A stretch of 64,000 nt of DNA, taken from assembly GCF_050920415.1 (NCBI RefSeq), contig NZ_CP169309.1. One strand, given 5' to 3'. The DNA is from Escherichia coli. GTDB taxonomy: Bacteria; Pseudomonadota; Gammaproteobacteria; Enterobacterales; Enterobacteriaceae. The position numbers were made by a program, and so were the translations under genes. Positions 1-64,000 of the stretch are shown piece by piece. The notes beneath the pieces are model-generated. The model did not search any database, was not told where the DNA came from, and worked only from the letters and a program-made list of their open reading frames with translations. Each line of letters starts with the position of its first letter. Position 1 is the first letter of the stretch.

Positions 1-69
1 TCCTGCTCCGGCACCTACCACTAACGCCAGCACGGCGCTGACCACGCCCGCCACCACGATTTTCTTCAT
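1..69 (-). CDS. N-terminal 23 codons of a membrane protein in the FliL/LafF position; rest lies outside the window
   Basis: Reverse complement of 1-69 reads ATG then MKKIVVAGVVSAVLALVVGAGAG (hydrophobic N-terminus), starting 7 nt downstream of the FliK-like stop. Identity is inferred from position only. Confidence 0.3.
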   Translation of the reverse strand, partial: MKKIVVAGVVSAVLALVVGAGAG

Positions 70-76
70 CTTGCCT

Positions 77-1141
77 TTACACTTTGATTAAAACGGATTC
101 GTTCTGTGGAAATTGAGGCGCATCGTCAAGAAGTAAGGCGGCACTCACCTCTTCCTGCTGATGGCCCGACTGTTGTTGCTGTTGCTGCGACTGCCCTTCG
201 GAGGAGACCTGTACGTTCACCTCCATAAAATTTTGCGCCGTCAGATGCTGGCGGAGATCGTCGCTAAACTGCTGTAACGCGCGACAAACCTCGCTTTGGT
301 TCGCGCCGAGGTGCACCGTCAGTTTGCCGTTGTCGAGTTGCACGGCGATCTCGAGCTTGCCAAGCGACGGCGGATCAAGACGTATCGTGGAGATCTGCTG
401 TTGTTTGTTGAGCTGAAAGTGGATCTGATCTTTCAGAAGCGTCGTCAGCTTTTCGCCCAGTTCGTCCATCGAAAGCGTGGCTGGTTTGGCGACAATCTCC
501 TGATGATCGCTGACCAGCTCCGGCGTCTTAACCTGCAACACGGCCCTCGCAATAACCGGCTCGCTGTCTGCTACTTTTTCCGTTTTACGCTCGACCTGCG
601 GGCGCGCGGTCACGCGGTTTGGCTCAGGTTTCGGACGAGCGGGCTGTGCCGATACGCGCGGCTGCGTCGGCGCAATGGCATGTAAATCTTCACTGGCGTA
701 AGTCGCCAGTCTGGCCTGCTGCTCCGGTTTCGCCTGTGGCAACTGGCCGACCAGCGCCTGCAACTGCGGCGGCAACGGCGTGGGCTCCTGCTGTTGCGTC
801 GGGTATTGTGGCGCGTTTTGCGCCACCGCTTTCGTCAAGTGCTGGATAACCGGCGATGTTGCGACATTTCGCGGCTGCGGCGTGTCCTGATGCGGCGCGG
901 CAGGTTGCGGAAGTAAGAGCGCCATTAGCGCCTGCATCGCCACCGGATCGTTCTCCTGCGGATGCGTCGCCTGTTGCTGGCTGGTTTTAGCGTTATGAAC
1001 GCGCTCTGCCACCGCGGCCACCGCCATTTTCGGCAGGGTAAACGCGGGCGCGTTTTCACCGCTCACCGACGGTAAAATATCCGCCTTCAACGACGCGGTT
1101 TCCGCAAGTGTTCCGAGCGTGGCAAGCAATGCCGGATTCAT
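77..1141 (-). CDS. lafE: Flagellar hook-length control protein, FliK-like (Flag-2 LafE position)
   Basis: 354 aa; Pro/Gln-rich central region and a C-terminal segment typical of FliK C-domains (…LDPPSLGKLEIAVQLDNGKLTVHLGA…), followed by a Gln-rich tail. Confidence 0.75.
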   Translation of the reverse strand: MNPALLATLGTLAETASLKADILPSVSGENAPAFTLPKMAVAAVAERVHNAKTSQQQATHPQENDPVAMQALMALLLPQPAAPHQDTPQPRNVATSPVIQHLTKAVAQNAPQYPTQQQEPTPLPPQLQALVGQLPQAKPEQQARLATYASEDLHAIAPTQPRVSAQPARPKPEPNRVTARPQVERKTEKVADSEPVIARAVLQVKTPELVSDHQEIVAKPATLSMDELGEKLTTLLKDQIHFQLNKQQQISTIRLDPPSLGKLEIAVQLDNGKLTVHLGANQSEVCRALQQFSDDLRQHLTAQNFMEVNVQVSSEGQSQQQQQQSGHQQEEVSAALLLDDAPQFPQNESVLIKV

Positions 1142-1449
1142 GACTTCTCCGATAATAAATTAACAATTGAGTAGGCCAGCACGCCTTCCTGATGGCGCTG
1201 ATGCTGTTCCATACGCGCCTTCAACACTTCTGCACGCTGCTCGCGCCGTTTAATCAGGGCATTAAACGCGCCGTACAATTGTGCTTTCACCGCACACAAC
1301 TGCGCCGCATCGGTTTCCGCCGCCGCGTAATCGTGAAACTGGCGCATCAATTGCTGATGCAGTGCCGGAAGGCGTCGCCAGCGTTGTTTATCCAGTGCCT
1401 CATTCATCGCCTCAACCAGCGCGAAAAGTTGCCTGCATTGTTTTTCCAT
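1138..1449 (-). CDS. lafD: Small helical flagellar export chaperone, FliT-like (LafD position)
   Basis: 103 aa helical protein between the FliS-like and FliK-like genes; stop/start overlaps the downstream gene. Assignment by synteny and size. Confidence 0.5.
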   Translation of the reverse strand: MEKQCRQLFALVEAMNEALDKQRWRRLPALHQQLMRQFHDYAAAETDAAQLCAVKAQLYGAFNALIKRREQRAEVLKARMEQHQRHQEGVLAYSIVNLLSEKS

Positions 1450-1453
1450 CGTC

Positions 1454-1846
1454 TTAACCCAGCTTGCCCGAAAGCCCTTCCCAGCCTTCGCGCAGGTTGC
1501 TTAAAATCAGCATCACTTCATCGATTTTCTCTGCCGACAGTTCGCCGCTGGCCTCATACAAGCGATACACACAGTGGTCATAGAGGCGTGAAAGGTTGAC
1601 CACCAGCTCGCCGCCGGTTTCAAATTCCAGCGAACTGGTGAGCGCATTGAGAATGTCGATGCATTTATTGATGCTCTGGGCTTTCTTCTCGAAACGCCGC
1701 CCTTCAATATGACTTTTGGCGCGTTCCAGCTCGTCCATCAGGCCAGAAAACAGCACCAGCACCAGTTCCAGAGGCGATGCCGCCGCTGTACGCGCCGCGA
1801 GATCGATCTCTTTATATTGCGAATAGCCATCCTGTACTTGGTACAT
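1454..1846 (-). CDS. lafC: Flagellin-specific chaperone FliS-like
   Basis: 130 aa; matches FliS family features (…SPLELVLVLFSGLMDELERAK…, …LSRLYDHCVYRL…) and lies directly downstream of the FliD-like gene. Confidence 0.85.
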   Translation of the reverse strand: MYQVQDGYSQYKEIDLAARTAAASPLELVLVLFSGLMDELERAKSHIEGRRFEKKAQSINKCIDILNALTSSLEFETGGELVVNLSRLYDHCVYRLYEASGELSAEKIDEVMLILSNLREGWEGLSGKLG

Positions 1847-1868
1847 CTTTAGGGATATTCCTTCTGAG

Positions 1869-3185
1869 TTACGCGAATGCCGCCATGCTGGCTTTCATGG
1901 TGTACACCTCAACCAGCGTGTTGGTGTACTCCTCCAGATAACGGTCGTAGTTGGCGTTATAGGTATCGGTAAGCTGATCGCCTTCGTCCTGAATTTTGCT
2001 CATCTGATCGTCAATGTTCTGCTGGCGCAGGGTGATGATGCCGTTGCTGGAGTCCGTGTAGGTGTTAATCAGATCGTCCATCTGTGCCACCATGCTGTTG
2101 TCGCCAACGAAAATAGAGGTCAGACCGTCAGGATTTTTCGCCATTTCGTCGTTGAACTGGTCGGAGTCAATCTGTAAGTGGCCGTGAGAATCAAGCGTGA
2201 TGCCATAGTCAACAATCGACACCCCGTTGTAGCTGGCATGGGCGATATCATCGAGCTGGTTCGCCAGTGAGCTGAGTCCGGCATCACCCGCAAATACCCC
2301 GGCGCTGGTACTGTCATCACCGTGGGTGGTCAATGAATCAACCGTATCAATCAAGGTGTTATAGGCATCAACAAAGGTCTGTACTTTCTCCTGGCTGGCG
2401 CTGGAATCTTCGCTGATGTTAAAGGTAGTGAGATCGCTGTCAGAATCGCTGACTTCGGTAAAAGTCATGGTGACGCCGGGGATCACATCATCAAAGGTGT
2501 TGCTGCTATTGGTGATGGCGGGCCCCGTGGCACTGCCGAGATGAATAATCGCGTCCTGAGCGGAGGAAACATCCGTAGCAACGGGCGCGCTGGCGCTGTC
2601 GTTGCTGGCATCATGCCCCGTTACGCTCACCGAAAACGCGCTCTGCGCCCCGGTGCTATCCGAGGTGAGCATAATGGTGGTGGTGCCATCGGTTTTTACC
2701 AGTGCCGCTGAAACGCCGGGGTTATCGTCAGAGTCGTTAATCGCATTCACCAGCTCGCTGGCGTCGATAAAACCGTCGCCGTCACCGTTCTGATCCGCCG
2801 CCGCCAGGTCGATATCCATGGTGCTGTCGCCCATCGTCAGCTCGAAGGTGCCGGTAGCGGAAAAGGCGTCGTCGCCCATACTGAACGTGGTCTGCTGCCC
2901 CTGCGCCAGTTGCTCAACGAAAAATGAGTAGCTTCCCGCCTGTGCCTGCGAGTTAGCGGAAACGGTCGCTGAGTCATTATTGCTGGTGGCGGCAAATGTT
3001 ACCGGGCCGTCGGTATCGCTGTTCAGCGCATCGACGGCACTTTGAAAGTCGCTCAACGCCGAGCTGAGCGTATCCAGGCCGCTGCTTTCGGCATCCAGCT
3101 CCGTTTGCTTCTCCTGCAAATTTGCCGCCTGAGTGGCGACATCCGCATAAGCGATTTCCTGGGCAATAGTTCTTGGGTTAATCAT
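1869..3185 (-). CDS. lafB: Flagellar filament cap protein FliD-like (HAP2)
   Basis: 438 aa; N-terminal coiled-coil, Ser/Thr/Asp-rich central region and C-terminal helical segment typical of FliD; sits between the flagellin and FliS-like genes. Confidence 0.85.
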   Translation of the reverse strand: MINPRTIAQEIAYADVATQAANLQEKQTELDAESSGLDTLSSALSDFQSAVDALNSDTDGPVTFAATSNNDSATVSANSQAQAGSYSFFVEQLAQGQQTTFSMGDDAFSATGTFELTMGDSTMDIDLAAADQNGDGDGFIDASELVNAINDSDDNPGVSAALVKTDGTTTIMLTSDSTGAQSAFSVSVTGHDASNDSASAPVATDVSSAQDAIIHLGSATGPAITNSSNTFDDVIPGVTMTFTEVSDSDSDLTTFNISEDSSASQEKVQTFVDAYNTLIDTVDSLTTHGDDSTSAGVFAGDAGLSSLANQLDDIAHASYNGVSIVDYGITLDSHGHLQIDSDQFNDEMAKNPDGLTSIFVGDNSMVAQMDDLINTYTDSSNGIITLRQQNIDDQMSKIQDEGDQLTDTYNANYDRYLEEYTNTLVEVYTMKASMAAFA

Positions 3186-3364
3186 TGATGACTCCGGTTA
3201 ACGATGTCAGGTTATTGGCAAAAGGCGTGCCAATATTTTTTATGTTAATAATCAATAATTTGAAAAATGGGCGGAAAGCGTGTTTCCGGTTCGGCGGAAA
3301 AGTGCCTGCCGCAAAAAGCACAACACCGCCCGCAGGCGGTATTGAGACTGATGACAAACGCAAC

Positions 3365-3466
3365 ACTGCCTGATGCGCTGCGCTTATCAGGCCTACAAGG
3401 TTTCTGCAATATATTGAATTTGCAATATTTTGTAGGCCGGATAAGGCGTTCACGCCGCATCCGGCA
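3365..3466. repeat. BIME: two inverted REP palindromes downstream of the flagellin gene
   Basis: gcctgatgcgctgcgcttatcaggcctac … gtaggccggataaggcgttcacgccgcatccggca; classic E. coli REP sequence. A near-identical pair with the same linker occurs at 24050-24152. Confidence 0.75.
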
Positions 3467-3474
3467 ATCCCGCA

Positions 3475-4389
3475 CTACTGCAGCAGGCTGGAAACCATGC
3501 TGGACATGCTGTTGGACTGTTTCAGCATGGTGATACCGGTCTGCATCAGCACCTGCTGTTTGGTCATGTTGGACGCTTCCGTCGCGTAGTCGGTATCCAT
3601 AATGTTGCCGATAGCGACTTCGGTGTTGTCCTGCATGCTGGTCAGGTTGTTGGCAGTGTCGTTCAGACGGTTAATAGACGCACCCAGCTTGGATTGGATC
3701 TGCGAAACATCATCCATCGCGGTAGAAATGCTGGTAATCATCTGGTTAGCTGAGCCAGACGCAGTCAGTTCAGTACCGCCAGACACGCCTGCGGTGCCCG
3801 TGGTGTCAGCCTGATCCGCACTAAAGGAGTTGCTGATAGCAGAAAGATCCGTCACCAGCGTGTTCAGTTGGCTTGAAATGTTCACGGTCATGGTATCGGA
3901 AGATTCCGCTCCCACCTGGAAAGTCACCGCGCTCTGGAACAGGCCGTCAGTACCGGTGTTGCTGGTGCCGGAAACACCGAACAGGTTGGTGCCGCCGTAA
4001 GTGGTGTTTTGCAGCATGTCAGACATCTGCTGGCCCAGTTCGTCGTATTCGTCCTGCATCGCCTGCAGGTCATCGTCGCTGTAGGTGCCGTTCGCTGCCT
4101 GAGTTGACAGGTCTTTCATACGACCCAGCACATCAGACATTTCGTCGAACATGCTGTCAGCGGTTTGCAGCATCGCCGTTGCATCATTAATGTTGCTCAG
4201 TGCCACCCCCATACCGCTGGACTGTGCAGTCAGACGGTTAGCAATCTGTTTGCCTGCGGCGTCATCGGCAGAAGAGTTAATCCGGTTACCTGTTGCCAGG
4301 CGTTCCATAGATGTAGACAAAGAAGAACTGCTTTTGCTGATTGCATTAACGGCGGCCATTGAGGCGTTATTGGTGTTAATAGATAACAT
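3475..4389 (-). CDS. lafA: Lateral flagellin
   Basis: Starts MLSINTNNASMAAVN… at the internal Met of the 330-aa ORF (304 aa from that Met); conserved flagellin N-terminus (…LATGNRINSSADDAAG…) and C-terminus (…TEASNMTKQQVLMQTGITML…). Confidence 0.9.
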   Translation of the reverse strand: MLSINTNNASMAAVNAISKSSSSLSTSMERLATGNRINSSADDAAGKQIANRLTAQSSGMGVALSNINDATAMLQTADSMFDEMSDVLGRMKDLSTQAANGTYSDDDLQAMQDEYDELGQQMSDMLQNTTYGGTNLFGVSGTSNTGTDGLFQSAVTFQVGAESSDTMTVNISSQLNTLVTDLSAISNSFSADQADTTGTAGVSGGTELTASGSANQMITSISTAMDDVSQIQSKLGASINRLNDTANNLTSMQDNTEVAIGNIMDTDYATEASNMTKQQVLMQTGITMLKQSNSMSSMVSSLLQ

Positions 4390-4874
4390 GATACTGCTCC
4401 TTGGGATTAATCGTTTTCGTTTCGATACCCTGTAAAAACGACACCTCAGGCGCAAACTTAAAATCACTATGAAAAAAATTTCGCCACGTATTATCCGATG
4501 CCACTTTTAGCTAAAAAAAGCAGAGGTTAAATTCAGATAAAAAGATTATTAGCAATATCTGCCACATGGCCAGGTATCAAAATATGTCTTTATCAATTGC
4601 TTGATATAGTTAAGATTGTCATCAATTAACGCGTTTTCTTCACAATGTACTGATGCCAAAATTTACATTGCGTTGCAAATAGTACACATTTGGCTATTGT
4701 ACCTGTCCTGTCATTTCGTTACATTCCCACGCCATATAGTGATTAAGAATAATCCTATTACCATAAAATATTAATTATCACGCAGAAAAATCATCTTCTC
4801 AGGGACGTATAAGACTGTGCTTTATGTAAAGCACTATCAGGAACCATTTATCCCTTGCTAAGGTAAACTCAACT

Positions 4875-5717
4875 ATGAGTATTATTATCAACAACTGGCG
4901 GATGGACCCGTCACTCAATGCCTTAATACATTGCGAAACGGGTGAAACACGTCGTCTCGGCGAATACCATTTTATTTTGCTGGAAACATTAGCAAAAAAT
5001 GCCGATGTGGTTTTATCGCGATCTTATTTATGTGCCGAAGTATGGAAGAACCGCATTGTCGGCGGTAACAGCCTGCCGACGGCGATCCATGCGTTGCGCG
5101 TTGCTATCGACGATGATGGCAAACAACAGAACATTATCAAAACCATCCCGAAAAAAGGTTACTTGTGCAATAAAGAGTATGTGTCTTTGCCGGAATCATC
5201 GCCTGCGGAAAAGCTGATGATTACCGACCAGGTACAGAAAACTGTGCCAGAAAAGATATCTTCGACAACACCGCCTTTACCTGGTAGAAAAAAATATAAA
5301 GAAATGATAGGGCTGGCGTTGAGCGCAGCTGTTATTTTTGTTGGCTCGACCGTGGGCTATTCACACTTGAAAAGTACACCTGACGCCCCGCAACTGGTAA
5401 AAGAGTCAATTAACAGTCCAAGAATAAAAATATTTCATTTAACTTCTGCTGGAGAAAATACTTCCGTACCGTTACTATCACAAACCCTCGCACCAGGAAA
5501 AGACAAACTCGATAATTTATTGTCAGCGCATAATATGACAATGACAACCTATTATAAATATGTTCGTAACCGACTGGAGAGTGATATTGTTCTGCGCAAC
5601 CAGTGCAATGGTAGCTGGCAATTAACCTTTAATGTGGAAGGCTGGCAGAACAGTGATATTAATAGCACGATGTATCAGAATTTAGAGAAGTTGTTAAATA
5701 CTGTGCAGAAGTGCTGA
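4875..5717 (+). CDS. lafZ: ToxR/CadC-like membrane-anchored winged-helix transcriptional regulator (LafZ position)
   Basis: 280 aa; N-terminal OmpR/PhoB-type winged-helix-like region, one hydrophobic span (…IGLALSAAVIFVGSTVGYSHL…), then a C-terminal domain; AT-rich upstream region. Confidence 0.55.
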   Translation: MSIIINNWRMDPSLNALIHCETGETRRLGEYHFILLETLAKNADVVLSRSYLCAEVWKNRIVGGNSLPTAIHALRVAIDDDGKQQNIIKTIPKKGYLCNKEYVSLPESSPAEKLMITDQVQKTVPEKISSTTPPLPGRKKYKEMIGLALSAAVIFVGSTVGYSHLKSTPDAPQLVKESINSPRIKIFHLTSAGENTSVPLLSQTLAPGKDKLDNLLSAHNMTMTTYYKYVRNRLESDIVLRNQCNGSWQLTFNVEGWQNSDINSTMYQNLEKLLNTVQKC

Positions 5718-5730
5718 TGAATACGAATAT

Positions 5731-5771
5731 ATGCCGGATGCGACGCTAAACGCGTCTTATCCGGCCTACCG
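5731..5771. repeat. REP element
   Basis: atgccggatgcgacgctaaacgcgtcttatccggcctacc; canonical REP palindrome. Confidence 0.7.
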
Positions 5772-5775
5772 ATAA

Positions 5776-6753
5776 TTACCCCAATAAATTCCTCACCGTC
5801 TGGCTGGAAATTCGCGCCTGACCGTTCACCGCCTGCAATAAAACCTGATAGTTATGATTGGCGCTGTCGAGCACACCGCCGAGATTTTCCGACGCCTGTA
5901 CCGCACTTTCTGTCTGCGGGAAGCGGGACATGCCGTCGATCAACTGGCGGGCCTTTTCCTGCTGCACAGCCATCTTCGCGCGCTGCTGATTAATGTTTTC
6001 TAACGTCTGAGAAATCCCCGCCCCGCCCTGTTGCAGGCTTTGAGCTAACCGCTCAGCCTCAGAGGGTTCGGCAAAGGTTTTTAGTGGCATAAACGCTGAT
6101 TTATCGCCATCGGTGCGCACGCTTAACGTGCGTTCAATGTCAGGCCACTGTTTTTCGGTGGTGGAGAAGCTGATGCCATCCGCTTGCTGATGCAGCTGCA
6201 CGCCTACGCGGCGCAGGGCGTTGGTCAGCCGTGTCTGGTACTGCCCGGCGTTATCATCCTCAGACAGCATCACCGCCGAAAGCTGGGTCTGCCGCCCGTC
6301 AGAAACGCTGAACATCCGCGTTCCCAGTGTGGGGTTGTTGACGAGATTCGCCAAATCCGGCGAGTGAAAGGTCACCCGCGCTTCCCCCTGCAACACCGGC
6401 TGCAACTGGCGGTCCACCGCGCCGCCGGAAAGTGCGGTGCGTTTGTCCAGCATCTGCGTGAGCGCCGTACTCTGCGCCTGCCCGCCCTTACGCAGGCTGT
6501 GACGATAATCGAGCAACTGCTGTTCCAGTTGCCCGAGATAGTGATCCGCCTGCTGCAAGGTGGTGAGCTGGTCGTTAAGCTGCACGCTGTAACGCTGCGG
6601 GCGAGTGGTAATCAGCGGCGAGGCCGGATATTCACTCGCCGTCGCCGGGAGCTTTTGCCGCACCGCCTGAGTGGGCGCAACGGTTGACGACGATACCGCA
6701 GCGCTATGCGCACCGCCGGTGGCGAGTGATGAAGATGTAAGTCCGACCTGCAT
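5776..6753 (-). CDS. lafW: Uncharacterised Flag-2 protein (LafW position)
   Basis: 325-aa ORF between the FlgL-like gene and the regulator; Gln/Leu/Ala-rich helical composition; no motif I can assign. Gene symbol is by position only. Confidence 0.45.
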   Translation of the reverse strand: MQVGLTSSSLATGGAHSAAVSSSTVAPTQAVRQKLPATASEYPASPLITTRPQRYSVQLNDQLTTLQQADHYLGQLEQQLLDYRHSLRKGGQAQSTALTQMLDKRTALSGGAVDRQLQPVLQGEARVTFHSPDLANLVNNPTLGTRMFSVSDGRQTQLSAVMLSEDDNAGQYQTRLTNALRRVGVQLHQQADGISFSTTEKQWPDIERTLSVRTDGDKSAFMPLKTFAEPSEAERLAQSLQQGGAGISQTLENINQQRAKMAVQQEKARQLIDGMSRFPQTESAVQASENLGGVLDSANHNYQVLLQAVNGQARISSQTVRNLLG

Positions 6754-6769
6754 ACTGTTCCTGAAAGAG

Positions 6770-7597
6770 TTAGAGAACGCTGAATAAATTCAACTCACTC
6801 ACTTTCGAGTAAGTCTTGAGGGTAGCTTCCATTGCCACTTCCAGTCCGGTAAAGGTGATCGACGCAGGGCCGTAATCGAGATCCTGCAATGAACCAATCA
6901 ACTCATCATTAGAGGTAGAGATATCGGTCTGCGCATCGCTCAGCATCGACATGGTGTTTTGTGTCTCGCCGAGCGACGCAATCGAGGCGTTGAGGTCGTC
7001 CGAGGCGGTGTCCACCACATTAACGGCGTTTTGAATATCGCTTTGTACCTGCGGATCTGCCGGGTCAACGTTAGGGTCTTGCAACTCCTGAGAGAGCGAA
7101 TTGAGCGTGTTGAGCACATCTAAATTACTTCCGAAGAAATCGCTCACCGCCACGTTGGTATCCACTTCAACGCCGTTCGACACCGTCGTCTGGCGATGGT
7201 CGCTGTTACCCTGATAGCTGTAGCTATCGGTCACGCCATCACCGTCATCGTCCAACGCCACAATCGGCGGCTGATCGTTGATGGTGCCGCCAAAGACGTA
7301 ATGCCCGTCTTCATCCTGATAGTTGAGCGCCGCCAGCAGGCTGTTGTTGACGCCATCGAGAATCGACTCCTGCTGGCTTAACCCCGCCGACGCAGAGTCA
7401 ATATTGCTTTGATACTGCTCAATCGCCGACTGCTGGCGGTTCAACTGAGTGATGCGTGTGGCGGCGATAGGATCATCCGATGGCTGCAAAATTTCCTTGC
7501 CGGTTGCCATCTGCTCGACCACGTGCGCCAGTTCGCCAGAAAGATTATTAAAACTTTGCGTCATCGAGACGTAGGTTTGTTGAGTGGTTACTCGCAT
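6770..7597 (-). CDS. lfgL: Hook-filament junction protein FlgL-like (HAP3)
   Basis: Start chosen at the internal ATG (MRVTTQQTYVSM…), which has a GGGAG Shine-Dalgarno upstream and a 14-nt gap after flgK; flagellin-like terminal helices. The ORF track start at 7621 is the alternative. Confidence 0.8.
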   Translation of the reverse strand: MRVTTQQTYVSMTQSFNNLSGELAHVVEQMATGKEILQPSDDPIAATRITQLNRQQSAIEQYQSNIDSASAGLSQQESILDGVNNSLLAALNYQDEDGHYVFGGTINDQPPIVALDDDGDGVTDSYSYQGNSDHRQTTVSNGVEVDTNVAVSDFFGSNLDVLNTLNSLSQELQDPNVDPADPQVQSDIQNAVNVVDTASDDLNASIASLGETQNTMSMLSDAQTDISTSNDELIGSLQDLDYGPASITFTGLEVAMEATLKTYSKVSELNLFSVL

Positions 7598-7611
7598 TTT
7601 CGCGCTCCCGC

Positions 7612-8988
7612 TTAGCTGCACATTTCCAGCACCGAATCGAAAATCTCGGCCCCGGCGGAAATGACTTTCAGATTGGCTTCATAAATTTGTTGATAGGTGA
7701 TCAGGTTCACCGCCTCTTCGTCCATGCTGACGCCGCTGACGCTGCTCTGCTGGTTTTGCGCCTCAGAATAGACATTGGACGCAGCGGTCACTTCGGTCTG
7801 GTTTTGCTGAGTGTAAATGCCGATATTGCTGATGATTGACGAGCACGCTTGCCCGACCGTCACGCTGCCGAGGTTGCCTATCTCCAACGGCTCAGTGGAG
7901 ATGTTGATCAGCGCCTGCAGGTTGTCGCTGTTGCCGCTTTCATCCGGCGAACTGGAGAACGCCAGTTCATCGGCGGTGATATCCGGGTTAACGGTCAGCG
8001 GGCCATCGGCATTACTGGCATCGTAAATAAACAGCGGCTCGCCGGGGTTACCGTTGAGATCGTAGCCCTGCGCCAGCTGGTTGTTGACCGCATCGGCAAA
8101 CTGCGACGCCATGCTGTTGATGGTGTCGGTCAGCGGCGTCAGCACGTCGTTTTGATAATCAAAAAGTGCGCCTAATGAACCGCCGGTGTCGGTGGTCATG
8201 GTCGAGGTCGTTCCGGCAAAGGTCAGTGTCATCGTTGGCGTGCCATCGGCGTTGGTTTCCAGCGCAATGGTCGAGCTTTGCTGCCCGCTCACCAGCGGCT
8301 GACCGTTTTGCAGGGTGACGTTGTAGTTGCCCTGGTCGTCGATATTGACCTGCACATCCATCATCCCGCTGAGTTCTTCCACCATCTGGTCGCGGGCATC
8401 GTACAGCGCAGAGGCGTTATCGCCGTTGGCTTCGGCCTGGGCGATTTGCTGGTTATAGCTGGCGATGCCGCTGGTGAGGGTGTTAATTTGCGACACCATC
8501 GCCTGCTGCTGGCTGATGATTTCCGTGCTTTGCGAGTCGATGTAATCGAGCGTGTTATCGATACGCAACGACAGCGCCCCGGCTTCGCTGATCACCTGCT
8601 CGCGCAGGGCAGAATCATCGGGGCTGGTGGTCGCTTCGTTGAGGGCCGCGAAAAAGTTATCGAACCCGCCGCTCAGGCTGCTGTTATCGTCGCTCAATAC
8701 CGCTTCCAGTTGCGTGAGATACCCTTGCTGGGTGTTGTAATAGCCGTAATCGCTGGCGGCATACCACACCTGATTCACCTGATACTGGTTGGAGACGCGA
8801 CGAATGCTGTCGACCTGCACACCGTTTCCGGCGCTGTTCGGCGAACCGCCGCTGGCACCGATGGTGCTGATCTCCGCCACCTGGCGGGTGTAGCCCGTGG
8901 TCATGGCGTTAGCGGTGTTTTGCGCCGTGACGTTCAGCTCCACCTGCGCCGTTGATGCGCCGCTGTAGCCGATGTTAATCATGTCCAT
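7612..8988 (-). CDS. lfgK: Hook-associated protein FlgK-like (HAP1)
   Basis: 458 aa; N-terminus MDMINIGYSGASTAQVELNVTAQNTANAMTTGY… and C-terminal …NLITYQQIYEANLKVI… are typical of FlgK. Confidence 0.85.
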   Translation of the reverse strand: MDMINIGYSGASTAQVELNVTAQNTANAMTTGYTRQVAEISTIGASGGSPNSAGNGVQVDSIRRVSNQYQVNQVWYAASDYGYYNTQQGYLTQLEAVLSDDNSSLSGGFDNFFAALNEATTSPDDSALREQVISEAGALSLRIDNTLDYIDSQSTEIISQQQAMVSQINTLTSGIASYNQQIAQAEANGDNASALYDARDQMVEELSGMMDVQVNIDDQGNYNVTLQNGQPLVSGQQSSTIALETNADGTPTMTLTFAGTTSTMTTDTGGSLGALFDYQNDVLTPLTDTINSMASQFADAVNNQLAQGYDLNGNPGEPLFIYDASNADGPLTVNPDITADELAFSSSPDESGNSDNLQALINISTEPLEIGNLGSVTVGQACSSIISNIGIYTQQNQTEVTAASNVYSEAQNQQSSVSGVSMDEEAVNLITYQQIYEANLKVISAGAEIFDSVLEMCS

Positions 8989-9070
8989 GTTGGATCCTTA
9001 CCGGTAAATCGTGCCGGATAAAAGCGGCGTGAAGTTGGGGATTCTTAAGTGGGAGGGGGTGCGCGCATTG

Positions 9071-9192
9071 CCCCCTCACCCTAACCCTCTCCCTGAGGGA
9101 GAGGGGACCGATCGAGCACGGTATTGAACAGGGTGCCGGTTTTCTCCCTCTCCCTGTGGGAGAGGGCCGGGGTGAGGGCATCAGCGCGCACC
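9071..9192 (+). repeat. Copy A of a ~120-bp composite palindromic intergenic repeat
   Basis: ccccctcaccctaaccctctccctgagggagagggg … ttttctccctctccctgtgggagagggccggggtgagggc; two hairpin modules. Nearly identical to copy B (11346-11470) and inverted copy C (21429-21545). Confidence 0.8.
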
Positions 9193-9197
9193 TCCCC

Positions 9198-9497
9198 TCA
9201 CCTATGCTTCGGCGACAACTGCTTCACAATCATCGCCGCAATCCCTATCCCGTGCTGCTGCGCCAGGGCGTTACACAACTCATCGTCATAAAATCCCTGC
9301 ATCATGCGCACCGAATCGCTGTTAAATGGGTTATCTTTCGAATCAAACAACTCGTTGGTTTTTCGCATCTCTTTGAGCATGTTGCGTAAAAAAATCGCCT
9401 CAAACTGTTCGGCGGCCTGCTTAATATCATTGGCCTGAACCTTCGGCCCCATTAACGCATCGCTGCCGTCAATCCCGCCGCTGGCGTTGACTTTCAT
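9198..9497 (-). CDS. lfgJ: Short FlgJ-like protein (rod-binding domain only; no muramidase domain)
   Basis: 99 aa; …IKQAAEQFEAIFLRNMLKEMRKT… matches the FlgJ N-terminal rod-binding motif. The ORF ends at 9198, so no glucosaminidase domain is encoded. Confidence 0.75.
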   Translation of the reverse strand: MKVNASGGIDGSDALMGPKVQANDIKQAAEQFEAIFLRNMLKEMRKTNELFDSKDNPFNSDSVRMMQGFYDDELCNALAQQHGIGIAAMIVKQLSPKHR

Positions 9498-10612
9498 CAG
9501 ATCACCTCCAGGTCGGCATCCAGCGCGCCCGCTTCATGCAGCGCCTGCAAAATCGACATAATGTCGTCCGGCGTTGCGCCTAAACTGTTCAGCGCATTGA
9601 CCAACGTTTTCAGGCTGCTCGATTCCGGCAAACTCACCACGCCCGGACGGGCATGATTCACCGCGATATTGCTCTGCGGCGTCACCGCCGTGCGCCCGCC
9701 AGCAAAGGCATTCGGCTGGCTGACGTTGCTGGTTTCGTTAATTGAGACGGTCAGGCTGCCGTGCGACACCGCCGCCGCGTGCAGCGCGATGCCATCGCCC
9801 ATCACCACCGTACCGGTACGCGAGTTAAACACCACGCGGGCGCGGATTTTCTCCGCCTGTACCTGCACATCATCCAGTTGCGACATAAACGCCACCCGCG
9901 CGCCGGGGCTGGTGGGCGCACGCACGGTGACGTTGGTGGAACTCTGCGCCGTGGCAATGCCGCCAAACGAGGCGTTGATCGCCGCCGCAATGTTGTTGGC
10001 GTCTTTAAACGACGGACGTTTCAGGTTAAGCGTGATGGTGTCGCCCATCTGAAAATCGCTGGGAATTTCGCGCTCCACCGTCGCGCCATTGGGGATTAAT
10101 CCGGCGGTCGGCGTATTAACCGTTACGCTCGAGCCGCTGGCCCCGGTGGCGTTCATCCCGCCCACCACCACGCTGCCCTGCGCCAGGGCATACACTTCGC
10201 CATCTGCGCCGTGCAACTGGGTCAGCAGCAAGGTGCCGCCGCGAATACTTTTGGCATCGCCAATCGACGAGACGGTGACATCAATGGTCTGCCCGCGCGA
10301 GTACATCGGCGGCAACGTGGCACTCACCGCCACCGCGGCGACGTTTTTCACCTTCGGGTCGATTTTATTTGGCAACTGCACGCCAAACTGGCGCAGCATA
10401 TTGGTGATGGTCTGGTTGGTGAATTTGACCTGGTTTTTATCGCCCGTACCGTCGAGGCCGACCACCAGGCTGTAGCCGACCAGTTGGTTTTCACGCACGC
10501 CCTGTACGTTGACCAGCGACTCCAGCGATTGCGCCAGCGCCACGCCGGGTAGCGCCAGGGTTACGGCTACCATCACCGTTTTTATCCAGTTTTGCATTGC
10601 ACTCTCCGGCAT
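9497..10612 (-). CDS. lfgI: Flagellar P-ring protein FlgI-like
   Basis: 371 aa with signal peptide (…[14 protein letters not shown]…); start ATG overlaps the flgH stop (TAATG coupling). Confidence 0.9.
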
Positions 10613-11277
10613 TAAATCGGGAACAGAGGATGGTTAAACAGCCGGGTCAGCCAGCCTGCGGCGTTGGCGTCACTTAACGCGCCACGTCCGGCATAGGAGA
10701 TACGGGCATCGGCGATCCGCTGGGAAGAAACCGAGTTGTCATTCTGGATATCGTCGGCGCGCACCAGGCCGCTTAAGCGGATGTACTCATCGCCCTGATT
10801 GAGGGTGAGCCATTTCTCGCCGCGAATTTCCAGGATGCCGTTGGGCTGCACCGCATGAACGGAAACGGTGATCTCCCCGCGCAGGCTGTTCTGCTGCTGG
10901 GAGGTGGCGCTGCCGTCAAAGTCGCGGTTGGCGTCGATGGAGCCGGAAAGGTTATTTTTGGTGTGACCAAATACCGTTGGCGCGGTAATATCGACGCTGT
11001 TGCTTTTGCCAAAGTTGGTTTTCGCCTGTTTGCTCGACTGGGTGGATTCTTCGAGGATCACTGTCAGAATATCGCCCACGCGGTAAGCCCGCCGATCGGC
11101 GGTTAGCGACCAGTTGTAGCCCGTTTCAAACAAGCCCCCGGCACGCCCGTCTGCCGGAGGCGGCGCTTCGGTTTTCGGTGGCGCAAAGTATGCGTCGTCT
11201 TTTTTGACCAGAATGGCCTGCGATTCACACCCGCTAAGCAGGGGAAGCAGCGCCACCAGCCAGAGATAATTTTTCAC
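10612..11277 (-). CDS. lfgH: Flagellar L-ring lipoprotein FlgH-like
   Basis: 221 aa; lipoprotein signal [17 protein letters not shown]; conserved FlgH core (…[13 protein letters not shown]…). Confidence 0.9.
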
Positions 11278-11345
11278 GTTCTGCCTGTTTAGTGTTGCAG
11301 GCCACGGGGGTGGCCGGTTGTTTGGTGGGTGCGGAGCTGTTTGTT

Positions 11346-11470
11346 CCCCCTCACCCTAACCCTCTCCCTCAAGGGAGAGGGGACTGACCTGTGCGCGTTG
11401 TTACATTGTGCACCGCTTTTCTCCCTCTCCCTGTGGGAGAGGGCCGGGGTGAGGGCATCAGGCCGCACCG
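11346..11470 (+). repeat. Copy B of the composite palindromic intergenic repeat
   Basis: ccccctcaccctaaccctctccctcaagggagagggg … ttttctccctctccctgtgggagagggccggggtgagggc; lies between the flgH start and flgG stop. Confidence 0.8.
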
Positions 11471-11481
11471 CCCTTAACGCC

Positions 11482-12267
11482 TTACAGCGTCTGACTGATG
11501 TACTGCAACATATCGTCCGCCGCCGAAACCATTTTGGCGTTCATCTCGTACGCGCGTTGCACCGTAATCATCGCCACCATTTCGTTGACGATATCCACGT
11601 TCGAGCCTTCGAGCGCATTGTCCTGCAAGGTGCCAAGCCCATCTTCGCCCGGTACGCCTTCGGTCGGCTGACCGCTGGCGGCGGTTTCCAGATAGAGGTT
11701 GTCGCCCTCGGCGGAAAGCCCCGCCGGGTTGGCGAAGTTCACCAGCGTCAGTTGCCCTAACTCGGTCACGTCGCTGTCGCCGGGTAAGATAGCCGTCACC
11801 GTACCGTCCTCACCAAACGCAACATTCGTCGCCCCCGCCGGAACGTCGATTTCCGGCTGCAATGGCAAGCCCTGCGAGTTGGTTAGCACGCCGTCGGCAT
11901 TCACCTGCAAATTGCCGTCGCGGGTATAGGCGATATCGCCGTTGGCCTTTTGCACCTGCAAAAACCCCTGCCCCATAATGGCGACATTCATCGCGTTGTC
12001 GGTGGTTTCGACGTTGCCTTCGGTAAAGGTTTTCTGAGTGCCGACAATGCGCACGCCGCTACCGAATTGCAGCCCGGTCGGCATGATGTTGTTCTGGTCG
12101 AGCATCGCGCCCGGCGCTTCCTGGGTCTGGTAGAACAGATCCTGAAACATCACCCGGTCGCGCTTGAAGCCGGTGGTGTTAACGTTGGCGATGTTGTTGG
12201 CAATCGCGCTCATTTCAGCATCCTGCGCCGAGAGGCCGGTTTTGCTGATCCATAATGCTGCGTTCAT
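11482..12267 (-). CDS. lfgG: Distal rod protein FlgG-like
   Basis: 261 aa; N-terminal …ALWISKTGLSAQDAEMSAIANNIANVNTTGFKRDR… and C-terminal …NVDIVNEMVAMITVQRAYEMNAK… rod-family motifs. Confidence 0.9.
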   Translation of the reverse strand: MNAALWISKTGLSAQDAEMSAIANNIANVNTTGFKRDRVMFQDLFYQTQEAPGAMLDQNNIMPTGLQFGSGVRIVGTQKTFTEGNVETTDNAMNVAIMGQGFLQVQKANGDIAYTRDGNLQVNADGVLTNSQGLPLQPEIDVPAGATNVAFGEDGTVTAILPGDSDVTELGQLTLVNFANPAGLSAEGDNLYLETAASGQPTEGVPGEDGLGTLQDNALEGSNVDIVNEMVAMITVQRAYEMNAKMVSAADDMLQYISQTL

Positions 12268-12293
12268 GGTGCTTTATTCCCTGATGTCTGTTA

Positions 12294-13031
12294 TCACGAG
12301 CCGCGCAATAAGCGGTTGCCCGCGTCGCTGATATCTTCGGCAGTTTTCATCATCTTGATCTGCGCTTCAAACTGGCGATTCATGGCGATGGACGACATCA
12401 TTTCGCTCACCGCCGAGACGTTGCTGCCTTCGAGAAAACCGCCGCTGACTTTGATGTTTTCATCGCGCTGGGCCGGAATGCCGTCGCTAGTCACCAGCAT
12501 CCCTTCAGGATTTTTCGCCAGGTTAGCGACAGGGATATCCACCAGCTTCAGGCGGTCGATATCCATCGTGGCGGTCACGTCGCCGTCATCGGGCGTCACC
12601 GAGAGCGTGCCGTCGCTGCCAAAAGAGGCGATGGCGTTCGGCGGCAGAATGATCGGGCCGTTATCCCCCAGCACCAGATTGCCGTCGATGGTCAGTTGCC
12701 CCTGATCGTTCTGCTGAATATTGCCGTTGCGGGTATAGACTTCGTTGCCGTTTTTATCCTGCACCGCAATGTAACCCGCCCCCTGAATCGCCACGTCCAG
12801 CGGGCGTTCGGTTTTCTCCGCCACACCCGTGCTGTCGTTCACGCCGCTGGCCCCTTCCTGCGCCATATAGCGCGTGTCGAAGCCGCCACCTTTCACCTTG
12901 TCGTTGGTCGCCATCGCCATATCGGCGCGAAAACCGTTGGTGTTGACGTTCGCCAGGTTGTTGGCGCTAATCTGCTGCTCATACAACGTCTGCGAAGCCC
13001 CGCTCAGGGCGGTATAAATCAGGCGATCCAT
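12294..13031 (-). CDS. lfgF: Proximal rod protein FlgF-like
   Basis: 245 aa; rod-family N- and C-terminal motifs (…NNLANVNTNGFRAD…, …NVSAVSEMMSSIAMNRQFEAQ…). Confidence 0.9.
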   Translation of the reverse strand: MDRLIYTALSGASQTLYEQQISANNLANVNTNGFRADMAMATNDKVKGGGFDTRYMAQEGASGVNDSTGVAEKTERPLDVAIQGAGYIAVQDKNGNEVYTRNGNIQQNDQGQLTIDGNLVLGDNGPIILPPNAIASFGSDGTLSVTPDDGDVTATMDIDRLKLVDIPVANLAKNPEGMLVTSDGIPAQRDENIKVSGGFLEGSNVSAVSEMMSSIAMNRQFEAQIKMMKTAEDISDAGNRLLRGS

Positions 13032-14233
13032 TACATTGCCTGGAACAGCGCGTCATCGAGCTGCGTGCTGGTGGCGATAACTTTGGTGTTGGCCTGATAG
13101 TTACGCTGGGCGGTCATCAGGTTAACCAGTTCGCTGGTGATATCGACGTTAGAGCTCTCAAGCGCTCCCGACGTGAGCGTGCCGCAGGTGCCGGAGCCGG
13201 GAACACCAATCAGTGGCGTGCCGGATTCCCCGGTTTGTACCCACGCGGTGCCGCTTACGGCTTGTAGGCCATCATCGTTAGGGAACGTCGCCAGCACTAC
13301 CTGCCCCTGCAACATGCGCTCGCCGTTGCTGTAGGTGGCGTAAACTTTGCCGTCGTCATCGACCTGCACACCGTTCTGAGTGGCAGAGGCGTAGCCATCG
13401 GCGGCGTTGGTGGTAACCGAGAAGTCAGAGCCGTATTGCGTACAGGTGGAGTAATCGACGGTCAAATCGATGGGCGCGGCGGCGTCGGTCTGAAACTCAA
13501 TGGTCTGCGGGGTGGTGGGCGAAGTCAGTTTTCCGGTATTCGGGTCGAAGGTTAAGGTCGTCGCCGGAACACCGGTCTGCTGCTGACCGTCGAAGGTGTA
13601 CTGCACTTCCCAGGTGTTATCGCTGGTTTTGGTGAAGTACTGGCATACCGAGTGTTCGTTACCTAATGAGTCATACACCGTGGTGGTGTAACTGTCGGTG
13701 TACGAACTGCTGTTGGTCGGATCGAACGGCACGGTAGTGCGGTCGATAGCGTCGTCGCTGGCATCGAGGTTGGCGGTAAAGGTCAGGCTGCTGCTGGCCT
13801 GCGCCGGGATATTGCCGGTTTTGATCTGGATATCCGTCACCGTACCGGTTTGCAAAGTGCCGCTGTCATCGACCGGATAGCCCTGCAAATAAGCGCCCGA
13901 GGCGTTGACGATATAGCCGTCTTTGTCCGTTTCAAACGATCCGGCGCGGGTATAAGAGATGTTGCCCGCGCTGTCGCACATCACAAAAAAGCCGTCGTCG
14001 TTAATCGCCAGATCCAGCGCATTACCGGTGGAGACCAGCGAACCGCCGCGCGAAATACTTTGCGCGGTGCCCGCCACGCTGACGCCCATTGCCTGGCTTC
14101 CGGCATACATGGCTGAAAACTGGGTAGTCATCGACTTATACCCCACCGTTCCGGCGTTAGCGATGTTGTTACTGATCCCGTCCAGCTGTTCGTTAACGGC
14201 ATTCAGCCCCGTTGCGGCAATTTCATAACTCAT
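13031..14233 (-). CDS. lfgE: Flagellar hook protein FlgE-like
   Basis: 400 aa; MSYEIAATGLNAVNEQLDGISNNIANAGTVGYK… and C-terminal …SNVDITSELVNLMTAQRNYQANTKVI…. Confidence 0.9.
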   Translation of the reverse strand: MSYEIAATGLNAVNEQLDGISNNIANAGTVGYKSMTTQFSAMYAGSQAMGVSVAGTAQSISRGGSLVSTGNALDLAINDDGFFVMCDSAGNISYTRAGSFETDKDGYIVNASGAYLQGYPVDDSGTLQTGTVTDIQIKTGNIPAQASSSLTFTANLDASDDAIDRTTVPFDPTNSSSYTDSYTTTVYDSLGNEHSVCQYFTKTSDNTWEVQYTFDGQQQTGVPATTLTFDPNTGKLTSPTTPQTIEFQTDAAAPIDLTVDYSTCTQYGSDFSVTTNAADGYASATQNGVQVDDDGKVYATYSNGERMLQGQVVLATFPNDDGLQAVSGTAWVQTGESGTPLIGVPGSGTCGTLTSGALESSNVDITSELVNLMTAQRNYQANTKVIATSTQLDDALFQAM

Positions 14234-14256
14234 TGTTTCTTCCTGTTAATTGATTC

Positions 14257-14970
14257 TTACGCCACATCACTGTCGGCATCGGGTACGCCAAACTGGCTAA
14301 TCATGGTGAACGGCACTTCGCCCACACCTGCAACGTTGAGCACCGGAGAGCTGCCGTCGAGCGGGATACGTACATCCTCCACTTCGCCGGAGACTTCAAT
14401 CGGTACCTCTTCTTCCCCGGTGTTGGTCACCACCGAAACGTCGTAATCACCCGGCGGGATGCCGTAATCCGCCGGATTAATCGAGAAATCAACCTGGCCT
14501 GGTCCAACCGACGAACTCCCTTCCGGGATCAGCGAGACGGTGTAGTCATCGCCCGCGGCATCGGTAAAGTGGAGTTCGGCGGTGGTACAGGCGTCGTCCA
14601 GTGTGGCGCGACCGTTAATGGTCTGGTCACTCACCTGCAAGGCGGTGGTCTGCACCATAATGTCGTCGCCCACCAGGTTGCCGAGCGCCATCACCTGAAT
14701 GTTGCTCATCAGCACCGCGTTGGTATTGGCCTGCACGCTCATCTCTTCCATCATCGCCACCTGCGCCATCGACGAAAGCTGGTCGATATATTCGGTGGCA
14801 TCGGTCGGGTCGGTCGGGTCCTGGTTTTGGATCTCGGCGACAAACAGCGTCAGAAAGGTATCAACGGGCGAGCTATCGCTGCTGCTTGTCGTGTCGCTGG
14901 CCGCCACAGTGTTGCTTTCCGCCGTGGCGGTCGGCTGCGGTGATTGCGCATTCAGCGCCAGGGTATTCAT
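14257..14970 (-). CDS. lfgD: Hook capping/assembly protein FlgD-like
   Basis: 237 aa; N-terminal …DTFLTLFVAEIQNQDPTDP… FlgD motif. Confidence 0.85.
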   Translation of the reverse strand: MNTLALNAQSPQPTATAESNTVAASDTTSSSDSSPVDTFLTLFVAEIQNQDPTDPTDATEYIDQLSSMAQVAMMEEMSVQANTNAVLMSNIQVMALGNLVGDDIMVQTTALQVSDQTINGRATLDDACTTAELHFTDAAGDDYTVSLIPEGSSSVGPGQVDFSINPADYGIPPGDYDVSVVTNTGEEEVPIEVSGEVEDVRIPLDGSSPVLNVAGVGEVPFTMISQFGVPDADSDVA

Positions 14971-15401
14971 CAGGCTTCTCCCAGTTTCAGCAGGCTTTGC
15001 TGCATACTTTTCACGTTGTTGAGCACATCGACGTTAGTTTCAAAATCGCGCGAAGCCGACATCATGTCCGCCATCTGTTCCACCACGTTGACATCGGGAT
15101 ACCAGACATCACCGTTGGCATCCGCCAGCGGCGAATGCGGTTCATAGCGTTTCACCGCCCCGCCGGTTTGCAGCACGTCCTGCACCTGCACGCTGGCACC
15201 GTCAATGGCATGGCGATGCGTTCCCGCCAGCAAGCTGTGGTGATAGACCGCCGCAAACACCGGGCTGCGCGCTTTATACGCCTGCGCCTCGCTGCCAGCG
15301 GGCGCATTGGCATTTGCCAGGTTACTGGCAACGGTATTCAGACGTAGCGTTTGCGCCGTCATCGCCGAGCCGGAAATCTGATAGATATCAGTAAATGACA
15401 T
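14970..15401 (-). CDS. lfgC: Proximal rod protein FlgC-like
   Basis: 143 aa; …LRLNTVASNLANANAP… and …NVDVLNNVKSMQQSLLKL…; reading frame intact. Confidence 0.9.
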   Translation of the reverse strand: MSFTDIYQISGSAMTAQTLRLNTVASNLANANAPAGSEAQAYKARSPVFAAVYHHSLLAGTHRHAIDGASVQVQDVLQTGGAVKRYEPHSPLADANGDVWYPDVNVVEQMADMMSASRDFETNVDVLNNVKSMQQSLLKLGEA

Positions 15402-15403
15402 GC

Positions 15404-15769
15404 TTATTTCCCTTCAATGGCCTCTCTGATGCCGCTGATTTGCAGATTCAGAAAGGTCAGACTGCTTTGATAATCCATACTATTTTGTGAAAACCGCGCC
15501 TGTTCGCTGTTCAGTTCCACGGTGTTACCATCTTCCGATGGCTGCATCGGTACGCGATACTGGACATCCACCGCCGCGTTATTTGCCCGTTGCATCTCCC
15601 TGGCAAAATCAATATCTTTAGCCTTGAAATTTGGCGTATCGACATTCGCCAGATTCGCAGTCAGTAGCTCGGTCCTCTCAAGACGTAACTTCACTGCCTG
15701 CGGATGTACTCCCAATGCTTGTTGAAAACTGATCCCCATTTCTTGCGCCACTCCCGCTTCAATCCGCAT
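15404..15769 (-). CDS. lfgB: Proximal rod protein FlgB-like
   Basis: …RTELLTANLANVDTPNFKAKDIDF… FlgB motif. Start uncertain: the longest ORF begins at 15769; an internal ATG at 15739 has a GGGAG upstream. Confidence 0.8.
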   Translation of the reverse strand: MRIEAGVAQEMGISFQQALGVHPQAVKLRLERTELLTANLANVDTPNFKAKDIDFAREMQRANNAAVDVQYRVPMQPSEDGNTVELNSEQARFSQNSMDYQSSLTFLNLQISGIREAIEGK

Positions 15770-15799
15770 ACGCTAAGCAATCGCTGTGCCAATTTTTAA

Positions 15800-16558
15800 G
15801 TGACTGATGAGAAAGGGTTTATGAGGTTTCAATTTTGCAGGCGGAAGTTGTATTTCCTCCTGGCGCTGGCCTTACCGGGCTACGCCGCCGTCCATCCCGT
15901 GCAACATAGCGCGCGGGAACAAATCAACGCCCAGGTGCTGAATGCCGCGAGCCAGCAGATTGAATCGCTGGCGCAACAGCGGCAGTGGCATGACTATCGC
16001 TACACCTTTAAGGTCTACATTCCCTCGCAGATTGCGACCGCCGCGCCCTGCGCTACGGCCCCCGGCGTCACGCTGACGTCGCCTGCGGAAATCGCTCTCA
16101 ACCGGATGAACTTCACCGTCAGTTGCCCGCAAAGCTGGCAGATGAACGTTGCGGTGCGCCCGGATGTTCTGGTGCCGGTGGTGATGGCGAAGTCACTGGT
16201 TGCCCGCGATACGCCGCTCACGGCAAATGATGTGGAGCTGAAGCCCTACAACGTCAGCGCCCAGCGGCGGGATGTGCTGATGGATCTCAATGAAGCGATT
16301 GGTTTAAGCAGCAAACATGCCCTGCAACCAGGCAGGCCGCTTACCAAAGAAGAACTGGTTTCGCCAGTGCTGATCGAGCGCGATCAGCCGGTGATGATTG
16401 TTTACCAGAGCGCGGGGATCACCGCCTCGATGCCCGGCGTGGCGCTGAAAAATGGTCGCAAAGGGGAAATGGTGAAAGTACGTAACGCCAGCAGCCAGCG
16501 GGTCATTAGCGCGATGGTGGCCGAAAGCGGCGTGGTGACAACGGTAAGCGCGGAGTAA
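15800..16558 (+). CDS. lfgA: P-ring assembly chaperone FlgA-like
   Basis: 252 aa with signal peptide (…LLALALPGYAAVHP…), divergent from flgB. Alternative start at 15821. Confidence 0.8.
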   Translation: MTDEKGFMRFQFCRRKLYFLLALALPGYAAVHPVQHSAREQINAQVLNAASQQIESLAQQRQWHDYRYTFKVYIPSQIATAAPCATAPGVTLTSPAEIALNRMNFTVSCPQSWQMNVAVRPDVLVPVVMAKSLVARDTPLTANDVELKPYNVSAQRRDVLMDLNEAIGLSSKHALQPGRPLTKEELVSPVLIERDQPVMIVYQSAGITASMPGVALKNGRKGEMVKVRNASSQRVISAMVAESGVVTTVSAE

Positions 16559-16704
16559 TTTGCTTCGATACCGCGTAGCATATGTATGACTATCTCCCAA
16601 TATTATGACTTTCTGACAAATTTCATCGTGTCTTTTGGATAATTATTGAGCACTCAATCACTACTGTTTAAATATCCAGATGGTAACTATTTCATCTGGG
16701 TCAA

Positions 16705-18171
16705 ATGAGTGATACTGTATCACCAATAAGACCTATGGGGGATGCTATGTCTGAATTTGAATTACTCGTGAAAGATCTTCTTTTAAAATCAGAAGAAGAC
16801 GAGAAAAAGCGACAAGAAAAAGATCGAGAATTAATTTCAAAGGTCCTTGAAATCTATGATCAAAAATATGTTGCAGAACTCTTACGAAAACTAGGAAAAA
16901 ATGAATGGAGCAGAGAAACACTTAACCGTTGGATAAATGGTAAGTGCAATCCTAAGCAATTAACTTCTGCGGAGGAAACTTTACTCCGCAAGATGCTTCC
17001 AGAACCTCCTGAACATCATCCTAACTACACATTTCGTTTTATTGATTTATTCGCAGGGATTGGTGGTATTCGTAAAGGTTTCGAAAACATTGGTGGACAG
17101 TGTGTTTTTACCAGCGAATGGAATAAAGAAGCGGTAAGAACCTACAAAGCTAATTGGTTTAATGATGAACTAAATCATAAATTTAATCTTGATATACGAG
17201 AAGTCACTTTAAGTGATAGAGATGATGTTTCCGAAGTAGAAGCCTATAATCATATAGACAAAAATATTCCAGATCATGATGTCCTTCTGGCCGGTTTTCC
17301 ATGTCAGCCCTTTAGTCTGGCTGGGGTAAGCAAGAAAAACTCTCTGGGGCGTGCACATGGTTTTGAATGTGAGGCACAAGGAACACTATTTTTTGATGTC
17401 GCTCGGATTATTAAATCAAAAAAACCAGCTATTTTTGTGCTTGAGAATGTGAAAAACCTTAAAAGTCATGATAAAGGTAAGACTTTTAAAGTCATCATGG
17501 AAACACTCGATGAATTAGGATATGAAGTCGCCGATGCTGGTGTTACTGGCTCAGATGATCCCAAAATTATAGATGGAAAACATTTTTTACCCCAACATCG
17601 TGAGCGTATAGTGTTGGTAGGATTTCGTAGAGATCTGAATATTCACAAGGATTTCACGTTACGAAACATTAACCGCTTTTACCCTCAAAACAGGCCAACA
17701 TTTGGTGAATTATTAGATCATGATGTTGACGATAAATATATTTTGACTCCAAGGTTATGGGAATATCTTTACAATTATGCAAAAAAACATGCAGCAAAAG
17801 GCAATGGGTTTGGTTTTGGTTTAGTGGATCCTAAAAATCCAGATAGTATCGCAAGGACTCTGTCTGCTCGTTATCATAAAGATGGCTCTGAAATATTGAT
17901 TGATCGTGGCTGGGATAAGGCTGTCGGTGAAATTGACTTTAGTAATCCAGCGAATCAAGAGCATCGTCCAAGAAGACTGACACCTCACGAATGTGCCAGG
18001 CTAATGGGTTTTGAAAAACCAGGGGGAAGACCTTTTAGAATACCTGTATCGGATACACAAGCCTATAGACAATTTGGGAACTCAGTTGTTGTTCCAGTAT
18101 TTGAAGCTGTAGCAAGATTACTAGAACCATATATACAAAAGGCAGTCAATATGCATATTATTAACGATTAA
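16705..18171 (+). CDS. DNA (cytosine-5)-methyltransferase, Dcm/M.EcoRII-like (predicted CCWGG specificity)
   Basis: C5-MTase motifs read directly: [11 protein letters not shown] (motif I), [11 protein letters not shown] (motif IV), ENVKNL (motif VI), [10 protein letters not shown] (motif X). Overall layout closely parallels E. coli Dcm as I recall it. AT-rich gene. Confidence 0.9.
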
Positions 18172-18193
18172 TAATAATTAATTTTCACTATTG

Positions 18194-18216
18194 TGAGGCC
18201 TTTTTATTAAAGGCCT
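18194..18216. terminator. Hairpin between the convergent methyltransferase and endonuclease genes (candidate bidirectional terminator)
   Basis: gaggccttt-ttatt-aaaggcctc: 9-bp perfect stem with 5-nt loop in an AT-rich spacer. Confidence 0.6.
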
Positions 18217-18257
18217 CTAAATATATAATCATGAGTTTTTACAAGTATGTTTTTATA

Positions 18258-19463
18258 TTATACAAAATCTTCATAAAGCGTTATTAACTGTGTAATAAAA
18301 CCATCTAATGTTAATATTTCCTCCCTGATTTCCTCCGGGTATTTTTTATGAAGAGGGGAAGGTACAACCAAGGTGACACCTTCAGCTCTCATTTCGTTAA
18401 ATTGAGCAACAGAGACACCCTCTTGCAAGGTAAACAAATATATCTTGTTGATTTTATTTGCTTCATTAAGCGCCTGTCGCCACCGATCCTTACATGTTGT
18501 TTTTACAGCAAGCATACGGAGTTTTTCTCTTGGAAAGTGATCATCATGGTAAGCTGCCGCTGATGGGAAAAGAAAATCGGGTTTCTTTTTTCCTTCAGTA
18601 ATACATTGAGTAGCAAAATGATGCAGTCCATGCTCAATAAAAATTTGCTCAAGATGTAGCTCCAGTGATTTCCCGGCTCGAGATTTTCTTCTATTACTAA
18701 CAGAGTTAGCCATAGCTATAAAATCATCTACAGAACCAAATCCTTGACGGATGATGTCCAGTACGTGAATTTCTTCAACCATTAGAAAGAGATCATATTC
18801 AATACGGCGGCGTTCTAAAAGTTGGTCATCTGGACTGGTTACGCCTGTTGGGTAATAACCTGCCGCATATTGGATAATATCTAAGCCAGAAGGAAAACTA
18901 TGTTTCCAGCTTTCCGGAATAACATATTCCTTTTGAGAGATTTTTGGCCTTGATGCGAGTACACCAAGTATTTCACTGGCAGGCCCAAACATTAAAGTTC
19001 CTGGAATGATCTCCCCAACAGCTGATTCCAGTACATCCTCTTCTTCTGGGCTTACACAAACCCATACATCAACACTTTTGCTGTCTCTCCCAGGCTCATG
19101 TTCAAACGCAAGCACAGACAAAGCACCTGTATTTTCCGGATCTTGTAGGGGACTGCCAGCCCCCCACCGAGTGATACGTTTTTCATTTCTTGTTTGCCCG
19201 AAATACTTATTATTGTAGTAAATAGCGCGAACCTCACTGTCTACACATTCATGAGAGGAATAAGTTGCGCGCAATAAAACCGAAGGATTTTTTTCTGACG
19301 TATGATCTATAGATGGGAAAAGTTCACCGACGATACCGGAAGGGATATATACCCCCACTTGATGCCCTCCTGTTGCACCAGTGTCGTTTGCTGAAAGACG
19401 TTTGATATAGAGATAATTGTTACCACCGACCTTATCAAGCAGCCAATCTTGTAATCCTGACAT
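18258..19463 (-). CDS. Type II restriction endonuclease, EcoRII-like
   Basis: 401 aa, convergent with the Dcm-like MTase. N-terminal …YIKRLSANDTGATGGHQVGVYIP… and overall length match my recollection of R.EcoRII (~400 aa, two-domain). Not verified by alignment. Confidence 0.75.
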   Translation of the reverse strand: MSGLQDWLLDKVGGNNYLYIKRLSANDTGATGGHQVGVYIPSGIVGELFPSIDHTSEKNPSVLLRATYSSHECVDSEVRAIYYNNKYFGQTRNEKRITRWGAGSPLQDPENTGALSVLAFEHEPGRDSKSVDVWVCVSPEEEDVLESAVGEIIPGTLMFGPASEILGVLASRPKISQKEYVIPESWKHSFPSGLDIIQYAAGYYPTGVTSPDDQLLERRRIEYDLFLMVEEIHVLDIIRQGFGSVDDFIAMANSVSNRRKSRAGKSLELHLEQIFIEHGLHHFATQCITEGKKKPDFLFPSAAAYHDDHFPREKLRMLAVKTTCKDRWRQALNEANKINKIYLFTLQEGVSVAQFNEMRAEGVTLVVPSPLHKKYPEEIREEILTLDGFITQLITLYEDFV

Positions 19464-19633
19464 AAGACATCCTTATTTTTGCATAGTATCCGATTCAGAT
19501 TTTTCCACATATCCATCAGAACGACCAGAACCAACATATCTGAACAAAAAGTAAATATGCGATAACGATTAAAGTTTTGCCGCCTGTTAACCGCTTTACC
19601 GGAGTAACCACCCAATACCGAGACGAGGTTGCG

Positions 19634-19912
19634 ATGAAAATCACCCCGACGATGCCAGGCAATCGCCCGACAGCCACAACGGCAGGCTCCAGCCAGCCGC
19701 GTAAAAGTACGGCGACCACCACCACGACGCTGAGTGCCGACGACATTACCCAGGCGGGATTGCAGTCTGCCCAGCAAACGCTGAACGACCAGCAAGAGAG
19801 CGATATCGACAGCGATAAAGTGGCGCAAATGCAGGCGATGCTGGCGTCCGGCAGCCTGCAAGTGGACACCGAACAGTTAGCCAGCGACATGCTGAGTTTT
19901 TTCCAGAACTAA
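19634..19912 (+). CDS. lfgM: Anti-sigma-28 factor FlgM-like
   Basis: Start at internal Met (MKITPTMPGN…), 92 aa; Thr/Ser-rich N-terminus and C-terminal …MQAMLASGSLQVDTEQLASDM… typical of FlgM. Confidence 0.8.
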   Translation: MKITPTMPGNRPTATTAGSSQPRKSTATTTTTLSADDITQAGLQSAQQTLNDQQESDIDSDKVAQMQAMLASGSLQVDTEQLASDMLSFFQN

Positions 19913-19924
19913 GAGGCCGATGAA

Positions 19925-20353
19925 GTGAGTATCCGGTTACAACAGGTGAAGGCGTTGTTGCAGGGCATTCGTGACGATGACGCGCTGTACGATTCCCTGC
20001 GCGAACTTCTCCAGCGTCAGCGGATCTGCATGATTCGCCGCGCCAGTGAAGAGTTGCTGGCGGTAAACGACGAGATAACGCAGCACTATGAGCAGTTGCA
20101 TGGACATAGCCATCAGCGCCATAGCCTGCTGAAAATGCTCGGTGTTAGCGTCAATCGTGACGGTCTGGCGCAGGTGTTTGCCTGGCTTCCGGCGGTACAA
20201 AAAGCGGCAGCACAACAGTTGTGGCAACGCCTGGAGCAAAAAACGGAACGCTGCAAAGCCTATAACGATAAAAACGGCGAGCTGTTGATTCGTCAGTATG
20301 AATTTATTCAGTCTTTTTTAGGCAGCGAAGCGGATTTTCTGTATCAGGAATAA
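19925..20353 (+). CDS. lfgN: Flagellar chaperone FlgN-like
   Basis: 142 aa helical protein directly downstream of flgM; GTG start; FlgN-like composition and position. Confidence 0.7.
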   Translation: MSIRLQQVKALLQGIRDDDALYDSLRELLQRQRICMIRRASEELLAVNDEITQHYEQLHGHSHQRHSLLKMLGVSVNRDGLAQVFAWLPAVQKAAAQQLWQRLEQKTERCKAYNDKNGELLIRQYEFIQSFLGSEADFLYQE

Positions 20354-20440
20354 CGCGAATACCTTCCCCATAGCGGAAACGGATTTTCCGCCTGATTTCC
20401 AATCCTTTGTTTTTGATTAAAAAAATTCCCGGCACGCTTA

Positions 20441-21409
20441 TTGCACATCCTGCACAGCATTAAAGACTGGAAGCCACCTATGAGTTTTATTGAATGTTAC
20501 GAACCGGAATATGCGCGCAATTTTATGGCGCAATATCCCGATTCGCCTTTATACGTCCGCAAGGTGTGGAAGAATGAGATTCGCCAGAGCCTGGCATTGA
20601 CCGATATTGCCAGTTGCAAAGCAGTGCTCAACAATGCCAGGGCCTTTGAATTACAGCTTACCTATCGCCCTGTGGAAGAAAATGCCGCAGCGCTATCTGC
20701 GCGCGATGCGATAGTAAACCAGATAATTTTGAGCACCCTCACGCTCCCGGATTTAACCCCAGAGCTTTCACTGTATGCCGTCGGGATTTTGCTCTCCCGC
20801 GCCAGTAAAATGCCGGGCAGAGACGGCGACACTCTCGCCCGGCTGACAGCACTGCCGCAGGCGCTGGCCGATCACGCACAAAAAGGCACGTTACAGGCAC
20901 AGTTCGCACAGCTACCGCCTGTGCCACAGCTGGCGCGCCAACTGGTGACGCTGCTCGGGAGTTTTGCGTTTGACTGGTCGATTCTGCCGAAAAGCCCGCG
21001 CAAAGCCTCACTGCCGTTGCAGGTTACCTTGCTGACGCTGCACGACGCCAACAGCGAAGCCCTGTTGCAGCAGCAGCTTCAGACACAGTGGCAAACTACC
21101 TGGCAACAGCATTTTGCCACCGCGCCGTGGATGATGCGTAACTGGCTAATTTACCGGGTTTATCACGATGTGATTGGCCAGGCAGACGGGGCGGATTATT
21201 TCCCGCTGGTGTGCGATTTTTACCTCATCCGCACGTTAATCAGTTTATGGACGCTGGATGATTCACCGCTGCGGCAGGAGGATATTTTCGCCCTCTTCGC
21301 GGTGTTTGAACGCTGGCGAACCAGTGAAAATGCCGTGCTGATTCGCCAGCAAATTCAGTCATTATGTGCCGCCGACCCGCTGCTTTCAGCGTTTTCGTTG
21401 CTGACGTGA
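20441..21409 (+). CDS. Hypothetical protein (GC-typical), function unknown
   Basis: 322-aa ORF downstream of flgN (alternative start 20480, MSFIECYEP…); no motif I can assign. Confidence 0.5.
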   Translation: MHILHSIKDWKPPMSFIECYEPEYARNFMAQYPDSPLYVRKVWKNEIRQSLALTDIASCKAVLNNARAFELQLTYRPVEENAAALSARDAIVNQIILSTLTLPDLTPELSLYAVGILLSRASKMPGRDGDTLARLTALPQALADHAQKGTLQAQFAQLPPVPQLARQLVTLLGSFAFDWSILPKSPRKASLPLQVTLLTLHDANSEALLQQQLQTQWQTTWQQHFATAPWMMRNWLIYRVYHDVIGQADGADYFPLVCDFYLIRTLISLWTLDDSPLRQEDIFALFAVFERWRTSENAVLIRQQIQSLCAADPLLSAFSLLT

Positions 21410-21428
21410 GTCGCTCTGTGCGCGCTTT

Positions 21429-21545
21429 GCCCTCACCCCGGCCCTCTCCCACAGGGAGAGGGAGAAACCCTGCGCCCAATTCAGCACCGCGCTCGATCGG
21501 TCCCCTCGCCCCTTCGGGGAGAGGGTTAGGGTGAGGGACATCAGC
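21429..21545 (-). repeat. Copy C (inverted) of the composite palindromic intergenic repeat
   Basis: gccctcaccccggccctctcccacagggagagggagaaa … ccttcggggagagggttagggtgaggg; reverse complement aligns with copies A and B. Confidence 0.8.
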
Positions 21546-21596
21546 GCGCGCATTCAGCACCTCCATCACATTCACCCACTAACTCACCCAAACACC

Positions 21597-24041
21597 ATGC
21601 CAACACCAAGCATCATCAAAACACTCGCCACCCACCGCGAAAAACCGTTCGTCAGCGTCGTCACGCCAACATGGAACCGCGGCGCATTCCTCCCGTACCT
21701 GCTCTATATGTACCGCTATCAGGACTACCCGGCAGACCGCCGCGAACTGGTCATCCTTGACGACTCGCCGCAAAGCCATCAACACATCATCGACCGCCTG
21801 ACCAATGGCACGCCGGAAGCCTTTAACATCCGCTACATCCATCACCCGGAAAAACTGCCGCTGGGAAAAAAACGCAATATGCTCAACGAACTGGCGAGCG
21901 GCGAATATATCCTCTGCATGGATGACGACGACTACTACCCGGCAGATAAAATCTCTTACACCATCGCCATGATGCAAAAACACCGGGCGCTGATCTCCGG
22001 TTCCGACCAGATCCCCATCTGGTACAGCCATATCAACCGCATCTTTCAAAGCCGCAGCTTTGGCCCGCGTAACATCCTCAACGGCACCTTTTGTTATCAC
22101 CGTAACTACCTGAAAAAGCACCGTTACAATGACGATTGCAATTTAGGCGAAGAGAAAAGTTTCACCGACAATTTCAGCGTAAACCCGCTGCAACTGCCCG
22201 GCGAGCGCACGATTTTGTGTATTTCGCATAGCCACAACACCTTTGATAAAGACTTTATTCTCGGGGCCAGCACGCCAGTAAACGCGGCGCTTACGGATAT
22301 CGTCACCGATCCGCTGCTCCGCAATGCTTATCTGAGTCTGCATAACGCCACGCATCACCAGGGGATCAACCATCAGGCGATCTATCAGATCGTTCTGCTG
22401 AATCTGGATAAACGCCCGGATCGTTTACGGCAGATCCGTGAAGAGCTGGCATTGCTGCATATTCCGCCTGAAAAAATTACCCGCCTTGCCGCCTGTGAAG
22501 ATGAAAACGGTCAACGGGGCCGCCGCCTGTCGCACTTGCAGGCGCTACGCCTGGCGCAACAGCACGGCTGGCAAAACTATCTGCTGCTGGAAGATGACGC
22601 GGTTATTCTCAAGCAGGAGAAACATATTCAGGTGCTGAACACGCTGCTGGCGAGCCTGGCGAAAATTCCCTGGCAGGTGATGATCCTCGGAGGCGAAATT
22701 TCGCAAGGAACAATGCTAAAAAGCCTGCCGGGGCTGGTGCACGCGCAGGACTGCCGCAAAGTGTGCGCTTATCTGGTGAACAGCCGGTACTACCCACAAC
22801 TGGCGCAGCAGATGAGTAACGATGAGCACTCGCTGGAAGACGGCTGGCAGCCACTGCTGCGTGCCGACAAATGGCTGGCCTGTTACCCGAGCCTTAGTTA
22901 TCAGCGACCGGGCTTTAGCGATATCGAGAAAAAAGCGACTGATAACATTAACCACTACTTCAATAAGTTACCCGTAGCCACCAAGCCATCTACATTACCT
23001 ATCGCCGACACCATCGGCTTTTTAATGGAAACCTCATTCCACTACGCGCTCTATCGCCCAATCATCACCGCTCTACAGGCGCAGGGGCAGAGCTGCACGC
23101 TGGTGATCAACGACCGCGTGTTTAAACCGTTTCTGGATGAAATGCTGGAGACGCTAAAAACCATCGACGATCCGCAGCTCAAAGGTATGCGCTTGTCTGA
23201 GATGCAGGCACACGGTCAGCGGGTGAAATGCCTGGTCAGCCCCTACCACACGCCCGCGCTCAATGGCCTGGCAGCGGTGAACATCCGCGCTATGTACGGC
23301 TTAGCCAAAGAAACGTGGAACCACGCCGACTGGAACCGTTTTTATCAGCGCATTTTGTGTTATAGCCACTACAGTCAGCAGGCGCTGGCGCATTTCGGCA
23401 GCGCAAAAGTGGTCGGCAATCCACGCTTCGACGCCTGGCATAACGGCACGTTCGACCGTGCGTTGCCGGAAAATATCCAACCAGATTACCGTAAACCTAC
23501 GGTGCTCTACGCCCCAACATTTGGCGCATTAAGCTCCCTGCCCCACTGGGCAGAAAAATTGGGCCGCTTAAGCGGTGATGTGAACCTGATTTGCAAACTG
23601 CACCACGGTACCTGCTCGCGCCCGGAAGAAGCCGCATCGCTGACCCTGGCACGCAGGCATTTAAAGCAGAGCACCGACTCCGCCCGTCACACGCTGGCGA
23701 TGCTGGCAAAAGCCGATTACGTGCTCACCGATAACAGCGGCTTTATTTTCGATGCTATCCACGTTGATAAGCGGGTGATCCTGCTCGACTTTCCGGGCAT
23801 GACGGAACTGCTCGACGGTGAGAAAAGTTATTCCACACCGGAGAGCGCCGACCAGCGAATCCGCGAAATATTACCGGTGGCTCATGATATGGCTGAGCTG
23901 CGTTACTTATTGTCAGAGGCGTTTGACTGGGGGGCGGTACAGGCGCGGCTTACGGAGATTCGCCATCACTATTGTGACGCGTTTATGGATGGCAAGGCGG
24001 GAGAACGGGCGGCGATGGTGGTTGTGGAGGCATTGGGGTAA
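21597..24041 (+). CDS. Large multidomain glycosyltransferase (GT2-like N-terminus, GT25-like centre, TagB/TagF-like C-terminus); candidate flagellin-modification enzyme
   Basis: N-terminus …VSVVTPTWNRGAFLPYLL…ILDDSP… (GT-A fold); central …LLNLDKRPDRL…LLEDDAVI… (GT25-like); C-terminus …YAPTFG…KLHH…VLTDNSGFIFDA… resembling CDP-glycerol glycerophosphotransferases. Start taken at ATG 21597; the ORF extends back to 21531 across repeat C. Confidence 0.65.
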   Translation: MPTPSIIKTLATHREKPFVSVVTPTWNRGAFLPYLLYMYRYQDYPADRRELVILDDSPQSHQHIIDRLTNGTPEAFNIRYIHHPEKLPLGKKRNMLNELASGEYILCMDDDDYYPADKISYTIAMMQKHRALISGSDQIPIWYSHINRIFQSRSFGPRNILNGTFCYHRNYLKKHRYNDDCNLGEEKSFTDNFSVNPLQLPGERTILCISHSHNTFDKDFILGASTPVNAALTDIVTDPLLRNAYLSLHNATHHQGINHQAIYQIVLLNLDKRPDRLRQIREELALLHIPPEKITRLAACEDENGQRGRRLSHLQALRLAQQHGWQNYLLLEDDAVILKQEKHIQVLNTLLASLAKIPWQVMILGGEISQGTMLKSLPGLVHAQDCRKVCAYLVNSRYYPQLAQQMSNDEHSLEDGWQPLLRADKWLACYPSLSYQRPGFSDIEKKATDNINHYFNKLPVATKPSTLPIADTIGFLMETSFHYALYRPIITALQAQGQSCTLVINDRVFKPFLDEMLETLKTIDDPQLKGMRLSEMQAHGQRVKCLVSPYHTPALNGLAAVNIRAMYGLAKETWNHADWNRFYQRILCYSHYSQQALAHFGSAKVVGNPRFDAWHNGTFDRALPENIQPDYRKPTVLYAPTFGALSSLPHWAEKLGRLSGDVNLICKLHHGTCSRPEEAASLTLARRHLKQSTDSARHTLAMLAKADYVLTDNSGFIFDAIHVDKRVILLDFPGMTELLDGEKSYSTPESADQRIREILPVAHDMAELRYLLSEAFDWGAVQARLTEIRHHYCDAFMDGKAGERAAMVVVEALG

Positions 24042-24049
24042 ACCGCAGA

Positions 24050-24152
<103 letters not shown>

Positions 24153-24367
24153 AACAGCGCACTTATCTACCCTTCGATTTTAAATACATCTCTTTATGGC
24201 TGGTGAATCGGTAAAGTCGTAGATTGTGGGGGAGCGATCTTTATGAATTCTGAAAAAACCCTGAATCTTGCTAAACATATTGCTTATCATAAATATAGGT
24301 TACACACTATAAAAATTACTGCGTAATTTAACATCTTGCCTAAAAATGATAGAGCGTAAACGATAAT

Positions 24368-25189
24368 ATGACTTCTGATAAAAAAGTAACTTCCGGTACG
24401 ACAAGCCAGAAACAAAACAACATTGTCACTCAAAAAATATCACGCCAGAAGGAATTGTTTCTATTATTTTGGGTTGATGAGTCCGATGATAGCCGACGTT
24501 CTATTTTTGAAGAAGCATGTCTGACGCGTTATTTCAATATCCTTTATTCCCCCGAGTATAAAAAAGAAACACAGATAGTTTATCATTTATCAATTAACAC
24601 ATTTAATCAAATCAAAGAAATATTAGAAATCTTTATAAACAAGAATGGAGGTAAAACTAAAGCAAAGGTTAAAGAAGTCAGTTTATTCTCACATGGGGGG
24701 CCAATTCATGGTCCTACAACCTCAAACTCTATAAATACACCTTCCGTGCCTAAATACCCACAACAAATGGACATATCCGGAGGATGGGATTCAATTGATT
24801 TTAACTGGTCAAACAATGCTATGTTTGTTATGTATGGTTGTCGCACTAGTTATGCAAGTGATGATTCAGGACAAGGTTTTGCCAGTAAATTATCCCTATT
24901 AGATAATTTTAAGGACGTGAATGTCTGGGGTCAAACAGAAAGTACTTATCCATCTTATTTCCCAGATATCAGGACAACGTCGATTATGAGGTCAATAAAT
25001 ATAGGTTGGTCTTTTTCACCAACATATATGGTTGCCAATTCTGAAGGTCAAGGATGGGATGCATTATTCCCGGATAATCGAAATCCATTAAAAGCTCTCC
25101 CTATGCAGTGTTATAATAATGGGACATTGATTTTAACCTGCGATCAAAGCAATTTTAATGATCACCGGAAGAATAAATCAAATGATTAG
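24368..25189 (+). CDS. Hypothetical protein with a caspase-like (clan CD peptidase-type) His…Cys dyad; AT-rich
   Basis: 273 aa; hydrophobic strand + SHG (VSLFSHGGP, His109) and, 49 residues later, hydrophobic strand + GC (AMFVMYGCRT, Cys158), the arrangement of caspase/CHAT-type catalytic dyads. Inferred by eye only. No signal peptide. Confidence 0.45.
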   Translation: MTSDKKVTSGTTSQKQNNIVTQKISRQKELFLLFWVDESDDSRRSIFEEACLTRYFNILYSPEYKKETQIVYHLSINTFNQIKEILEIFINKNGGKTKAKVKEVSLFSHGGPIHGPTTSNSINTPSVPKYPQQMDISGGWDSIDFNWSNNAMFVMYGCRTSYASDDSGQGFASKLSLLDNFKDVNVWGQTESTYPSYFPDIRTTSIMRSINIGWSFSPTYMVANSEGQGWDALFPDNRNPLKALPMQCYNNGTLILTCDQSNFNDHRKNKSND

Positions 25190-25721
25190 CATTGTATTGA
25201 GAAGCTTTATTTTATTATTCATAATAATAGTGTATCCGGATTATAATAAAAACCCACCTGCCTTTGAAGTATATGGGGAAAATGACATACTTAAGGATAT
25301 GGTTATTAATATGAAAACTTATAGATACCATAGTAAGGAAAACTCTTCCCCCACAGCTATAGTGCAAACCATCCTTTTTAAAGGAAATATACAGCAAGTT
25401 TTTGAAAGCAATGACATGGGTGGTGCGAGCTTCTTTTTTTCTTATAATAATAAGGTTGAAACGCTGGTAACAGACGCTTTCTTTTTAAATAAAAAATTAG
25501 ACAAACTGCATGATGCAAATATTTTTGAGGTTATAAAGCATAAGGAAAACATCGTTATTAGATATTACAAGTGCAAAATTGAATATATGCAAAGAGAAAA
25601 ATTTATCGAAATAGAGATATCAACAAACAAAAATAGTTATTTTAACAAGAATGGAATAAAACAAAAAGATACAAATAAATATAACACATATTTCTTCAAT
25701 TACTTTGAGTCTCAAAAATAA
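25158..25721 (+). CDS. Hypothetical small membrane-anchored protein, partner of the upstream gene; AT-rich
   Basis: 187 aa; N-terminal hydrophobic segment (ISIVLRSFILLFIIIVY), Lys/Asn-rich remainder; overlaps the upstream gene (alternative start 25182 gives an 8-nt overlap). Confidence 0.45.
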   Translation: MITGRINQMISIVLRSFILLFIIIVYPDYNKNPPAFEVYGENDILKDMVINMKTYRYHSKENSSPTAIVQTILFKGNIQQVFESNDMGGASFFFSYNNKVETLVTDAFFLNKKLDKLHDANIFEVIKHKENIVIRYYKCKIEYMQREKFIEIEISTNKNSYFNKNGIKQKDTNKYNTYFFNYFESQK

Positions 25722-25724
25722 ATT

Positions 25725-26129
25725 TTATTTTGTCATGCGCGCCCTCCTAATCACCTCAATAATCCCCGTCGTCGACACCGACGGCGTGCGGGGGAAATAG
25801 ACCACCTCACAAATATACGCGAAGCTATCAAACTTCCCTGCCCAGTCATCGCCCATCACCAAAACATCCGCACTGTACCCCCGCAGATATTCCGCTTTCT
25901 GCGCCAGCGATTCCTCGAGAAATACGCCATCCACGCACGCCAGCCCGGCGATAATCGCCATGCGGTCATCCTGAGGGTAAACCGGTGCCCTGCCCTTTTT
26001 GGCAATATTTAAGGCGTCGGACGACACGCCAACCAGCAGCCGTTCGCCCAGCGTGCGGGCGCGTTGTAAAAGGCGCAGATGACCGACATGAAACACATCG
26101 AAGGTGCCGAAGGTGATGACCGTTTTCAT
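25725..26129 (-). CDS. Cytidylyltransferase, TagD/glycerol-3-phosphate cytidylyltransferase-like
   Basis: Start at internal Met (MKTVITFGTFDVFHVGHLRLL…); HxGH nucleotidyltransferase motif; 134 aa; begins 3 nt after the fliJ stop. Confidence 0.75.
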   Translation of the reverse strand: MKTVITFGTFDVFHVGHLRLLQRARTLGERLLVGVSSDALNIAKKGRAPVYPQDDRMAIIAGLACVDGVFLEESLAQKAEYLRGYSADVLVMGDDWAGKFDSFAYICEVVYFPRTPSVSTTGIIEVIRRARMTK

Positions 26130-26131
26130 GG

Positions 26132-26566
26132 CTACTCCGCTAATTTGTGCCGTAGCCAGCACTGAACGGCGATGTCATCCACCGCTTTTTGCGCTTTCGC
26201 CGTGGCACTTTCTTGCTGCTCGCGGCGTTTGTCATCCAGCGTCAGGGCCACCACTTTCTCTTCGCATGCCGCCGCCGTCAGGTTTTTCTGCATTCGCGTA
26301 GCCTTGATGTTAGCCAGCGTTTTTTCCTGCTCCTGCCAGGCGATCACTTTGCGCAAGGTGCCTTTGTAGCCGCTGACGTTTTTCAGCGATTCCACCGACG
26401 CCGCCGCGCCCGCAGATGTTTTCTCCACCAGGTAGCCTAACGCTTTGATATTGTTGTCATAGCCCGCGCAAATCTGTTTTTGCTTTGCCAGCTCGACGGT
26501 TTTGTCTTTGACCGATTTATCCCGCAGGCGCTGCAATTGCGCGAGGGTGTCGATGATTTGTCGCAT
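26132..26566 (-). CDS. lfiJ: Flagellar export protein FliJ-like
   Basis: 144-aa coiled-coil protein immediately downstream of the FliI-like ATPase gene. Confidence 0.7.
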   Translation of the reverse strand: MRQIIDTLAQLQRLRDKSVKDKTVELAKQKQICAGYDNNIKALGYLVEKTSAGAAASVESLKNVSGYKGTLRKVIAWQEQEKTLANIKATRMQKNLTAAACEEKVVALTLDDKRREQQESATAKAQKAVDDIAVQCWLRHKLAE

Positions 26567-26568
26567 AG

Positions 26569-27906
26569 TTACTGTTCTGCCTTTTTGGCACCAGGAAAGA
26601 GGATTTGCAGGCGGCTTTGTACCAGTTCGAGGGAGGCGGGTTCGCGCATCTCCTGGCGTAAAAATCGCTCGATGGCCGGGAACATTTTCACCGCTTTGTC
26701 GACGCTGGCATCCGCGCCTGCCACGTAGCCACCGAGTGGGATCAGCGGTTTGATCTCCATATAGGCGGCGTAGTTTTGCTTTAACGCGCGAGCGGATTGC
26801 TGATGTTCCGGGCGGGTGACCTGGTTCATGCAGCGGCTGATCGACTGGCCGATATCGATGGCCGGATAGTGCCCCGCTTCCGCCAGTTTGCGGGTTAATA
26901 CGATATGCCCGTCCAGCACCGCGCGGGCGCAGTCGACGATGGGATCTTGCTGGTCGTCGCCTTCCGCCAGCACGGTGTAGATGGCAGTCATCGATCCCGC
27001 GCTTTCGCTGTTGCCTGCGCTTTCGACCAGTTTGGGGATCATGCCGAATGCCGACGGCGGATAGCCTTTGGTAGCGGGCGGTTCGCCAAGAGAGAGCGCA
27101 ATTTCACGCTGCGCCATCGCATAGCGGGTCAGGGAATCCACCAGCAGCAAAACGTGATGCCCGCGGTCGCGAAACCAGGCGGCGATGGAGTGACACAGTT
27201 CGGTGGCTTTCAGGCGCATCAGCGGCGATTCATCGGCGGGCGCGACGACGACGATAGACTTCGCCAGCCCGTCCGCGCCCAAGGAATGGTCGATAAACTC
27301 TTTCACTTCGCGCCCGCGTTCTCCTATCAGCCCAACCACCACAATATCGGCTTTAGTCTGGCGGGTGATCATCCCCAGCAGCACGCTTTTCCCGACGCCG
27401 CTACCCGCCATTAGCCCGACGCGCTGGCCTTTGCCGATGGTCAGCAGACCGTTGATCGCTTTCACACCCACGTCTAAGGGTTCGTCCACCGAACGGCGGG
27501 TTAAGGGATTGACCGAGGGCGGCAACGGCGGCAGAAGGTCGTTGCCGTTCAGGCGGCCTTTACCATCCAGCGGTTCGCCGAGGCCATTCACCACGCGGCC
27601 TAACCAGCTTTCGCCTATCAGGATGTCGTGGGCTTTTTCTTCCGGGAAGACACGCGCCCCCGCCATCAGGCCGACCGGCTGTTTAAACGGCATTAAATAG
27701 GTGATGTCACGATTAAAGCCCACGGCCTGCGCGTCAATTAGCGTGTGATTAGCGCTTTCGATGCGGCACAACTGCCCGGTCATTAATGGGCAGCCGACGC
27801 TCTCCAGCAGAATGCCGTTCAGGCGCACCAGCCGTCCGGCGACGCGAGCCAGCGGGATCGACTCCAGCGAACGCAGGGCGTTATCGAAAGCAGAAAAATC
27901 ACTCAC
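26569..27906 (-). CDS. lfiI: Flagellum-specific ATP synthase FliI-like
   Basis: 445 aa; Walker A (GLMAGSGVGKSVLLGMI) and F1/FliI-type ATPase core (…VLLLVDSLTRYAMAQREI…). Confidence 0.9.
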   Translation of the reverse strand: MSDFSAFDNALRSLESIPLARVAGRLVRLNGILLESVGCPLMTGQLCRIESANHTLIDAQAVGFNRDITYLMPFKQPVGLMAGARVFPEEKAHDILIGESWLGRVVNGLGEPLDGKGRLNGNDLLPPLPPSVNPLTRRSVDEPLDVGVKAINGLLTIGKGQRVGLMAGSGVGKSVLLGMITRQTKADIVVVGLIGERGREVKEFIDHSLGADGLAKSIVVVAPADESPLMRLKATELCHSIAAWFRDRGHHVLLLVDSLTRYAMAQREIALSLGEPPATKGYPPSAFGMIPKLVESAGNSESAGSMTAIYTVLAEGDDQQDPIVDCARAVLDGHIVLTRKLAEAGHYPAIDIGQSISRCMNQVTRPEHQQSARALKQNYAAYMEIKPLIPLGGYVAGADASVDKAVKMFPAIERFLRQEMREPASLELVQSRLQILFPGAKKAEQ

Positions 27907-28609
27907 TCTGCGTCTCCGGCGTCAGCGTCTCTTGCAGTGCGGTCATGCATTGTTCAAGGCGATGCTCGCAGCCGATGTCCAGTTCTGATTTATCGGTGAT
28001 CACCCGGCATTCCCCCGGCGGCAAATCCGGCGAAGGCGTCAGCCCCCATTCGCTGACCTTTTCCGGCACCGCGTCGCGCAGGCGGTTAAACTCTTCCGTG
28101 CTCAGCATCACTTGCAGGGTTTCCGGCATCGCCGGGAAGGCCGCCAGCGCCTCTTCCACCAGCGCCAGTAACTGCGTCGGTTGCAGCGCCAGTTCGCAGC
28201 GGATCACCTGGCGGGTGACTTTCTCCACCAGTTGCAGCAAATCTTCCCGCTGTTTACGTTCGATATGGGCGAGGAAGTCGTTCACTTTTCCAGTGATGGC
28301 TTCCAGCGGCTGCGCTGCCTCAACAAACTGCTTGCGCCCTTCCTGCTGCCCGGCGAGGCTGCCTTCGGTGTAGCCCTGACGTCGCCCCTCGGCAAAACCT
28401 TGCTGATGACCTTCGCTAAAGCCCTGCTCCTGACCCTCGGTCATGCCCTGAGCAAACCCTTTTTGCAGTCCTTCCTGAAAACCATCCATCAACTGGCGCT
28501 GGTAATCGGCGGCGCTAATGCTGGCAGTGAGCGGTTCTCCGGTCACCGCACGCTGACGCGGCGGGAAACGGTGCAGGCGATAGCGCCCGCGCAGTGTTTC
28601 AATGGTCAT
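27899..28609 (-). CDS. lfiH: Flagellar assembly protein FliH-like
   Basis: 236 aa; E/Q/G-rich repeat region (…GQEQGFSEGHQQGFAEGRRQGYTEG…) typical of FliH; overlaps the fliI start. Confidence 0.75.
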   Translation of the reverse strand: MTIETLRGRYRLHRFPPRQRAVTGEPLTASISAADYQRQLMDGFQEGLQKGFAQGMTEGQEQGFSEGHQQGFAEGRRQGYTEGSLAGQQEGRKQFVEAAQPLEAITGKVNDFLAHIERKQREDLLQLVEKVTRQVIRCELALQPTQLLALVEEALAAFPAMPETLQVMLSTEEFNRLRDAVPEKVSEWGLTPSPDLPPGECRVITDKSELDIGCEHRLEQCMTALQETLTPETQSE

Positions 28610-28612
28610 GGG

Positions 28613-29656
28613 TTACTCCGCCGTCTGTTCCGCAAAGAGCTGTAGCTGAAGTTCGCCCGCCTCTTCCAGTTCACGGGCGATACCCATGATTTCGCGGCGG
28701 ATCTGTTCGATACGGCTGACCGGCACCGGCCCCAGGCGCGCGGTAATTGCTTCCAGTTGCTGCACCTGACGTTTTGGCATCACCGCGTAAATGGAGCGAC
28801 GCAGCAGAGCTTCGGTGCCTTTCAGCGCCACCGCCCAGTCTTCCATTGGCACTTCGTCGAGCAGGCGACGGCGCACCTCTTCGTTCTGGCGGCTGAGAAT
28901 AAAGAAGTCGTACATCTCATCCTGGAGCTGCTCCAGCACGTCTTCGTCGCGCTCGCGCATCTGGTCGAGGATCACCTGCTGGTTTCCCTGGAAGCGGTTG
29001 ACAATATCCGCCGCCTGTTTGATGCCCTTCACCTTCGAGCCATGCTCTGAAAGCACCGACAGGCCGCGTTCGATCAGACGATCCAGTTCATCCACCACAT
29101 CGCGGTTGACGTCGTTGAGTTTTGCTACCCGGTAAAGAATTTCGTTTTGCACCGATTCGTTGAGATAAGAGAGCACCGCCGCCGAGATTTCCGGCGTCAG
29201 AAACGCGAGGAACACCGCCTGCAATTGCAGATGTTCTTCGGAGATCAGCATCGCCAGCTGGCGCGGTTCCACCCATTGCAGGCGCGCCATCCGCGAGCGG
29301 ATCTCATCGCCGTAGATGCCGTTGATCACGCTGCTGGCGATCTCGGTGCCCAACGCCTTGTTAAGAATGCCCTGCAACATGGAGCGCGACGCACCGTTGA
29401 TCCCGCTCTGTTCGCGGAACTCATCAAAGAAGTTATTGATCACCTTGCGCGCCATGCTGGTTTTGACGCCGGAAAGCCGCGCCATGTTTTCGCTCAGGCG
29501 CACTACTTCTTCGCGGCTGAGTTTTTGCATCACCGTTGCCGCTGCTTCTTCGCCCAGACACAGTAGCAGGATCGCCGCCTGTTCGAGGTAGCTGTTGCTC
29601 TTATTTATTGTCAATTCGCTCATTGCTGGTAATCCATTGTCTGAGAACTTCGGCAA
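28613..29656 (-). CDS. lfiG: Flagellar motor switch protein FliG-like
   Basis: 347 aa; FliG middle and C-terminal domain features (…MPKRQVQQLEAI…). Confidence 0.9.
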   Translation of the reverse strand: MPKFSDNGLPAMSELTINKSNSYLEQAAILLLCLGEEAAATVMQKLSREEVVRLSENMARLSGVKTSMARKVINNFFDEFREQSGINGASRSMLQGILNKALGTEIASSVINGIYGDEIRSRMARLQWVEPRQLAMLISEEHLQLQAVFLAFLTPEISAAVLSYLNESVQNEILYRVAKLNDVNRDVVDELDRLIERGLSVLSEHGSKVKGIKQAADIVNRFQGNQQVILDQMRERDEDVLEQLQDEMYDFFILSRQNEEVRRRLLDEVPMEDWAVALKGTEALLRRSIYAVMPKRQVQQLEAITARLGPVPVSRIEQIRREIMGIARELEEAGELQLQLFAEQTAE

Positions 29657-31247
29657 CGCGATCGGTGTCGCTCATGGCCAGTTTTTGCAGGAACTCGAGT
29701 TTCACTTCGAGGCCAGAACTCTGGGACGGCAGGCTGTCATCGCCAGGCAGCGACGGCAGGTCGACATTTTTACGCTCCTCTTCCGGCACGGCGATCCACG
29801 GTTCGCTGATGGCTTCCGGTTCTGGTGTGATAACCGGCGCACGTACCGCCGTCAGTCGTTTCATCAGCGGGCGCACCACAAAGAACAGCAGCAACAGGGC
29901 CAGCAGGCCGCAGCCAATCAGCCGCACCCACGCCAGTACGCTGTCATCTTTCCACAGTGGAATAACCGGTTCGACAGGCACCGCCTGCGGCACAAAGTTG
30001 AGCAGTGATAAGGTGAGATTGTCACCACGCTGGGCGTCGATTCCGGCGGCATTGTTCAGCAACGCGGTCAGTTGCGTGGTTTGCTCCGGCTTCCAGTTTT
30101 TCAGCGCCGGGGCGTTTTGATTGAGCACCACCGCCACGTTGAGGCGTTTCACCGCAAAGCCGGGATGCTGAATATGCTGGACGCTGCGGTCGTAAGAGTA
30201 GTCGCGCTTACTTTCGCTGTGTTTGGAAAGCGCTTCCGGCGAGCGGTTTTCTTCCGCACCGTTGGTCATCTGATTCGCTGCAATCGGCGGACGGTTACTG
30301 AGCGAACCGGGCACGCCCATCGCCACCTGATTGGTGTCGCTGTCCAGCACGCTCTCTTCGCGGTTGATTTTCGGCGCGTCACCGTAGTGTTCCTGGGTTT
30401 CGTCGATGGTGCTGAGGTCGAGATCCGGCATCACGCTGACGCGGTAATTCCCGCTGCCAACCAGCGAATCCAGTACGTTCGCCACGCTGGCACGGGTTTT
30501 GTCCTGAATGTCTTTGAGGATCTGATCGCGTTTACGGGTCGCGGCAGAAACCGCCTCGCCCGCGCCAATGCCGTCGGTCAGCAGATTTCCCGCCTGATCG
30601 ACGACGCTGACTTTGCTGGCCTGTAGCCCTGGAATACTGCCGGACACCAGATGCACAATGGCGTTCACCTGGTCCATATTCAGTTTCGCGCCGTAATGCA
30701 AGCGCACCACCACCGAGGCACTGTTTTGCGGCTCATCGCTGACCACAAACGAGCTTTCTTCGTTAAGCGCCAGATGCACCCGCGCGCTCTCCACCGCGTC
30801 CAGCGACATGATGCTCTGCGCCAGCTCCCCTTCGAGACTGCGTTTATAGCGCACGTTCTGCATGAACTGACTGCTGCCGAGCACTTCGTCTTTGTCCATC
30901 AGCTCGTAGCCGCTGGGCAATATCGCCTGCACGCCTTTGGCGGCAAGGGTCATGCGCGTTTTCGACAGTTCGTCTTCCGGCACCAGTATCTGCCCGCTTT
31001 GCGGGTCGATGCGGTAGGTGAGCTTTTCGCCGTCCAGCACGGTGACAATCTGCGACACGGGCAGATTTTCCTGGCGTCCGTAGAGCGAGACGTAGCCGCG
31101 ATTCCCCGTCCACAGCACGCTAACGATAATCGCCGTTGCCGCAACGGCAAGCCCCACTCCCGCCATCAACGCCCAGCGTTTGTTATCTGCGAGACGCAGT
31201 CGAAACGCCGGAAACGCCTGGGTTAACTTCTTTATTTGTGCATTCAT
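29601..31247 (-). CDS. lfiF: Flagellar MS-ring protein FliF-like
   Basis: 548 aa; N-terminal membrane anchor, conserved ring-building core and C-terminal membrane span; 3' end overlaps the fliG start. Confidence 0.9.
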   Translation of the reverse strand: MNAQIKKLTQAFPAFRLRLADNKRWALMAGVGLAVAATAIIVSVLWTGNRGYVSLYGRQENLPVSQIVTVLDGEKLTYRIDPQSGQILVPEDELSKTRMTLAAKGVQAILPSGYELMDKDEVLGSSQFMQNVRYKRSLEGELAQSIMSLDAVESARVHLALNEESSFVVSDEPQNSASVVVRLHYGAKLNMDQVNAIVHLVSGSIPGLQASKVSVVDQAGNLLTDGIGAGEAVSAATRKRDQILKDIQDKTRASVANVLDSLVGSGNYRVSVMPDLDLSTIDETQEHYGDAPKINREESVLDSDTNQVAMGVPGSLSNRPPIAANQMTNGAEENRSPEALSKHSESKRDYSYDRSVQHIQHPGFAVKRLNVAVVLNQNAPALKNWKPEQTTQLTALLNNAAGIDAQRGDNLTLSLLNFVPQAVPVEPVIPLWKDDSVLAWVRLIGCGLLALLLLFFVVRPLMKRLTAVRAPVITPEPEAISEPWIAVPEEERKNVDLPSLPGDDSLPSQSSGLEVKLEFLQKLAMSDTDRVAEVLRQWITSNERIDNK

Positions 31248-31251
31248 AGGG

Positions 31252-31593
31252 TTAGATCGACATACTCATCAGATCGTTAAATCCGGTGGCGATTTTGTTG
31301 CGCACCTGCACCAGCGCGGAGAAAGAAAGCGACGCCTGCTGGCTGGCGATCATCGCCCCGGCGAGGTCATCACTTTTGCCCGTGTCGACAGCCGTTTGCT
31401 GCTGCTCCGCCACCTGCTGGAACTGGTCAACGTGACCGAGCGCGCCGGACATAATGCGATTAAACGACACGTCCGGGTCGGTGGAACTGAAGGTCATGGC
31501 GGGTAGCACTGGCGCCTGGGCGTTGGCCTGCATCCGCTGCACGTCCTGCATAATTTGCGCCTGCATGGTGCTGTTGATTGTGGTAATGCTCAT
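31252..31593 (-). CDS. lfiE: Flagellar basal-body protein FliE-like
   Basis: 113 aa; C-terminal …ASQQASLSFSALVQVRNKIATGFNDLMSMSI typical of FliE. Confidence 0.8.
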   Translation of the reverse strand: MSITTINSTMQAQIMQDVQRMQANAQAPVLPAMTFSSTDPDVSFNRIMSGALGHVDQFQQVAEQQQTAVDTGKSDDLAGAMIASQQASLSFSALVQVRNKIATGFNDLMSMSI

Positions 31594-31607
31594 TTTTAAC
31601 TTCCGGG

Positions 31608-32594
31608 TCAGGAGAAAACTTCGATACCGTGCTTGCGCATGGAGGCCAGTCGATAGCGCAGGGCGCGCGGGGTAATGCCTAACAAGTCGGCGATTTTGCT
31701 GCGGTTGCCCTGATATTTACGCATCAGGTCGGCGATATATTGATACTGCGCGCTTCGTCCGTGCTGGCCTAAATCACCGGTTTCGGCAATGTGGACGGCG
31801 GGCTGAACAGGCCATTGCAGATCGCTGTGGTCTGCAATATCGGTGTCCGGCAGGCCTAATGCATCCGGGTAAATTACGCCGTCGCGATTTAAAATCATTC
31901 CCCGCTGAATGGCGTTTTCCAGTTGACGCACGTTACCGGGCCAGCGGTAATTAAGCAGCGCGCGGCGGGTGGATTCGGACAGGGTGATATTTTTCACCAG
32001 TACCGTTGAGTATTTTTTAATAAATGACTCTGCCAGCGGAATAATATCGTTCAGGCGTTCACGCAGTGGCGGCATGGTAATAGGGATAACCGCCAGACGA
32101 TAATAGAGATCTTCACGAAAACGTCCGGCGGCAACTTCCTGCTCCAGGTTTTTATTGGTGCAGGCAATCAGGCGAAAATTGAGTTTGATTTGTCGGTTGC
32201 TGCCTAATCGCTCAACCTGTTGTTCCTGCAACACGCATAATATTTTGGCCTGTAGCGCCAGCGGCATTTCACCAATTTCATCGAGTAATAAGGTGCCGTT
32301 ATTTGCCAGTTCCATTTTTCCTGGCACGCTGGCAATTGCGCCGGTAAATGCACCTTTGTCGTAGCCAAATAACGTCGATTCCAGCATATTTTCCGGGATC
32401 GCCGCGCAGTTCACGCCGATATAGGGCGCATTATCATTTTCACCAAAGGCTACGGTGTGAATATATTTCGCCACGCACTCTTTCCCCGCGCCGGTTTCGC
32501 CCTGAATCAGGACCGGCACGTTAAAGGCGGCGACACGCTTTGCCAGAGTAAAAGCGTTTATGCTGGAGGCGGCAGATGCAATAAGTTCAGACAT
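31608..32594 (-). CDS. lafK: Sigma-54-dependent transcriptional activator LafK-like (AAA+ domain plus C-terminal HTH; no N-terminal receiver domain)
   Basis: 328 aa; Walker A GETGAGKE, GAFTGA sigma-54 contact motif, Fis-type HTH at the C-terminus. An in-frame stop 25 codons upstream of the ATG excludes an N-terminal extension. Confidence 0.85.
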   Translation of the reverse strand: MSELIASAASSINAFTLAKRVAAFNVPVLIQGETGAGKECVAKYIHTVAFGENDNAPYIGVNCAAIPENMLESTLFGYDKGAFTGAIASVPGKMELANNGTLLLDEIGEMPLALQAKILCVLQEQQVERLGSNRQIKLNFRLIACTNKNLEQEVAAGRFREDLYYRLAVIPITMPPLRERLNDIIPLAESFIKKYSTVLVKNITLSESTRRALLNYRWPGNVRQLENAIQRGMILNRDGVIYPDALGLPDTDIADHSDLQWPVQPAVHIAETGDLGQHGRSAQYQYIADLMRKYQGNRSKIADLLGITPRALRYRLASMRKHGIEVFS

Positions 32595-32711
32595 AGGGTG
32601 AACAATATAAGTAGCGACAATAATCAGGATGTTCTGAAGCGTATCACCGGCGGGATTAACAAGTTTGAATTAAACGATAATAAAAATATTATTTCATTTT
32701 AAACAATGAGT

Positions 32712-32800
32712 TAGAGTCGTATGGCGGATAAGGTTTTTACGCCGCATCCGGCAATTGTGCACCGGTGCCTGATGCGACGCTGCGCGTCTTATCAGGCCTA
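32712..32800. repeat. BIME in the divergent lafK / fliM control region
   Basis: atggcggataaggtttttacgccgcatccggcaa … ggtgcctgatgcgacgctgcgcgtcttatcaggcctac. Confidence 0.7.
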
Positions 32801-32980
32801 CAGGGCGTGCAATGTTTTATGACGATGCCCGATATCTCACCCTTTAATAATTTAATTATTTTTTCACCCTATTAATAATTTGCCCCTTTCACGCCCCGTC
32901 TATTTAATACCTCACCTTGTGTCACTGCCGGAATTGCGTGCACAAAAACGCCCATACCATTACAGCAGAGAAAGTAAGCC

Positions 32981-33832
32981 ATGCTGAAGTACAGTAAAAC
33001 GCCAGGCATCTTTAAATTAGAAGGTAATCGGCTCGGACGCCCCTACCATCGCCTGCCGACCCTGTTTACGGGGAATTTTGACGTGATTGATTCGCATCTC
33101 GGCAGCTACTTTCTCAAAAAGCATCGCAGCAATATCACTTTAAAAAAGATTGGCTGCGAAATGGATATTATTAATAAAAACGCCGAGTTGATGGTTTCCC
33201 AAGTCGGGCATCTGGCATTTGATATCGATCGCTCCTTATTGTTAATGCTGCTGGGCAATTTTTATGGTCTGGAGTCTTCTCTTGAAGAGGCAAAAGCCCA
33301 TAATGGCCTGCCGACCAAAACCGAAACACGATTAAAGAACCGACTCGCGCTGGATATCTGCACGCTGATATTTAATCTGCAAACCTCCGGTATTGCGCTG
33401 AAATTAAAGCTGGACAGCAGCACGGTAATTACCCACTGGGCGTATCAATTAACCTTTACCCTCGCGGGCGATGAAGAGAGCCGTTTTCGTATTTTGCTCG
33501 ACGATGCCCACACCGATTTTATTTTAAATCTGATCCGCCACAGTGAGCACAGTAAACCGCAGCAGGTGGCGAAATCCGTCAACAAGCCGGCACTGATTAA
33601 AGAGATCATCCGCTCTCTGCCGTTGACCCTGAACGTCAAAATCGCCGAGCTGTCGATGAATGTTGCCGATCTGGCGCAGATAAAAGCCGGAGATATTTTA
33701 CCCATCTCGCTGGGAGAAACGTTCCCGGTGGCGATTGGGCAATCTGAATTATTTAGCGCCCTGATTGTGGAAGACAAAGACAAACTGTTTTTGTCGGAGC
33801 TGGCGGGCAAAAATGAGAATAGCCATGAGTAA
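32981..33832 (+). CDS. lfiM: Flagellar motor switch protein FliM-like
   Basis: 283 aa; C-terminal FliN-like SpoA region (…AGDILPISLGETFPVAIGQSELFSALIVEDKDKLFL…). Confidence 0.85.
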   Translation: MLKYSKTPGIFKLEGNRLGRPYHRLPTLFTGNFDVIDSHLGSYFLKKHRSNITLKKIGCEMDIINKNAELMVSQVGHLAFDIDRSLLLMLLGNFYGLESSLEEAKAHNGLPTKTETRLKNRLALDICTLIFNLQTSGIALKLKLDSSTVITHWAYQLTFTLAGDEESRFRILLDDAHTDFILNLIRHSEHSKPQQVAKSVNKPALIKEIIRSLPLTLNVKIAELSMNVADLAQIKAGDILPISLGETFPVAIGQSELFSALIVEDKDKLFLSELAGKNENSHE

Positions 33833-34196
33833 GCAAGAAGATATTTTAACCGGGGATTTTGGCCTCACCGATGACGTTGCGCCTGTCACGAAACCCGCCG
33901 ACGCCGACACGCTGGTCACTCGCCTGGAAGACCGCTTTTCCGACTCGATGACGCTGCTGAAACGCATTCCGGTGACCTTAACGCTGGAAGTGTCGTCGGT
34001 GGAAATCATGTTAGCCGACCTGCTGAACATCGACGACGACACGGTGATTGAGCTGGATAAACTCGCCGGGGAGCCACTGGATATCAAAGTGAACAATATC
34101 CTGCTGGGCAAAGCGGAAGTGGTAGTGGTCAACGAGAAGTACGGCCTGCGCGTGCTGGAGTTTAACACCCGCGATATCAACGACCTGGCACCATGA
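33813..34196 (+). CDS. lfiN: Flagellar motor switch protein FliN-like
   Basis: SpoA domain (…VTLTLEVSSVEIMLADLLNIDDDTVIELDKLAGEPLDIKVNNILLGKAEVVVVNEKYGLRV…). Start uncertain: 33813, 33825 or the ORF track's 33765. Confidence 0.8.
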   Translation: MRIAMSKQEDILTGDFGLTDDVAPVTKPADADTLVTRLEDRFSDSMTLLKRIPVTLTLEVSSVEIMLADLLNIDDDTVIELDKLAGEPLDIKVNNILLGKAEVVVVNEKYGLRVLEFNTRDINDLAP

Positions 34197-34945
34197 AACG
34201 CCGCGCTCAACTGACGCTGGGCCTGGCGCTGCTGGCGCTCGCGCCGCTGGCAATCGCCCAGGGCGGTGATATTGCGCTGCTTAACGTGGTCACTCATGGC
34301 AACACTCAGGAATACAGCGTCAAAATCCAGGTTCTGATTCTGATGACCCTCGTCGGTTTGTTGCCGACGATGGTGCTGATGATGACCTGCTTTACGCGCT
34401 TTATTATCGTGCTTTCACTACTGCGCCAGGCGCTGGGGCTGCAACAAACGCCGCCAAACCGCATTCTGATTGGCATTGCGCTCTCCCTCACCCTGCTGGT
34501 GATGCGCCCTGTCTGGCTGAATATTTACGACCACGCGGTGGTGCCGTTCGAAAACGATCAGATTACCCTGACCGATGCGCTAAGCACCGCCGCGACGCCG
34601 CTGAAACGCTTTATGCTGGCGCAGACCGACAAAAAAGCGATGGCGCAAATCATGACCATCGGTGGCGCGAAGGGCAATGCCGCCGACCAGGATCTCTCCA
34701 TCGTGGTGCCCGCCTATGTGCTGAGCGAGCTGAAAACCGCTTTCCAGATTGGCTTTATGATTTACATCCCGTTTCTGGTTATCGACCTGATTGTCGCCAG
34801 CGTATTGATGGCGATGGGGATGATGATGCTGTCGCCGCTGATCGTTTCGCTGCCGTTTAAACTGATGCTGTTTGTGCTGATCGACGGCTGGTCGCTGACC
34901 ATCGGCACGCTCACCACCAGCATTCGCGGGCTGGGGCTGGGCTGA
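34193..34945 (+). CDS. lfiP: Flagellar export apparatus protein FliP-like
   Basis: 250 aa; signal peptide and conserved FliP membrane core (…MTCFTRFIIVLSLLRQALG…); ATGA overlap with the fliN stop. Confidence 0.9.
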   Translation: MKRRAQLTLGLALLALAPLAIAQGGDIALLNVVTHGNTQEYSVKIQVLILMTLVGLLPTMVLMMTCFTRFIIVLSLLRQALGLQQTPPNRILIGIALSLTLLVMRPVWLNIYDHAVVPFENDQITLTDALSTAATPLKRFMLAQTDKKAMAQIMTIGGAKGNAADQDLSIVVPAYVLSELKTAFQIGFMIYIPFLVIDLIVASVLMAMGMMMLSPLIVSLPFKLMLFVLIDGWSLTIGTLTTSIRGLGLG

Positions 34946-34947
34946 TT

Positions 34948-35220
34948 ATGTTGACCGTAGACGTAGCCGCCGACATTGTCGCCAGCGGCATTAAAGTAGT
35001 GATTTTGCTGGTTTCGGTACTGGTGGTGCCAAGCCTGCTCGTTGGCCTGCTGGTGAGCGTGTTCCAGGCAGTGACGCAGATTAATGAGCAGACACTGAGC
35101 TTTTTACCGAGGCTGATTGTCACGCTGGTGGTGCTGGGGGTGTGCGGTAAATGGATGATTATCCAGTTGCATGATCTCTGCATTCATCTGTTTACCCAGG
35201 CCGCGTTGCTGGTGCATTAA
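34948..35220 (+). CDS. lfiQ: Flagellar export apparatus protein FliQ-like
   Basis: 90 aa, two hydrophobic helices (…FQAVTQINEQTLSFLPRLIV…). Confidence 0.85.
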   Translation: MLTVDVAADIVASGIKVVILLVSVLVVPSLLVGLLVSVFQAVTQINEQTLSFLPRLIVTLVVLGVCGKWMIIQLHDLCIHLFTQAALLVH

Positions 35221-35221
35221 G

Positions 35222-36004
35222 ATGCGCACAAGCGACGTTACGCAACTGATGGATCTGGCGCTGGGGCTGTGGTTTCCCTTCGTGCGCATTATGGCGTTTC
35301 TGCGCTATGTGCCGGTGCTGGATAACAGCGCCCTGACCGTGCGCGTGCGGATTATTTTGTCGCTGGCGCTGGCAATCATCATCACGCCGTTGATCCCCCA
35401 TCCCATTCCCCACGACCTGCTTTCGCTCAATAGCCTGATCCTGACGGTGGAGCAAATTTTATGGGGCATGTTATTCGGGCTGATTTTTCAGTTCCTGTTT
35501 CTGGCGCTACAGCTGGCCGGGCAAATTCTCTCGTTCAATATGGGGATGAGCATGGCGGTGATGAACGACCCGAGCAGCGGCGCATCGACCACCGTACTGG
35601 CGGAGCTAATCAACGTTTACGCGATCCTGCTGTTTTTTGCCATGGACGGGCATCTGCTGCTGGTGAGCGTGTTGTACAAGGGCTTCACCTACTGGCCGAT
35701 TGGCAACGCCCTGCATCCGCAAACCCTGCGCACCATCGCGCTGGCCTTTAGCTGGGTGCTGGCGTCGGCATCGCTGCTTGCGCTGCCGACCACTTTTATC
35801 ATGCTGATTGTGCAGGGCTGCTTTGGCCTGCTCAACCGCATTGCGCCGCCGCTGAATCTCTTTTCACTTGGCTTTCCCATCAACATGCTGGCAGGGCTGG
35901 TCTGTTTTGCCACCCTGCTCTACAACCTGCCGGATCACTATCTGCATCTGGCGAATTTTGTGTTGCAGCAGCTCGACGCGCTGAAAGGTCACTATGGCGG
36001 ATAG
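35222..36004 (+). CDS. lfiR: Flagellar export apparatus protein FliR-like
   Basis: Start taken at the ATG just after the fliQ stop (MRTSDVTQLMDLALGLWFPF…), 260 aa, polytopic membrane protein. Confidence 0.8.
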   Translation: MRTSDVTQLMDLALGLWFPFVRIMAFLRYVPVLDNSALTVRVRIILSLALAIIITPLIPHPIPHDLLSLNSLILTVEQILWGMLFGLIFQFLFLALQLAGQILSFNMGMSMAVMNDPSSGASTTVLAELINVYAILLFFAMDGHLLLVSVLYKGFTYWPIGNALHPQTLRTIALAFSWVLASASLLALPTTFIMLIVQGCFGLLNRIAPPLNLFSLGFPINMLAGLVCFATLLYNLPDHYLHLANFVLQQLDALKGHYGG

Positions 36005-37133
36005 CAGCAGCGAAGAAAAAACAGAGAAACCTTCGGCGCAAAAGCTGCGTAAAGCGCGTGAAGAGGGACAACTGCCGCGCTCGAAGGATATGGGGCTGGC
36101 GGCGAGCCTGTTTGCGGCGTTTGTGGTGATCTCCAGCAGCTTCCCGTGGTATGCCGATTTTGTACGCGAGAGTTTTATCAGCGTGCATCAGTACGCGCAG
36201 GAGATTAATAACCCGGACGTTATCGGCCAGTTTCTGCGCCATCACCTGTTAATTCTCGGCAAGTTTATTCTCACCTTGCTGCCGATGCCCGCCGCCGCAC
36301 TGCTCTCCTCACTGGTGCCTGGCGGCTGGCTGTTCTTGCCGAAAAAAATCCTCCCGGATTTCAGCAAAATCAGTCCGTTAAAAGGCATTGGACGGCTGTT
36401 CTCCAGTGAACATCTTGCGGAAACAGGCAAGATGACGGCGAAGTCGGTGGTGGTGCTGGTGATGCTGTGGATTAGCCTGCGCAATAACTTTGCCGCCTTT
36501 CTCGGCCTGCAGGCGCTGCCGTTCAAACTGGCGATGAATGAGGGTTTGTCGCTCTACGCCAGCGTGATGCGCAACTTTGTCATCCTGTTTATTTTCTTCG
36601 CGCTTATCGACGTGCCGCTGGCGAAAGCCCTGTTCACCAAAGGGCTGAAGATGACTAAGCAGGAGCTGAAAGAAGAGTACAAAAATCAGGAGGGCAAGCC
36701 GGAAGTGAAAGCGCGTGTGCGGCGGCTGCAACGGCAGCTGGCGATGGGGCAAATCCGCAAAGTGGTGCCGAAAGCCAACGTGGTGATCACCAACCCGACC
36801 CACTACGCCGTGGCGTTGCAGTATGACCAGTCGCGCGCCGCCGCGCCGTTTGTAGTGGCAAAAGGTACCGATGAAATCGCCCTCTATATTCGTCAGGTCG
36901 CCACTGAAAATCAGGTGGAAGTGGTCGAGTTCCCGCGGCTGGCGCGCTCGGTTTACTACACCACCCAGGTGAACCAACAAATTCCGTTTCAGCTTTACCG
37001 GGCCATCGCCCACGTTCTGACCTACGTCCTGCAAATGAAACACTGGCGCGAGGGCGCACAGCCGCGCCCGGCCCTGAACAGACATATTTCCATTCCCAAA
37101 GAGGTGCTTAAACTGGATGGCGAAAACAACTAA
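35994..37133 (+). CDS. lfhB: Flagellar export switch protein FlhB-like
   Basis: 379 aa; N-terminal …EKTEKPSAQKLRKAREEGQLPRSKD… and the autocleavage NPTH motif (…VVITNPTHYAVAL…). Confidence 0.9.
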   Translation: MADSSSEEKTEKPSAQKLRKAREEGQLPRSKDMGLAASLFAAFVVISSSFPWYADFVRESFISVHQYAQEINNPDVIGQFLRHHLLILGKFILTLLPMPAAALLSSLVPGGWLFLPKKILPDFSKISPLKGIGRLFSSEHLAETGKMTAKSVVVLVMLWISLRNNFAAFLGLQALPFKLAMNEGLSLYASVMRNFVILFIFFALIDVPLAKALFTKGLKMTKQELKEEYKNQEGKPEVKARVRRLQRQLAMGQIRKVVPKANVVITNPTHYAVALQYDQSRAAAPFVVAKGTDEIALYIRQVATENQVEVVEFPRLARSVYYTTQVNQQIPFQLYRAIAHVLTYVLQMKHWREGAQPRPALNRHISIPKEVLKLDGENN

Positions 37134-39210
37134 ATCGTTCCTCGCGCTGCTGCGCGGCGGTAATCTCGGCGTACCGCTGGTGATCCTGTGTATTCTGGCG
37201 ATGGTTATTCTGCCGCTGCCACCTGCGCTGCTGGATATTCTGTTCACCTTCAACATTGTGCTGGCGGTGATGGTGCTGCTGGTGGCGGTGTCGGCGAAAC
37301 GACCGCTGGAATTCAGCCTGTTCCCGACCATTTTGCTGATCACCACCTTAATGCGCCTGACGCTCAACGTTGCTTCTACGCGCGTGGTGCTGCTGCACGG
37401 GCATCTCGGCGCGGGCGCGGCGGGTAAGGTGATTGAGTCGTTTGGTCAGGTGGTGATTGGCGGCAACTTTGTCGTCGGTTTCGTGGTGTTTATCATCCTG
37501 ATGATCATCAACTTTATCGTCGTCACCAAAGGGGCCGAGCGTATTTCCGAGGTTTCTGCCCGCTTTACCCTGGACGCGATGCCCGGCAAACAGATGGCGA
37601 TTGACGCCGATCTTAACGCCGGGTTGATCAACCAGGCGCAGGCGCAGACCCGCCGCAAAGATGTTGCCAGCGAGGCCGATTTCTACGGCGCAATGGACGG
37701 GGCATCGAAATTTGTGCGCGGGGATGCCATCGCCGGGATGATGATTCTGGCGATCAACCTGATTGGCGGCGTTTGTATCGGGATCTTCAAATACAACCTG
37801 AGCGCCAATGCCGCCTTCCAGCAGTATGTCCTGATGACCATTGGTGACGGGCTGGTAGCGCAGATCCCTTCCCTGCTGCTCTCTACCGCGGCAGCGATTA
37901 TCGTCACCCGCGTCAGCGACAACGGCGATATCGCCCATGATGTGCGCCACCAGCTGCTGGCAAGCCCGTCGGTGCTCTACACCGCCACCGGGATTATGTT
38001 CGTGCTGGCGGTGGTGCCGGGAATGCCGCACTTCCCGTTCCTGATGTTCAGCGCCCTGCTTGGTTTTACCGGCTGGCGAATGAGCAAACGCCCGCAGGCG
38101 GCGGAGGCGGAAGAGAAAAGCCTCGAAACGCTGACCCGCACCATCACCGAAACCAGCGAGCAACAGGTCAGTTGGGAAACCATTCCGCTGATCGAGCCCA
38201 TTAGTTTAAGCCTCGGTTACAAGCTGGTGGCGCTGGTGGACAAAGCGCAGGGTAATCCGCTCACCCAGCGGATTCGCGGCGTGCGGCAGGTGATTTCCGA
38301 CGGCAACGGCGTGCTGCTGCCGGAGATCCGCATTCGGGAAAATTTCCGCCTCAAGCCCAGCCAGTACGCCATTTTCATCAACGGCATTAAGGCTGATGAA
38401 GCGGATATTCCGGCGGATAAGCTGATGGCTCTGCCCTCCAGCGAAACCTACGGCGAGATTGACGGCGTGCTGGGGAACGACCCGGCGTATGGGATGCCGG
38501 TGACCTGGATTCAGCCCGCGCAGAAGGCGAAGGCGCTGAATATGGGGTATCAGGTGATCGACAGCGCCAGCGTAATTGCCACACATGTGAATAAGATTGT
38601 GCGCAGCTATATTCCTGATTTGTTTAACTATGACGATATTACTCAGCTGCATAACCGTTTGTCGTCGATGGCACCGCGCCTGGCGGAGGATTTGAGTGCG
38701 GCGCTGAATTACAGCCAGTTGCTGAAAGTGTACCGGGCACTGCTGACCGAAGGCGTTTCCCTGCGCGATATCGTCACCATCGCCACCGTGCTGGTCGCCA
38801 GTAGTACCGTCACCAAAGATCATATTCTGCTGGCGGCCGATGTGCGCCTGGCACTGCGGCGCAGCATTACCCATCCGTTCGTTCGCAAGCAGGAGCTGAC
38901 GGTGTATACGCTGAATAATGAGCTGGAAAACCTGCTGACCAACGTGGTGAATCAGGCGCAACAGGCTGGCAAAGTGATGCTCGATAGCGTGCCGGTGGAC
39001 CCGAATATGCTCAACCAGTTCCAGAACACGATGCCGCAGGTGAAGGAGCAGATGAAAGCCGCAGGTAAAGACCCGGTGCTGCTGGTGCCGCCGCAGCTGC
39101 GCCCATTGCTGGCGCGTTATGCGAAGTTGTTTGCGCCGGGGTTGCATGTGCTGTCGTATAACGAAGTGCCGGACGAGCTGGAGTTGAAGATTATGGGGGC
39201 GTTGAGTTGA
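37117..39210 (+). CDS. lfhA: Flagellar export gate protein FlhA-like
   Basis: 697 aa; conserved N-terminal membrane domain (…FPTILLITTLMRLTLNVASTR…) and large cytoplasmic C-terminal domain. Confidence 0.9.
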   Translation: MAKTTKSFLALLRGGNLGVPLVILCILAMVILPLPPALLDILFTFNIVLAVMVLLVAVSAKRPLEFSLFPTILLITTLMRLTLNVASTRVVLLHGHLGAGAAGKVIESFGQVVIGGNFVVGFVVFIILMIINFIVVTKGAERISEVSARFTLDAMPGKQMAIDADLNAGLINQAQAQTRRKDVASEADFYGAMDGASKFVRGDAIAGMMILAINLIGGVCIGIFKYNLSANAAFQQYVLMTIGDGLVAQIPSLLLSTAAAIIVTRVSDNGDIAHDVRHQLLASPSVLYTATGIMFVLAVVPGMPHFPFLMFSALLGFTGWRMSKRPQAAEAEEKSLETLTRTITETSEQQVSWETIPLIEPISLSLGYKLVALVDKAQGNPLTQRIRGVRQVISDGNGVLLPEIRIRENFRLKPSQYAIFINGIKADEADIPADKLMALPSSETYGEIDGVLGNDPAYGMPVTWIQPAQKAKALNMGYQVIDSASVIATHVNKIVRSYIPDLFNYDDITQLHNRLSSMAPRLAEDLSAALNYSQLLKVYRALLTEGVSLRDIVTIATVLVASSTVTKDHILLAADVRLALRRSITHPFVRKQELTVYTLNNELENLLTNVVNQAQQAGKVMLDSVPVDPNMLNQFQNTMPQVKEQMKAAGKDPVLLVPPQLRPLLARYAKLFAPGLHVLSYNEVPDELELKIMGALS

Positions 39211-39241
39211 TTGAGGATTCTTTTCCATACTTTGCAGCACC

Positions 39242-39302
39242 TGACACCATTAATTGACGTCACACTGCAAAGAGACTACGATGACACCATACAATGACGT
39301 CA
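39242..39302 (+). promoter_or_regulatory. Two direct copies of a 21-bp palindrome-containing motif plus a sigma-70-like promoter upstream of the HicA-like gene (candidate operator)
   Basis: tgacaccattaattgacgtca (39242-39262) and tgacaccatacaatgacgtca (39282-39302), each with TGACGTCA; -35 TTGACG at 39254-39259 and -10-like TACGAT at 39277-39282 (17-bp spacer). The second copy overlaps the -10 and ORF start. Confidence 0.45.
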
Positions 39303-39593
39303 TGGATTGATAGTATGATTAAGGTCAGCGCGCTAGGCTCTCGTCATAGAAAAACATTCGACGATGTAATGACGGAGCCGCCAAAATCTGGAATTAAATG
39401 GGATGATGTTGTTGCTCTCATTAAAGCGGTGGGTGGATCAATAAAAAATAACAACGGCTCCAGACGAAAATTTCAGATTGGAACGACCAAATTCAGCACA
39501 CATGAGCCGCATCCAAAGAATGTGATGGATAAAGGCGCAGTAGCAGGTCTTAAGGAGTGGTTTGTTAACTGTGTAGGGGTAGATTATGAATAA
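39294..39593 (+). CDS. HicA-like toxin (mRNA interferase family), putative
   Basis: 99-aa ORF (alternative start 39315); C-terminal half (…NGSRRKFQIGTTKFSTHEPHPKNVMDKGAVAGLKEW…) resembles the HicA pattern as I recall it; 8-nt overlap with the downstream gene. Confidence 0.45.
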   Translation: MTSWIDSMIKVSALGSRHRKTFDDVMTEPPKSGIKWDDVVALIKAVGGSIKNNNGSRRKFQIGTTKFSTHEPHPKNVMDKGAVAGLKEWFVNCVGVDYE

Positions 39594-39942
39594 AGCATCG
39601 AACATTATCACAATTAAAGGTCAACCAGCCGCAGTGACATTTGAAGCCGATATCAACGCATTTCGCGGCAAGTTCCTCAATGTAAACGGTTATTGTGACT
39701 TTGTAGCCACAAGTATTGAGGCATTATATCGTGAAGGCGAAAGCGCTCTGGATGAGTGGATGGCGGATTGTGAAGAGGACGGTATTGCCCCTTTTCGTGA
39801 AGAAGAAGAGCAAAAACGCCTGACGCTTCGTGTGCCGCATCACATCGATTCGCGGCTGACCATCGTCGCCAGACAACATTCCATTTCAAAAAACCAGCTC
39901 ATTATTGATGTCTTAGAACGTGAGTTTTCAGCCCAGATGTAA
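39586..39942 (+). CDS. HicB-like antitoxin with C-terminal ribbon-helix-helix, putative
   Basis: 118 aa; N-terminal HicB/UPF0150-like region and C-terminal RHH-like segment (…KRLTLRVPHHIDSRLTIVARQHSISKNQLIIDVLEREF…). Confidence 0.55.
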   Translation: MNKASNIITIKGQPAAVTFEADINAFRGKFLNVNGYCDFVATSIEALYREGESALDEWMADCEEDGIAPFREEEEQKRLTLRVPHHIDSRLTIVARQHSISKNQLIIDVLEREFSAQM

Positions 39943-39998
39943 ACAGGTCGGATGCCGCGTGGCATCCGACCTGTTGCCAGTTCGTCAATATTACCCAT

Positions 39999-40757
39999 TT
40001 ACAAAATCGTCTCTTCCGTCAAAATCCGCCGCGCGCCTAAAAAATGATCCTGCCAGAAAGGTTCAGCTAACCGACTTACCCGAATGGTTTCCCCGGTGCG
40101 CGGCGACTCGATAAACTGACCGTCTCCCAGATACACGCCCATATGGTCGGCAATCTCGCGGCTGTGAATATGGAAAAACAGCAAATCTCCCCGGCGCAGG
40201 TCGTTATTTGCCACAATGGTTGCCCGACGGTAGTGATACATCTCATTGGCCGTGCGCGGGAGTTTCGCCTCGAGGATCTTGTTGTAGGCATAAAAAACCA
40301 ACCCGCTACAGTCGAAGCCTTGATCGGGTCGCGTGCCACCCCAGACGTATGGCTTGCCAAGCTGCTGCTCCAGACGGTGAATCGCCACTTCGGTGATATT
40401 ATGCAGGTGGTTACTGCTGAGGAAATGATTGTTTTCCGCCAGCGCCTGCCAGCGTCTGTCACTCGCCTTGAGCGGCGCAGGAAACCATTCTGGATGCTGT
40501 TTTATCTGTTCGCGGTTGTGTTGCCGCAGTGCCCTTCTGCTTTCGGCATTGCCTTCCACAATATAGCTGGCCTGCTTTTTCAGATGAATTTGGTACTGTT
40601 TTAATAAACGCGCACGGTTTTGCATCCGCTGGCGGGCGGCGTAGCTGAAAGAGATATGTGATGTGGTGGCGCTGGCGAGTAAAGGGAGCAAAACGCATAA
40701 CGAAAACACGCCTGGATGCAGAAATCTGCCGAGCAAGAACGAAGACATGAAGGACAT
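39999..40757 (-). CDS. yafL: NlpC/P60-family lipoprotein peptidase YafL
   Basis: 252 aa; signal sequence and NlpC/P60 catalytic Cys motif (…GFDCSGLVFYAY…) with downstream His. Alternative start 40748. Confidence 0.8.
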   Translation of the reverse strand: MSFMSSFLLGRFLHPGVFSLCVLLPLLASATTSHISFSYAARQRMQNRARLLKQYQIHLKKQASYIVEGNAESRRALRQHNREQIKQHPEWFPAPLKASDRRWQALAENNHFLSSNHLHNITEVAIHRLEQQLGKPYVWGGTRPDQGFDCSGLVFYAYNKILEAKLPRTANEMYHYRRATIVANNDLRRGDLLFFHIHSREIADHMGVYLGDGQFIESPRTGETIRVSRLAEPFWQDHFLGARRILTEETIL

Positions 40758-41048
40758 AAACCGGCTGAATGAAGGTGAGAATTTTAAAAGACCGGAGGAG
40801 TAAACGGGATTATTAATTGCTTATTTGCATATTACTATTGAGGTTTCATAATCTTAGGAAATAAATGATACATGCGCTTTTCGGACTAATGAAAACTGCC
40901 CTTGTGCTAAATTTGTAAACCCTGCGCCGACAGGCTTGCGTAAAACTCTTTTGGTGATAATGTGAGCCTTCCAAATCCAGACTATTCCGATTTGGGATCC
41001 ATTTTGCCGTCCTGGCGTGTGTAACCGTTTTATCAAGGAATAAGCAGT

Positions 41049-41789
41049 ATGCGTAAAATCGCATTAATTCTTGCGATGTTGTTGATCCCGTGCGTTTCGT
41101 TTGCCGGTTTGCTGGGCAGCAGTAGCTCGACCACGCCAGTGAGCAAAGAGTATAAGCAGCAGTTGATGGGATCCCCTGTCTACATCCAGATCTTCAAGGA
41201 AGAACGTACGCTCGATCTCTACGTCAAAATGGGCGAGCAATATCAGCTGCTCGACAGTTATAAAATCTGTAAATATTCCGGCGGCTTAGGGCCAAAACAG
41301 CGTCAGGGCGATTTCAAAAGCCCGGAAGGGTTTTATAGCGTCCAGCGTAATCAGTTAAAACCAGACAGCCGTTACTACAAAGCGATTAATATTGGTTTCC
41401 CCAATGCCTATGACCGTGCGCATGGTTATGAAGGGAAATACCTGATGATCCACGGCGATTGTGTTTCCATCGGCTGCTACGCAATGACCAATCAAGGTAT
41501 TGATGAGATCTTCCAGTTCGTTACTGGTGCGCTGGTGTTTGGTCAGCCGAGCGTGCAAGTGAGTATTTACCCGTTCCGCATGACCGACGCCAATATGAAG
41601 CGCCATAAATATTCCAACTTTAAGGACTTCTGGGAGCAACTGAAGCCGGGTTACGACTACTTTGAACAGACCCGTAAGCCACCGACCGTTTCTGTGGTCA
41701 ATGGCCGTTACGTGGTCAGCAAGCCGTTAAGCCACGAAGTTGTGCAGCCACAACTGGCATCAAACTACACGCTCCCCGAGGCAAAATAA
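41049..41789 (+). CDS. yafK: L,D-transpeptidase-fold periplasmic protein YafK
   Basis: 246 aa; signal peptide and YkuD-like domain (…[18 protein letters not shown]…). Confidence 0.85.
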
Positions 41790-42527
41790 GCGCCATTCGC
41801 CTGGCATAATCTTTTGCCAGGTTTCATTGCCCGTCAGCGGCTGTGTCGCAATCACCGTGACCACATCATTCGGTGTGGTCTGCGAGCTGAAGTCGATTTC
41901 CACATCCTGATCCAGCAACGTTGCCACGCCAAACGGCGCGCGGCGGGTGATCCAGTGTAAATTAGTCGAGCAATACGCCATTACATAGCGCCCGTCAGAA
42001 AGCAGCATGTTGAAAACGCCCTTCTGCCGCAGTTCATCCGCCAGTGAGGCGATATATTTAAACACTGCCGCCATGTTGCCCGGTGTGCGTGGGTAACGCT
42101 GCGTTAATTTATGCAGCAGCCAGCAAAAGGCTTTTTCGCTGTCGGTTTCACCTACCGGGCGGAAGTTGCCGGTTTCCAGTGACTTGTACCCCGTCAGTTG
42201 CCCGTTATGGGCATAAGTCCAGTTGCGTCCCCATAACTCGCGGGTAAACGGATGAGTATTTTCCAGTGCCACCTCGCCCCGATTCGCCTGGCGAATATGA
42301 GCAATTACCGAGCAGGATTTGATTGGATAGTCCTGGACCAGTTTAGCGATAGGGGAATTAAAGCTGGGTTGCGGATCTTTAAATGTGCGACAGCCTTTAC
42401 CTTCGTAAAAGGTAATGCCCCAGCCATCTTTATGTGGCCCGGTTCCACCACCACGCTGCACCAGACCGGTGAAACTAAAGCAGATATCGGTAGGGACGTT
42501 AGCGCTCATCCCGAGCAATTCGCACAT
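41760..42527 (-). CDS. yafJ: Class II glutamine amidotransferase-like protein YafJ
   Basis: Starts [10 protein letters not shown]… (Cys2 nucleophile typical of class II GATase), 255 aa; convergent 30-nt overlap with yafK. Confidence 0.85.
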
Positions 42528-42589
42528 GGGTAACCTCCACAACAGCGGGAGCGCATGGCCCCCGGCGAAGATTGATTTAAGAATTTTCA

Positions 42590-42729
42590 GGTCGGATGCA
42601 GCGTGAACGCATTATTCGGCCTACGGTTCGGGTACAGATTTGTAGGCATGATAAGACGCGTCAGCGTCGCATCAGGCATCAGCGCACAAGTGCCGGATGC
42701 GGCGTAAACGCCTTATCCAGCCTACGCCA
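42590..42729. repeat. BIME with three REP palindromes
   Basis: gtcggatgcagcgtgaacgcattattcggcctac … gtaggcatgataagacgcgtcagcgtcgcatcaggca … gccggatgcggcgtaaacgccttatccagcctac. Confidence 0.75.
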
Positions 42730-42732
42730 GAC

Positions 42733-43311
42733 TTACTTAACCATCTCTTTTTCAATTAACTGGATCAGGATATGGATCACTTTAATGTGGATCTCCTGAA
42801 TGCGGTCGGCATAACCAAAGTGCGGAACGCGAATTTCGATATCCGCCGCGCCAGCCATTTTGCCGCCGTCTTTACCCGTCAGGGTGATCACTTTCATCCC
42901 CTTCTCACGCGCCGCCGAGATCGCTTTGATCACGTTTGCAGAGTTACCAGAGGTGGAGATCCCCAGCAATACATCGCCTTCGCGACCTACCGCTTCAACG
43001 TAGCGGGAGAAAATATCATTGAAACCGAAATCATTACCGACGCAGGAAATATGACTAACGTCAGAAATAGCAATCGCCGGATAGCCCGGACGGTTTTCAC
43101 GGTAGCGCCCCGTCAACTCTTCGGCAAAGTGCATGGCGTCGCAATGGGAACCGCCATTACCGCAGGAAAGCACCTTACCACCGGCTTTAAAGCTATCTGC
43201 TAACAGGACCGCCGCGCGCTGAATGGCGTGAATATTGGCGTCATCTTTTAAAAAGTTAGCCAGCGTTTCCGCCGCTTCGTTCAGTTCGTTACGAATAAGA
43301 TCCTGGTACAT
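42733..43311 (-). CDS. gmhA: Sedoheptulose-7-phosphate isomerase GmhA
   Basis: Starts [10 protein letters not shown]…, 192 aa; SIS-domain motifs (…[17 protein letters not shown]…, …[11 protein letters not shown]…). Confidence 0.9.
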
Positions 43312-43550
43312 GAGGATATCCTTCAGCATAAATGTAATAGACAAAATGCAGTGTACCGGATACCGCCAAAAGCGAGAAGTACGGGCAGGTGCGATGACCA
43401 GGACTTTTTGACCTGAAGTGCGGATAAAAACAGCAACAATGTGAGCTTTGTTGTAATTATATTGTAAACACATTGCTAAATGTTTTTACATCCACTACAA
43501 CCATATCATCACAAGTGGTCAGACCTCCTACAAGTAAGGGGCTTTTCGTT

Positions 43551-45995
43551 ATGATGATTTTGAGTATTCTCGCTACGGTTGTCCTGCTCGGCGCGTTGTT
43601 CTATCACCGCGTGAGCTTATTTATCAGCAGTCTGATTTTGCTCGCCTGGACAGCCGCCCTCGGCGTCGCTGGTCTGTGGTCGGCGTGGGTACTGGTGCCT
43701 CTGGCCATTATCCTCGTACCGTTTAACTTTGCGCCTATGCGTAAGTCGATGATTTCTGCGCCGGTATTTCGTGGATTCCGTAAGGTGATGCCACCGATGT
43801 CACGCACTGAAAAAGAAGCGATTGATGCAGGCACTACCTGGTGGGAAGGCGACTTGTTCCAGGGTAAGCCGGACTGGAAAAAGCTGCATAACTATCCGCA
43901 GCCGCGCCTGACCGCAGAAGAGCAAGCGTTTCTCGACGGCCCGGTAGAAGAAGCCTGCCGGATGGCGAATGATTTCCAGATTACTCATGAGCTGGCTGAT
44001 TTGCCGCCGGAGCTGTGGGCGTACCTTAAAGAGCATCGCTTCTTCGCGATGATCATCAAAAAAGAGTACGGCGGGCTGGAGTTCTCGGCTTATGCCCAAT
44101 CTCGTGTGCTGCAAAAACTCTCCGGCGTGAGCGGGATCCTGGCGATTACCGTCGGCGTGCCGAACTCATTAGGCCCGGGCGAGCTGCTGCAACATTACGG
44201 CACTGACGAGCAGAAAAATCACTATCTGCCGCGTCTGGCGCGTGGTCAGGAGCTCCCTTGCTTTGCACTGACCAGCCCGGAAGCGGGTTCCGATGCGGGC
44301 GCGATTCCGGATACCGGGATTGTCTGCATGGGTGAATGGCAGGGCCAGCAGGTGCTGGGGATGCGACTGACCTGGAACAAACGCTACATTACGCTCGCGC
44401 CAATTGCGACCGTGCTTGGGCTGGCGTTTAAACTTTCCGACCCGGAAAAACTGCTGGGTGGCGCAGAAGATTTAGGCATTACCTGTGCACTTATCCCGAC
44501 CACCACGCCAGGCGTGGAAATTGGTCGTCGCCACTTCCCGCTGAACGTACCGTTCCAGAACGGACCGACGCGAGGTAAAGATGTCTTCGTACCGATCGAC
44601 TACATTATCGGCGGACCAAAAATGGCCGGGCAAGGCTGGCGGATGCTGGTGGAGTGTCTCTCCGTGGGCCGCGGCATCACCCTACCTTCCAACTCAACCG
44701 GCGGCGTGAAATCGGTAGCACTGGCAACGGGCGCGTATGCGCACATTCGCCGTCAGTTCAAAATCTCTATCGGTAAGATGGAAGGGATTGAAGAGCCGCT
44801 GGCGCGTATTGCCGGTAATGCCTACGTGATGGATGCTGCGGCATCGCTGATTACCTACGGCATTATGCTCGGTGAAAAACCTGCCGTGCTGTCGGCTATC
44901 GTTAAGTATCACTGTACCCACCGCGGGCAGCAGTCGATTATTGATGCGATGGATATCACCGGGGGCAAAGGCATTATGCTCGGGCAAAGCAACTTCCTGG
45001 CCCGTGCTTACCAGGGCGCACCGATTGCCATCACCGTTGAAGGGGCCAACATTCTGACCCGCAGCATGATGATCTTCGGTCAGGGAGCGATTCGTTGCCA
45101 TCCGTACGTGCTGGAAGAGATGGAAGCGGCGAAGAACAATGACGTTAACGCATTCGATAAACTGCTATTCAAACATATCGGCCACGTCTGCAGTAACAAA
45201 GTTCGCAGCTTCTGGCTGGGCCTGACGCGCGGTTTAACCAGCAGCACACCAACCGGCGATGCCACTAAACGTTATTATCAGCACCTGAACCGCCTGAGTG
45301 CCAACCTCGCCCTGCTTTCTGATGTGTCGATGGCGGTGTTGGGCGGCAGCCTGAAACGTCGCGAACGCATCTCGGCACGTCTGGGGGATATTTTAAGCCA
45401 GCTTTACCTCGCCTCTGCCGTTCTGAAGCGTTATGACGACGAAGGCCGTAATGAAGCCGATCTGCCGCTGGTGCACTGGGGCGTACAGGATGCGCTGTAT
45501 CAGGCTGAACAGGCGATGGATGATTTACTGCAAAACTTCCCGAACCGCGTGGTTGCCGGGCTGCTGAATGTGGTGATCTTCCCGACCGGACGCCATTATC
45601 TGGCACCGTCTGACAAGCTGGATCATAAGGTGGCGAAGATTTTACAAGTGCCTAACGCCACCCGTTCACGTATTGGTCGCGGTCAGTACCTGACGCCGAG
45701 CGAGCATAACCCGGTTGGTTTACTGGAAGAGGCGCTGGTGGATGTGATTGCCGCCGACCCAATTCATCAGCGGATCTGTAAAGATCTGGGTAAAAACCTG
45801 CCGTTTACCCGTCTGGATGAACTGGCGCATAACGCGCTGGCGAAGGGGCTGATTGATAAAGATGAAGCCGCTATTCTGGTGAAAGCTGAAGAGAGTCGTC
45901 TGCGCAGTATTAACGTTGATGACTTTGATCCGGAAGAGCTGGCGACGAAGCCGGTAAAGTTGCCGGAGAAAGTGCGGAAAGTTGAAGCCGCGTAA
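43551..45995 (+). CDS. fadE: Acyl-CoA dehydrogenase FadE
   Basis: Starts [13 protein letters not shown]… (814 aa); N-terminal membrane segment and acyl-CoA dehydrogenase core. Confidence 0.9.
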
Positions 45996-46004
45996 TTGAA
46001 TAAC

Positions 46005-46029
46005 GGAGCCGAAAGGCTCCGTTTCTTTA
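46005..46029. terminator. Rho-independent terminator hairpin between convergent fadE and ivy
   Basis: cggagcc-gaaa-ggctccg stem-loop followed by tttcttta. Confidence 0.7.
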
Positions 46030-46037
46030 TCCGCTAA

Positions 46038-46511
46038 TTATTTAAAATTAAAGCCATCCGGATGGTTTTCCAGGCTGCCGGTCAACGCCGCGAATAGCAC
46101 CGTTTTACCATCAATCGAAAGCGCATCATTCACATTCAACCAGGTGAGTTTCTCTTGCGAGGTTTTCTCATCAATGGTCGAGAACAGCCCCGTCATCTGA
46201 TTAGATTTCTCGGACCACATCACAGCGATACGTTGCGAGCCACAGTCATGCGGTTTGCACGCGCTCATCACCTGATACGTCTCATCTCCCAATGTCACGG
46301 TTTGTGCGGGGGTATAAGTACCGCCTTTCATCACCCAGGCTGGCAGCTTATGCCCTTGCACCATCTGACTAAATGCAGCGTTGGTGGTTTCGCCCTTTGC
46401 AAGGCTGCTAATGGTTAAATCATCCTGCGCCATTGCACTGGTGGCGATGACCAGAGCGGCGACTGTTGTTATTGCCTTAAACATCATTCCTCCCGAGCTT
46501 ATCCTGCCCAT
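46038..46511 (-). CDS. ivy: Inhibitor of vertebrate lysozyme Ivy
   Basis: 157 aa; signal peptide (…ALVIATSAMAQ) and the CKPHDC loop motif characteristic of Ivy. Confidence 0.85.
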   Translation of the reverse strand: MGRISSGGMMFKAITTVAALVIATSAMAQDDLTISSLAKGETTNAAFSQMVQGHKLPAWVMKGGTYTPAQTVTLGDETYQVMSACKPHDCGSQRIAVMWSEKSNQMTGLFSTIDEKTSQEKLTWLNVNDALSIDGKTVLFAALTGSLENHPDGFNFK

Positions 46512-46664
46512 GTTATTAACCTCCTAAAGCCTGGCGACAACACGATAATTTGCAAATCAGATATTTCCAATATCAGCATTTGTTATCAATTTATTCTGCG
46601 CTAAGGCAACTGCCTGATAAGGTGTTAAAGTTATAAAACCCTTCGCATAAAGGAGTTGTACACC

Positions 46665-47435
46665 GTGCCTGGTTTGAAGATTACGCTTTTGCAGCAACCA
46701 CTGGTGTGGATGGATGGTCTTGCCAACCTGCGCCATTTTGATCGTCAACTGGAAGGTATTACCGGGCGCGATGTGATCGTTCTACCGGAGATGTTTACCA
46801 GCGGCTTTGCCATGGAAGCGGCAGCTTCGTCGCTAGCACAAGATGACGTAGTGAACTGGATGACAGCTAAAGCGCAGCAGTGCAATGCGCTGATTGCAGG
46901 CAGTGTTGCATTACAAACGGAGTCTGGTTCGGTTAACCGCTTTTTGCTGGTTGAGCCGGGCGGCACGGTACATTTTTATGATAAGCGTCATCTGTTCCGA
47001 ATGGCAGATGAGCATCTGCATTATAAAGCGGGCAATGCGCGAGTGATTGTGGAATGGCGCGGCTGGCGTATTTTGCCGCTGGTGTGCTACGACCTGCGTT
47101 TTCCGGTGTGGTCGCGCAATCTCAACGATTATGACCTCGCCATCTACGTCGCCAACTGGCCTGCCCCACGCTCTCTGCACTGGCAGGCATTGCTGACAGC
47201 CCGCGCGATTGAGAATCAGGCGTATGTGGCGGGATGCAATCGCGTCGGCAGCGATGGCAACGGCTGCCATTATCGCGGTGACAGCCGGGTGATTAATCCA
47301 CAGGGCGAGATTATCGCTACTGCCGACGCGCATCAGGCAACGCGCATTGATGCGGAGCTGTCGATGGCGGTGTTAAGGGAATATCGCGAAAAGTTTCCGG
47401 CATGGCGGGATGCGGATGAGTTTAGGTTGTGGTGA
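46665..47435 (+). CDS. yafV: Nitrilase-superfamily omega-amidase YafV
   Basis: GTG start 9 nt after an AGGAG Shine-Dalgarno (256 aa); C-N hydrolase motifs (…VLPEMF…, …RKRHLF…, …VCYDLRFP…). Confidence 0.85.
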
Positions 47436-47464
47436 GTGGGGGTTGTGTTTAGGGCCGGGGAGAG

Positions 47465-47700
47465 TTGGGGTATGACTACGAAAGCCCGCTCTCCTGCGAC
47501 CACTTTTATCATAGGAGTGTGGAAGTGCTTTTCCATCAATCGCGATGACGTCTTTGTCATCTGAAGAATGACATTCACGCATCCGGTTAATAAAGCATTC
47601 GTGAAATTATACTGAACGGATACAAGACATAACTCTAATTATGGTGCCGTGAACAGGATTACCATTTTCAAAATTACGATATTATTTGCAGTAATTATGT
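47465..47700 (-). mobile_element. Degenerate ISAs1-family (H-repeat) transposase remnant abutting the yafV 3' end
   Basis: About 80% nucleotide similarity by eye to 49396-49620; minus-strand translation …[26 protein letters not shown]… matches the transposase fragment at 49323-49781. Confidence 0.5.
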
Positions 47701-47706
47701 TATTAA

Positions 47707-48219
47707 TCATTGTGATATTTCCATCTCTGTGATTAATACCGGATACGCATTTAATTGCAGAGTTTGCACGAAATTATCGCAGATAACTGGCAATAACAAT
47801 AACCCATCAGCCCGCTGCTGTAATACCTCCATTCGTTCTACTGATTCAACATTAACAACCAAACCAAGGGCATTTAGCGATTTAAGGATCTCCAGATGTT
47901 CACTCATCCAGCGCAGAGAAAAAGGATCATCACCAATTATAAAAACAGGCCCCCAGCCGGTTAATAACTGGCGTTTCATTACGGAACCAGGATGAAGTCG
48001 AGTACATATTACAGGAAATACCCCCTGTTGCGATGGTTCCGATGATGTGGATAATTCAGAAATATTTTCCATTGTTAGTGAAGAATTAACATCCATTAAT
48101 AATGGTGAAACAACCTCACTTTCCTTGCTAGTAATGGCTGCACTAATCTGAGAGGAAAATAACAATATTATTACGTATAAACTCATTTTTAACATAACAA
48201 ATTCAATCCGTTTATTCAT
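47707..48219 (-). CDS. Hypothetical secreted/membrane protein, AT-rich
   Basis: 170-aa ORF with N-terminal hydrophobic signal-like segment (MSLYVIILLFSSQISAA); no assignable motif. Confidence 0.45.
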   Translation of the reverse strand: MNKRIEFVMLKMSLYVIILLFSSQISAAITSKESEVVSPLLMDVNSSLTMENISELSTSSEPSQQGVFPVICTRLHPGSVMKRQLLTGWGPVFIIGDDPFSLRWMSEHLEILKSLNALGLVVNVESVERMEVLQQRADGLLLLPVICDNFVQTLQLNAYPVLITEMEISQ

Positions 48220-48285
48220 GTTATAGAATAATGATGCTATAAATCATCATTAATGTTCAATTATTTAATCACACAGTTTAAAAAA

Positions 48286-48789
48286 TCATTGACCAATGTG
48301 AATTGGCAATGTACCACTCAAGTTAAAATCACTGAATATTTTATCAATTTCTCTTGCAGTTTCTATATATTTAACCTCTTTCGTACTTGCATTATAAATA
48401 GCCCAAGCCTCGGGATGGGATGTTCCACCAAACCTTACAAAAAAACTTGATTTCATATTATTATATAAATTAACATCAGGAAAAGGATCTTCTCCAAAAT
48501 TAGTAGTATTGAATAATGAAAGTTCGTATCGCTTAGAAAATTCTATTGGTAGGATAGCTTCACTGCCATCAATAGCATTCATCCAGAGTTTGTTACCATT
48601 ATATTCCAACAATAATCTCTGTTTTGCATGTGTTTTATCTCGTTCTTTAACGACAGCGAATACCTTTTTAACAACCTGCTGTGCGGATGGTCCTATTGTA
48701 TTACCAAAAGATGGCAACCCGATTTTGCCATAAACACTCTCCTGAATGAAATAAATATCCGTTTTATCGGCCTCGACAATATCTACCAT
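48286..48789 (-). CDS. Hypothetical cytoplasmic protein, AT-rich
   Basis: 167-aa ORF; no signal peptide; no assignable motif. Confidence 0.45.
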   Translation of the reverse strand: MVDIVEADKTDIYFIQESVYGKIGLPSFGNTIGPSAQQVVKKVFAVVKERDKTHAKQRLLLEYNGNKLWMNAIDGSEAILPIEFSKRYELSLFNTTNFGEDPFPDVNLYNNMKSSFFVRFGGTSHPEAWAIYNASTKEVKYIETAREIDKIFSDFNLSGTLPIHIGQ

Positions 48790-49101
48790 TTATCCCTCCA
48801 AACAAGACCTGACTCCAGGACAAGAGCATAGTGTGTAGTAAACACATCATGCTCTTGCCCTGACCATTGAAATAACAACTTTCGTTTGTTTACTGTACGC
48901 TGTCTAAATAGCTGCGTGGAATAAAGTTGCACTTTTTATCATCCCTTGTAGAGCAAGATTACGAAAGCCCGCCCCCGCAAGGGCTGACGCGAGGTAGTCT
49001 CTGTCCGCAGCTGCTTTTCACATCTTACATCTTGCCCCTGCCTTGAGTATCTTATCTTTCGTTAAAATATTAATAGCGATCTTCCGTATCCCTGAAAATA
49101 A

Positions 49102-49781
49102 TTATGCTGCATTTCCTCTTCTTATTTTGAAGTCGTCTTTATTCATTACCACTTCCAGATGCCAGTGCAATTTATTCTCCACTTGCCAGTGATTTCGGTT
49201 CGCTGTGGCGAACTTCTCTGCGGTTAAATCAGCAGAAATGCTATAATATCTGACCGTCATTTCGGGATTTTTCTTTTGTTCTGCTATTATTGAGCGAAAT
49301 GAGACTGCCATGCATAATTTCTTCAGCCCTTTCCATTCAAACGTAAAATCAATAAATTCATCAGAGACATGCAAACAATATGAAGACGGATTTTAATGAC
49401 ATAAGTTGCTCCCTTGTGACGAGTTTTATCATAAGAGTGCCGGAGCGTTTTTCCATCAATTGCAATGACGTCTTTATCATCTGAAGAATGACATTCACGC
49501 ATCCGGTTAATAAAGCATTCGTGAAATTTTGCAGGACTGATACATGATACAACTCTGGCAATAGTATCGTGAACAGGAATACCATTTTCAAAATCACCAT
49601 ATTGCTTCAAAAAATCGAGATGAGTTTCCCCGAAATCCTCTATATCTTCCCAGCCTTCTGCACCCGAAATAACGGCGCAAATAGTCAACAGTAGAATATC
49701 CGATAATTTATGCTCCACTTTCCAGGCTTGTCTGTAATCGGGGATAATAGAAATATGTTCCATCAATTTTTTAAGTTCCAT
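49102..49781 (-). pseudogene. ISAs1-family (H-repeat-associated) transposase, internally deleted/frameshifted
   Basis: N-terminal 152 aa ([51 protein letters not shown]…) and a separate 90-aa C-terminal piece (…[30 protein letters not shown]) lie in different frames; the catalytic middle is missing. Confidence 0.7.
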
Positions 49782-49904
49782 TTTGTTCTCCTTAATTATG
49801 TAAGGAGTATTTGATCATGTATAAGCAATAAAAAACAGCTTCAGGTAATGAGGAATATCTCAATTTTTAAACATAAAATGCGAATTATTTAGTACAAAAA
49901 AGCA

Positions 49905-51796
49905 GCGTTAAGTGAGTAGGCCACCGGAACCTCCCCGACAGCCTCTCGCAGAACCGTACGTGAAACTCTCGCTTCATACGGCTCCCGTCAGGCAAACGCG
50001 CTTCCTGGTCCTGCTTTCCAGTGGGCAAACAACTCCGGCTTCTCTTTTGACAGCCTTTCCATTAGCTGACACGCCTTCGTCTTTCTATACCGCAGGGTTT
50101 TATATTTCTTTCTCGCCCACGCAATCAGCGTCAGATTAATATATCTGCATACTTTCTTCATCGCTGATTTGTGGTATCTCGCGTAATAATTCAGCCACCC
50201 CGATATTATCGGATTCAGCCACTTCGCAATATCTTCGAGACTCATCTCCACCCTGCGTCTGATCCACAGTTTCCTGAGTTTTCCAATCATGCCTTTCTGC
50301 GCACGGTTACTCGCCGCCGGGCTGAAACTCGTAAAGAGGTTTCCCCGCCGGTGGTTACGTGCTCTTCGCGCTCTGAACGTATACCCCAGAAAATCAAACT
50401 GCACTGTTTCATGGTTCGCCTGTCGTTCGCTGTCTTTGCAGTAAACTACTTTCGTTTTCTCCGGATGTAATTCCAGTCCACATTCCTGAAAACGTTTTGC
50501 CAGCTTATTCAGTAATTCCTCTGCCTGTTGTTTACTGCCACAATGAATTAATCCATCATCTGCATAACGGCACAGGGAATTTCCGGATAATGTAACGTCA
50601 GCCATTTATCAAACACATAGTGCAGAAATAAATTCGCCAGTACCGGGCTGATGACTCCACCCTGTGGCGTACCTTTATTTCTTTCCTTCAGTGTTCCATC
50701 CGGCATCTGCACCGGCGCTGTCAGCCACCGGCGAATAGACAGTCTTACCCATTTATCCGCACAATGTTTATCTACTGCCCTGAGTAATAAATCGTGGGAG
50801 ATATTATCGAATAACCCTTTAATATCAAACTCAAGACACCAGTCGTATTGCCAGCAACGTTTTCTGGTGACTGCTATTGCATCCAGCGCTGATTTTCCAT
50901 GCCGGTATCCGTATGAATCATTCAGGAAATAACGCTCCACTAATGGTTCAAACGTTACCAGCACCGTCATCTGCGCTATTCGATCGCTTACTGTCGGTAT
51001 TCCTAAAAGTCTTTTGCTGCCATCCTTCTTCGGAATTTCCACCGCACGCACTGGCGGCGGCATCCAGCTTCCCGACGATAACCTGTTCCAGATTTTGTAC
51101 AGATTTCCTTTCAGATCCCGCTCAAAATCTTTCAGCGTCTGGTTATCCACTCCGGCAGCTCCGGCATTCGCCTTTATCCGCCGGTACGCTTCCACCACAT
51201 GCAATTTACTGACCTGAAACGGTTTTGTCTGTTCACACACAGCCTCCTCCTGCCTACAGTTGGGCTGTGATGCAGACTGCCCGACGCTGTCCCTTCGCTC
51301 CACGTTCATTACAAACGCTTCCTCACTACTACGAACAGCTCTGCCCCGGTTTCGCACATCGATACTCTCATACTCATAATTTCGGTTATTTGTATTTCTC
51401 TCTTGAAATTGCGACGACCGGTTCCCGTAGTTCCTGCAAAGAGCCTGATACAGCGTCATGCCTGCTATACACCGGACACCATTCACGCAGCATTCGGAAT
51501 TCACCCGTAAATTAATCCCGGCGGTATCACGAAACCTCCGGTTTTGATGTCACTTAGGACTAACGACGTTTCAACACAGGTTCGGGTTTACTCATCTCAC
51601 TGTATCTCACATAGGATCAGATCTCGTCTGATCGTTCCCCCTGCGCTCACTACCATGGCTCTTTACCACAGCAGCCGGGGTTGTTTGGGACCGACTTCCG
51701 ACAGCAGATCCCGGTGGGCCTGCCACCATCTCTTCACAAGCTTATGCTTATTACATGCAAAACGTCCCGTTTTGCATCTTTGTGCCTACGGCACAC
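49905..51796 (-). mobile_element. Bacterial group II intron (about 1.9 kb)
   Basis: 5' end GTGTG on the minus strand (complement of cacac at 51792-51796); RT/maturase ORF; domain V-like hairpin gagccgtatgaagcgagagtttcacgtacggttc (complement of 49951-49984) just after the ORF stop. 3' boundary is approximate. Confidence 0.65.
49988..51309 (-). pseudogene. Group II intron reverse transcriptase/maturase, frameshifted
   Basis: RT motifs (…GIPTVSDRIAQ…, …TPQGGVISPVLANLFLHYVFD…) in ORF 50548-51504; YADD and maturase domain X (…GWLNYYARY…) in ORF 49988-50605. The two parts are in different frames. Confidence 0.7.
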
Positions 51797-51843
51797 GATG
51801 ATCTTTCCCTGATTACTTGACCTTTCCCTGGGAGTACAGAGTG

Positions 51844-51893
51844 AAGTTTCCGGCATGGCGGGATGCGGATGGGTTTGAACTGGGGTGATTAGG
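51844..51893 (+). repeat. Duplicate of the yafV 3' terminus (direct repeat of 47381-47432)
   Basis: aagtttccggcatggcgggatgcggatg identical in both copies (28 bp), with decaying similarity over the next ~20 bp; second copy would encode …[14 protein letters not shown]. Confidence 0.7.
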
Positions 51894-51942
51894 CACTACA
51901 TGTCTACATTTTCCCGGTCTCCAACCCCTCAATCTTATAAAC

Positions 51943-54042
51943 TTAACCTCGGCTCACCGTTTTCGATTCCATCCAATAAATGACCCGGTTGGATGTGGGC
52001 TGATCGCCAACAACTTTGCCATCTGCAGAGATTAGCTTCAGCTCTTTATTAGCCTCATCACCGAAGTAAATCATGCGGTAGCGAAAATAACCGCCCCAGG
52101 GTTCGCGTCCACCCAGCGAACTTTGCATAAACCAGGCGCGGGAGTCGTGAACCTGGTCATCATAGAGAGCCAGTAATTCAGCGCAGGGCTGAGTTCGCGT
52201 TCGCGTTCCCGTTCCCAGTGAATCAATAAAAAATTGTGGATAGAGTCCGTTTCCCATAGCCTTAATTTGTTGATATTCCTTTGCTTCATCATCGCCATTA
52301 ATCAGATACACCGGATATTTAGGAATGACATCCACAAGAATCTGAATGGCTTTCTCCGTGACGCTGCCGTTAATATCGCGCGTCCATCCTTTATAATCGC
52401 TCTGAAATTCTCGGGCTGCCTCTCGCAATTGGTACTGAGCGTTCGTCGGGTCAAGGATAGGTATGCCCTGATTACTTTCATCAAGTGTGCCATTGCCTTT
52501 CTGCGTGTTCGCCCGCTCTTTTTCGATATTTTCCATTTGTTCTTCGCGCGCTTGGGCCTCTTTATCAAGTCCATCTTTATCCAGCTGTGGCGCCTTAATA
52601 TAAAAAGGTTGCACAAGAAGGCTGTTGTTCGCATAGCGACCGATACGCCAGGCGGTGATCCAGCCGATCTGATCGCTAATTGCGCTTTCAAGAACCTGGG
52701 CAAGTTGATAGGGGTGATAACCTTCCCTCGTATCAATCATTTCTTCTGTACCCTGCAAGGTGGTGTTCAGCAGCGTTTGTCGCCAGATGTTGAAGCGTTT
52801 TGTTAATGAATTAGCAATCGTAAATTCCTTTACGCTAGAAGGACTCATAATTCGCAGAGGCGACACACCTTTTATTAATGGAGTAACAAATTTAGAATAA
52901 ACAGCAAGTGGTGCTCCTGAATCAAATGCAGCAAGATACATATCATGCAGGGCTATCTGAGAAAGAATTTCGCCTGAGTCACCACAGGACTTCCCCTGAT
53001 CGCGAACGGGATAGCCACCACCGACATCAGAGTGCATCCCCGGATAGATAACTTCCTCTGCATATAAAGGATAATTGCCTTCAGGACGACGGATTGAATC
53101 CAGCGGAAAGCACAACCGCTGTTCATGCGCAGCGACGAAGTGGCGGCAGCATTTAATCAGGCCGGGAAACTGCGTCTCATCAGGGAGTTGCTGAGTACTA
53201 TCGGCCCATCCCATATGACCGGCTGCGCCCGGTAAAACATGCGCCGCCCCCACAGAAGCTACGGTATCCAGCAGCCCCAAAAACTCAATACTGACAGCTA
53301 AACCGGCCAGCATCACCTGTTGCCTCTGCGGGCAAGCTAACTGAGTCAACCAGTTAACAAAAGTTCGTGCTTCCGCTGCGCCACGGGAAAATCCGTAGAT
53401 AAACAGCCTTACGTTTAGCAGGCGCGGACTAGCTTGTTCTAACTGTCCCTGTAATTTTTCCAGGTAGGGGTTAATCACATTGCGACGATTCACTTCACCA
53501 GTCATCGGCCAAGGAGCACGCATAAGAGGAATGTGCTCTTTTGCCACCTTCTCATTCAGTCCATTTTGGGTTGGGTCAATAGCATAGCTAAGGGCATCCA
53601 CGAGACGTAATAATGCCCAATTAATTCGGTCTTCACCACCGGTGGCAAATTCCAGTCCGCTGTTGCTGTAATCCATTTCACCTATCTTGGGAAATGGTGT
53701 GCCTACACCAGGTATGTAATAGGAAAAATACCCAGCATTACGGTCTTTAATACTTGCGTGGAATAATTTCGCAATATTGGTTGGATGAGAGGCTTTTGTG
53801 TCATTATATTCATTATTATTTGTACCATCAAAAAACAGACTAATATGCAGACTTTGACTACATGTAAAGCCAATTCTAAATCCAGCCTGTTTACTACAGT
53901 TGGTTTTGTGCTCCTCTGTTTTATTGATTTGTTTCAGGTAGTTCGCGTTTACCTGCGCTTCAGATAATATTAATCGCCCATCTTCAGGGAACACCGGGGG
54001 GGCATAACACGGAAAAGCCAGACCACTTATTTCGCTGGACAT
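51943..54042 (-). CDS. tle1: Type VI secretion phospholipase effector, Tle1-family (DUF2235 alpha/beta hydrolase)
   Basis: Start at internal Met (MSSEISGL…), 699 aa; N-terminal …LFFDGTNNN… motif and GxSxG nucleophile elbow (IYGFSRGAAEA) characteristic of Tle1/DUF2235. Confidence 0.75.
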   Translation of the reverse strand: MSSEISGLAFPCYAPPVFPEDGRLILSEAQVNANYLKQINKTEEHKTNCSKQAGFRIGFTCSQSLHISLFFDGTNNNEYNDTKASHPTNIAKLFHASIKDRNAGYFSYYIPGVGTPFPKIGEMDYSNSGLEFATGGEDRINWALLRLVDALSYAIDPTQNGLNEKVAKEHIPLMRAPWPMTGEVNRRNVINPYLEKLQGQLEQASPRLLNVRLFIYGFSRGAAEARTFVNWLTQLACPQRQQVMLAGLAVSIEFLGLLDTVASVGAAHVLPGAAGHMGWADSTQQLPDETQFPGLIKCCRHFVAAHEQRLCFPLDSIRRPEGNYPLYAEEVIYPGMHSDVGGGYPVRDQGKSCGDSGEILSQIALHDMYLAAFDSGAPLAVYSKFVTPLIKGVSPLRIMSPSSVKEFTIANSLTKRFNIWRQTLLNTTLQGTEEMIDTREGYHPYQLAQVLESAISDQIGWITAWRIGRYANNSLLVQPFYIKAPQLDKDGLDKEAQAREEQMENIEKERANTQKGNGTLDESNQGIPILDPTNAQYQLREAAREFQSDYKGWTRDINGSVTEKAIQILVDVIPKYPVYLINGDDEAKEYQQIKAMGNGLYPQFFIDSLGTGTRTRTQPCAELLALYDDQVHDSRAWFMQSSLGGREPWGGYFRYRMIYFGDEANKELKLISADGKVVGDQPTSNRVIYWMESKTVSRG

Positions 54043-54584
54043 GTTGCAGGTTCCTTCATCTCGCGGGGTTCTTTGATAGGATAATTTGGTGTACCATATT
54101 TCTGGCAGACGGTTGTCACTTTTATCTGATTGCACGATAGAAAATGAACGGTCAGGCCACAAAGCTCAGCATCGTATTCCGGGATATCAACAATTACTTT
54201 ATATTTTTGATAATTTGCAGCATGTTTAGCATACGCATCTTCTTCATAGCCAAAACCTTCTTTTTTCATTGCAATAGGTTCAAGGGGGTTCGGGTCTACT
54301 TCCCACTCAATCCGGGCCTTTAATCCCACACGCCACTTATCTGGCAGCATAACGCAACAATATCCTCCACCGTCCCCGAATGGAGAAATATTTGGCCCAC
54401 CGTAACCATTGATGTGTAAATAATTTATAGCCTTATCCGTATGATTTATCCCATTAATATCCACAGCAGTGTAATCTCTGCTATTTTTTGCCATTGAACA
54501 GCCTGATACTGCAAATAAAATCATTAGAGAATAACATTTGAAAATCGCTCTCATACTGATACTTTTCCTTATTTCGCTGGACAT
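54027..54584 (-). CDS. Lipoprotein, putative Tle1 immunity protein (Tli-like), tandem copy 3
   Basis: 185 aa; lipobox (…LFAVSGCSMA…); paralogous to the two upstream copies, with a divergent central segment. Confidence 0.7.
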   Translation of the reverse strand: MSSEIRKSISMRAIFKCYSLMILFAVSGCSMAKNSRDYTAVDINGINHTDKAINYLHINGYGGPNISPFGDGGGYCCVMLPDKWRVGLKARIEWEVDPNPLEPIAMKKEGFGYEEDAYAKHAANYQKYKVIVDIPEYDAELCGLTVHFLSCNQIKVTTVCQKYGTPNYPIKEPREMKEPATCPAK

Positions 54585-55123
54585 GTTGCAGGTTCCTTCA
54601 TCTCACGGGGTTCTTTGATGGGATAATTCGGTGTGCCATAACCCTCGCAGACGGTTGTCACTTTTATCTGATCGCATGGCAGAAAATGTACGGTCAGGCC
54701 ACAACGTTCAGCGCCGTATTCCGGGATATCAACAATTGTTGAATATTTTCTAAAACTGTTTAGCGCAACTTTCTTCCATGCTTCAAATTTCTCCCTGTCC
54801 ACATAACCTGGAGGCAGAGGAGCTGTATTTGGATCAACCTCCCACTCAACCCGGGCTTTTAATCCAGAATGCCACTTATCTGGCAACATAACACAACAAT
54901 ATCCTCCACCGTCCCCGAATGGAGCAATATTTGGACCACCGTAACCATTGATGTGTAAATAATTTATAGCCTTATTCGTATGATTTATCCCGTTAATATC
55001 TCCAGCAGTGTAATCACCGCTATTTCTCGCCATTGAACAGCCTGATACTGCAAATAAAATCATTAGAGAATAACATTTGAAAATCGCTCTCATACTTATA
55101 CTTTTCCTTATTTTGATGGACAT
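54569..55123 (-). CDS. Lipoprotein, putative Tle1 immunity protein (Tli-like), tandem copy 2
   Basis: 184 aa; lipobox; near-identical N- and C-terminal thirds to copies 1 and 3. Confidence 0.7.
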   Translation of the reverse strand: MSIKIRKSISMRAIFKCYSLMILFAVSGCSMARNSGDYTAGDINGINHTNKAINYLHINGYGGPNIAPFGDGGGYCCVMLPDKWHSGLKARVEWEVDPNTAPLPPGYVDREKFEAWKKVALNSFRKYSTIVDIPEYGAERCGLTVHFLPCDQIKVTTVCEGYGTPNYPIKEPREMKEPATCPAK

Positions 55124-55662
55124 GTTGCTGGTTCCTTCATCTCGCGGGGTTCTTTGATGGGATAATTTGGTGTACCATATTTCTGGCAGACGGTTGTCAC
55201 TTTAATCTGATTACACGTTAGAAAATGAATCGTCAGGCCACAAAGCTCAGCATCATATTCCGGGATATCAACAATTGTTGAATATTTTCTAAAACTGTTT
55301 AGCGCAACTTTCTTCCATGCTTCAAATTTCTCCCTGTCCTTATTGCCTGGAGGCAGAGGAGCTGTATTTGGATCAACCTCCCACTCGACCCGGGCTTTTA
55401 ATCCAGAATGCCACTTATCTGGCAGCATAACGCAACAATATCCTCCACCGTCCCCGAATGGACCAATATTTGGTCCGCCGTAACCATTGATGTGTATATA
55501 ATTTATAGCCTTATCCGTATGATTTATCCCGTTAATATCCACAGCAGTGTAATCACCGCTATTTTTCGCCATTGAACAGCCTGATACAACAAATAAAACA
55601 ATTAGAGAATAACATTTGAAAATCGCTCTCATACTTATACTTTTCCTTATTTTTCTGGACAT
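55108..55662 (-). CDS. Lipoprotein, putative Tle1 immunity protein (Tli-like), tandem copy 1
   Basis: 184 aa; lipobox (…LFVVSGCSMA…); 16-nt overlaps link the three copies head-to-tail. Confidence 0.7.
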   Translation of the reverse strand: MSRKIRKSISMRAIFKCYSLIVLFVVSGCSMAKNSGDYTAVDINGINHTDKAINYIHINGYGGPNIGPFGDGGGYCCVMLPDKWHSGLKARVEWEVDPNTAPLPPGNKDREKFEAWKKVALNSFRKYSTIVDIPEYDAELCGLTIHFLTCNQIKVTTVCQKYGTPNYPIKEPREMKEPATCPSK

Positions 55663-55975
55663 GTTGCAGGTTCTTTTACTTTGAGAGATTTTAATTGATG
55701 GGTGTTATTTCTACGACAACAAAGTTTTGACAAAGAAGCAAATAAAATGCATATCTTTTGATTGTCACACATTGGAATATCGACAGAGCATTGATGATAT
55801 TACGCAAAATATATTGCAGCCAAGTGAACTGACATTACGATCGAACACAAATGCAACATGATGGATACTACCATTACATGTCGAGCTTGATTTTCCGCTT
55901 ATTTTACGATTATCTCTTGATATTAACAGCTACGGACTTTTAAACAGATAAATCTCCCCGTACATCACTACAATA

Positions 55976-56740
55976 TTATCCTTCGAAGTCCCGCAAAGCT
56001 CCAAAATATTTCGCGTCATTGGCCCTGAAAGCAATATCAAGACAGTGGGCAAAATAGCTTTCCTGACTGAGTTCACTGACTGCTTTTTCCTTCATCAGGG
56101 CTTCAGCGTCGCAGATACAGCCCATCAATCCCACCTGTACATCATCCACCCGATTCATCTCCGGGTTGTCAGTAAGCCTGCGTTCTGGTGAAAAACTTCC
56201 TGATTTCCAGTTAATCTCTCCATCACGGTCTAACCAGCTCCAGAACAACGCAATATCAGTAAATGTCGCCTGCTGCTCGTTGGTCAAAACATGTGTGAAC
56301 AGCAAAGGGAACACCCGATTATCATAGTAACGCAGCAATCCGGTCTGTTCTTCCCACTGAACCTGTGACAATACCTGAAGATGCCGCCCCAGCAGGTCGA
56401 ATGTAAGAGGGGATATCAACAAAGTAAGACGCGGCGTATCAGCAAATGACGCCATCAGTTGCGCCAGAAATTTGCGATGACTACTGAGCGCAAAGTACAG
56501 GCGTAACACTACAGGGGAATACTCCATCGTCTCAGCTTCAGGCGTTCCTTCAAACAGGGCATACCAGTGAATGGCTGGCGACAGATGAAGCATATCATTT
56601 TGCAAAGGTTGGTCTGTTCCAGCCTGGTCAACAAGCACATCTATGTAATCCAAACCAGCGGCAGAACAGAATGATTCAGTCTGCTTCAGCCAGATAATAT
56701 ATTTGTCTTGATCGGTAGCGTGTGGCGATACTGTTATCAT
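55976..56740 (-). CDS. DUF4123-like type VI effector adaptor/chaperone, putative
   Basis: 254 aa, directly downstream of vgrG; …LLRYYDNRVFPLLF… resembles the DUF4123 (R/Y)FYDPRV signature as I recall it. Confidence 0.5.
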   Translation of the reverse strand: MITVSPHATDQDKYIIWLKQTESFCSAAGLDYIDVLVDQAGTDQPLQNDMLHLSPAIHWYALFEGTPEAETMEYSPVVLRLYFALSSHRKFLAQLMASFADTPRLTLLISPLTFDLLGRHLQVLSQVQWEEQTGLLRYYDNRVFPLLFTHVLTNEQQATFTDIALFWSWLDRDGEINWKSGSFSPERRLTDNPEMNRVDDVQVGLMGCICDAEALMKEKAVSELSQESYFAHCLDIAFRANDAKYFGALRDFEG

Positions 56741-56752
56741 TGTCTTTCTCCC

Positions 56753-57447
56753 TTATCCACGAGGCGCAAAAGCGGCGGCGGCTTCCTGCGCCCTTTTCAG
56801 GCACTCCTTACACACCGATTTTTCTGGTGCTTCCTCATCCTCATCGTTGTTATCATTCTGATCGGACGACGCATTACTGTCATTTTGCTCAGCCGCTAAA
56901 CTTTTATCATCTGCCAGCGCTTTCAAAACCGCCGGTTGTAGCGTCGGCACCGGCGTTCCCGGACTACCGCCGCTATTGAGATTGATTTTCGGCCCGACGA
57001 TGTCCACGCCCCCTGAATGGATGACCACAAACGAACCACCCACCTTCAGGGTGATTTTACCGCCACTCTCCAGTACGATTTCATCCCGGACCTTCATTCC
57101 CAGCGCACCGGTAATCTTCCTCGCCAGGTCGCCCTTCACCTCCAGACTGTGCTTTCCCTCCACCAGACTGATATGGTTCCCCGTCGTCTTATGCTCCTGC
57201 TTCCCTTCCACCGTCACTTTACGGTCGTTTCTGACATACAGGCCGTCATCGTGACTCACGCTCACCGTCCGGTCATTCGTCACCTTCAGCGTCTGGTCAT
57301 TACGTACCGTTATGCGCCGGTCGTTCGCCACCGTGATACTCTGGTCGTGGCCCCCTTCTTTTCTGGTGCCGACCTCAACCGTCTGCCCCTTCACCACCCT
57401 TATCTTCTGGTCGTTACCGATGGTCTCCGTATGGTCATGCTTCACGT
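56753..57447 (-). pseudogene. vgrG: vgrG, C-terminal part (gene interrupted by an IS21-family insertion)
   Basis: 230-aa frame with VgrG beta-helical repeats (…ITVANDRRITVRNDQTLKVTNDRTVSVSHDD…); in frame with the N-terminal part once the IS and one target-site duplication copy are removed. Confidence 0.8.
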
Positions 57448-57547
57448 GTCAGCGCCAATGATATAAGACAGTAATTCACCATTTGGATTGTCCGCTCCAC
57501 CCAACATGTTGTTTCCTTAAGGTTCCTACACCACAAAGGGAACACTC

Positions 57548-58718
57548 ATGCTGAGCAGAGAGGACTTTTACATGATAAAGCAAATGCGCCAGCAAGGTGC
57601 GTATATTGTTGATATTGCCACTCAGGTTGGTTGCTCTGAGCGGACTGTCAGACGGTACCTGAAATACCCGGAACCTCCGGCCAGAAAAACACGCCACAAA
57701 ATGGCCAAACTCAAGCCGTTCATGGACTATATCGACATGCGTCTGGCTGAGAATGTCTGGAACGGCGAGGTCATCCTGGCGGAAATCAAAGCGATGGGTT
57801 ATACCGGTGGCCGTTCCATGTTGCGTTACTACATCCAGCCCAAACGTAAGATGCGGCCATCGAAGAAAACGGTTCGCTTCGAAACTCAGCCCGGTTACCA
57901 GCTACAGCATGACTGGGGAGAAGTTGAGGCTGAGGTTGCCGGGCAACGATGCAGGGTTAACTTCGCGGTTAATACGCTGGGGTTCTCACGTCGCTTCCAT
58001 GTCTTCGCGGCACCAAAGCAGGATGCTGAACATACCTATGAGTCACTGGTCCGCGCCTTTCGCTACTTCGGCGGCAGCGTGAAAACCGTGCTGGTCGATA
58101 ACCAGAAAGCCGCAGTGCTGAAAAATAACAACGGGAAGGTGGTGTTCAACTCCGGGTTCCTGCTGCTGGCCAATCACTATGGCTTCCTGCCACGGGCCTG
58201 CCGTCCACGAAGGGCCAGAACCAAAGGTAAGGTGGAACGGATGGTGAAATACCTCAAGGAAAACTTCTTCGTCCGGTACCGCCGGTTCGACAGCTTCGCC
58301 CATGTTAATCAGCTACTGGAGCAGTGGATGGCTGACGTTGCCGACAGGCGGGAACTTCGCCAGTTCAGGCAGACACCGGAACAGCGCTTCACGCAGGAAC
58401 AGGTGCATCTGCAGGCGCTGCCAGGTACGGACTTCGATACCAGCTACTTCGATATCCGTCATGTCTCCTGGGATGGCTATATCGAGGTTGGCGGGAACCG
58501 TTACAGCGTGCCGGAAAGCCTGTGTGGCCAGCCGGTATCAATACGGATCTCGCTGGATGATGAACTGCGATTTACAGTAATGAGCAACAGGTAGCATCGC
58601 ACCGTCTCTGTTCGGCTGTATACGGCTGGCAGACCGTGCCGGAGCATCACGCCCCACTCTGGCAGCAGGTCAGTCAGGTGGAACACAGGCCGTTGAGTGC
58701 CTATGAGGAGCTGTTGTG

Positions 58719-58719
<1 letters not shown>
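57548..58719 (+). pseudogene. istA: IS21-family transposase istA, frameshifted near the 3' end
   Basis: 348-aa ORF ends at 58594; the expected C-terminus (…WQTVPEHHAPLWQQVSQVEHRPLSAYEELL*) continues in another frame and ends at the TGA overlapping the istB start. Confidence 0.75.
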
Positions 58720-59512
<793 letters not shown>

Positions 59513-59569
59513 TGACCAATAGCGGACATTAAAAATGGCGAAAAACGGCCAATAATCTTGGCGTTGACA

Positions 59570-61111
59570 CACGTCCGTCGTCCGGTCGTTAAGCACCTCC
59601 GTGTCCATGTTCTTCTGCGCGTGGATATACACCTGCTCACTGTCCGTCGCATCCTCGAAACGCAGTTCATTAAAGCCGCTTCCTTTATAGGTCTTCGAGC
59701 GGATGGTCATCTGCGTCCGCGTGCCCGGTAAATCCCCCGGTGAACGGTTGTCTTCATGGTAGGTCCGCCCCGTCACAATGGGCTGGTCCGGGTCGCCGTT
59801 CAGAAAGTCCACTATCACTTCCTGACCCACACGCGGTATCGCCAGATTGCCGAACCCCGGTCCCGCCCATGCCTGCGACACCCGTATCCAGCATGAACTC
59901 TCCTCCGTCATCCCGTGATAACGGTCCCAGTGAAACTTCACCCGTACCCGGCCATGTTCGTCGCAGAATATCTCCTCGCCCTTCGGCCCGGTCACGATGG
60001 CACTCTGCGGGCCGTCCACCTTCGGCTTCGGCAGCGGCGCGTGACGCCACGTCCTGTCCGCCGGTATCACCTCAAACTGATTGCTCAGCGTCGTTCCCTC
60101 GCCGTGACTCCCGTGCAGCGCCTGCGGCTGTTCTCCCCGCAGTGTGCTTCCCACAACCTGCCATTCCCGGTTCAGCGTCCCTGAGGGATGGCCCGTCAGC
60201 CGGAACCGCGTTCCCGGCCACAGTCGCGCCGTGTTACACACCCCGCTCGCCGTCTCCGCCCCGTTCCGCCACCCTTCCGTCTGGTAACGCGCAAAGTCCT
60301 GGCCGTGCTGCTCATCCTTGAAACGCCCCGGATAATCAAATATCTCGTACTGCGTTCCCTGCCCGTTCAGGCTCTCCCCGGCATGGCTGTAGTACCCCGG
60401 CCACCCCGGCGTTTTGAACATATAATCCTGCGTCTCCACCGACGCCACGCTTATCTGCGCACGGTAACGAAACTCGCTGATGTACTCCGTCGTTCCCCCG
60501 GTCGTCGTGTCCGGGTTAAACGCCAGCGCCCCCATTCCCGTCAGCCCCGCCACGTCATCACACACCGCCAGCTTCTGTTCCGGCCCTTCCTGACTGCAGC
60601 GCTCATAAAAGAAGATACCTTCCTCCGCCCACAGCCGGGTCAGGAACGCCAGGTCGCTCTCCCCGTACTGCACGCAGAACTCCCGCGCCGGGTGCGCCTC
60701 ATAGAACAGCGGCATCCACGCCGTCACCCCGTTCTCTTCAAGAAGCTGTGCTGATATCGTCTGAATGTCCTGCTGCTGGAAGATACGGAAGTTCTGCCGT
60801 AACCCTGCCCGCCACAGCGGCGGGCTGATGCTCAGGGAATAACGCATCTGCCAGTCGTTGTTCTCACCGAGCTGCACCTCCGTCACGATACCGCTGACGT
60901 AACGCTGTGCAGTGTCGCCCTGCCAGACCGTCAGCAGCGCGCTTTTCTCCAGAAAATCCTCCGCCGTCAGGTCAGACAGTCCGCTGGCGATATCCACATC
61001 CAGGATGAACGGTGTGCAGTGGTGCTGGTACAGACGGAAGCTCACCACTGCCGTCGCCATCTCCACAATACCGTCCACCGACAGCGTGAAACGTAATCCT
61101 TCTGAGGACAT
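59570..61111 (-). pseudogene. vgrG: vgrG, N-terminal part (gp27/gp5-like spike domains), interrupted by the IS21-family element
   Basis: N-terminal 514 aa with VgrG features (MSSEGLRFTLSV…, …YIHAQKNMDTEVLNDRTTDV); the 561-aa ORF runs on into IS-derived sequence. Confidence 0.85.
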
Positions 61112-61327
61112 ATGACCTCCCTTGATTCACTTACAGAACACTGGTTGTCTACTGACCATGCAGCAGAGGGTGCCAGTACAGCGTTACGCTCATATTCAGG
61201 TACGCTACCGCCCGGGTTCCCGGCATCCACCATCTCCCTCATGAAAGCGTAACTCCTTACTGACACTCATTTTTTACACGTACAAAAACAACATCCTGCA
61301 CTAAGGCAGGATGTTGTTGACTCAGAT

Positions 61328-61846
61328 TTATGCTTCCAGCGGTGCACGCCAGTCATCGGCACCAGAAGTACCGGATTTGATGTGCTCCCACTCAACCTTA
61401 CGGTAGGCCAGTGATACTGCGAGCAATTGCGTAAACTCACGCTGTGCAGGGTCCTGGCAGTGCGGCATATGCAGGTTCATGTCCACAATCGTCGCGTCAG
61501 TAAGACGTGTGGTGAAGTAGTGCTCCTGCTTGCCTTCAACAGAGGTACGCCACCAGTGCAGCTCCACTTTCGGCAGCATTTCACCGGAGGCCAGCGCGTT
61601 GTACAGCAGCGGAACGGCTTTGTTCAGCGCCACGGTGAAAATGAACGGTTTGTGAGCACGCTGCCCGGAAGGCTGACCAGACTGCGGATCGGTTGGAACA
61701 GTAACGTTATGCAGAAACTCCTGCACCAGCATTTCATCTTCGTGTCCCTGCACGTAGATATTGCCGACAGAATCTGCGGTGAAAGCACCGGCAGTGATGT
61801 TCCCCTGGGTCTGACCTGTAATTGAAATGTAACATGGGGTTGGCAT
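61328..61846 (-). CDS. hcp: Type VI secretion tube protein Hcp
   Basis: 172 aa; N-terminus MPTPCYISITGQTQG… and overall size typical of Hcp. Confidence 0.9.
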   Translation of the reverse strand: MPTPCYISITGQTQGNITAGAFTADSVGNIYVQGHEDEMLVQEFLHNVTVPTDPQSGQPSGQRAHKPFIFTVALNKAVPLLYNALASGEMLPKVELHWWRTSVEGKQEHYFTTRLTDATIVDMNLHMPHCQDPAQREFTQLLAVSLAYRKVEWEHIKSGTSGADDWRAPLEA

Positions 61847-62547
61847 TTATGAACTCCTTGTGAAATTATCAACTGCTGTTTTACGAACAACCCGTCGTTA
61901 ATCCCCGACAGGTTAGAGTGTGATGCGGCTCACATCAGGAACCACACCCTTTTCTTTATTCGAGTTACAGGCACACGTAATTAGCACCTACCGAAAAACT
62001 CTTTTATGGTGTTTAAATATATTTTTAGTCAATTTCAGAACACGGTCACATAAGCTAAAAATATATCAACATCAACAGTAGAATTATCCATAACGTATCC
62101 TTACCCCCATAAAAACCTACAATTTCGTCAAAAATCAATTATTACAACACTTACTTCACCATCGTTCCGGCACGCAATTAAGATATTCCTTAAAGAAATT
62201 TCTTATGATGTATTGCTAGCAATTAATTAATTTATAAAACCATACATAAAACTTATTAATCAATTTAATAAACACATATAAATCAATATGTTATGGCGCT
62301 TTATTGGCCGTAAAATTATATTCGCCAAGTCTATAAATACCAAATTGATTTCACTATCATGTATTAATAATGAAGGATACATCTCTTTCAAAAATATAAA
62401 TAGTTCTTTTAATATTTTATTTCACGAGTAGAATACCGATCACAACAGAAGGAAGGTTACATTATCTAACTGCCACTGAAACGGTATTGTCGGTATTTGT
62501 ATGCAGTACGAAAATGCTGTGCTCATGGCCTGAACGGGAACATTTTT

Positions 62548-63051
62548 ATGAGCAAAATGAACAACAATGGCGGCAGTGTCGCGCCGAAAGAAAGAATCAG
62601 CGTTCGGTATACACCAAAAGTTGATGGGGTGGCTGCTGATATCGAATTGCCGCTGAATTTATTGATCACCGGCAATCTGAAAGGGAAACCAGATAACACG
62701 CCGTTGGATGAGCGAACTGCCATTGCTATCAACCGCTATAACCTCAACGCAGTCATTTCAGAAGCTGACATTGAACGGGAGTTTGTTGTTCCGGCTGAAC
62801 TCAGTGACGCACCCAATGAGCAAATGTACGTCAACCTGAAAGTCAAATCTATGGATGACCTTTCTCCTGACCATATTGCCAGCCAGGTACCAGAAATAAA
62901 ACGTCTGCTCGAATTGCGTGAAGCCCTGGTCGCACTTAAGTCTCCACTAGGCAATATTCCGGCCTTCCGCGCACAACTTCAGGCGCTACTGGAAAACGAA
63001 GACAGCCGCGAGCAGCTGATCCAGGAACTGGGTATCGCCGTTCAGAAATAA
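62548..63051 (+). CDS. tssB: Type VI secretion sheath small subunit TssB (VipA-like)
   Basis: Start at internal Met (MSKMNNNGG…), 167 aa; conserved TssB core (…ELPLNLLITGNL…). Confidence 0.85.
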   Translation: MSKMNNNGGSVAPKERISVRYTPKVDGVAADIELPLNLLITGNLKGKPDNTPLDERTAIAINRYNLNAVISEADIEREFVVPAELSDAPNEQMYVNLKVKSMDDLSPDHIASQVPEIKRLLELREALVALKSPLGNIPAFRAQLQALLENEDSREQLIQELGIAVQK

Positions 63052-63073
63052 TTTTCACAGAAGGATATTCAGT

Positions 63074-64000
63074 ATGTCAGTAAAGGAAGAAATTGCTCCC
63101 GTCAGCGCGTCTCAAACCGCCGCGCCCCCATCTCTGCTTGATGAAATCATGGCGCAAACCCGCGTCCAGCCTAAATCAGAAAGCTACGATATCACCCGCC
63201 AGGGCGTGAGCGCCTTTATTGCCGCCATGTTACAGGGCGACAGTAGCGCTGAACCTATCAATATCCTGGCCGTTGACGCCATGATTGCTGATATTGATGC
63301 CCGAACCAGCAGGCAGATGGATGCCATTATTCATGCCCCGGAGTTTCAGGAACTGGAATCCCTGCTGCGCTCGCTGAAGCTGCTGGTTGAACGCGCGGAT
63401 ACACGGGAAAACATCAAAGTCCATTTCCTGAATGTCACTCAGGAAGAACTGCTGGATGATTTCGAATTTGCACCTGAAATCACGCAGTCTGCGTATTACA
63501 AGCATGTATATTCAAGCGGTTACGGACAATTTGGCGGTGAGCCAGTGGCGGCGGTAATCGGCAACTTTGCCTTTAAGAACACCACGCCGAATATGAAGTT
63601 GCTGAAATATATCAGCCAGGTCAGTGCGATGGCGCACAGCCCGTTCCTCTCATCAGTATCATCCGAATTTTTCGGTCTGGACTCATGGACAGAGCTACCA
63701 GGGATCAAAGAACCAGGAGCCATCTTTGAAGGCCCGGCCTATTCCCGCTGGCGTGCCTTGCGTGAATCTGAAGATTCACGCTACCTGGGGCTGACTGCCC
63801 CCCGGTTCCTGCTGCGTCACCCTTACTCGCCAGATGAGAACCCAGCCAGGACCTTCCGTTACCATGAAGACGTCAGCCAGAGTCACGAGTCTTATTTGTG
63901 GGGGAACACCTCGTTTTTACTAGCTGCGAACCTGGCTGAAAGTTTTGCTAAATATCGCTGGTGTCCCAATATCATTGGCCCTTCCAGCGGCGGCGCAGTC
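63074..64000 (+). CDS. tssC: Type VI secretion sheath large subunit TssC (VipB-like), 3'-truncated by window end
   Basis: ATG at 63074 after a GGA-rich Shine-Dalgarno; translation MSVKEEIAPVSASQ…AVIGNFAFKNTTPNMKLLKYISQVSAMAHSPF… is typical of TssC; the frame stays open to the window end. Confidence 0.85.
   Translation, partial: MSVKEEIAPVSASQTAAPPSLLDEIMAQTRVQPKSESYDITRQGVSAFIAAMLQGDSSAEPINILAVDAMIADIDARTSRQMDAIIHAPEFQELESLLRSLKLLVERADTRENIKVHFLNVTQEELLDDFEFAPEITQSAYYKHVYSSGYGQFGGEPVAAVIGNFAFKNTTPNMKLLKYISQVSAMAHSPFLSSVSSEFFGLDSWTELPGIKEPGAIFEGPAYSRWRALRESEDSRYLGLTAPRFLLRHPYSPDENPARTFRYHEDVSQSHESYLWGNTSFLLAANLAESFAKYRWCPNIIGPSSGGAV

Follow-up and report, generated by a model that had tools for sequence, protein, structure and literature searches.

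The control region closest to the one analysed here is that of T6SS2 in APEC DE719 and ExPEC XM (Ma et al. 2018, PMC5874247; Yi et al. 2019, PMC6534853), which is the same locus, with hcp2B-vgrG and tssB transcribed away from each other as they are here. For these alleles, 96% identical to ours, hns-dependent repression, Fur independence, binding by CpxR in its phosphorylated form (CpxR-P) and promoter activity of an hcp-side fragment have been established in the literature. A second described region, designated "t6sP" in EHEC EDL933 and also found in Shigella sonnei (PMC13141884, PMC5363993, PMC10924462), exhibits the same architecture, being AT-rich, H-NS-repressed and of similar length (696 bp vs 701 bp), and it also has a terminator hairpin after hcp. 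A hairpin upstream of hcp (HP1), the -10 block of tssB and an inverted repeat in the putative tssB leader are common to both regions. The EHEC/S. sonnei region belongs, however, to a deeply diverged sister lineage, in which TssB is only 55% identical, the intergenic region is undetectable by blastn, a CRP-type core is degenerate and tssB is separated from tssC by an additional ORF of 74 aa. Outside E. coli and Shigella, the SPI-6 T6SS of Salmonella, a horizontally acquired island at the aspV tRNA, was reportedly found by Brunet et al. in 2015 to be silenced by H-NS via AT-rich promoter DNA. The T6SS of our source strain presumably lies at the aspV tRNA locus as well; SPI-6 differs, however, in T6SS phylogenetic group and gene order, and the likeness is one of description rather than of control-region alignment.

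The window, i.e. the whole 64,000-nt stretch of E. coli DNA analysed (contig NZ_CP169309.1), contains a T6SS-2-type cluster in which, according to the ORFs and to the annotation of near-identical records, divergent hcp and tssB-tssC genes flank a non-coding gap. Judged by its sequence, the locus is the ExPEC/phylogroup-B2 allele of E. coli T6SS-2, known in APEC as T6SS2, with an hcp2B-vgrG2 unit facing away from the vipA2/tssB operon. Hcp is identical to that of ExPEC/APEC XM, the matching accession being also annotated for Hcp in UTI89 and ExPEC XM, and the gap is 96% identical to that of XM. The published hcp2B RT-PCR primers match the hcp gene of the window with 0 mismatches, and the promoter, EMSA and RT-PCR primers of DE719 could be placed with 0–2 mismatches. 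The tssC gene starts at position 63075. The effector cargo is Tle1-like in the source strain and XmtU/PAAR-like in XM, and vgrG of the source strain is split by an IS21-family element. When 5426 complete E. coli genomes were compared, 552 contained the gap sequence, at 93–99.7% identity and always between hcp and tssB; the particular allele of the source strain is rare, with only 3 genomes at least 99% identical. The gap is therefore real but largely ordinary, a control region already known from near-identical strains.

The earlier note had described about 700 bp of AT-rich DNA separating the two divergent units, and this description holds. The gap consists of 701 bp of non-coding DNA between the hcp start at 61846 (minus strand) and the tssB start at 62548 (plus strand), with a GC content of 32.6% compared with 51.6% for the whole window (GC and ranking were measured on 702 bp, the first base of tssB being counted in). 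Its AT content, 67% overall and approximately 73% within the core, compares with 48% in the window; the core (61997–62446) has approximately 27% GC, ranging from 16 to 40% across 50-bp bins. Seven runs of at least five A or T residues were counted, and TpA steps account for 10.8% of the dinucleotides in the gap compared with 4.4% in the window, a 2.4-fold enrichment. Among the non-overlapping 702-bp blocks of the window the gap ranks third in AT content (rank 52 of 6330 sliding windows) and, when ATG-started ORFs of at least 90 aa are counted, it is the second longest ORF-free stretch of the window; the sole longer one (10613–11481) has 59% GC and is mostly covered by a GTG-started ORF. The divergent hcp/tssB layout was observed in approximately 45 loci of Enterobacterales and Pasteurellaceae, usually with gaps of 560–1190 bp and 24–37% GC, although three Pasteurellaceae loci have gaps of only 56–224 bp. 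Given this recurrence, the AT-rich gap is not a chance property of the source strain. The features discussed below are collected in Table 1.

Table 1. Coordinates of the features of the hcp–tssB control region and its flanking genes (positions in the window)
Feature	Position	Strand	Basis
hcp (APEC Hcp2B), first gene of the hcp-vgrG-effector unit	61328–61846	-	ORF; 100% match to WP_001142963.1
Divergent intergenic control region	61847–62547	.	ORF calls, composition, comparison with E. coli genomes
Equivalent of the Phcp2B fragment, with promoter activity in a lacZ fusion	61822–62056	-	Primers Phcp2B-F/-R (PMC6534853) map with 2 and 0 mismatches
hcp Shine-Dalgarno AAGGAG, within the conserved TTCACAAGGAG block	61851–61856	-	AAGGAG invariant in 11 sequences from 8 genera
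HP1 hairpin, CCUGUCG-GGGAUUAA-CGACGGG, GGA in loop	61891–61912	-	Conserved; covariation
Candidate site: perfect CRP-type core TGTGATGCGGCTCACA (TGTGA-N6-TCACA)	61919–61934	.	Pattern match
CpxR-P segment, polymorphic	62033–62056	-	Full EMSA probe minus deletion probe, APEC DE719
Hypervariable AT-rich spacer	62057–62384	.	Diversity among 15 alleles
tssB promoter-like block GGATAC..CTCTTT, with A-rich UP-like stretch, weak -35 and -10 TAGAAT (62429–62434)	62385–62446	+	Conservation
Predicted tssB 5' leader, with GGA-type ribosome-binding site and inverted repeat 62472–62487/62514–62529	62447–62547	+	RNAalifold consensus, 17 pairs
tssB (vipA2), first gene of the structural operon	62548–63051	+	ORF; vipA RT-PCR primers match exactly

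We consider it probable that the gap is an H-NS-silenced bidirectional control region of T6SS-2 composed of three parts. The hcp-proximal part (61847–62056, approximately 210 bp) would comprise the ribosome-binding site, the leader hairpin, the CRP-like palindrome, the hcp promoter or promoters and the CpxR-P segment. The spacer (approximately 330 bp, about 25% GC) would be free in sequence, with its length and composition kept. The tssB-proximal part (62385–62547, approximately 160 bp) would provide a sigma-70-type promoter block followed by a leader of about 107 nt. After nucleating within the AT-rich tract, H-NS would extend over both promoters by spreading or bridging, keeping both units off in rich medium. 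For expression, host or serum signals would have to lift the silencing, with CpxR-P helping on the hcp side, and neither iron/Fur nor Dam methylation would have a part.

Silencing by a nucleoid protein, as anticipated in the earlier note, is borne out genetically, since deletion of hns in APEC XM raises the expression of hcp2B, clpV2 and hcp2A (PMC5874247). This derepression of both units in near-identical strains supports the involvement of H-NS. Furthermore, z0264 of the EHEC sister allele is derepressed approximately 60-fold in an hns mutant (PMC5363993), and the EHEC region has been described as a bidirectional promoter that is bound by H-NS and has more than one transcription start, namely several (PMC13141884). 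By analogy with these strains, H-NS may occupy the gap of the source strain directly, the ExPEC evidence being genetic and compatible with an indirect effect. Allowing up to 2 mismatches, the gap contains 4 matches to the high-affinity H-NS motif (TCGATAAATT-like) compared with 2.0 expected; as 4 matches are reached by 17% of shuffles, this enrichment is not significant beyond composition.

It is well established that silencing by H-NS depends on base composition rather than on sequence. The spacer, which we propose to be the platform for H-NS nucleation and spreading, has 22% segregating sites and a pi of 0.082 among 15 alleles, compared with 0.028 at 248 four-fold degenerate sites and 0.007–0.014 in the two gene-proximal modules; its rate of variation is about three times that of synonymous sites, and apart from short islands it is unalignable with the EHEC-type allele. 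An unconstrained sequence that outpaces synonymous sites and does not align between the two E. coli T6SS-2 lineages would also be expected if the spacer were functionless, a remnant of horizontal acquisition under neutral drift, flanked by two ordinary promoters. We regard this explanation as improbable, since the length (approximately 560–1190 bp at most loci) and the low GC content (24–37%) of the gap persist across genera whose loci have 33–53% GC, which neutral drift with deletion bias is not expected to maintain, and freedom of sequence is compatible with silencing by H-NS.

The length of the gap might alternatively be explained by a hidden small protein gene or stand-alone small RNA. Three ORFs of 43–53 aa lie within it, a 45-aa ORF overlaps the tssB leader, and a near-consensus promoter (TTGGTA-17-TATAAT) is located mid-gap on the minus strand. 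The earlier note had named a small gene in this position as an observation that would speak against a regulatory hub; none was found. All three internal ORFs are interrupted by stops or frameshifts in strains 93–97% identical, and the leader-overlapping ORF is cut to 3–20 codons in other genera. An Rfam scan at permissive E-value returned no match in the gap at E<0.5, the lone miRNA match lying inside tssB and being meaningless. Moreover, the middle of the gap is its least conserved portion, and most alleles carry a changed -10 in the internal promoter. A hidden gene or RNA is consequently very improbable.

A different mode of control is exemplified by the Sci-1 system (T6SS-1) of EAEC, another E. 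coli T6SS whose promoter lies upstream of tssB and is repressed in rich medium. According to Brunet et al. 2011, as cited in PMC5874247, this promoter carries overlapping Fur boxes and Dam sites. A switch of this kind responds to iron and methylation: the Fur boxes lie across the promoter and GATC sites, which puts Fur and Dam in competition. The AT-rich gap superficially resembles Fur-box-rich DNA, the other E. coli system, T6SS1, is Fur-controlled in the same APEC strain (PMC5874247), and the earlier note had suggested metal-responsive control and a scan for Dam sites. Neither metal-responsive nor Dam control was supported. The best Fur-box match in the gap (12 of 19 positions) does not exceed the mean best match of 300 shuffles (12.4), no match to the Fur consensus with up to 3 mismatches occurs across the window, and a triple-hexamer model of the Fur box likewise yielded nothing above chance in the gap. 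The gap contains a single GATC, at 62438, which overlaps no Fur-like site. In addition, clpV2 and hcp2B are unchanged by fur deletion and by iron limitation in APEC XM (PMC5874247), i.e. the ExPEC T6SS2 allele is Fur-independent. Sci-1 also belongs to another T6SS subtype, and we therefore consider it extremely improbable that the present region operates as a Sci-1-like switch.

On the tssB side, 10 of 11 enterobacterial sequences carry GTA(A/G)(A/G)AT at a distance of 98–127 nt upstream of the tssB start codon, the AAAAAG..CTT and GAATAC..CTCT blocks upstream of the -10 are also conserved, and the promoter-like block shows low variability within E. coli. Transcription of tssB is predicted to start near 62441, the -10 ending 113 nt before the ATG, which would give a leader of about 107 nt. 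The inverted repeat of this leader appears partly conserved, though weakly: among six sequences only, 85% of it is paired compared with 24–41% when the partners are slid, 4 pairs changed on both sides and 12 of 500 shuffles scored as well, and in the window sequence the z-score is -0.1, with several pairs broken in this allele. Two coding interpretations of the leader were discarded, namely a longer N-terminus of tssB beginning with the in-frame TTG at 62497, which meets an in-frame stop in the EHEC allele, and an upstream ORF (ATG 62514), which has anything from 3 to 35 codons depending on the genus. This variation indicates that the leader is conserved at the nucleotide level. Promoter-like hexamer pairs are numerous in the gap, but no more so than in shuffled sequences (2 compared with 3.2 expected), and simple scans can therefore not assign start sites. 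K-mer footprinting across 22 distant intergenic regions was uninformative, since chance alone makes AT-rich 10-mers recur (in up to 16 of the 22 under the null), and the sole candidate sigma-54 promoter (GG-N10-GC at 62294) is destroyed in UTI89-type alleles.

The hcp side provides functional evidence for the regulatory hub that the earlier note had expected, as a 235-bp fragment equivalent to the one listed in Table 1 drives lacZ in APEC DE719 (PMC6534853). Removal of the segment equivalent to 62033–62056 abolishes the CpxR-P gel shift in the same strain (PMC6534853). The reference CpxR box, looked for in the distal part of the hcp promoter, is GTAAA-N(4-8)-GTAAA; DE719, UTI89 and XM have GTAAT as the half-site, the window has GTGAC, and four variants occur among 15 strains.

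The earlier note had reported no unambiguous repressor box visible by eye. This needs amending, as a perfect CRP-type core is present at 61919–61934, the one match to TGTGA-N6-TCACA in 64 kb (0.05 expected), and could allow cAMP-CRP to control the hcp unit directly, as a layer added to H-NS silencing rather than an alternative to it. The core does not vary among the 15 E. coli alleles sampled and is retained at 9 of 10 positions in Pseudocitrobacter, and CRP sites have been predicted by software in the S. sonnei sister region (PMC10924462). Nevertheless, the whole 150-bp module is invariant, so that invariance of the core is not specific to the site; the core is degenerate in the EHEC-type allele, where its left half is lost, and it is lost in other genera. 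No credible -10 places the site at -41.5, -61.5 or -71.5, nor was a convincing fit obtained at class I or class II distance from a proximal -10, and if HP1 is transcribed, the core would sit at or downstream of the start. S. sonnei reporters are, moreover, indifferent to glucose (PMC10924462), and these bases also fit a reading as part of another hairpin of the leader (GGUGUGG/CCGCAUC), which is kept in O157 by wobble changes. Direct control by CRP through this core is accordingly doubtful.

Downstream of this core in the hcp direction, HP1 is supported by covariation. The pairing accounts for 93.3% of cells, compared with 33–57% when the partners are slid, 5 of its 7 pairs changed on both sides, and its covariation score was reached by 0 of 500 shuffles. 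Within E. coli, an A/G polymorphism at 61910 converts a U-G pair of the hairpin into C-G. The G-U pairs of HP1 form on the hcp-sense strand only, and from these pairs solely we infer that HP1 is part of the hcp 5' leader and present in the mRNA. A covariance model of the leader detected no further instances in Morganellaceae, Pasteurellaceae or the rest of the window.

A GGA is located in the HP1 loop or at its 5' edge in 9 of 10 hairpin-bearing sequences, and HP1 lies at a nearly constant 27–32 nt from the AGGAG. The loop GGA and that of the hcp Shine-Dalgarno, approximately 45 nt downstream, are within bridging distance, the arrangement sought in CsrA leaders. CsrA bound to both might block translation or destabilise hcp mRNA, a post-transcriptional gate added to H-NS silencing. 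The two motifs would then act like the loop GGA and the ribosome-binding-site GGA of the first T6SS gene in the RsmA/CsrA-controlled leaders of Pseudomonas aeruginosa (PMC10482370); the present case differs in that CsrA binding to the hcp leader is postulated from the conservation of motif and structure only. In EHEC, CsrA negatively regulates hcp3 and tssC, with AGGA at the ribosome-binding sites, according to the account of Wang 2017 given in PMC13141884. Deletion of hns or replacement of the promoter in EHEC is insufficient for protein production or secretion (PMC13141884), which indicates that silencing is not the whole story, and the finding of mRNA but no protein once the promoter had been swapped suggests a block that acts after transcription (PMC13141884). 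Conversely, GGA is short and expected in any Shine-Dalgarno sequence, Citrobacter wls619 lacks it in the loop, and Hcp3 protein of EHEC was made after a promoter swap in which the leader may or may not have been kept (PMC13141884). Taken with the dependence of the mRNA assignment on G-U pairs, these points leave CsrA control of the hcp leader possible but tentative.

A still more speculative extension, which we hold unlikely, is a two-layer gate in which the H-NS pad of the spacer silences both directions and RNA structures in the leaders (the GGA-loop hairpin of hcp and the repeat of tssB) control translation or mRNA stability, probably via CsrA. If true, it would explain the puzzle posed by EHEC, where hns deletion or promoter replacement raises mRNA and no working T6SS-2 results. 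In the same reading, the fast variation of the spacer could reflect diversifying selection or allele exchange that tunes silencing strength between lineages.

For the window, these findings correct the expected picture, in that H-NS and CpxR probably act and Fur and Dam do not. What is added here is a map of constraint at the level of single bases, in which the two modules, the tssB -10 block, the GGA-loop hairpin and the CRP core stand out as targets for mutagenesis. These additions are incremental and leave the general understanding of T6SS regulation unchanged. T6SS-2 is nevertheless the commonest type VI system of E. coli, and its role in ExPEC, APEC and EHEC is hard to study because it is silent in the laboratory; its control region is the place to unlock that study.

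The non-coding region between the ATG codons of the divergent hcp and tssB genes measures 701 bp, precisely where an earlier note had placed a strongly AT-rich control region of about 700 bp. Its GC content is 32.6% (over 702 bp, first tssB base included) versus 51.6% for the whole window and averages about 27% in the core; seven A or T tracts reach 5 bases or more. The region ranks third by AT-richness among 702-bp blocks of the window; the blocks at 25031-25732 and 48051-48752 (29.5% and 31% GC), equally AT-rich, both overlap ORFs and are probably horizontally acquired accessory genes. Since a GTG-started ORF covers the only longer ATG-ORF-free gap, which has 59% GC, the hcp-tssB gap is in effect the longest non-coding stretch of the window. 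A small gene, whose presence would have spoken against a control region, was not found: the three internal ORFs (43-53 aa) carry stops or frameshifts in strains 93-97% identical, and an Rfam search of the gap gave no match.

Features of the hcp-tssB region and its neighbourhood (window coordinates)
Feature	Position	Strand	Description
Tle1-like phospholipase	51943-54162		cargo (51943-56740)
DUF3304 ORFs	54027-55662		cargo; three tandem paralogues
DUF4123 adaptor	55976-56740		cargo
RVT_1 ORF	50548-51504	minus	reverse-transcriptase domain
vgrG, C-terminal part	56753-57445		interrupted vgrG (56753-61111)
istA	57548-58594		IS21-family element
istB	58716-59402		IS21-family element
vgrG, N-terminal part	59426-61111		interrupted vgrG
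Post-hcp hairpin	61287-61318	minus	perfect 13-bp stem, U run
hcp	61328-61846	minus	ORF in sequence
Intergenic gap	61847-62547		701 bp
Gap core	61997-62446
HP1 hairpin	61891-61912	hcp strand	CCUGUCG-GGGAUUAA-CGACGGG; 45-66 nt upstream of hcp ATG
CRP core	61919-61934		TGTGATGCGGCTCACA, perfect; immediately upstream of HP1
Spacer	62057-62384
Conserved island	62181-62194		AGATATTCCTTAAA, 14 bp
IHF core match	62281-62293		AATCAATATGTTA
Sigma-70 match	62315-62343	minus	TTGGTA-17-TATAAT
-10-like hexamer	62429-62434		TAGAAT
GATC	62438
Inverted repeat, tssB leader	62472-62487 with 62514-62529
tssB	ATG at 62548	plus	ORF in sequence
tssC	from 63075	plus	ORF in sequence

Of 5426 complete E. coli genomes, 552, including UTI89 and the duck isolate ExPEC XM, carry the gap at 93-99.7% identity, and tssB adjoins it in every case. 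In the annotation of matching records, the gap is flanked to one side by hcp, vgrG and effector genes and to the other by tssB, tssC, tssE, tssF, tssG, tagH, tssJ, tssK and further genes. Moreover, the window, XM and UTI89 encode the same Hcp protein (WP_001142963.1), and the published APEC DE719 primers (hcp2B promoter, hcp2B and vipA, i.e. tssB) map to the window with 0-2 mismatches. Thus, the locus is the ExPEC/B2 allele of E. coli T6SS-2, named T6SS2 in the APEC literature. Roughly 2300 other E. coli genomes, O157:H7 and strain W among them, have a sister system whose Hcp shares 94% identity with that of the window and whose TssB shares only 55-56%. The gap of the sister system, 696 bp long and of the same layout, is too diverged to be detected by blastn with the window gap. 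In two EHEC-type loci (L003 and L004, 4751-4975 in each), an additional hypothetical ORF of 74 aa separates tssB from tssC; the window-type locus lacks it.

With one representative genome per species, hcp was divergent from tssB in about 45 loci from Escherichia, Citrobacter, Pseudocitrobacter, Superficieibacter, Yokenella, Atlantibacter, Xenorhabdus, Photorhabdus, Morganella, Limnobaculum, Pragia and Aggregatibacter. Their gaps usually measure 560-1190 bp at 24-37% GC, irrespective of the GC content of the surrounding locus (33 to 53%); shorter gaps (56-224 bp) occur in three other Pasteurellaceae loci (Lonepinella, Avibacterium, Rodentibacter). In E. coli SCU-176 (L090, 6001-6855), an IS1 is inserted 142 bp into the intergenic region, marking the AT-rich gap as a natural IS target, and a second IS1 copy and an inversion part hcp from tssB.

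In the window strain, the hcp-vgrG-effector unit is probably crippled, because an IS21-family element splits vgrG. Directly 3' of the hcp stop lies an intrinsic-terminator-like hairpin (z = -2.7) that corresponds to 'region I' in h3R, the regulatory sequence of EHEC hcp3-vgrG3. The cargo behind vgrG is unlike that of UTI89 and XM, which is PAAR-like/XmtU. The RVT_1 ORF adjoining the effector genes may belong to a group II intron or a retron, or may encode a defence-associated reverse transcriptase.

The nearest known counterpart is this same locus as studied in APEC DE719 and XM. In XM, hcp2B-vgrG2 and the vipA2 operon are divergently transcribed, clpV2, hcp2A and hcp2B increase upon hns deletion, and clpV2 and hcp2B are unchanged under iron limitation or fur deletion, Fur controlling T6SS1, the other system of that strain (PMC5874247). 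The proposed nucleoid-protein silencing by H-NS is supported, mainly by such genetics on the same locus; the composition also fits (67% AT, TpA steps 2.4-fold enriched), with 4 high-affinity H-NS motif matches in the gap versus 2.0 expected, that is, no enrichment beyond composition. Metal-responsive control, also suggested earlier, was not supported: no 19-bp Fur box with up to 3 mismatches exists in the entire window, the best match in the gap (12/19) is at chance level (dinucleotide-shuffle best averaging 12.4), and the published fur and iron results are null. The single GATC in the gap likewise argues against Dam control. The Fur/Dam switch of EAEC Sci-1 represents another type of regulation, and the features that define it are missing from this region.

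In DE719, lacZ is expressed from a promoter fragment corresponding to 61822-62056, and a probe equivalent to 61833-62056 is shifted by phosphorylated CpxR unless the part equivalent to 62033-62056 is removed (PMC6534853). This CpxR segment is polymorphic among 15 alleles, reading GTGAC in the window and seven others and GTAAT in DE719, UTI89 and XM. The EHEC and Shigella sonnei regions are diverged sisters of the window region. In EHEC, z0264 rises about 60-fold upon hns deletion (PMC5363993), and the region, described as an 'unknown bidirectional promoter' that is bound by H-NS and has several start sites, yields more mRNA when replaced or when hns is deleted, without full protein production or secretion (PMC13141884). 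In S. sonnei, H-NS and CRP sites were predicted by software, and reporters were not induced by temperature, glucose or polymyxin (PMC10924462).

Across 15 distinct E. coli alleles, nucleotide diversity (pi) was 0.007 in the hcp-proximal 150 bp, 0.014 in the tssB leader, 0.022 in the tssB promoter block, 0.009 at all coding sites, 0.028 at 248 four-fold degenerate sites of the flanking genes, and 0.082 in the spacer, where 22% of sites segregate. This pattern confines sequence constraint to two gene-proximal modules. The spacer, of which only length and composition are kept, changes about three times faster than synonymous (four-fold degenerate) sites, an excess that may reflect mutation bias, recombination or selection. 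Within it, the conserved island recurs unchanged in the EHEC-type region, which cannot otherwise be aligned, shows a T to C polymorphism in one E. coli haplotype, and resembles an RcsAB-type box with spacing off by one. The IHF core match (chance expectation 0.14 per region) varies only at its four unspecified positions amid this hypervariable DNA. The best sigma-70 match of the gap, directed toward hcp and reading TATGAT at the -10 in most alleles, may belong to the spurious promoters that H-NS-covered DNA typically harbours.

Alignment of ten enterobacterial sequences revealed, on the tssB side, a conserved block ordered GAATAC..CTCT, AAAAAG..CTT and GCGTAAAAT, with the -10-like hexamer 98-127 nt from the tssB ATG in all ten. 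From sequence, we read this block as the predicted promoter of tssB, its -35 being weak and its upstream element A-rich; the predicted start near 62441 would leave a leader of about 107 nt. The long imperfect inverted repeat in this leader is 85% paired versus 24-41% in slid controls, with both-side changes in four pairs (six sequences), and the window leader folds no better than shuffles (z = -0.1); this structure is weakly supported.

On the hcp side, the block TTCACAAGGAG, which includes the ribosome-binding site, is nearly invariant, and the upstream hairpin HP1 is paired in 93% of cells versus 33-57% with slid partners (11 sequences), with both-side changes in 5/7 pairs and a covariation score reached by none of 500 shuffles. 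On the hcp strand alone, several pairs read as G-U; this favours an RNA structure and, by implication, an hcp start located upstream of 61912. The sole polymorphism within HP1 among the 15 E. coli alleles converts a U-G pair into C-G. The loop contains GGA in 9/10 hairpin-bearing sequences, and the distance from HP1 to AAGGAG is constant (27-32 nt). GGA in a hairpin loop and at the ribosome-binding site is the classic two-site CsrA layout, and we hypothesize that CsrA acts at the hcp leader. A passage in PMC13141884, citing Wang 2017, reports CsrA as a negative regulator of hcp3 and tssC in EHEC. A covariance model of the leader recovered no instances beyond the Enterobacteriaceae sequences used in building it.

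The CRP core adjoining HP1 is the sole match in the 64 kb (0.05 expected), invariant in 15/15 E. coli alleles and 9/10 in Pseudocitrobacter. Direct CRP control through it nevertheless seems unlikely: the core is degenerate in the EHEC type, lies at no standard activating distance from credible -10 elements, and admits another reading in which its bases belong to a second leader hairpin.

The AT-rich hcp-tssB control region is real and already known; the additions made here are incremental, namely a map of sequence constraint, the conserved -10 block of tssB, HP1, the invariant CRP core and the fast-evolving spacer. Composition and published genetics suggest that H-NS would nucleate on the AT-rich spacer and cover both promoter modules, keeping both units off, and sequence tests and published work leave Fur and Dam with no apparent part in control. 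Relief of silencing would require signals from host or serum, plus CpxR-P for the hcp unit, in line with published work on the sister allele of this lineage, and the leader structures may add a post-transcriptional layer.
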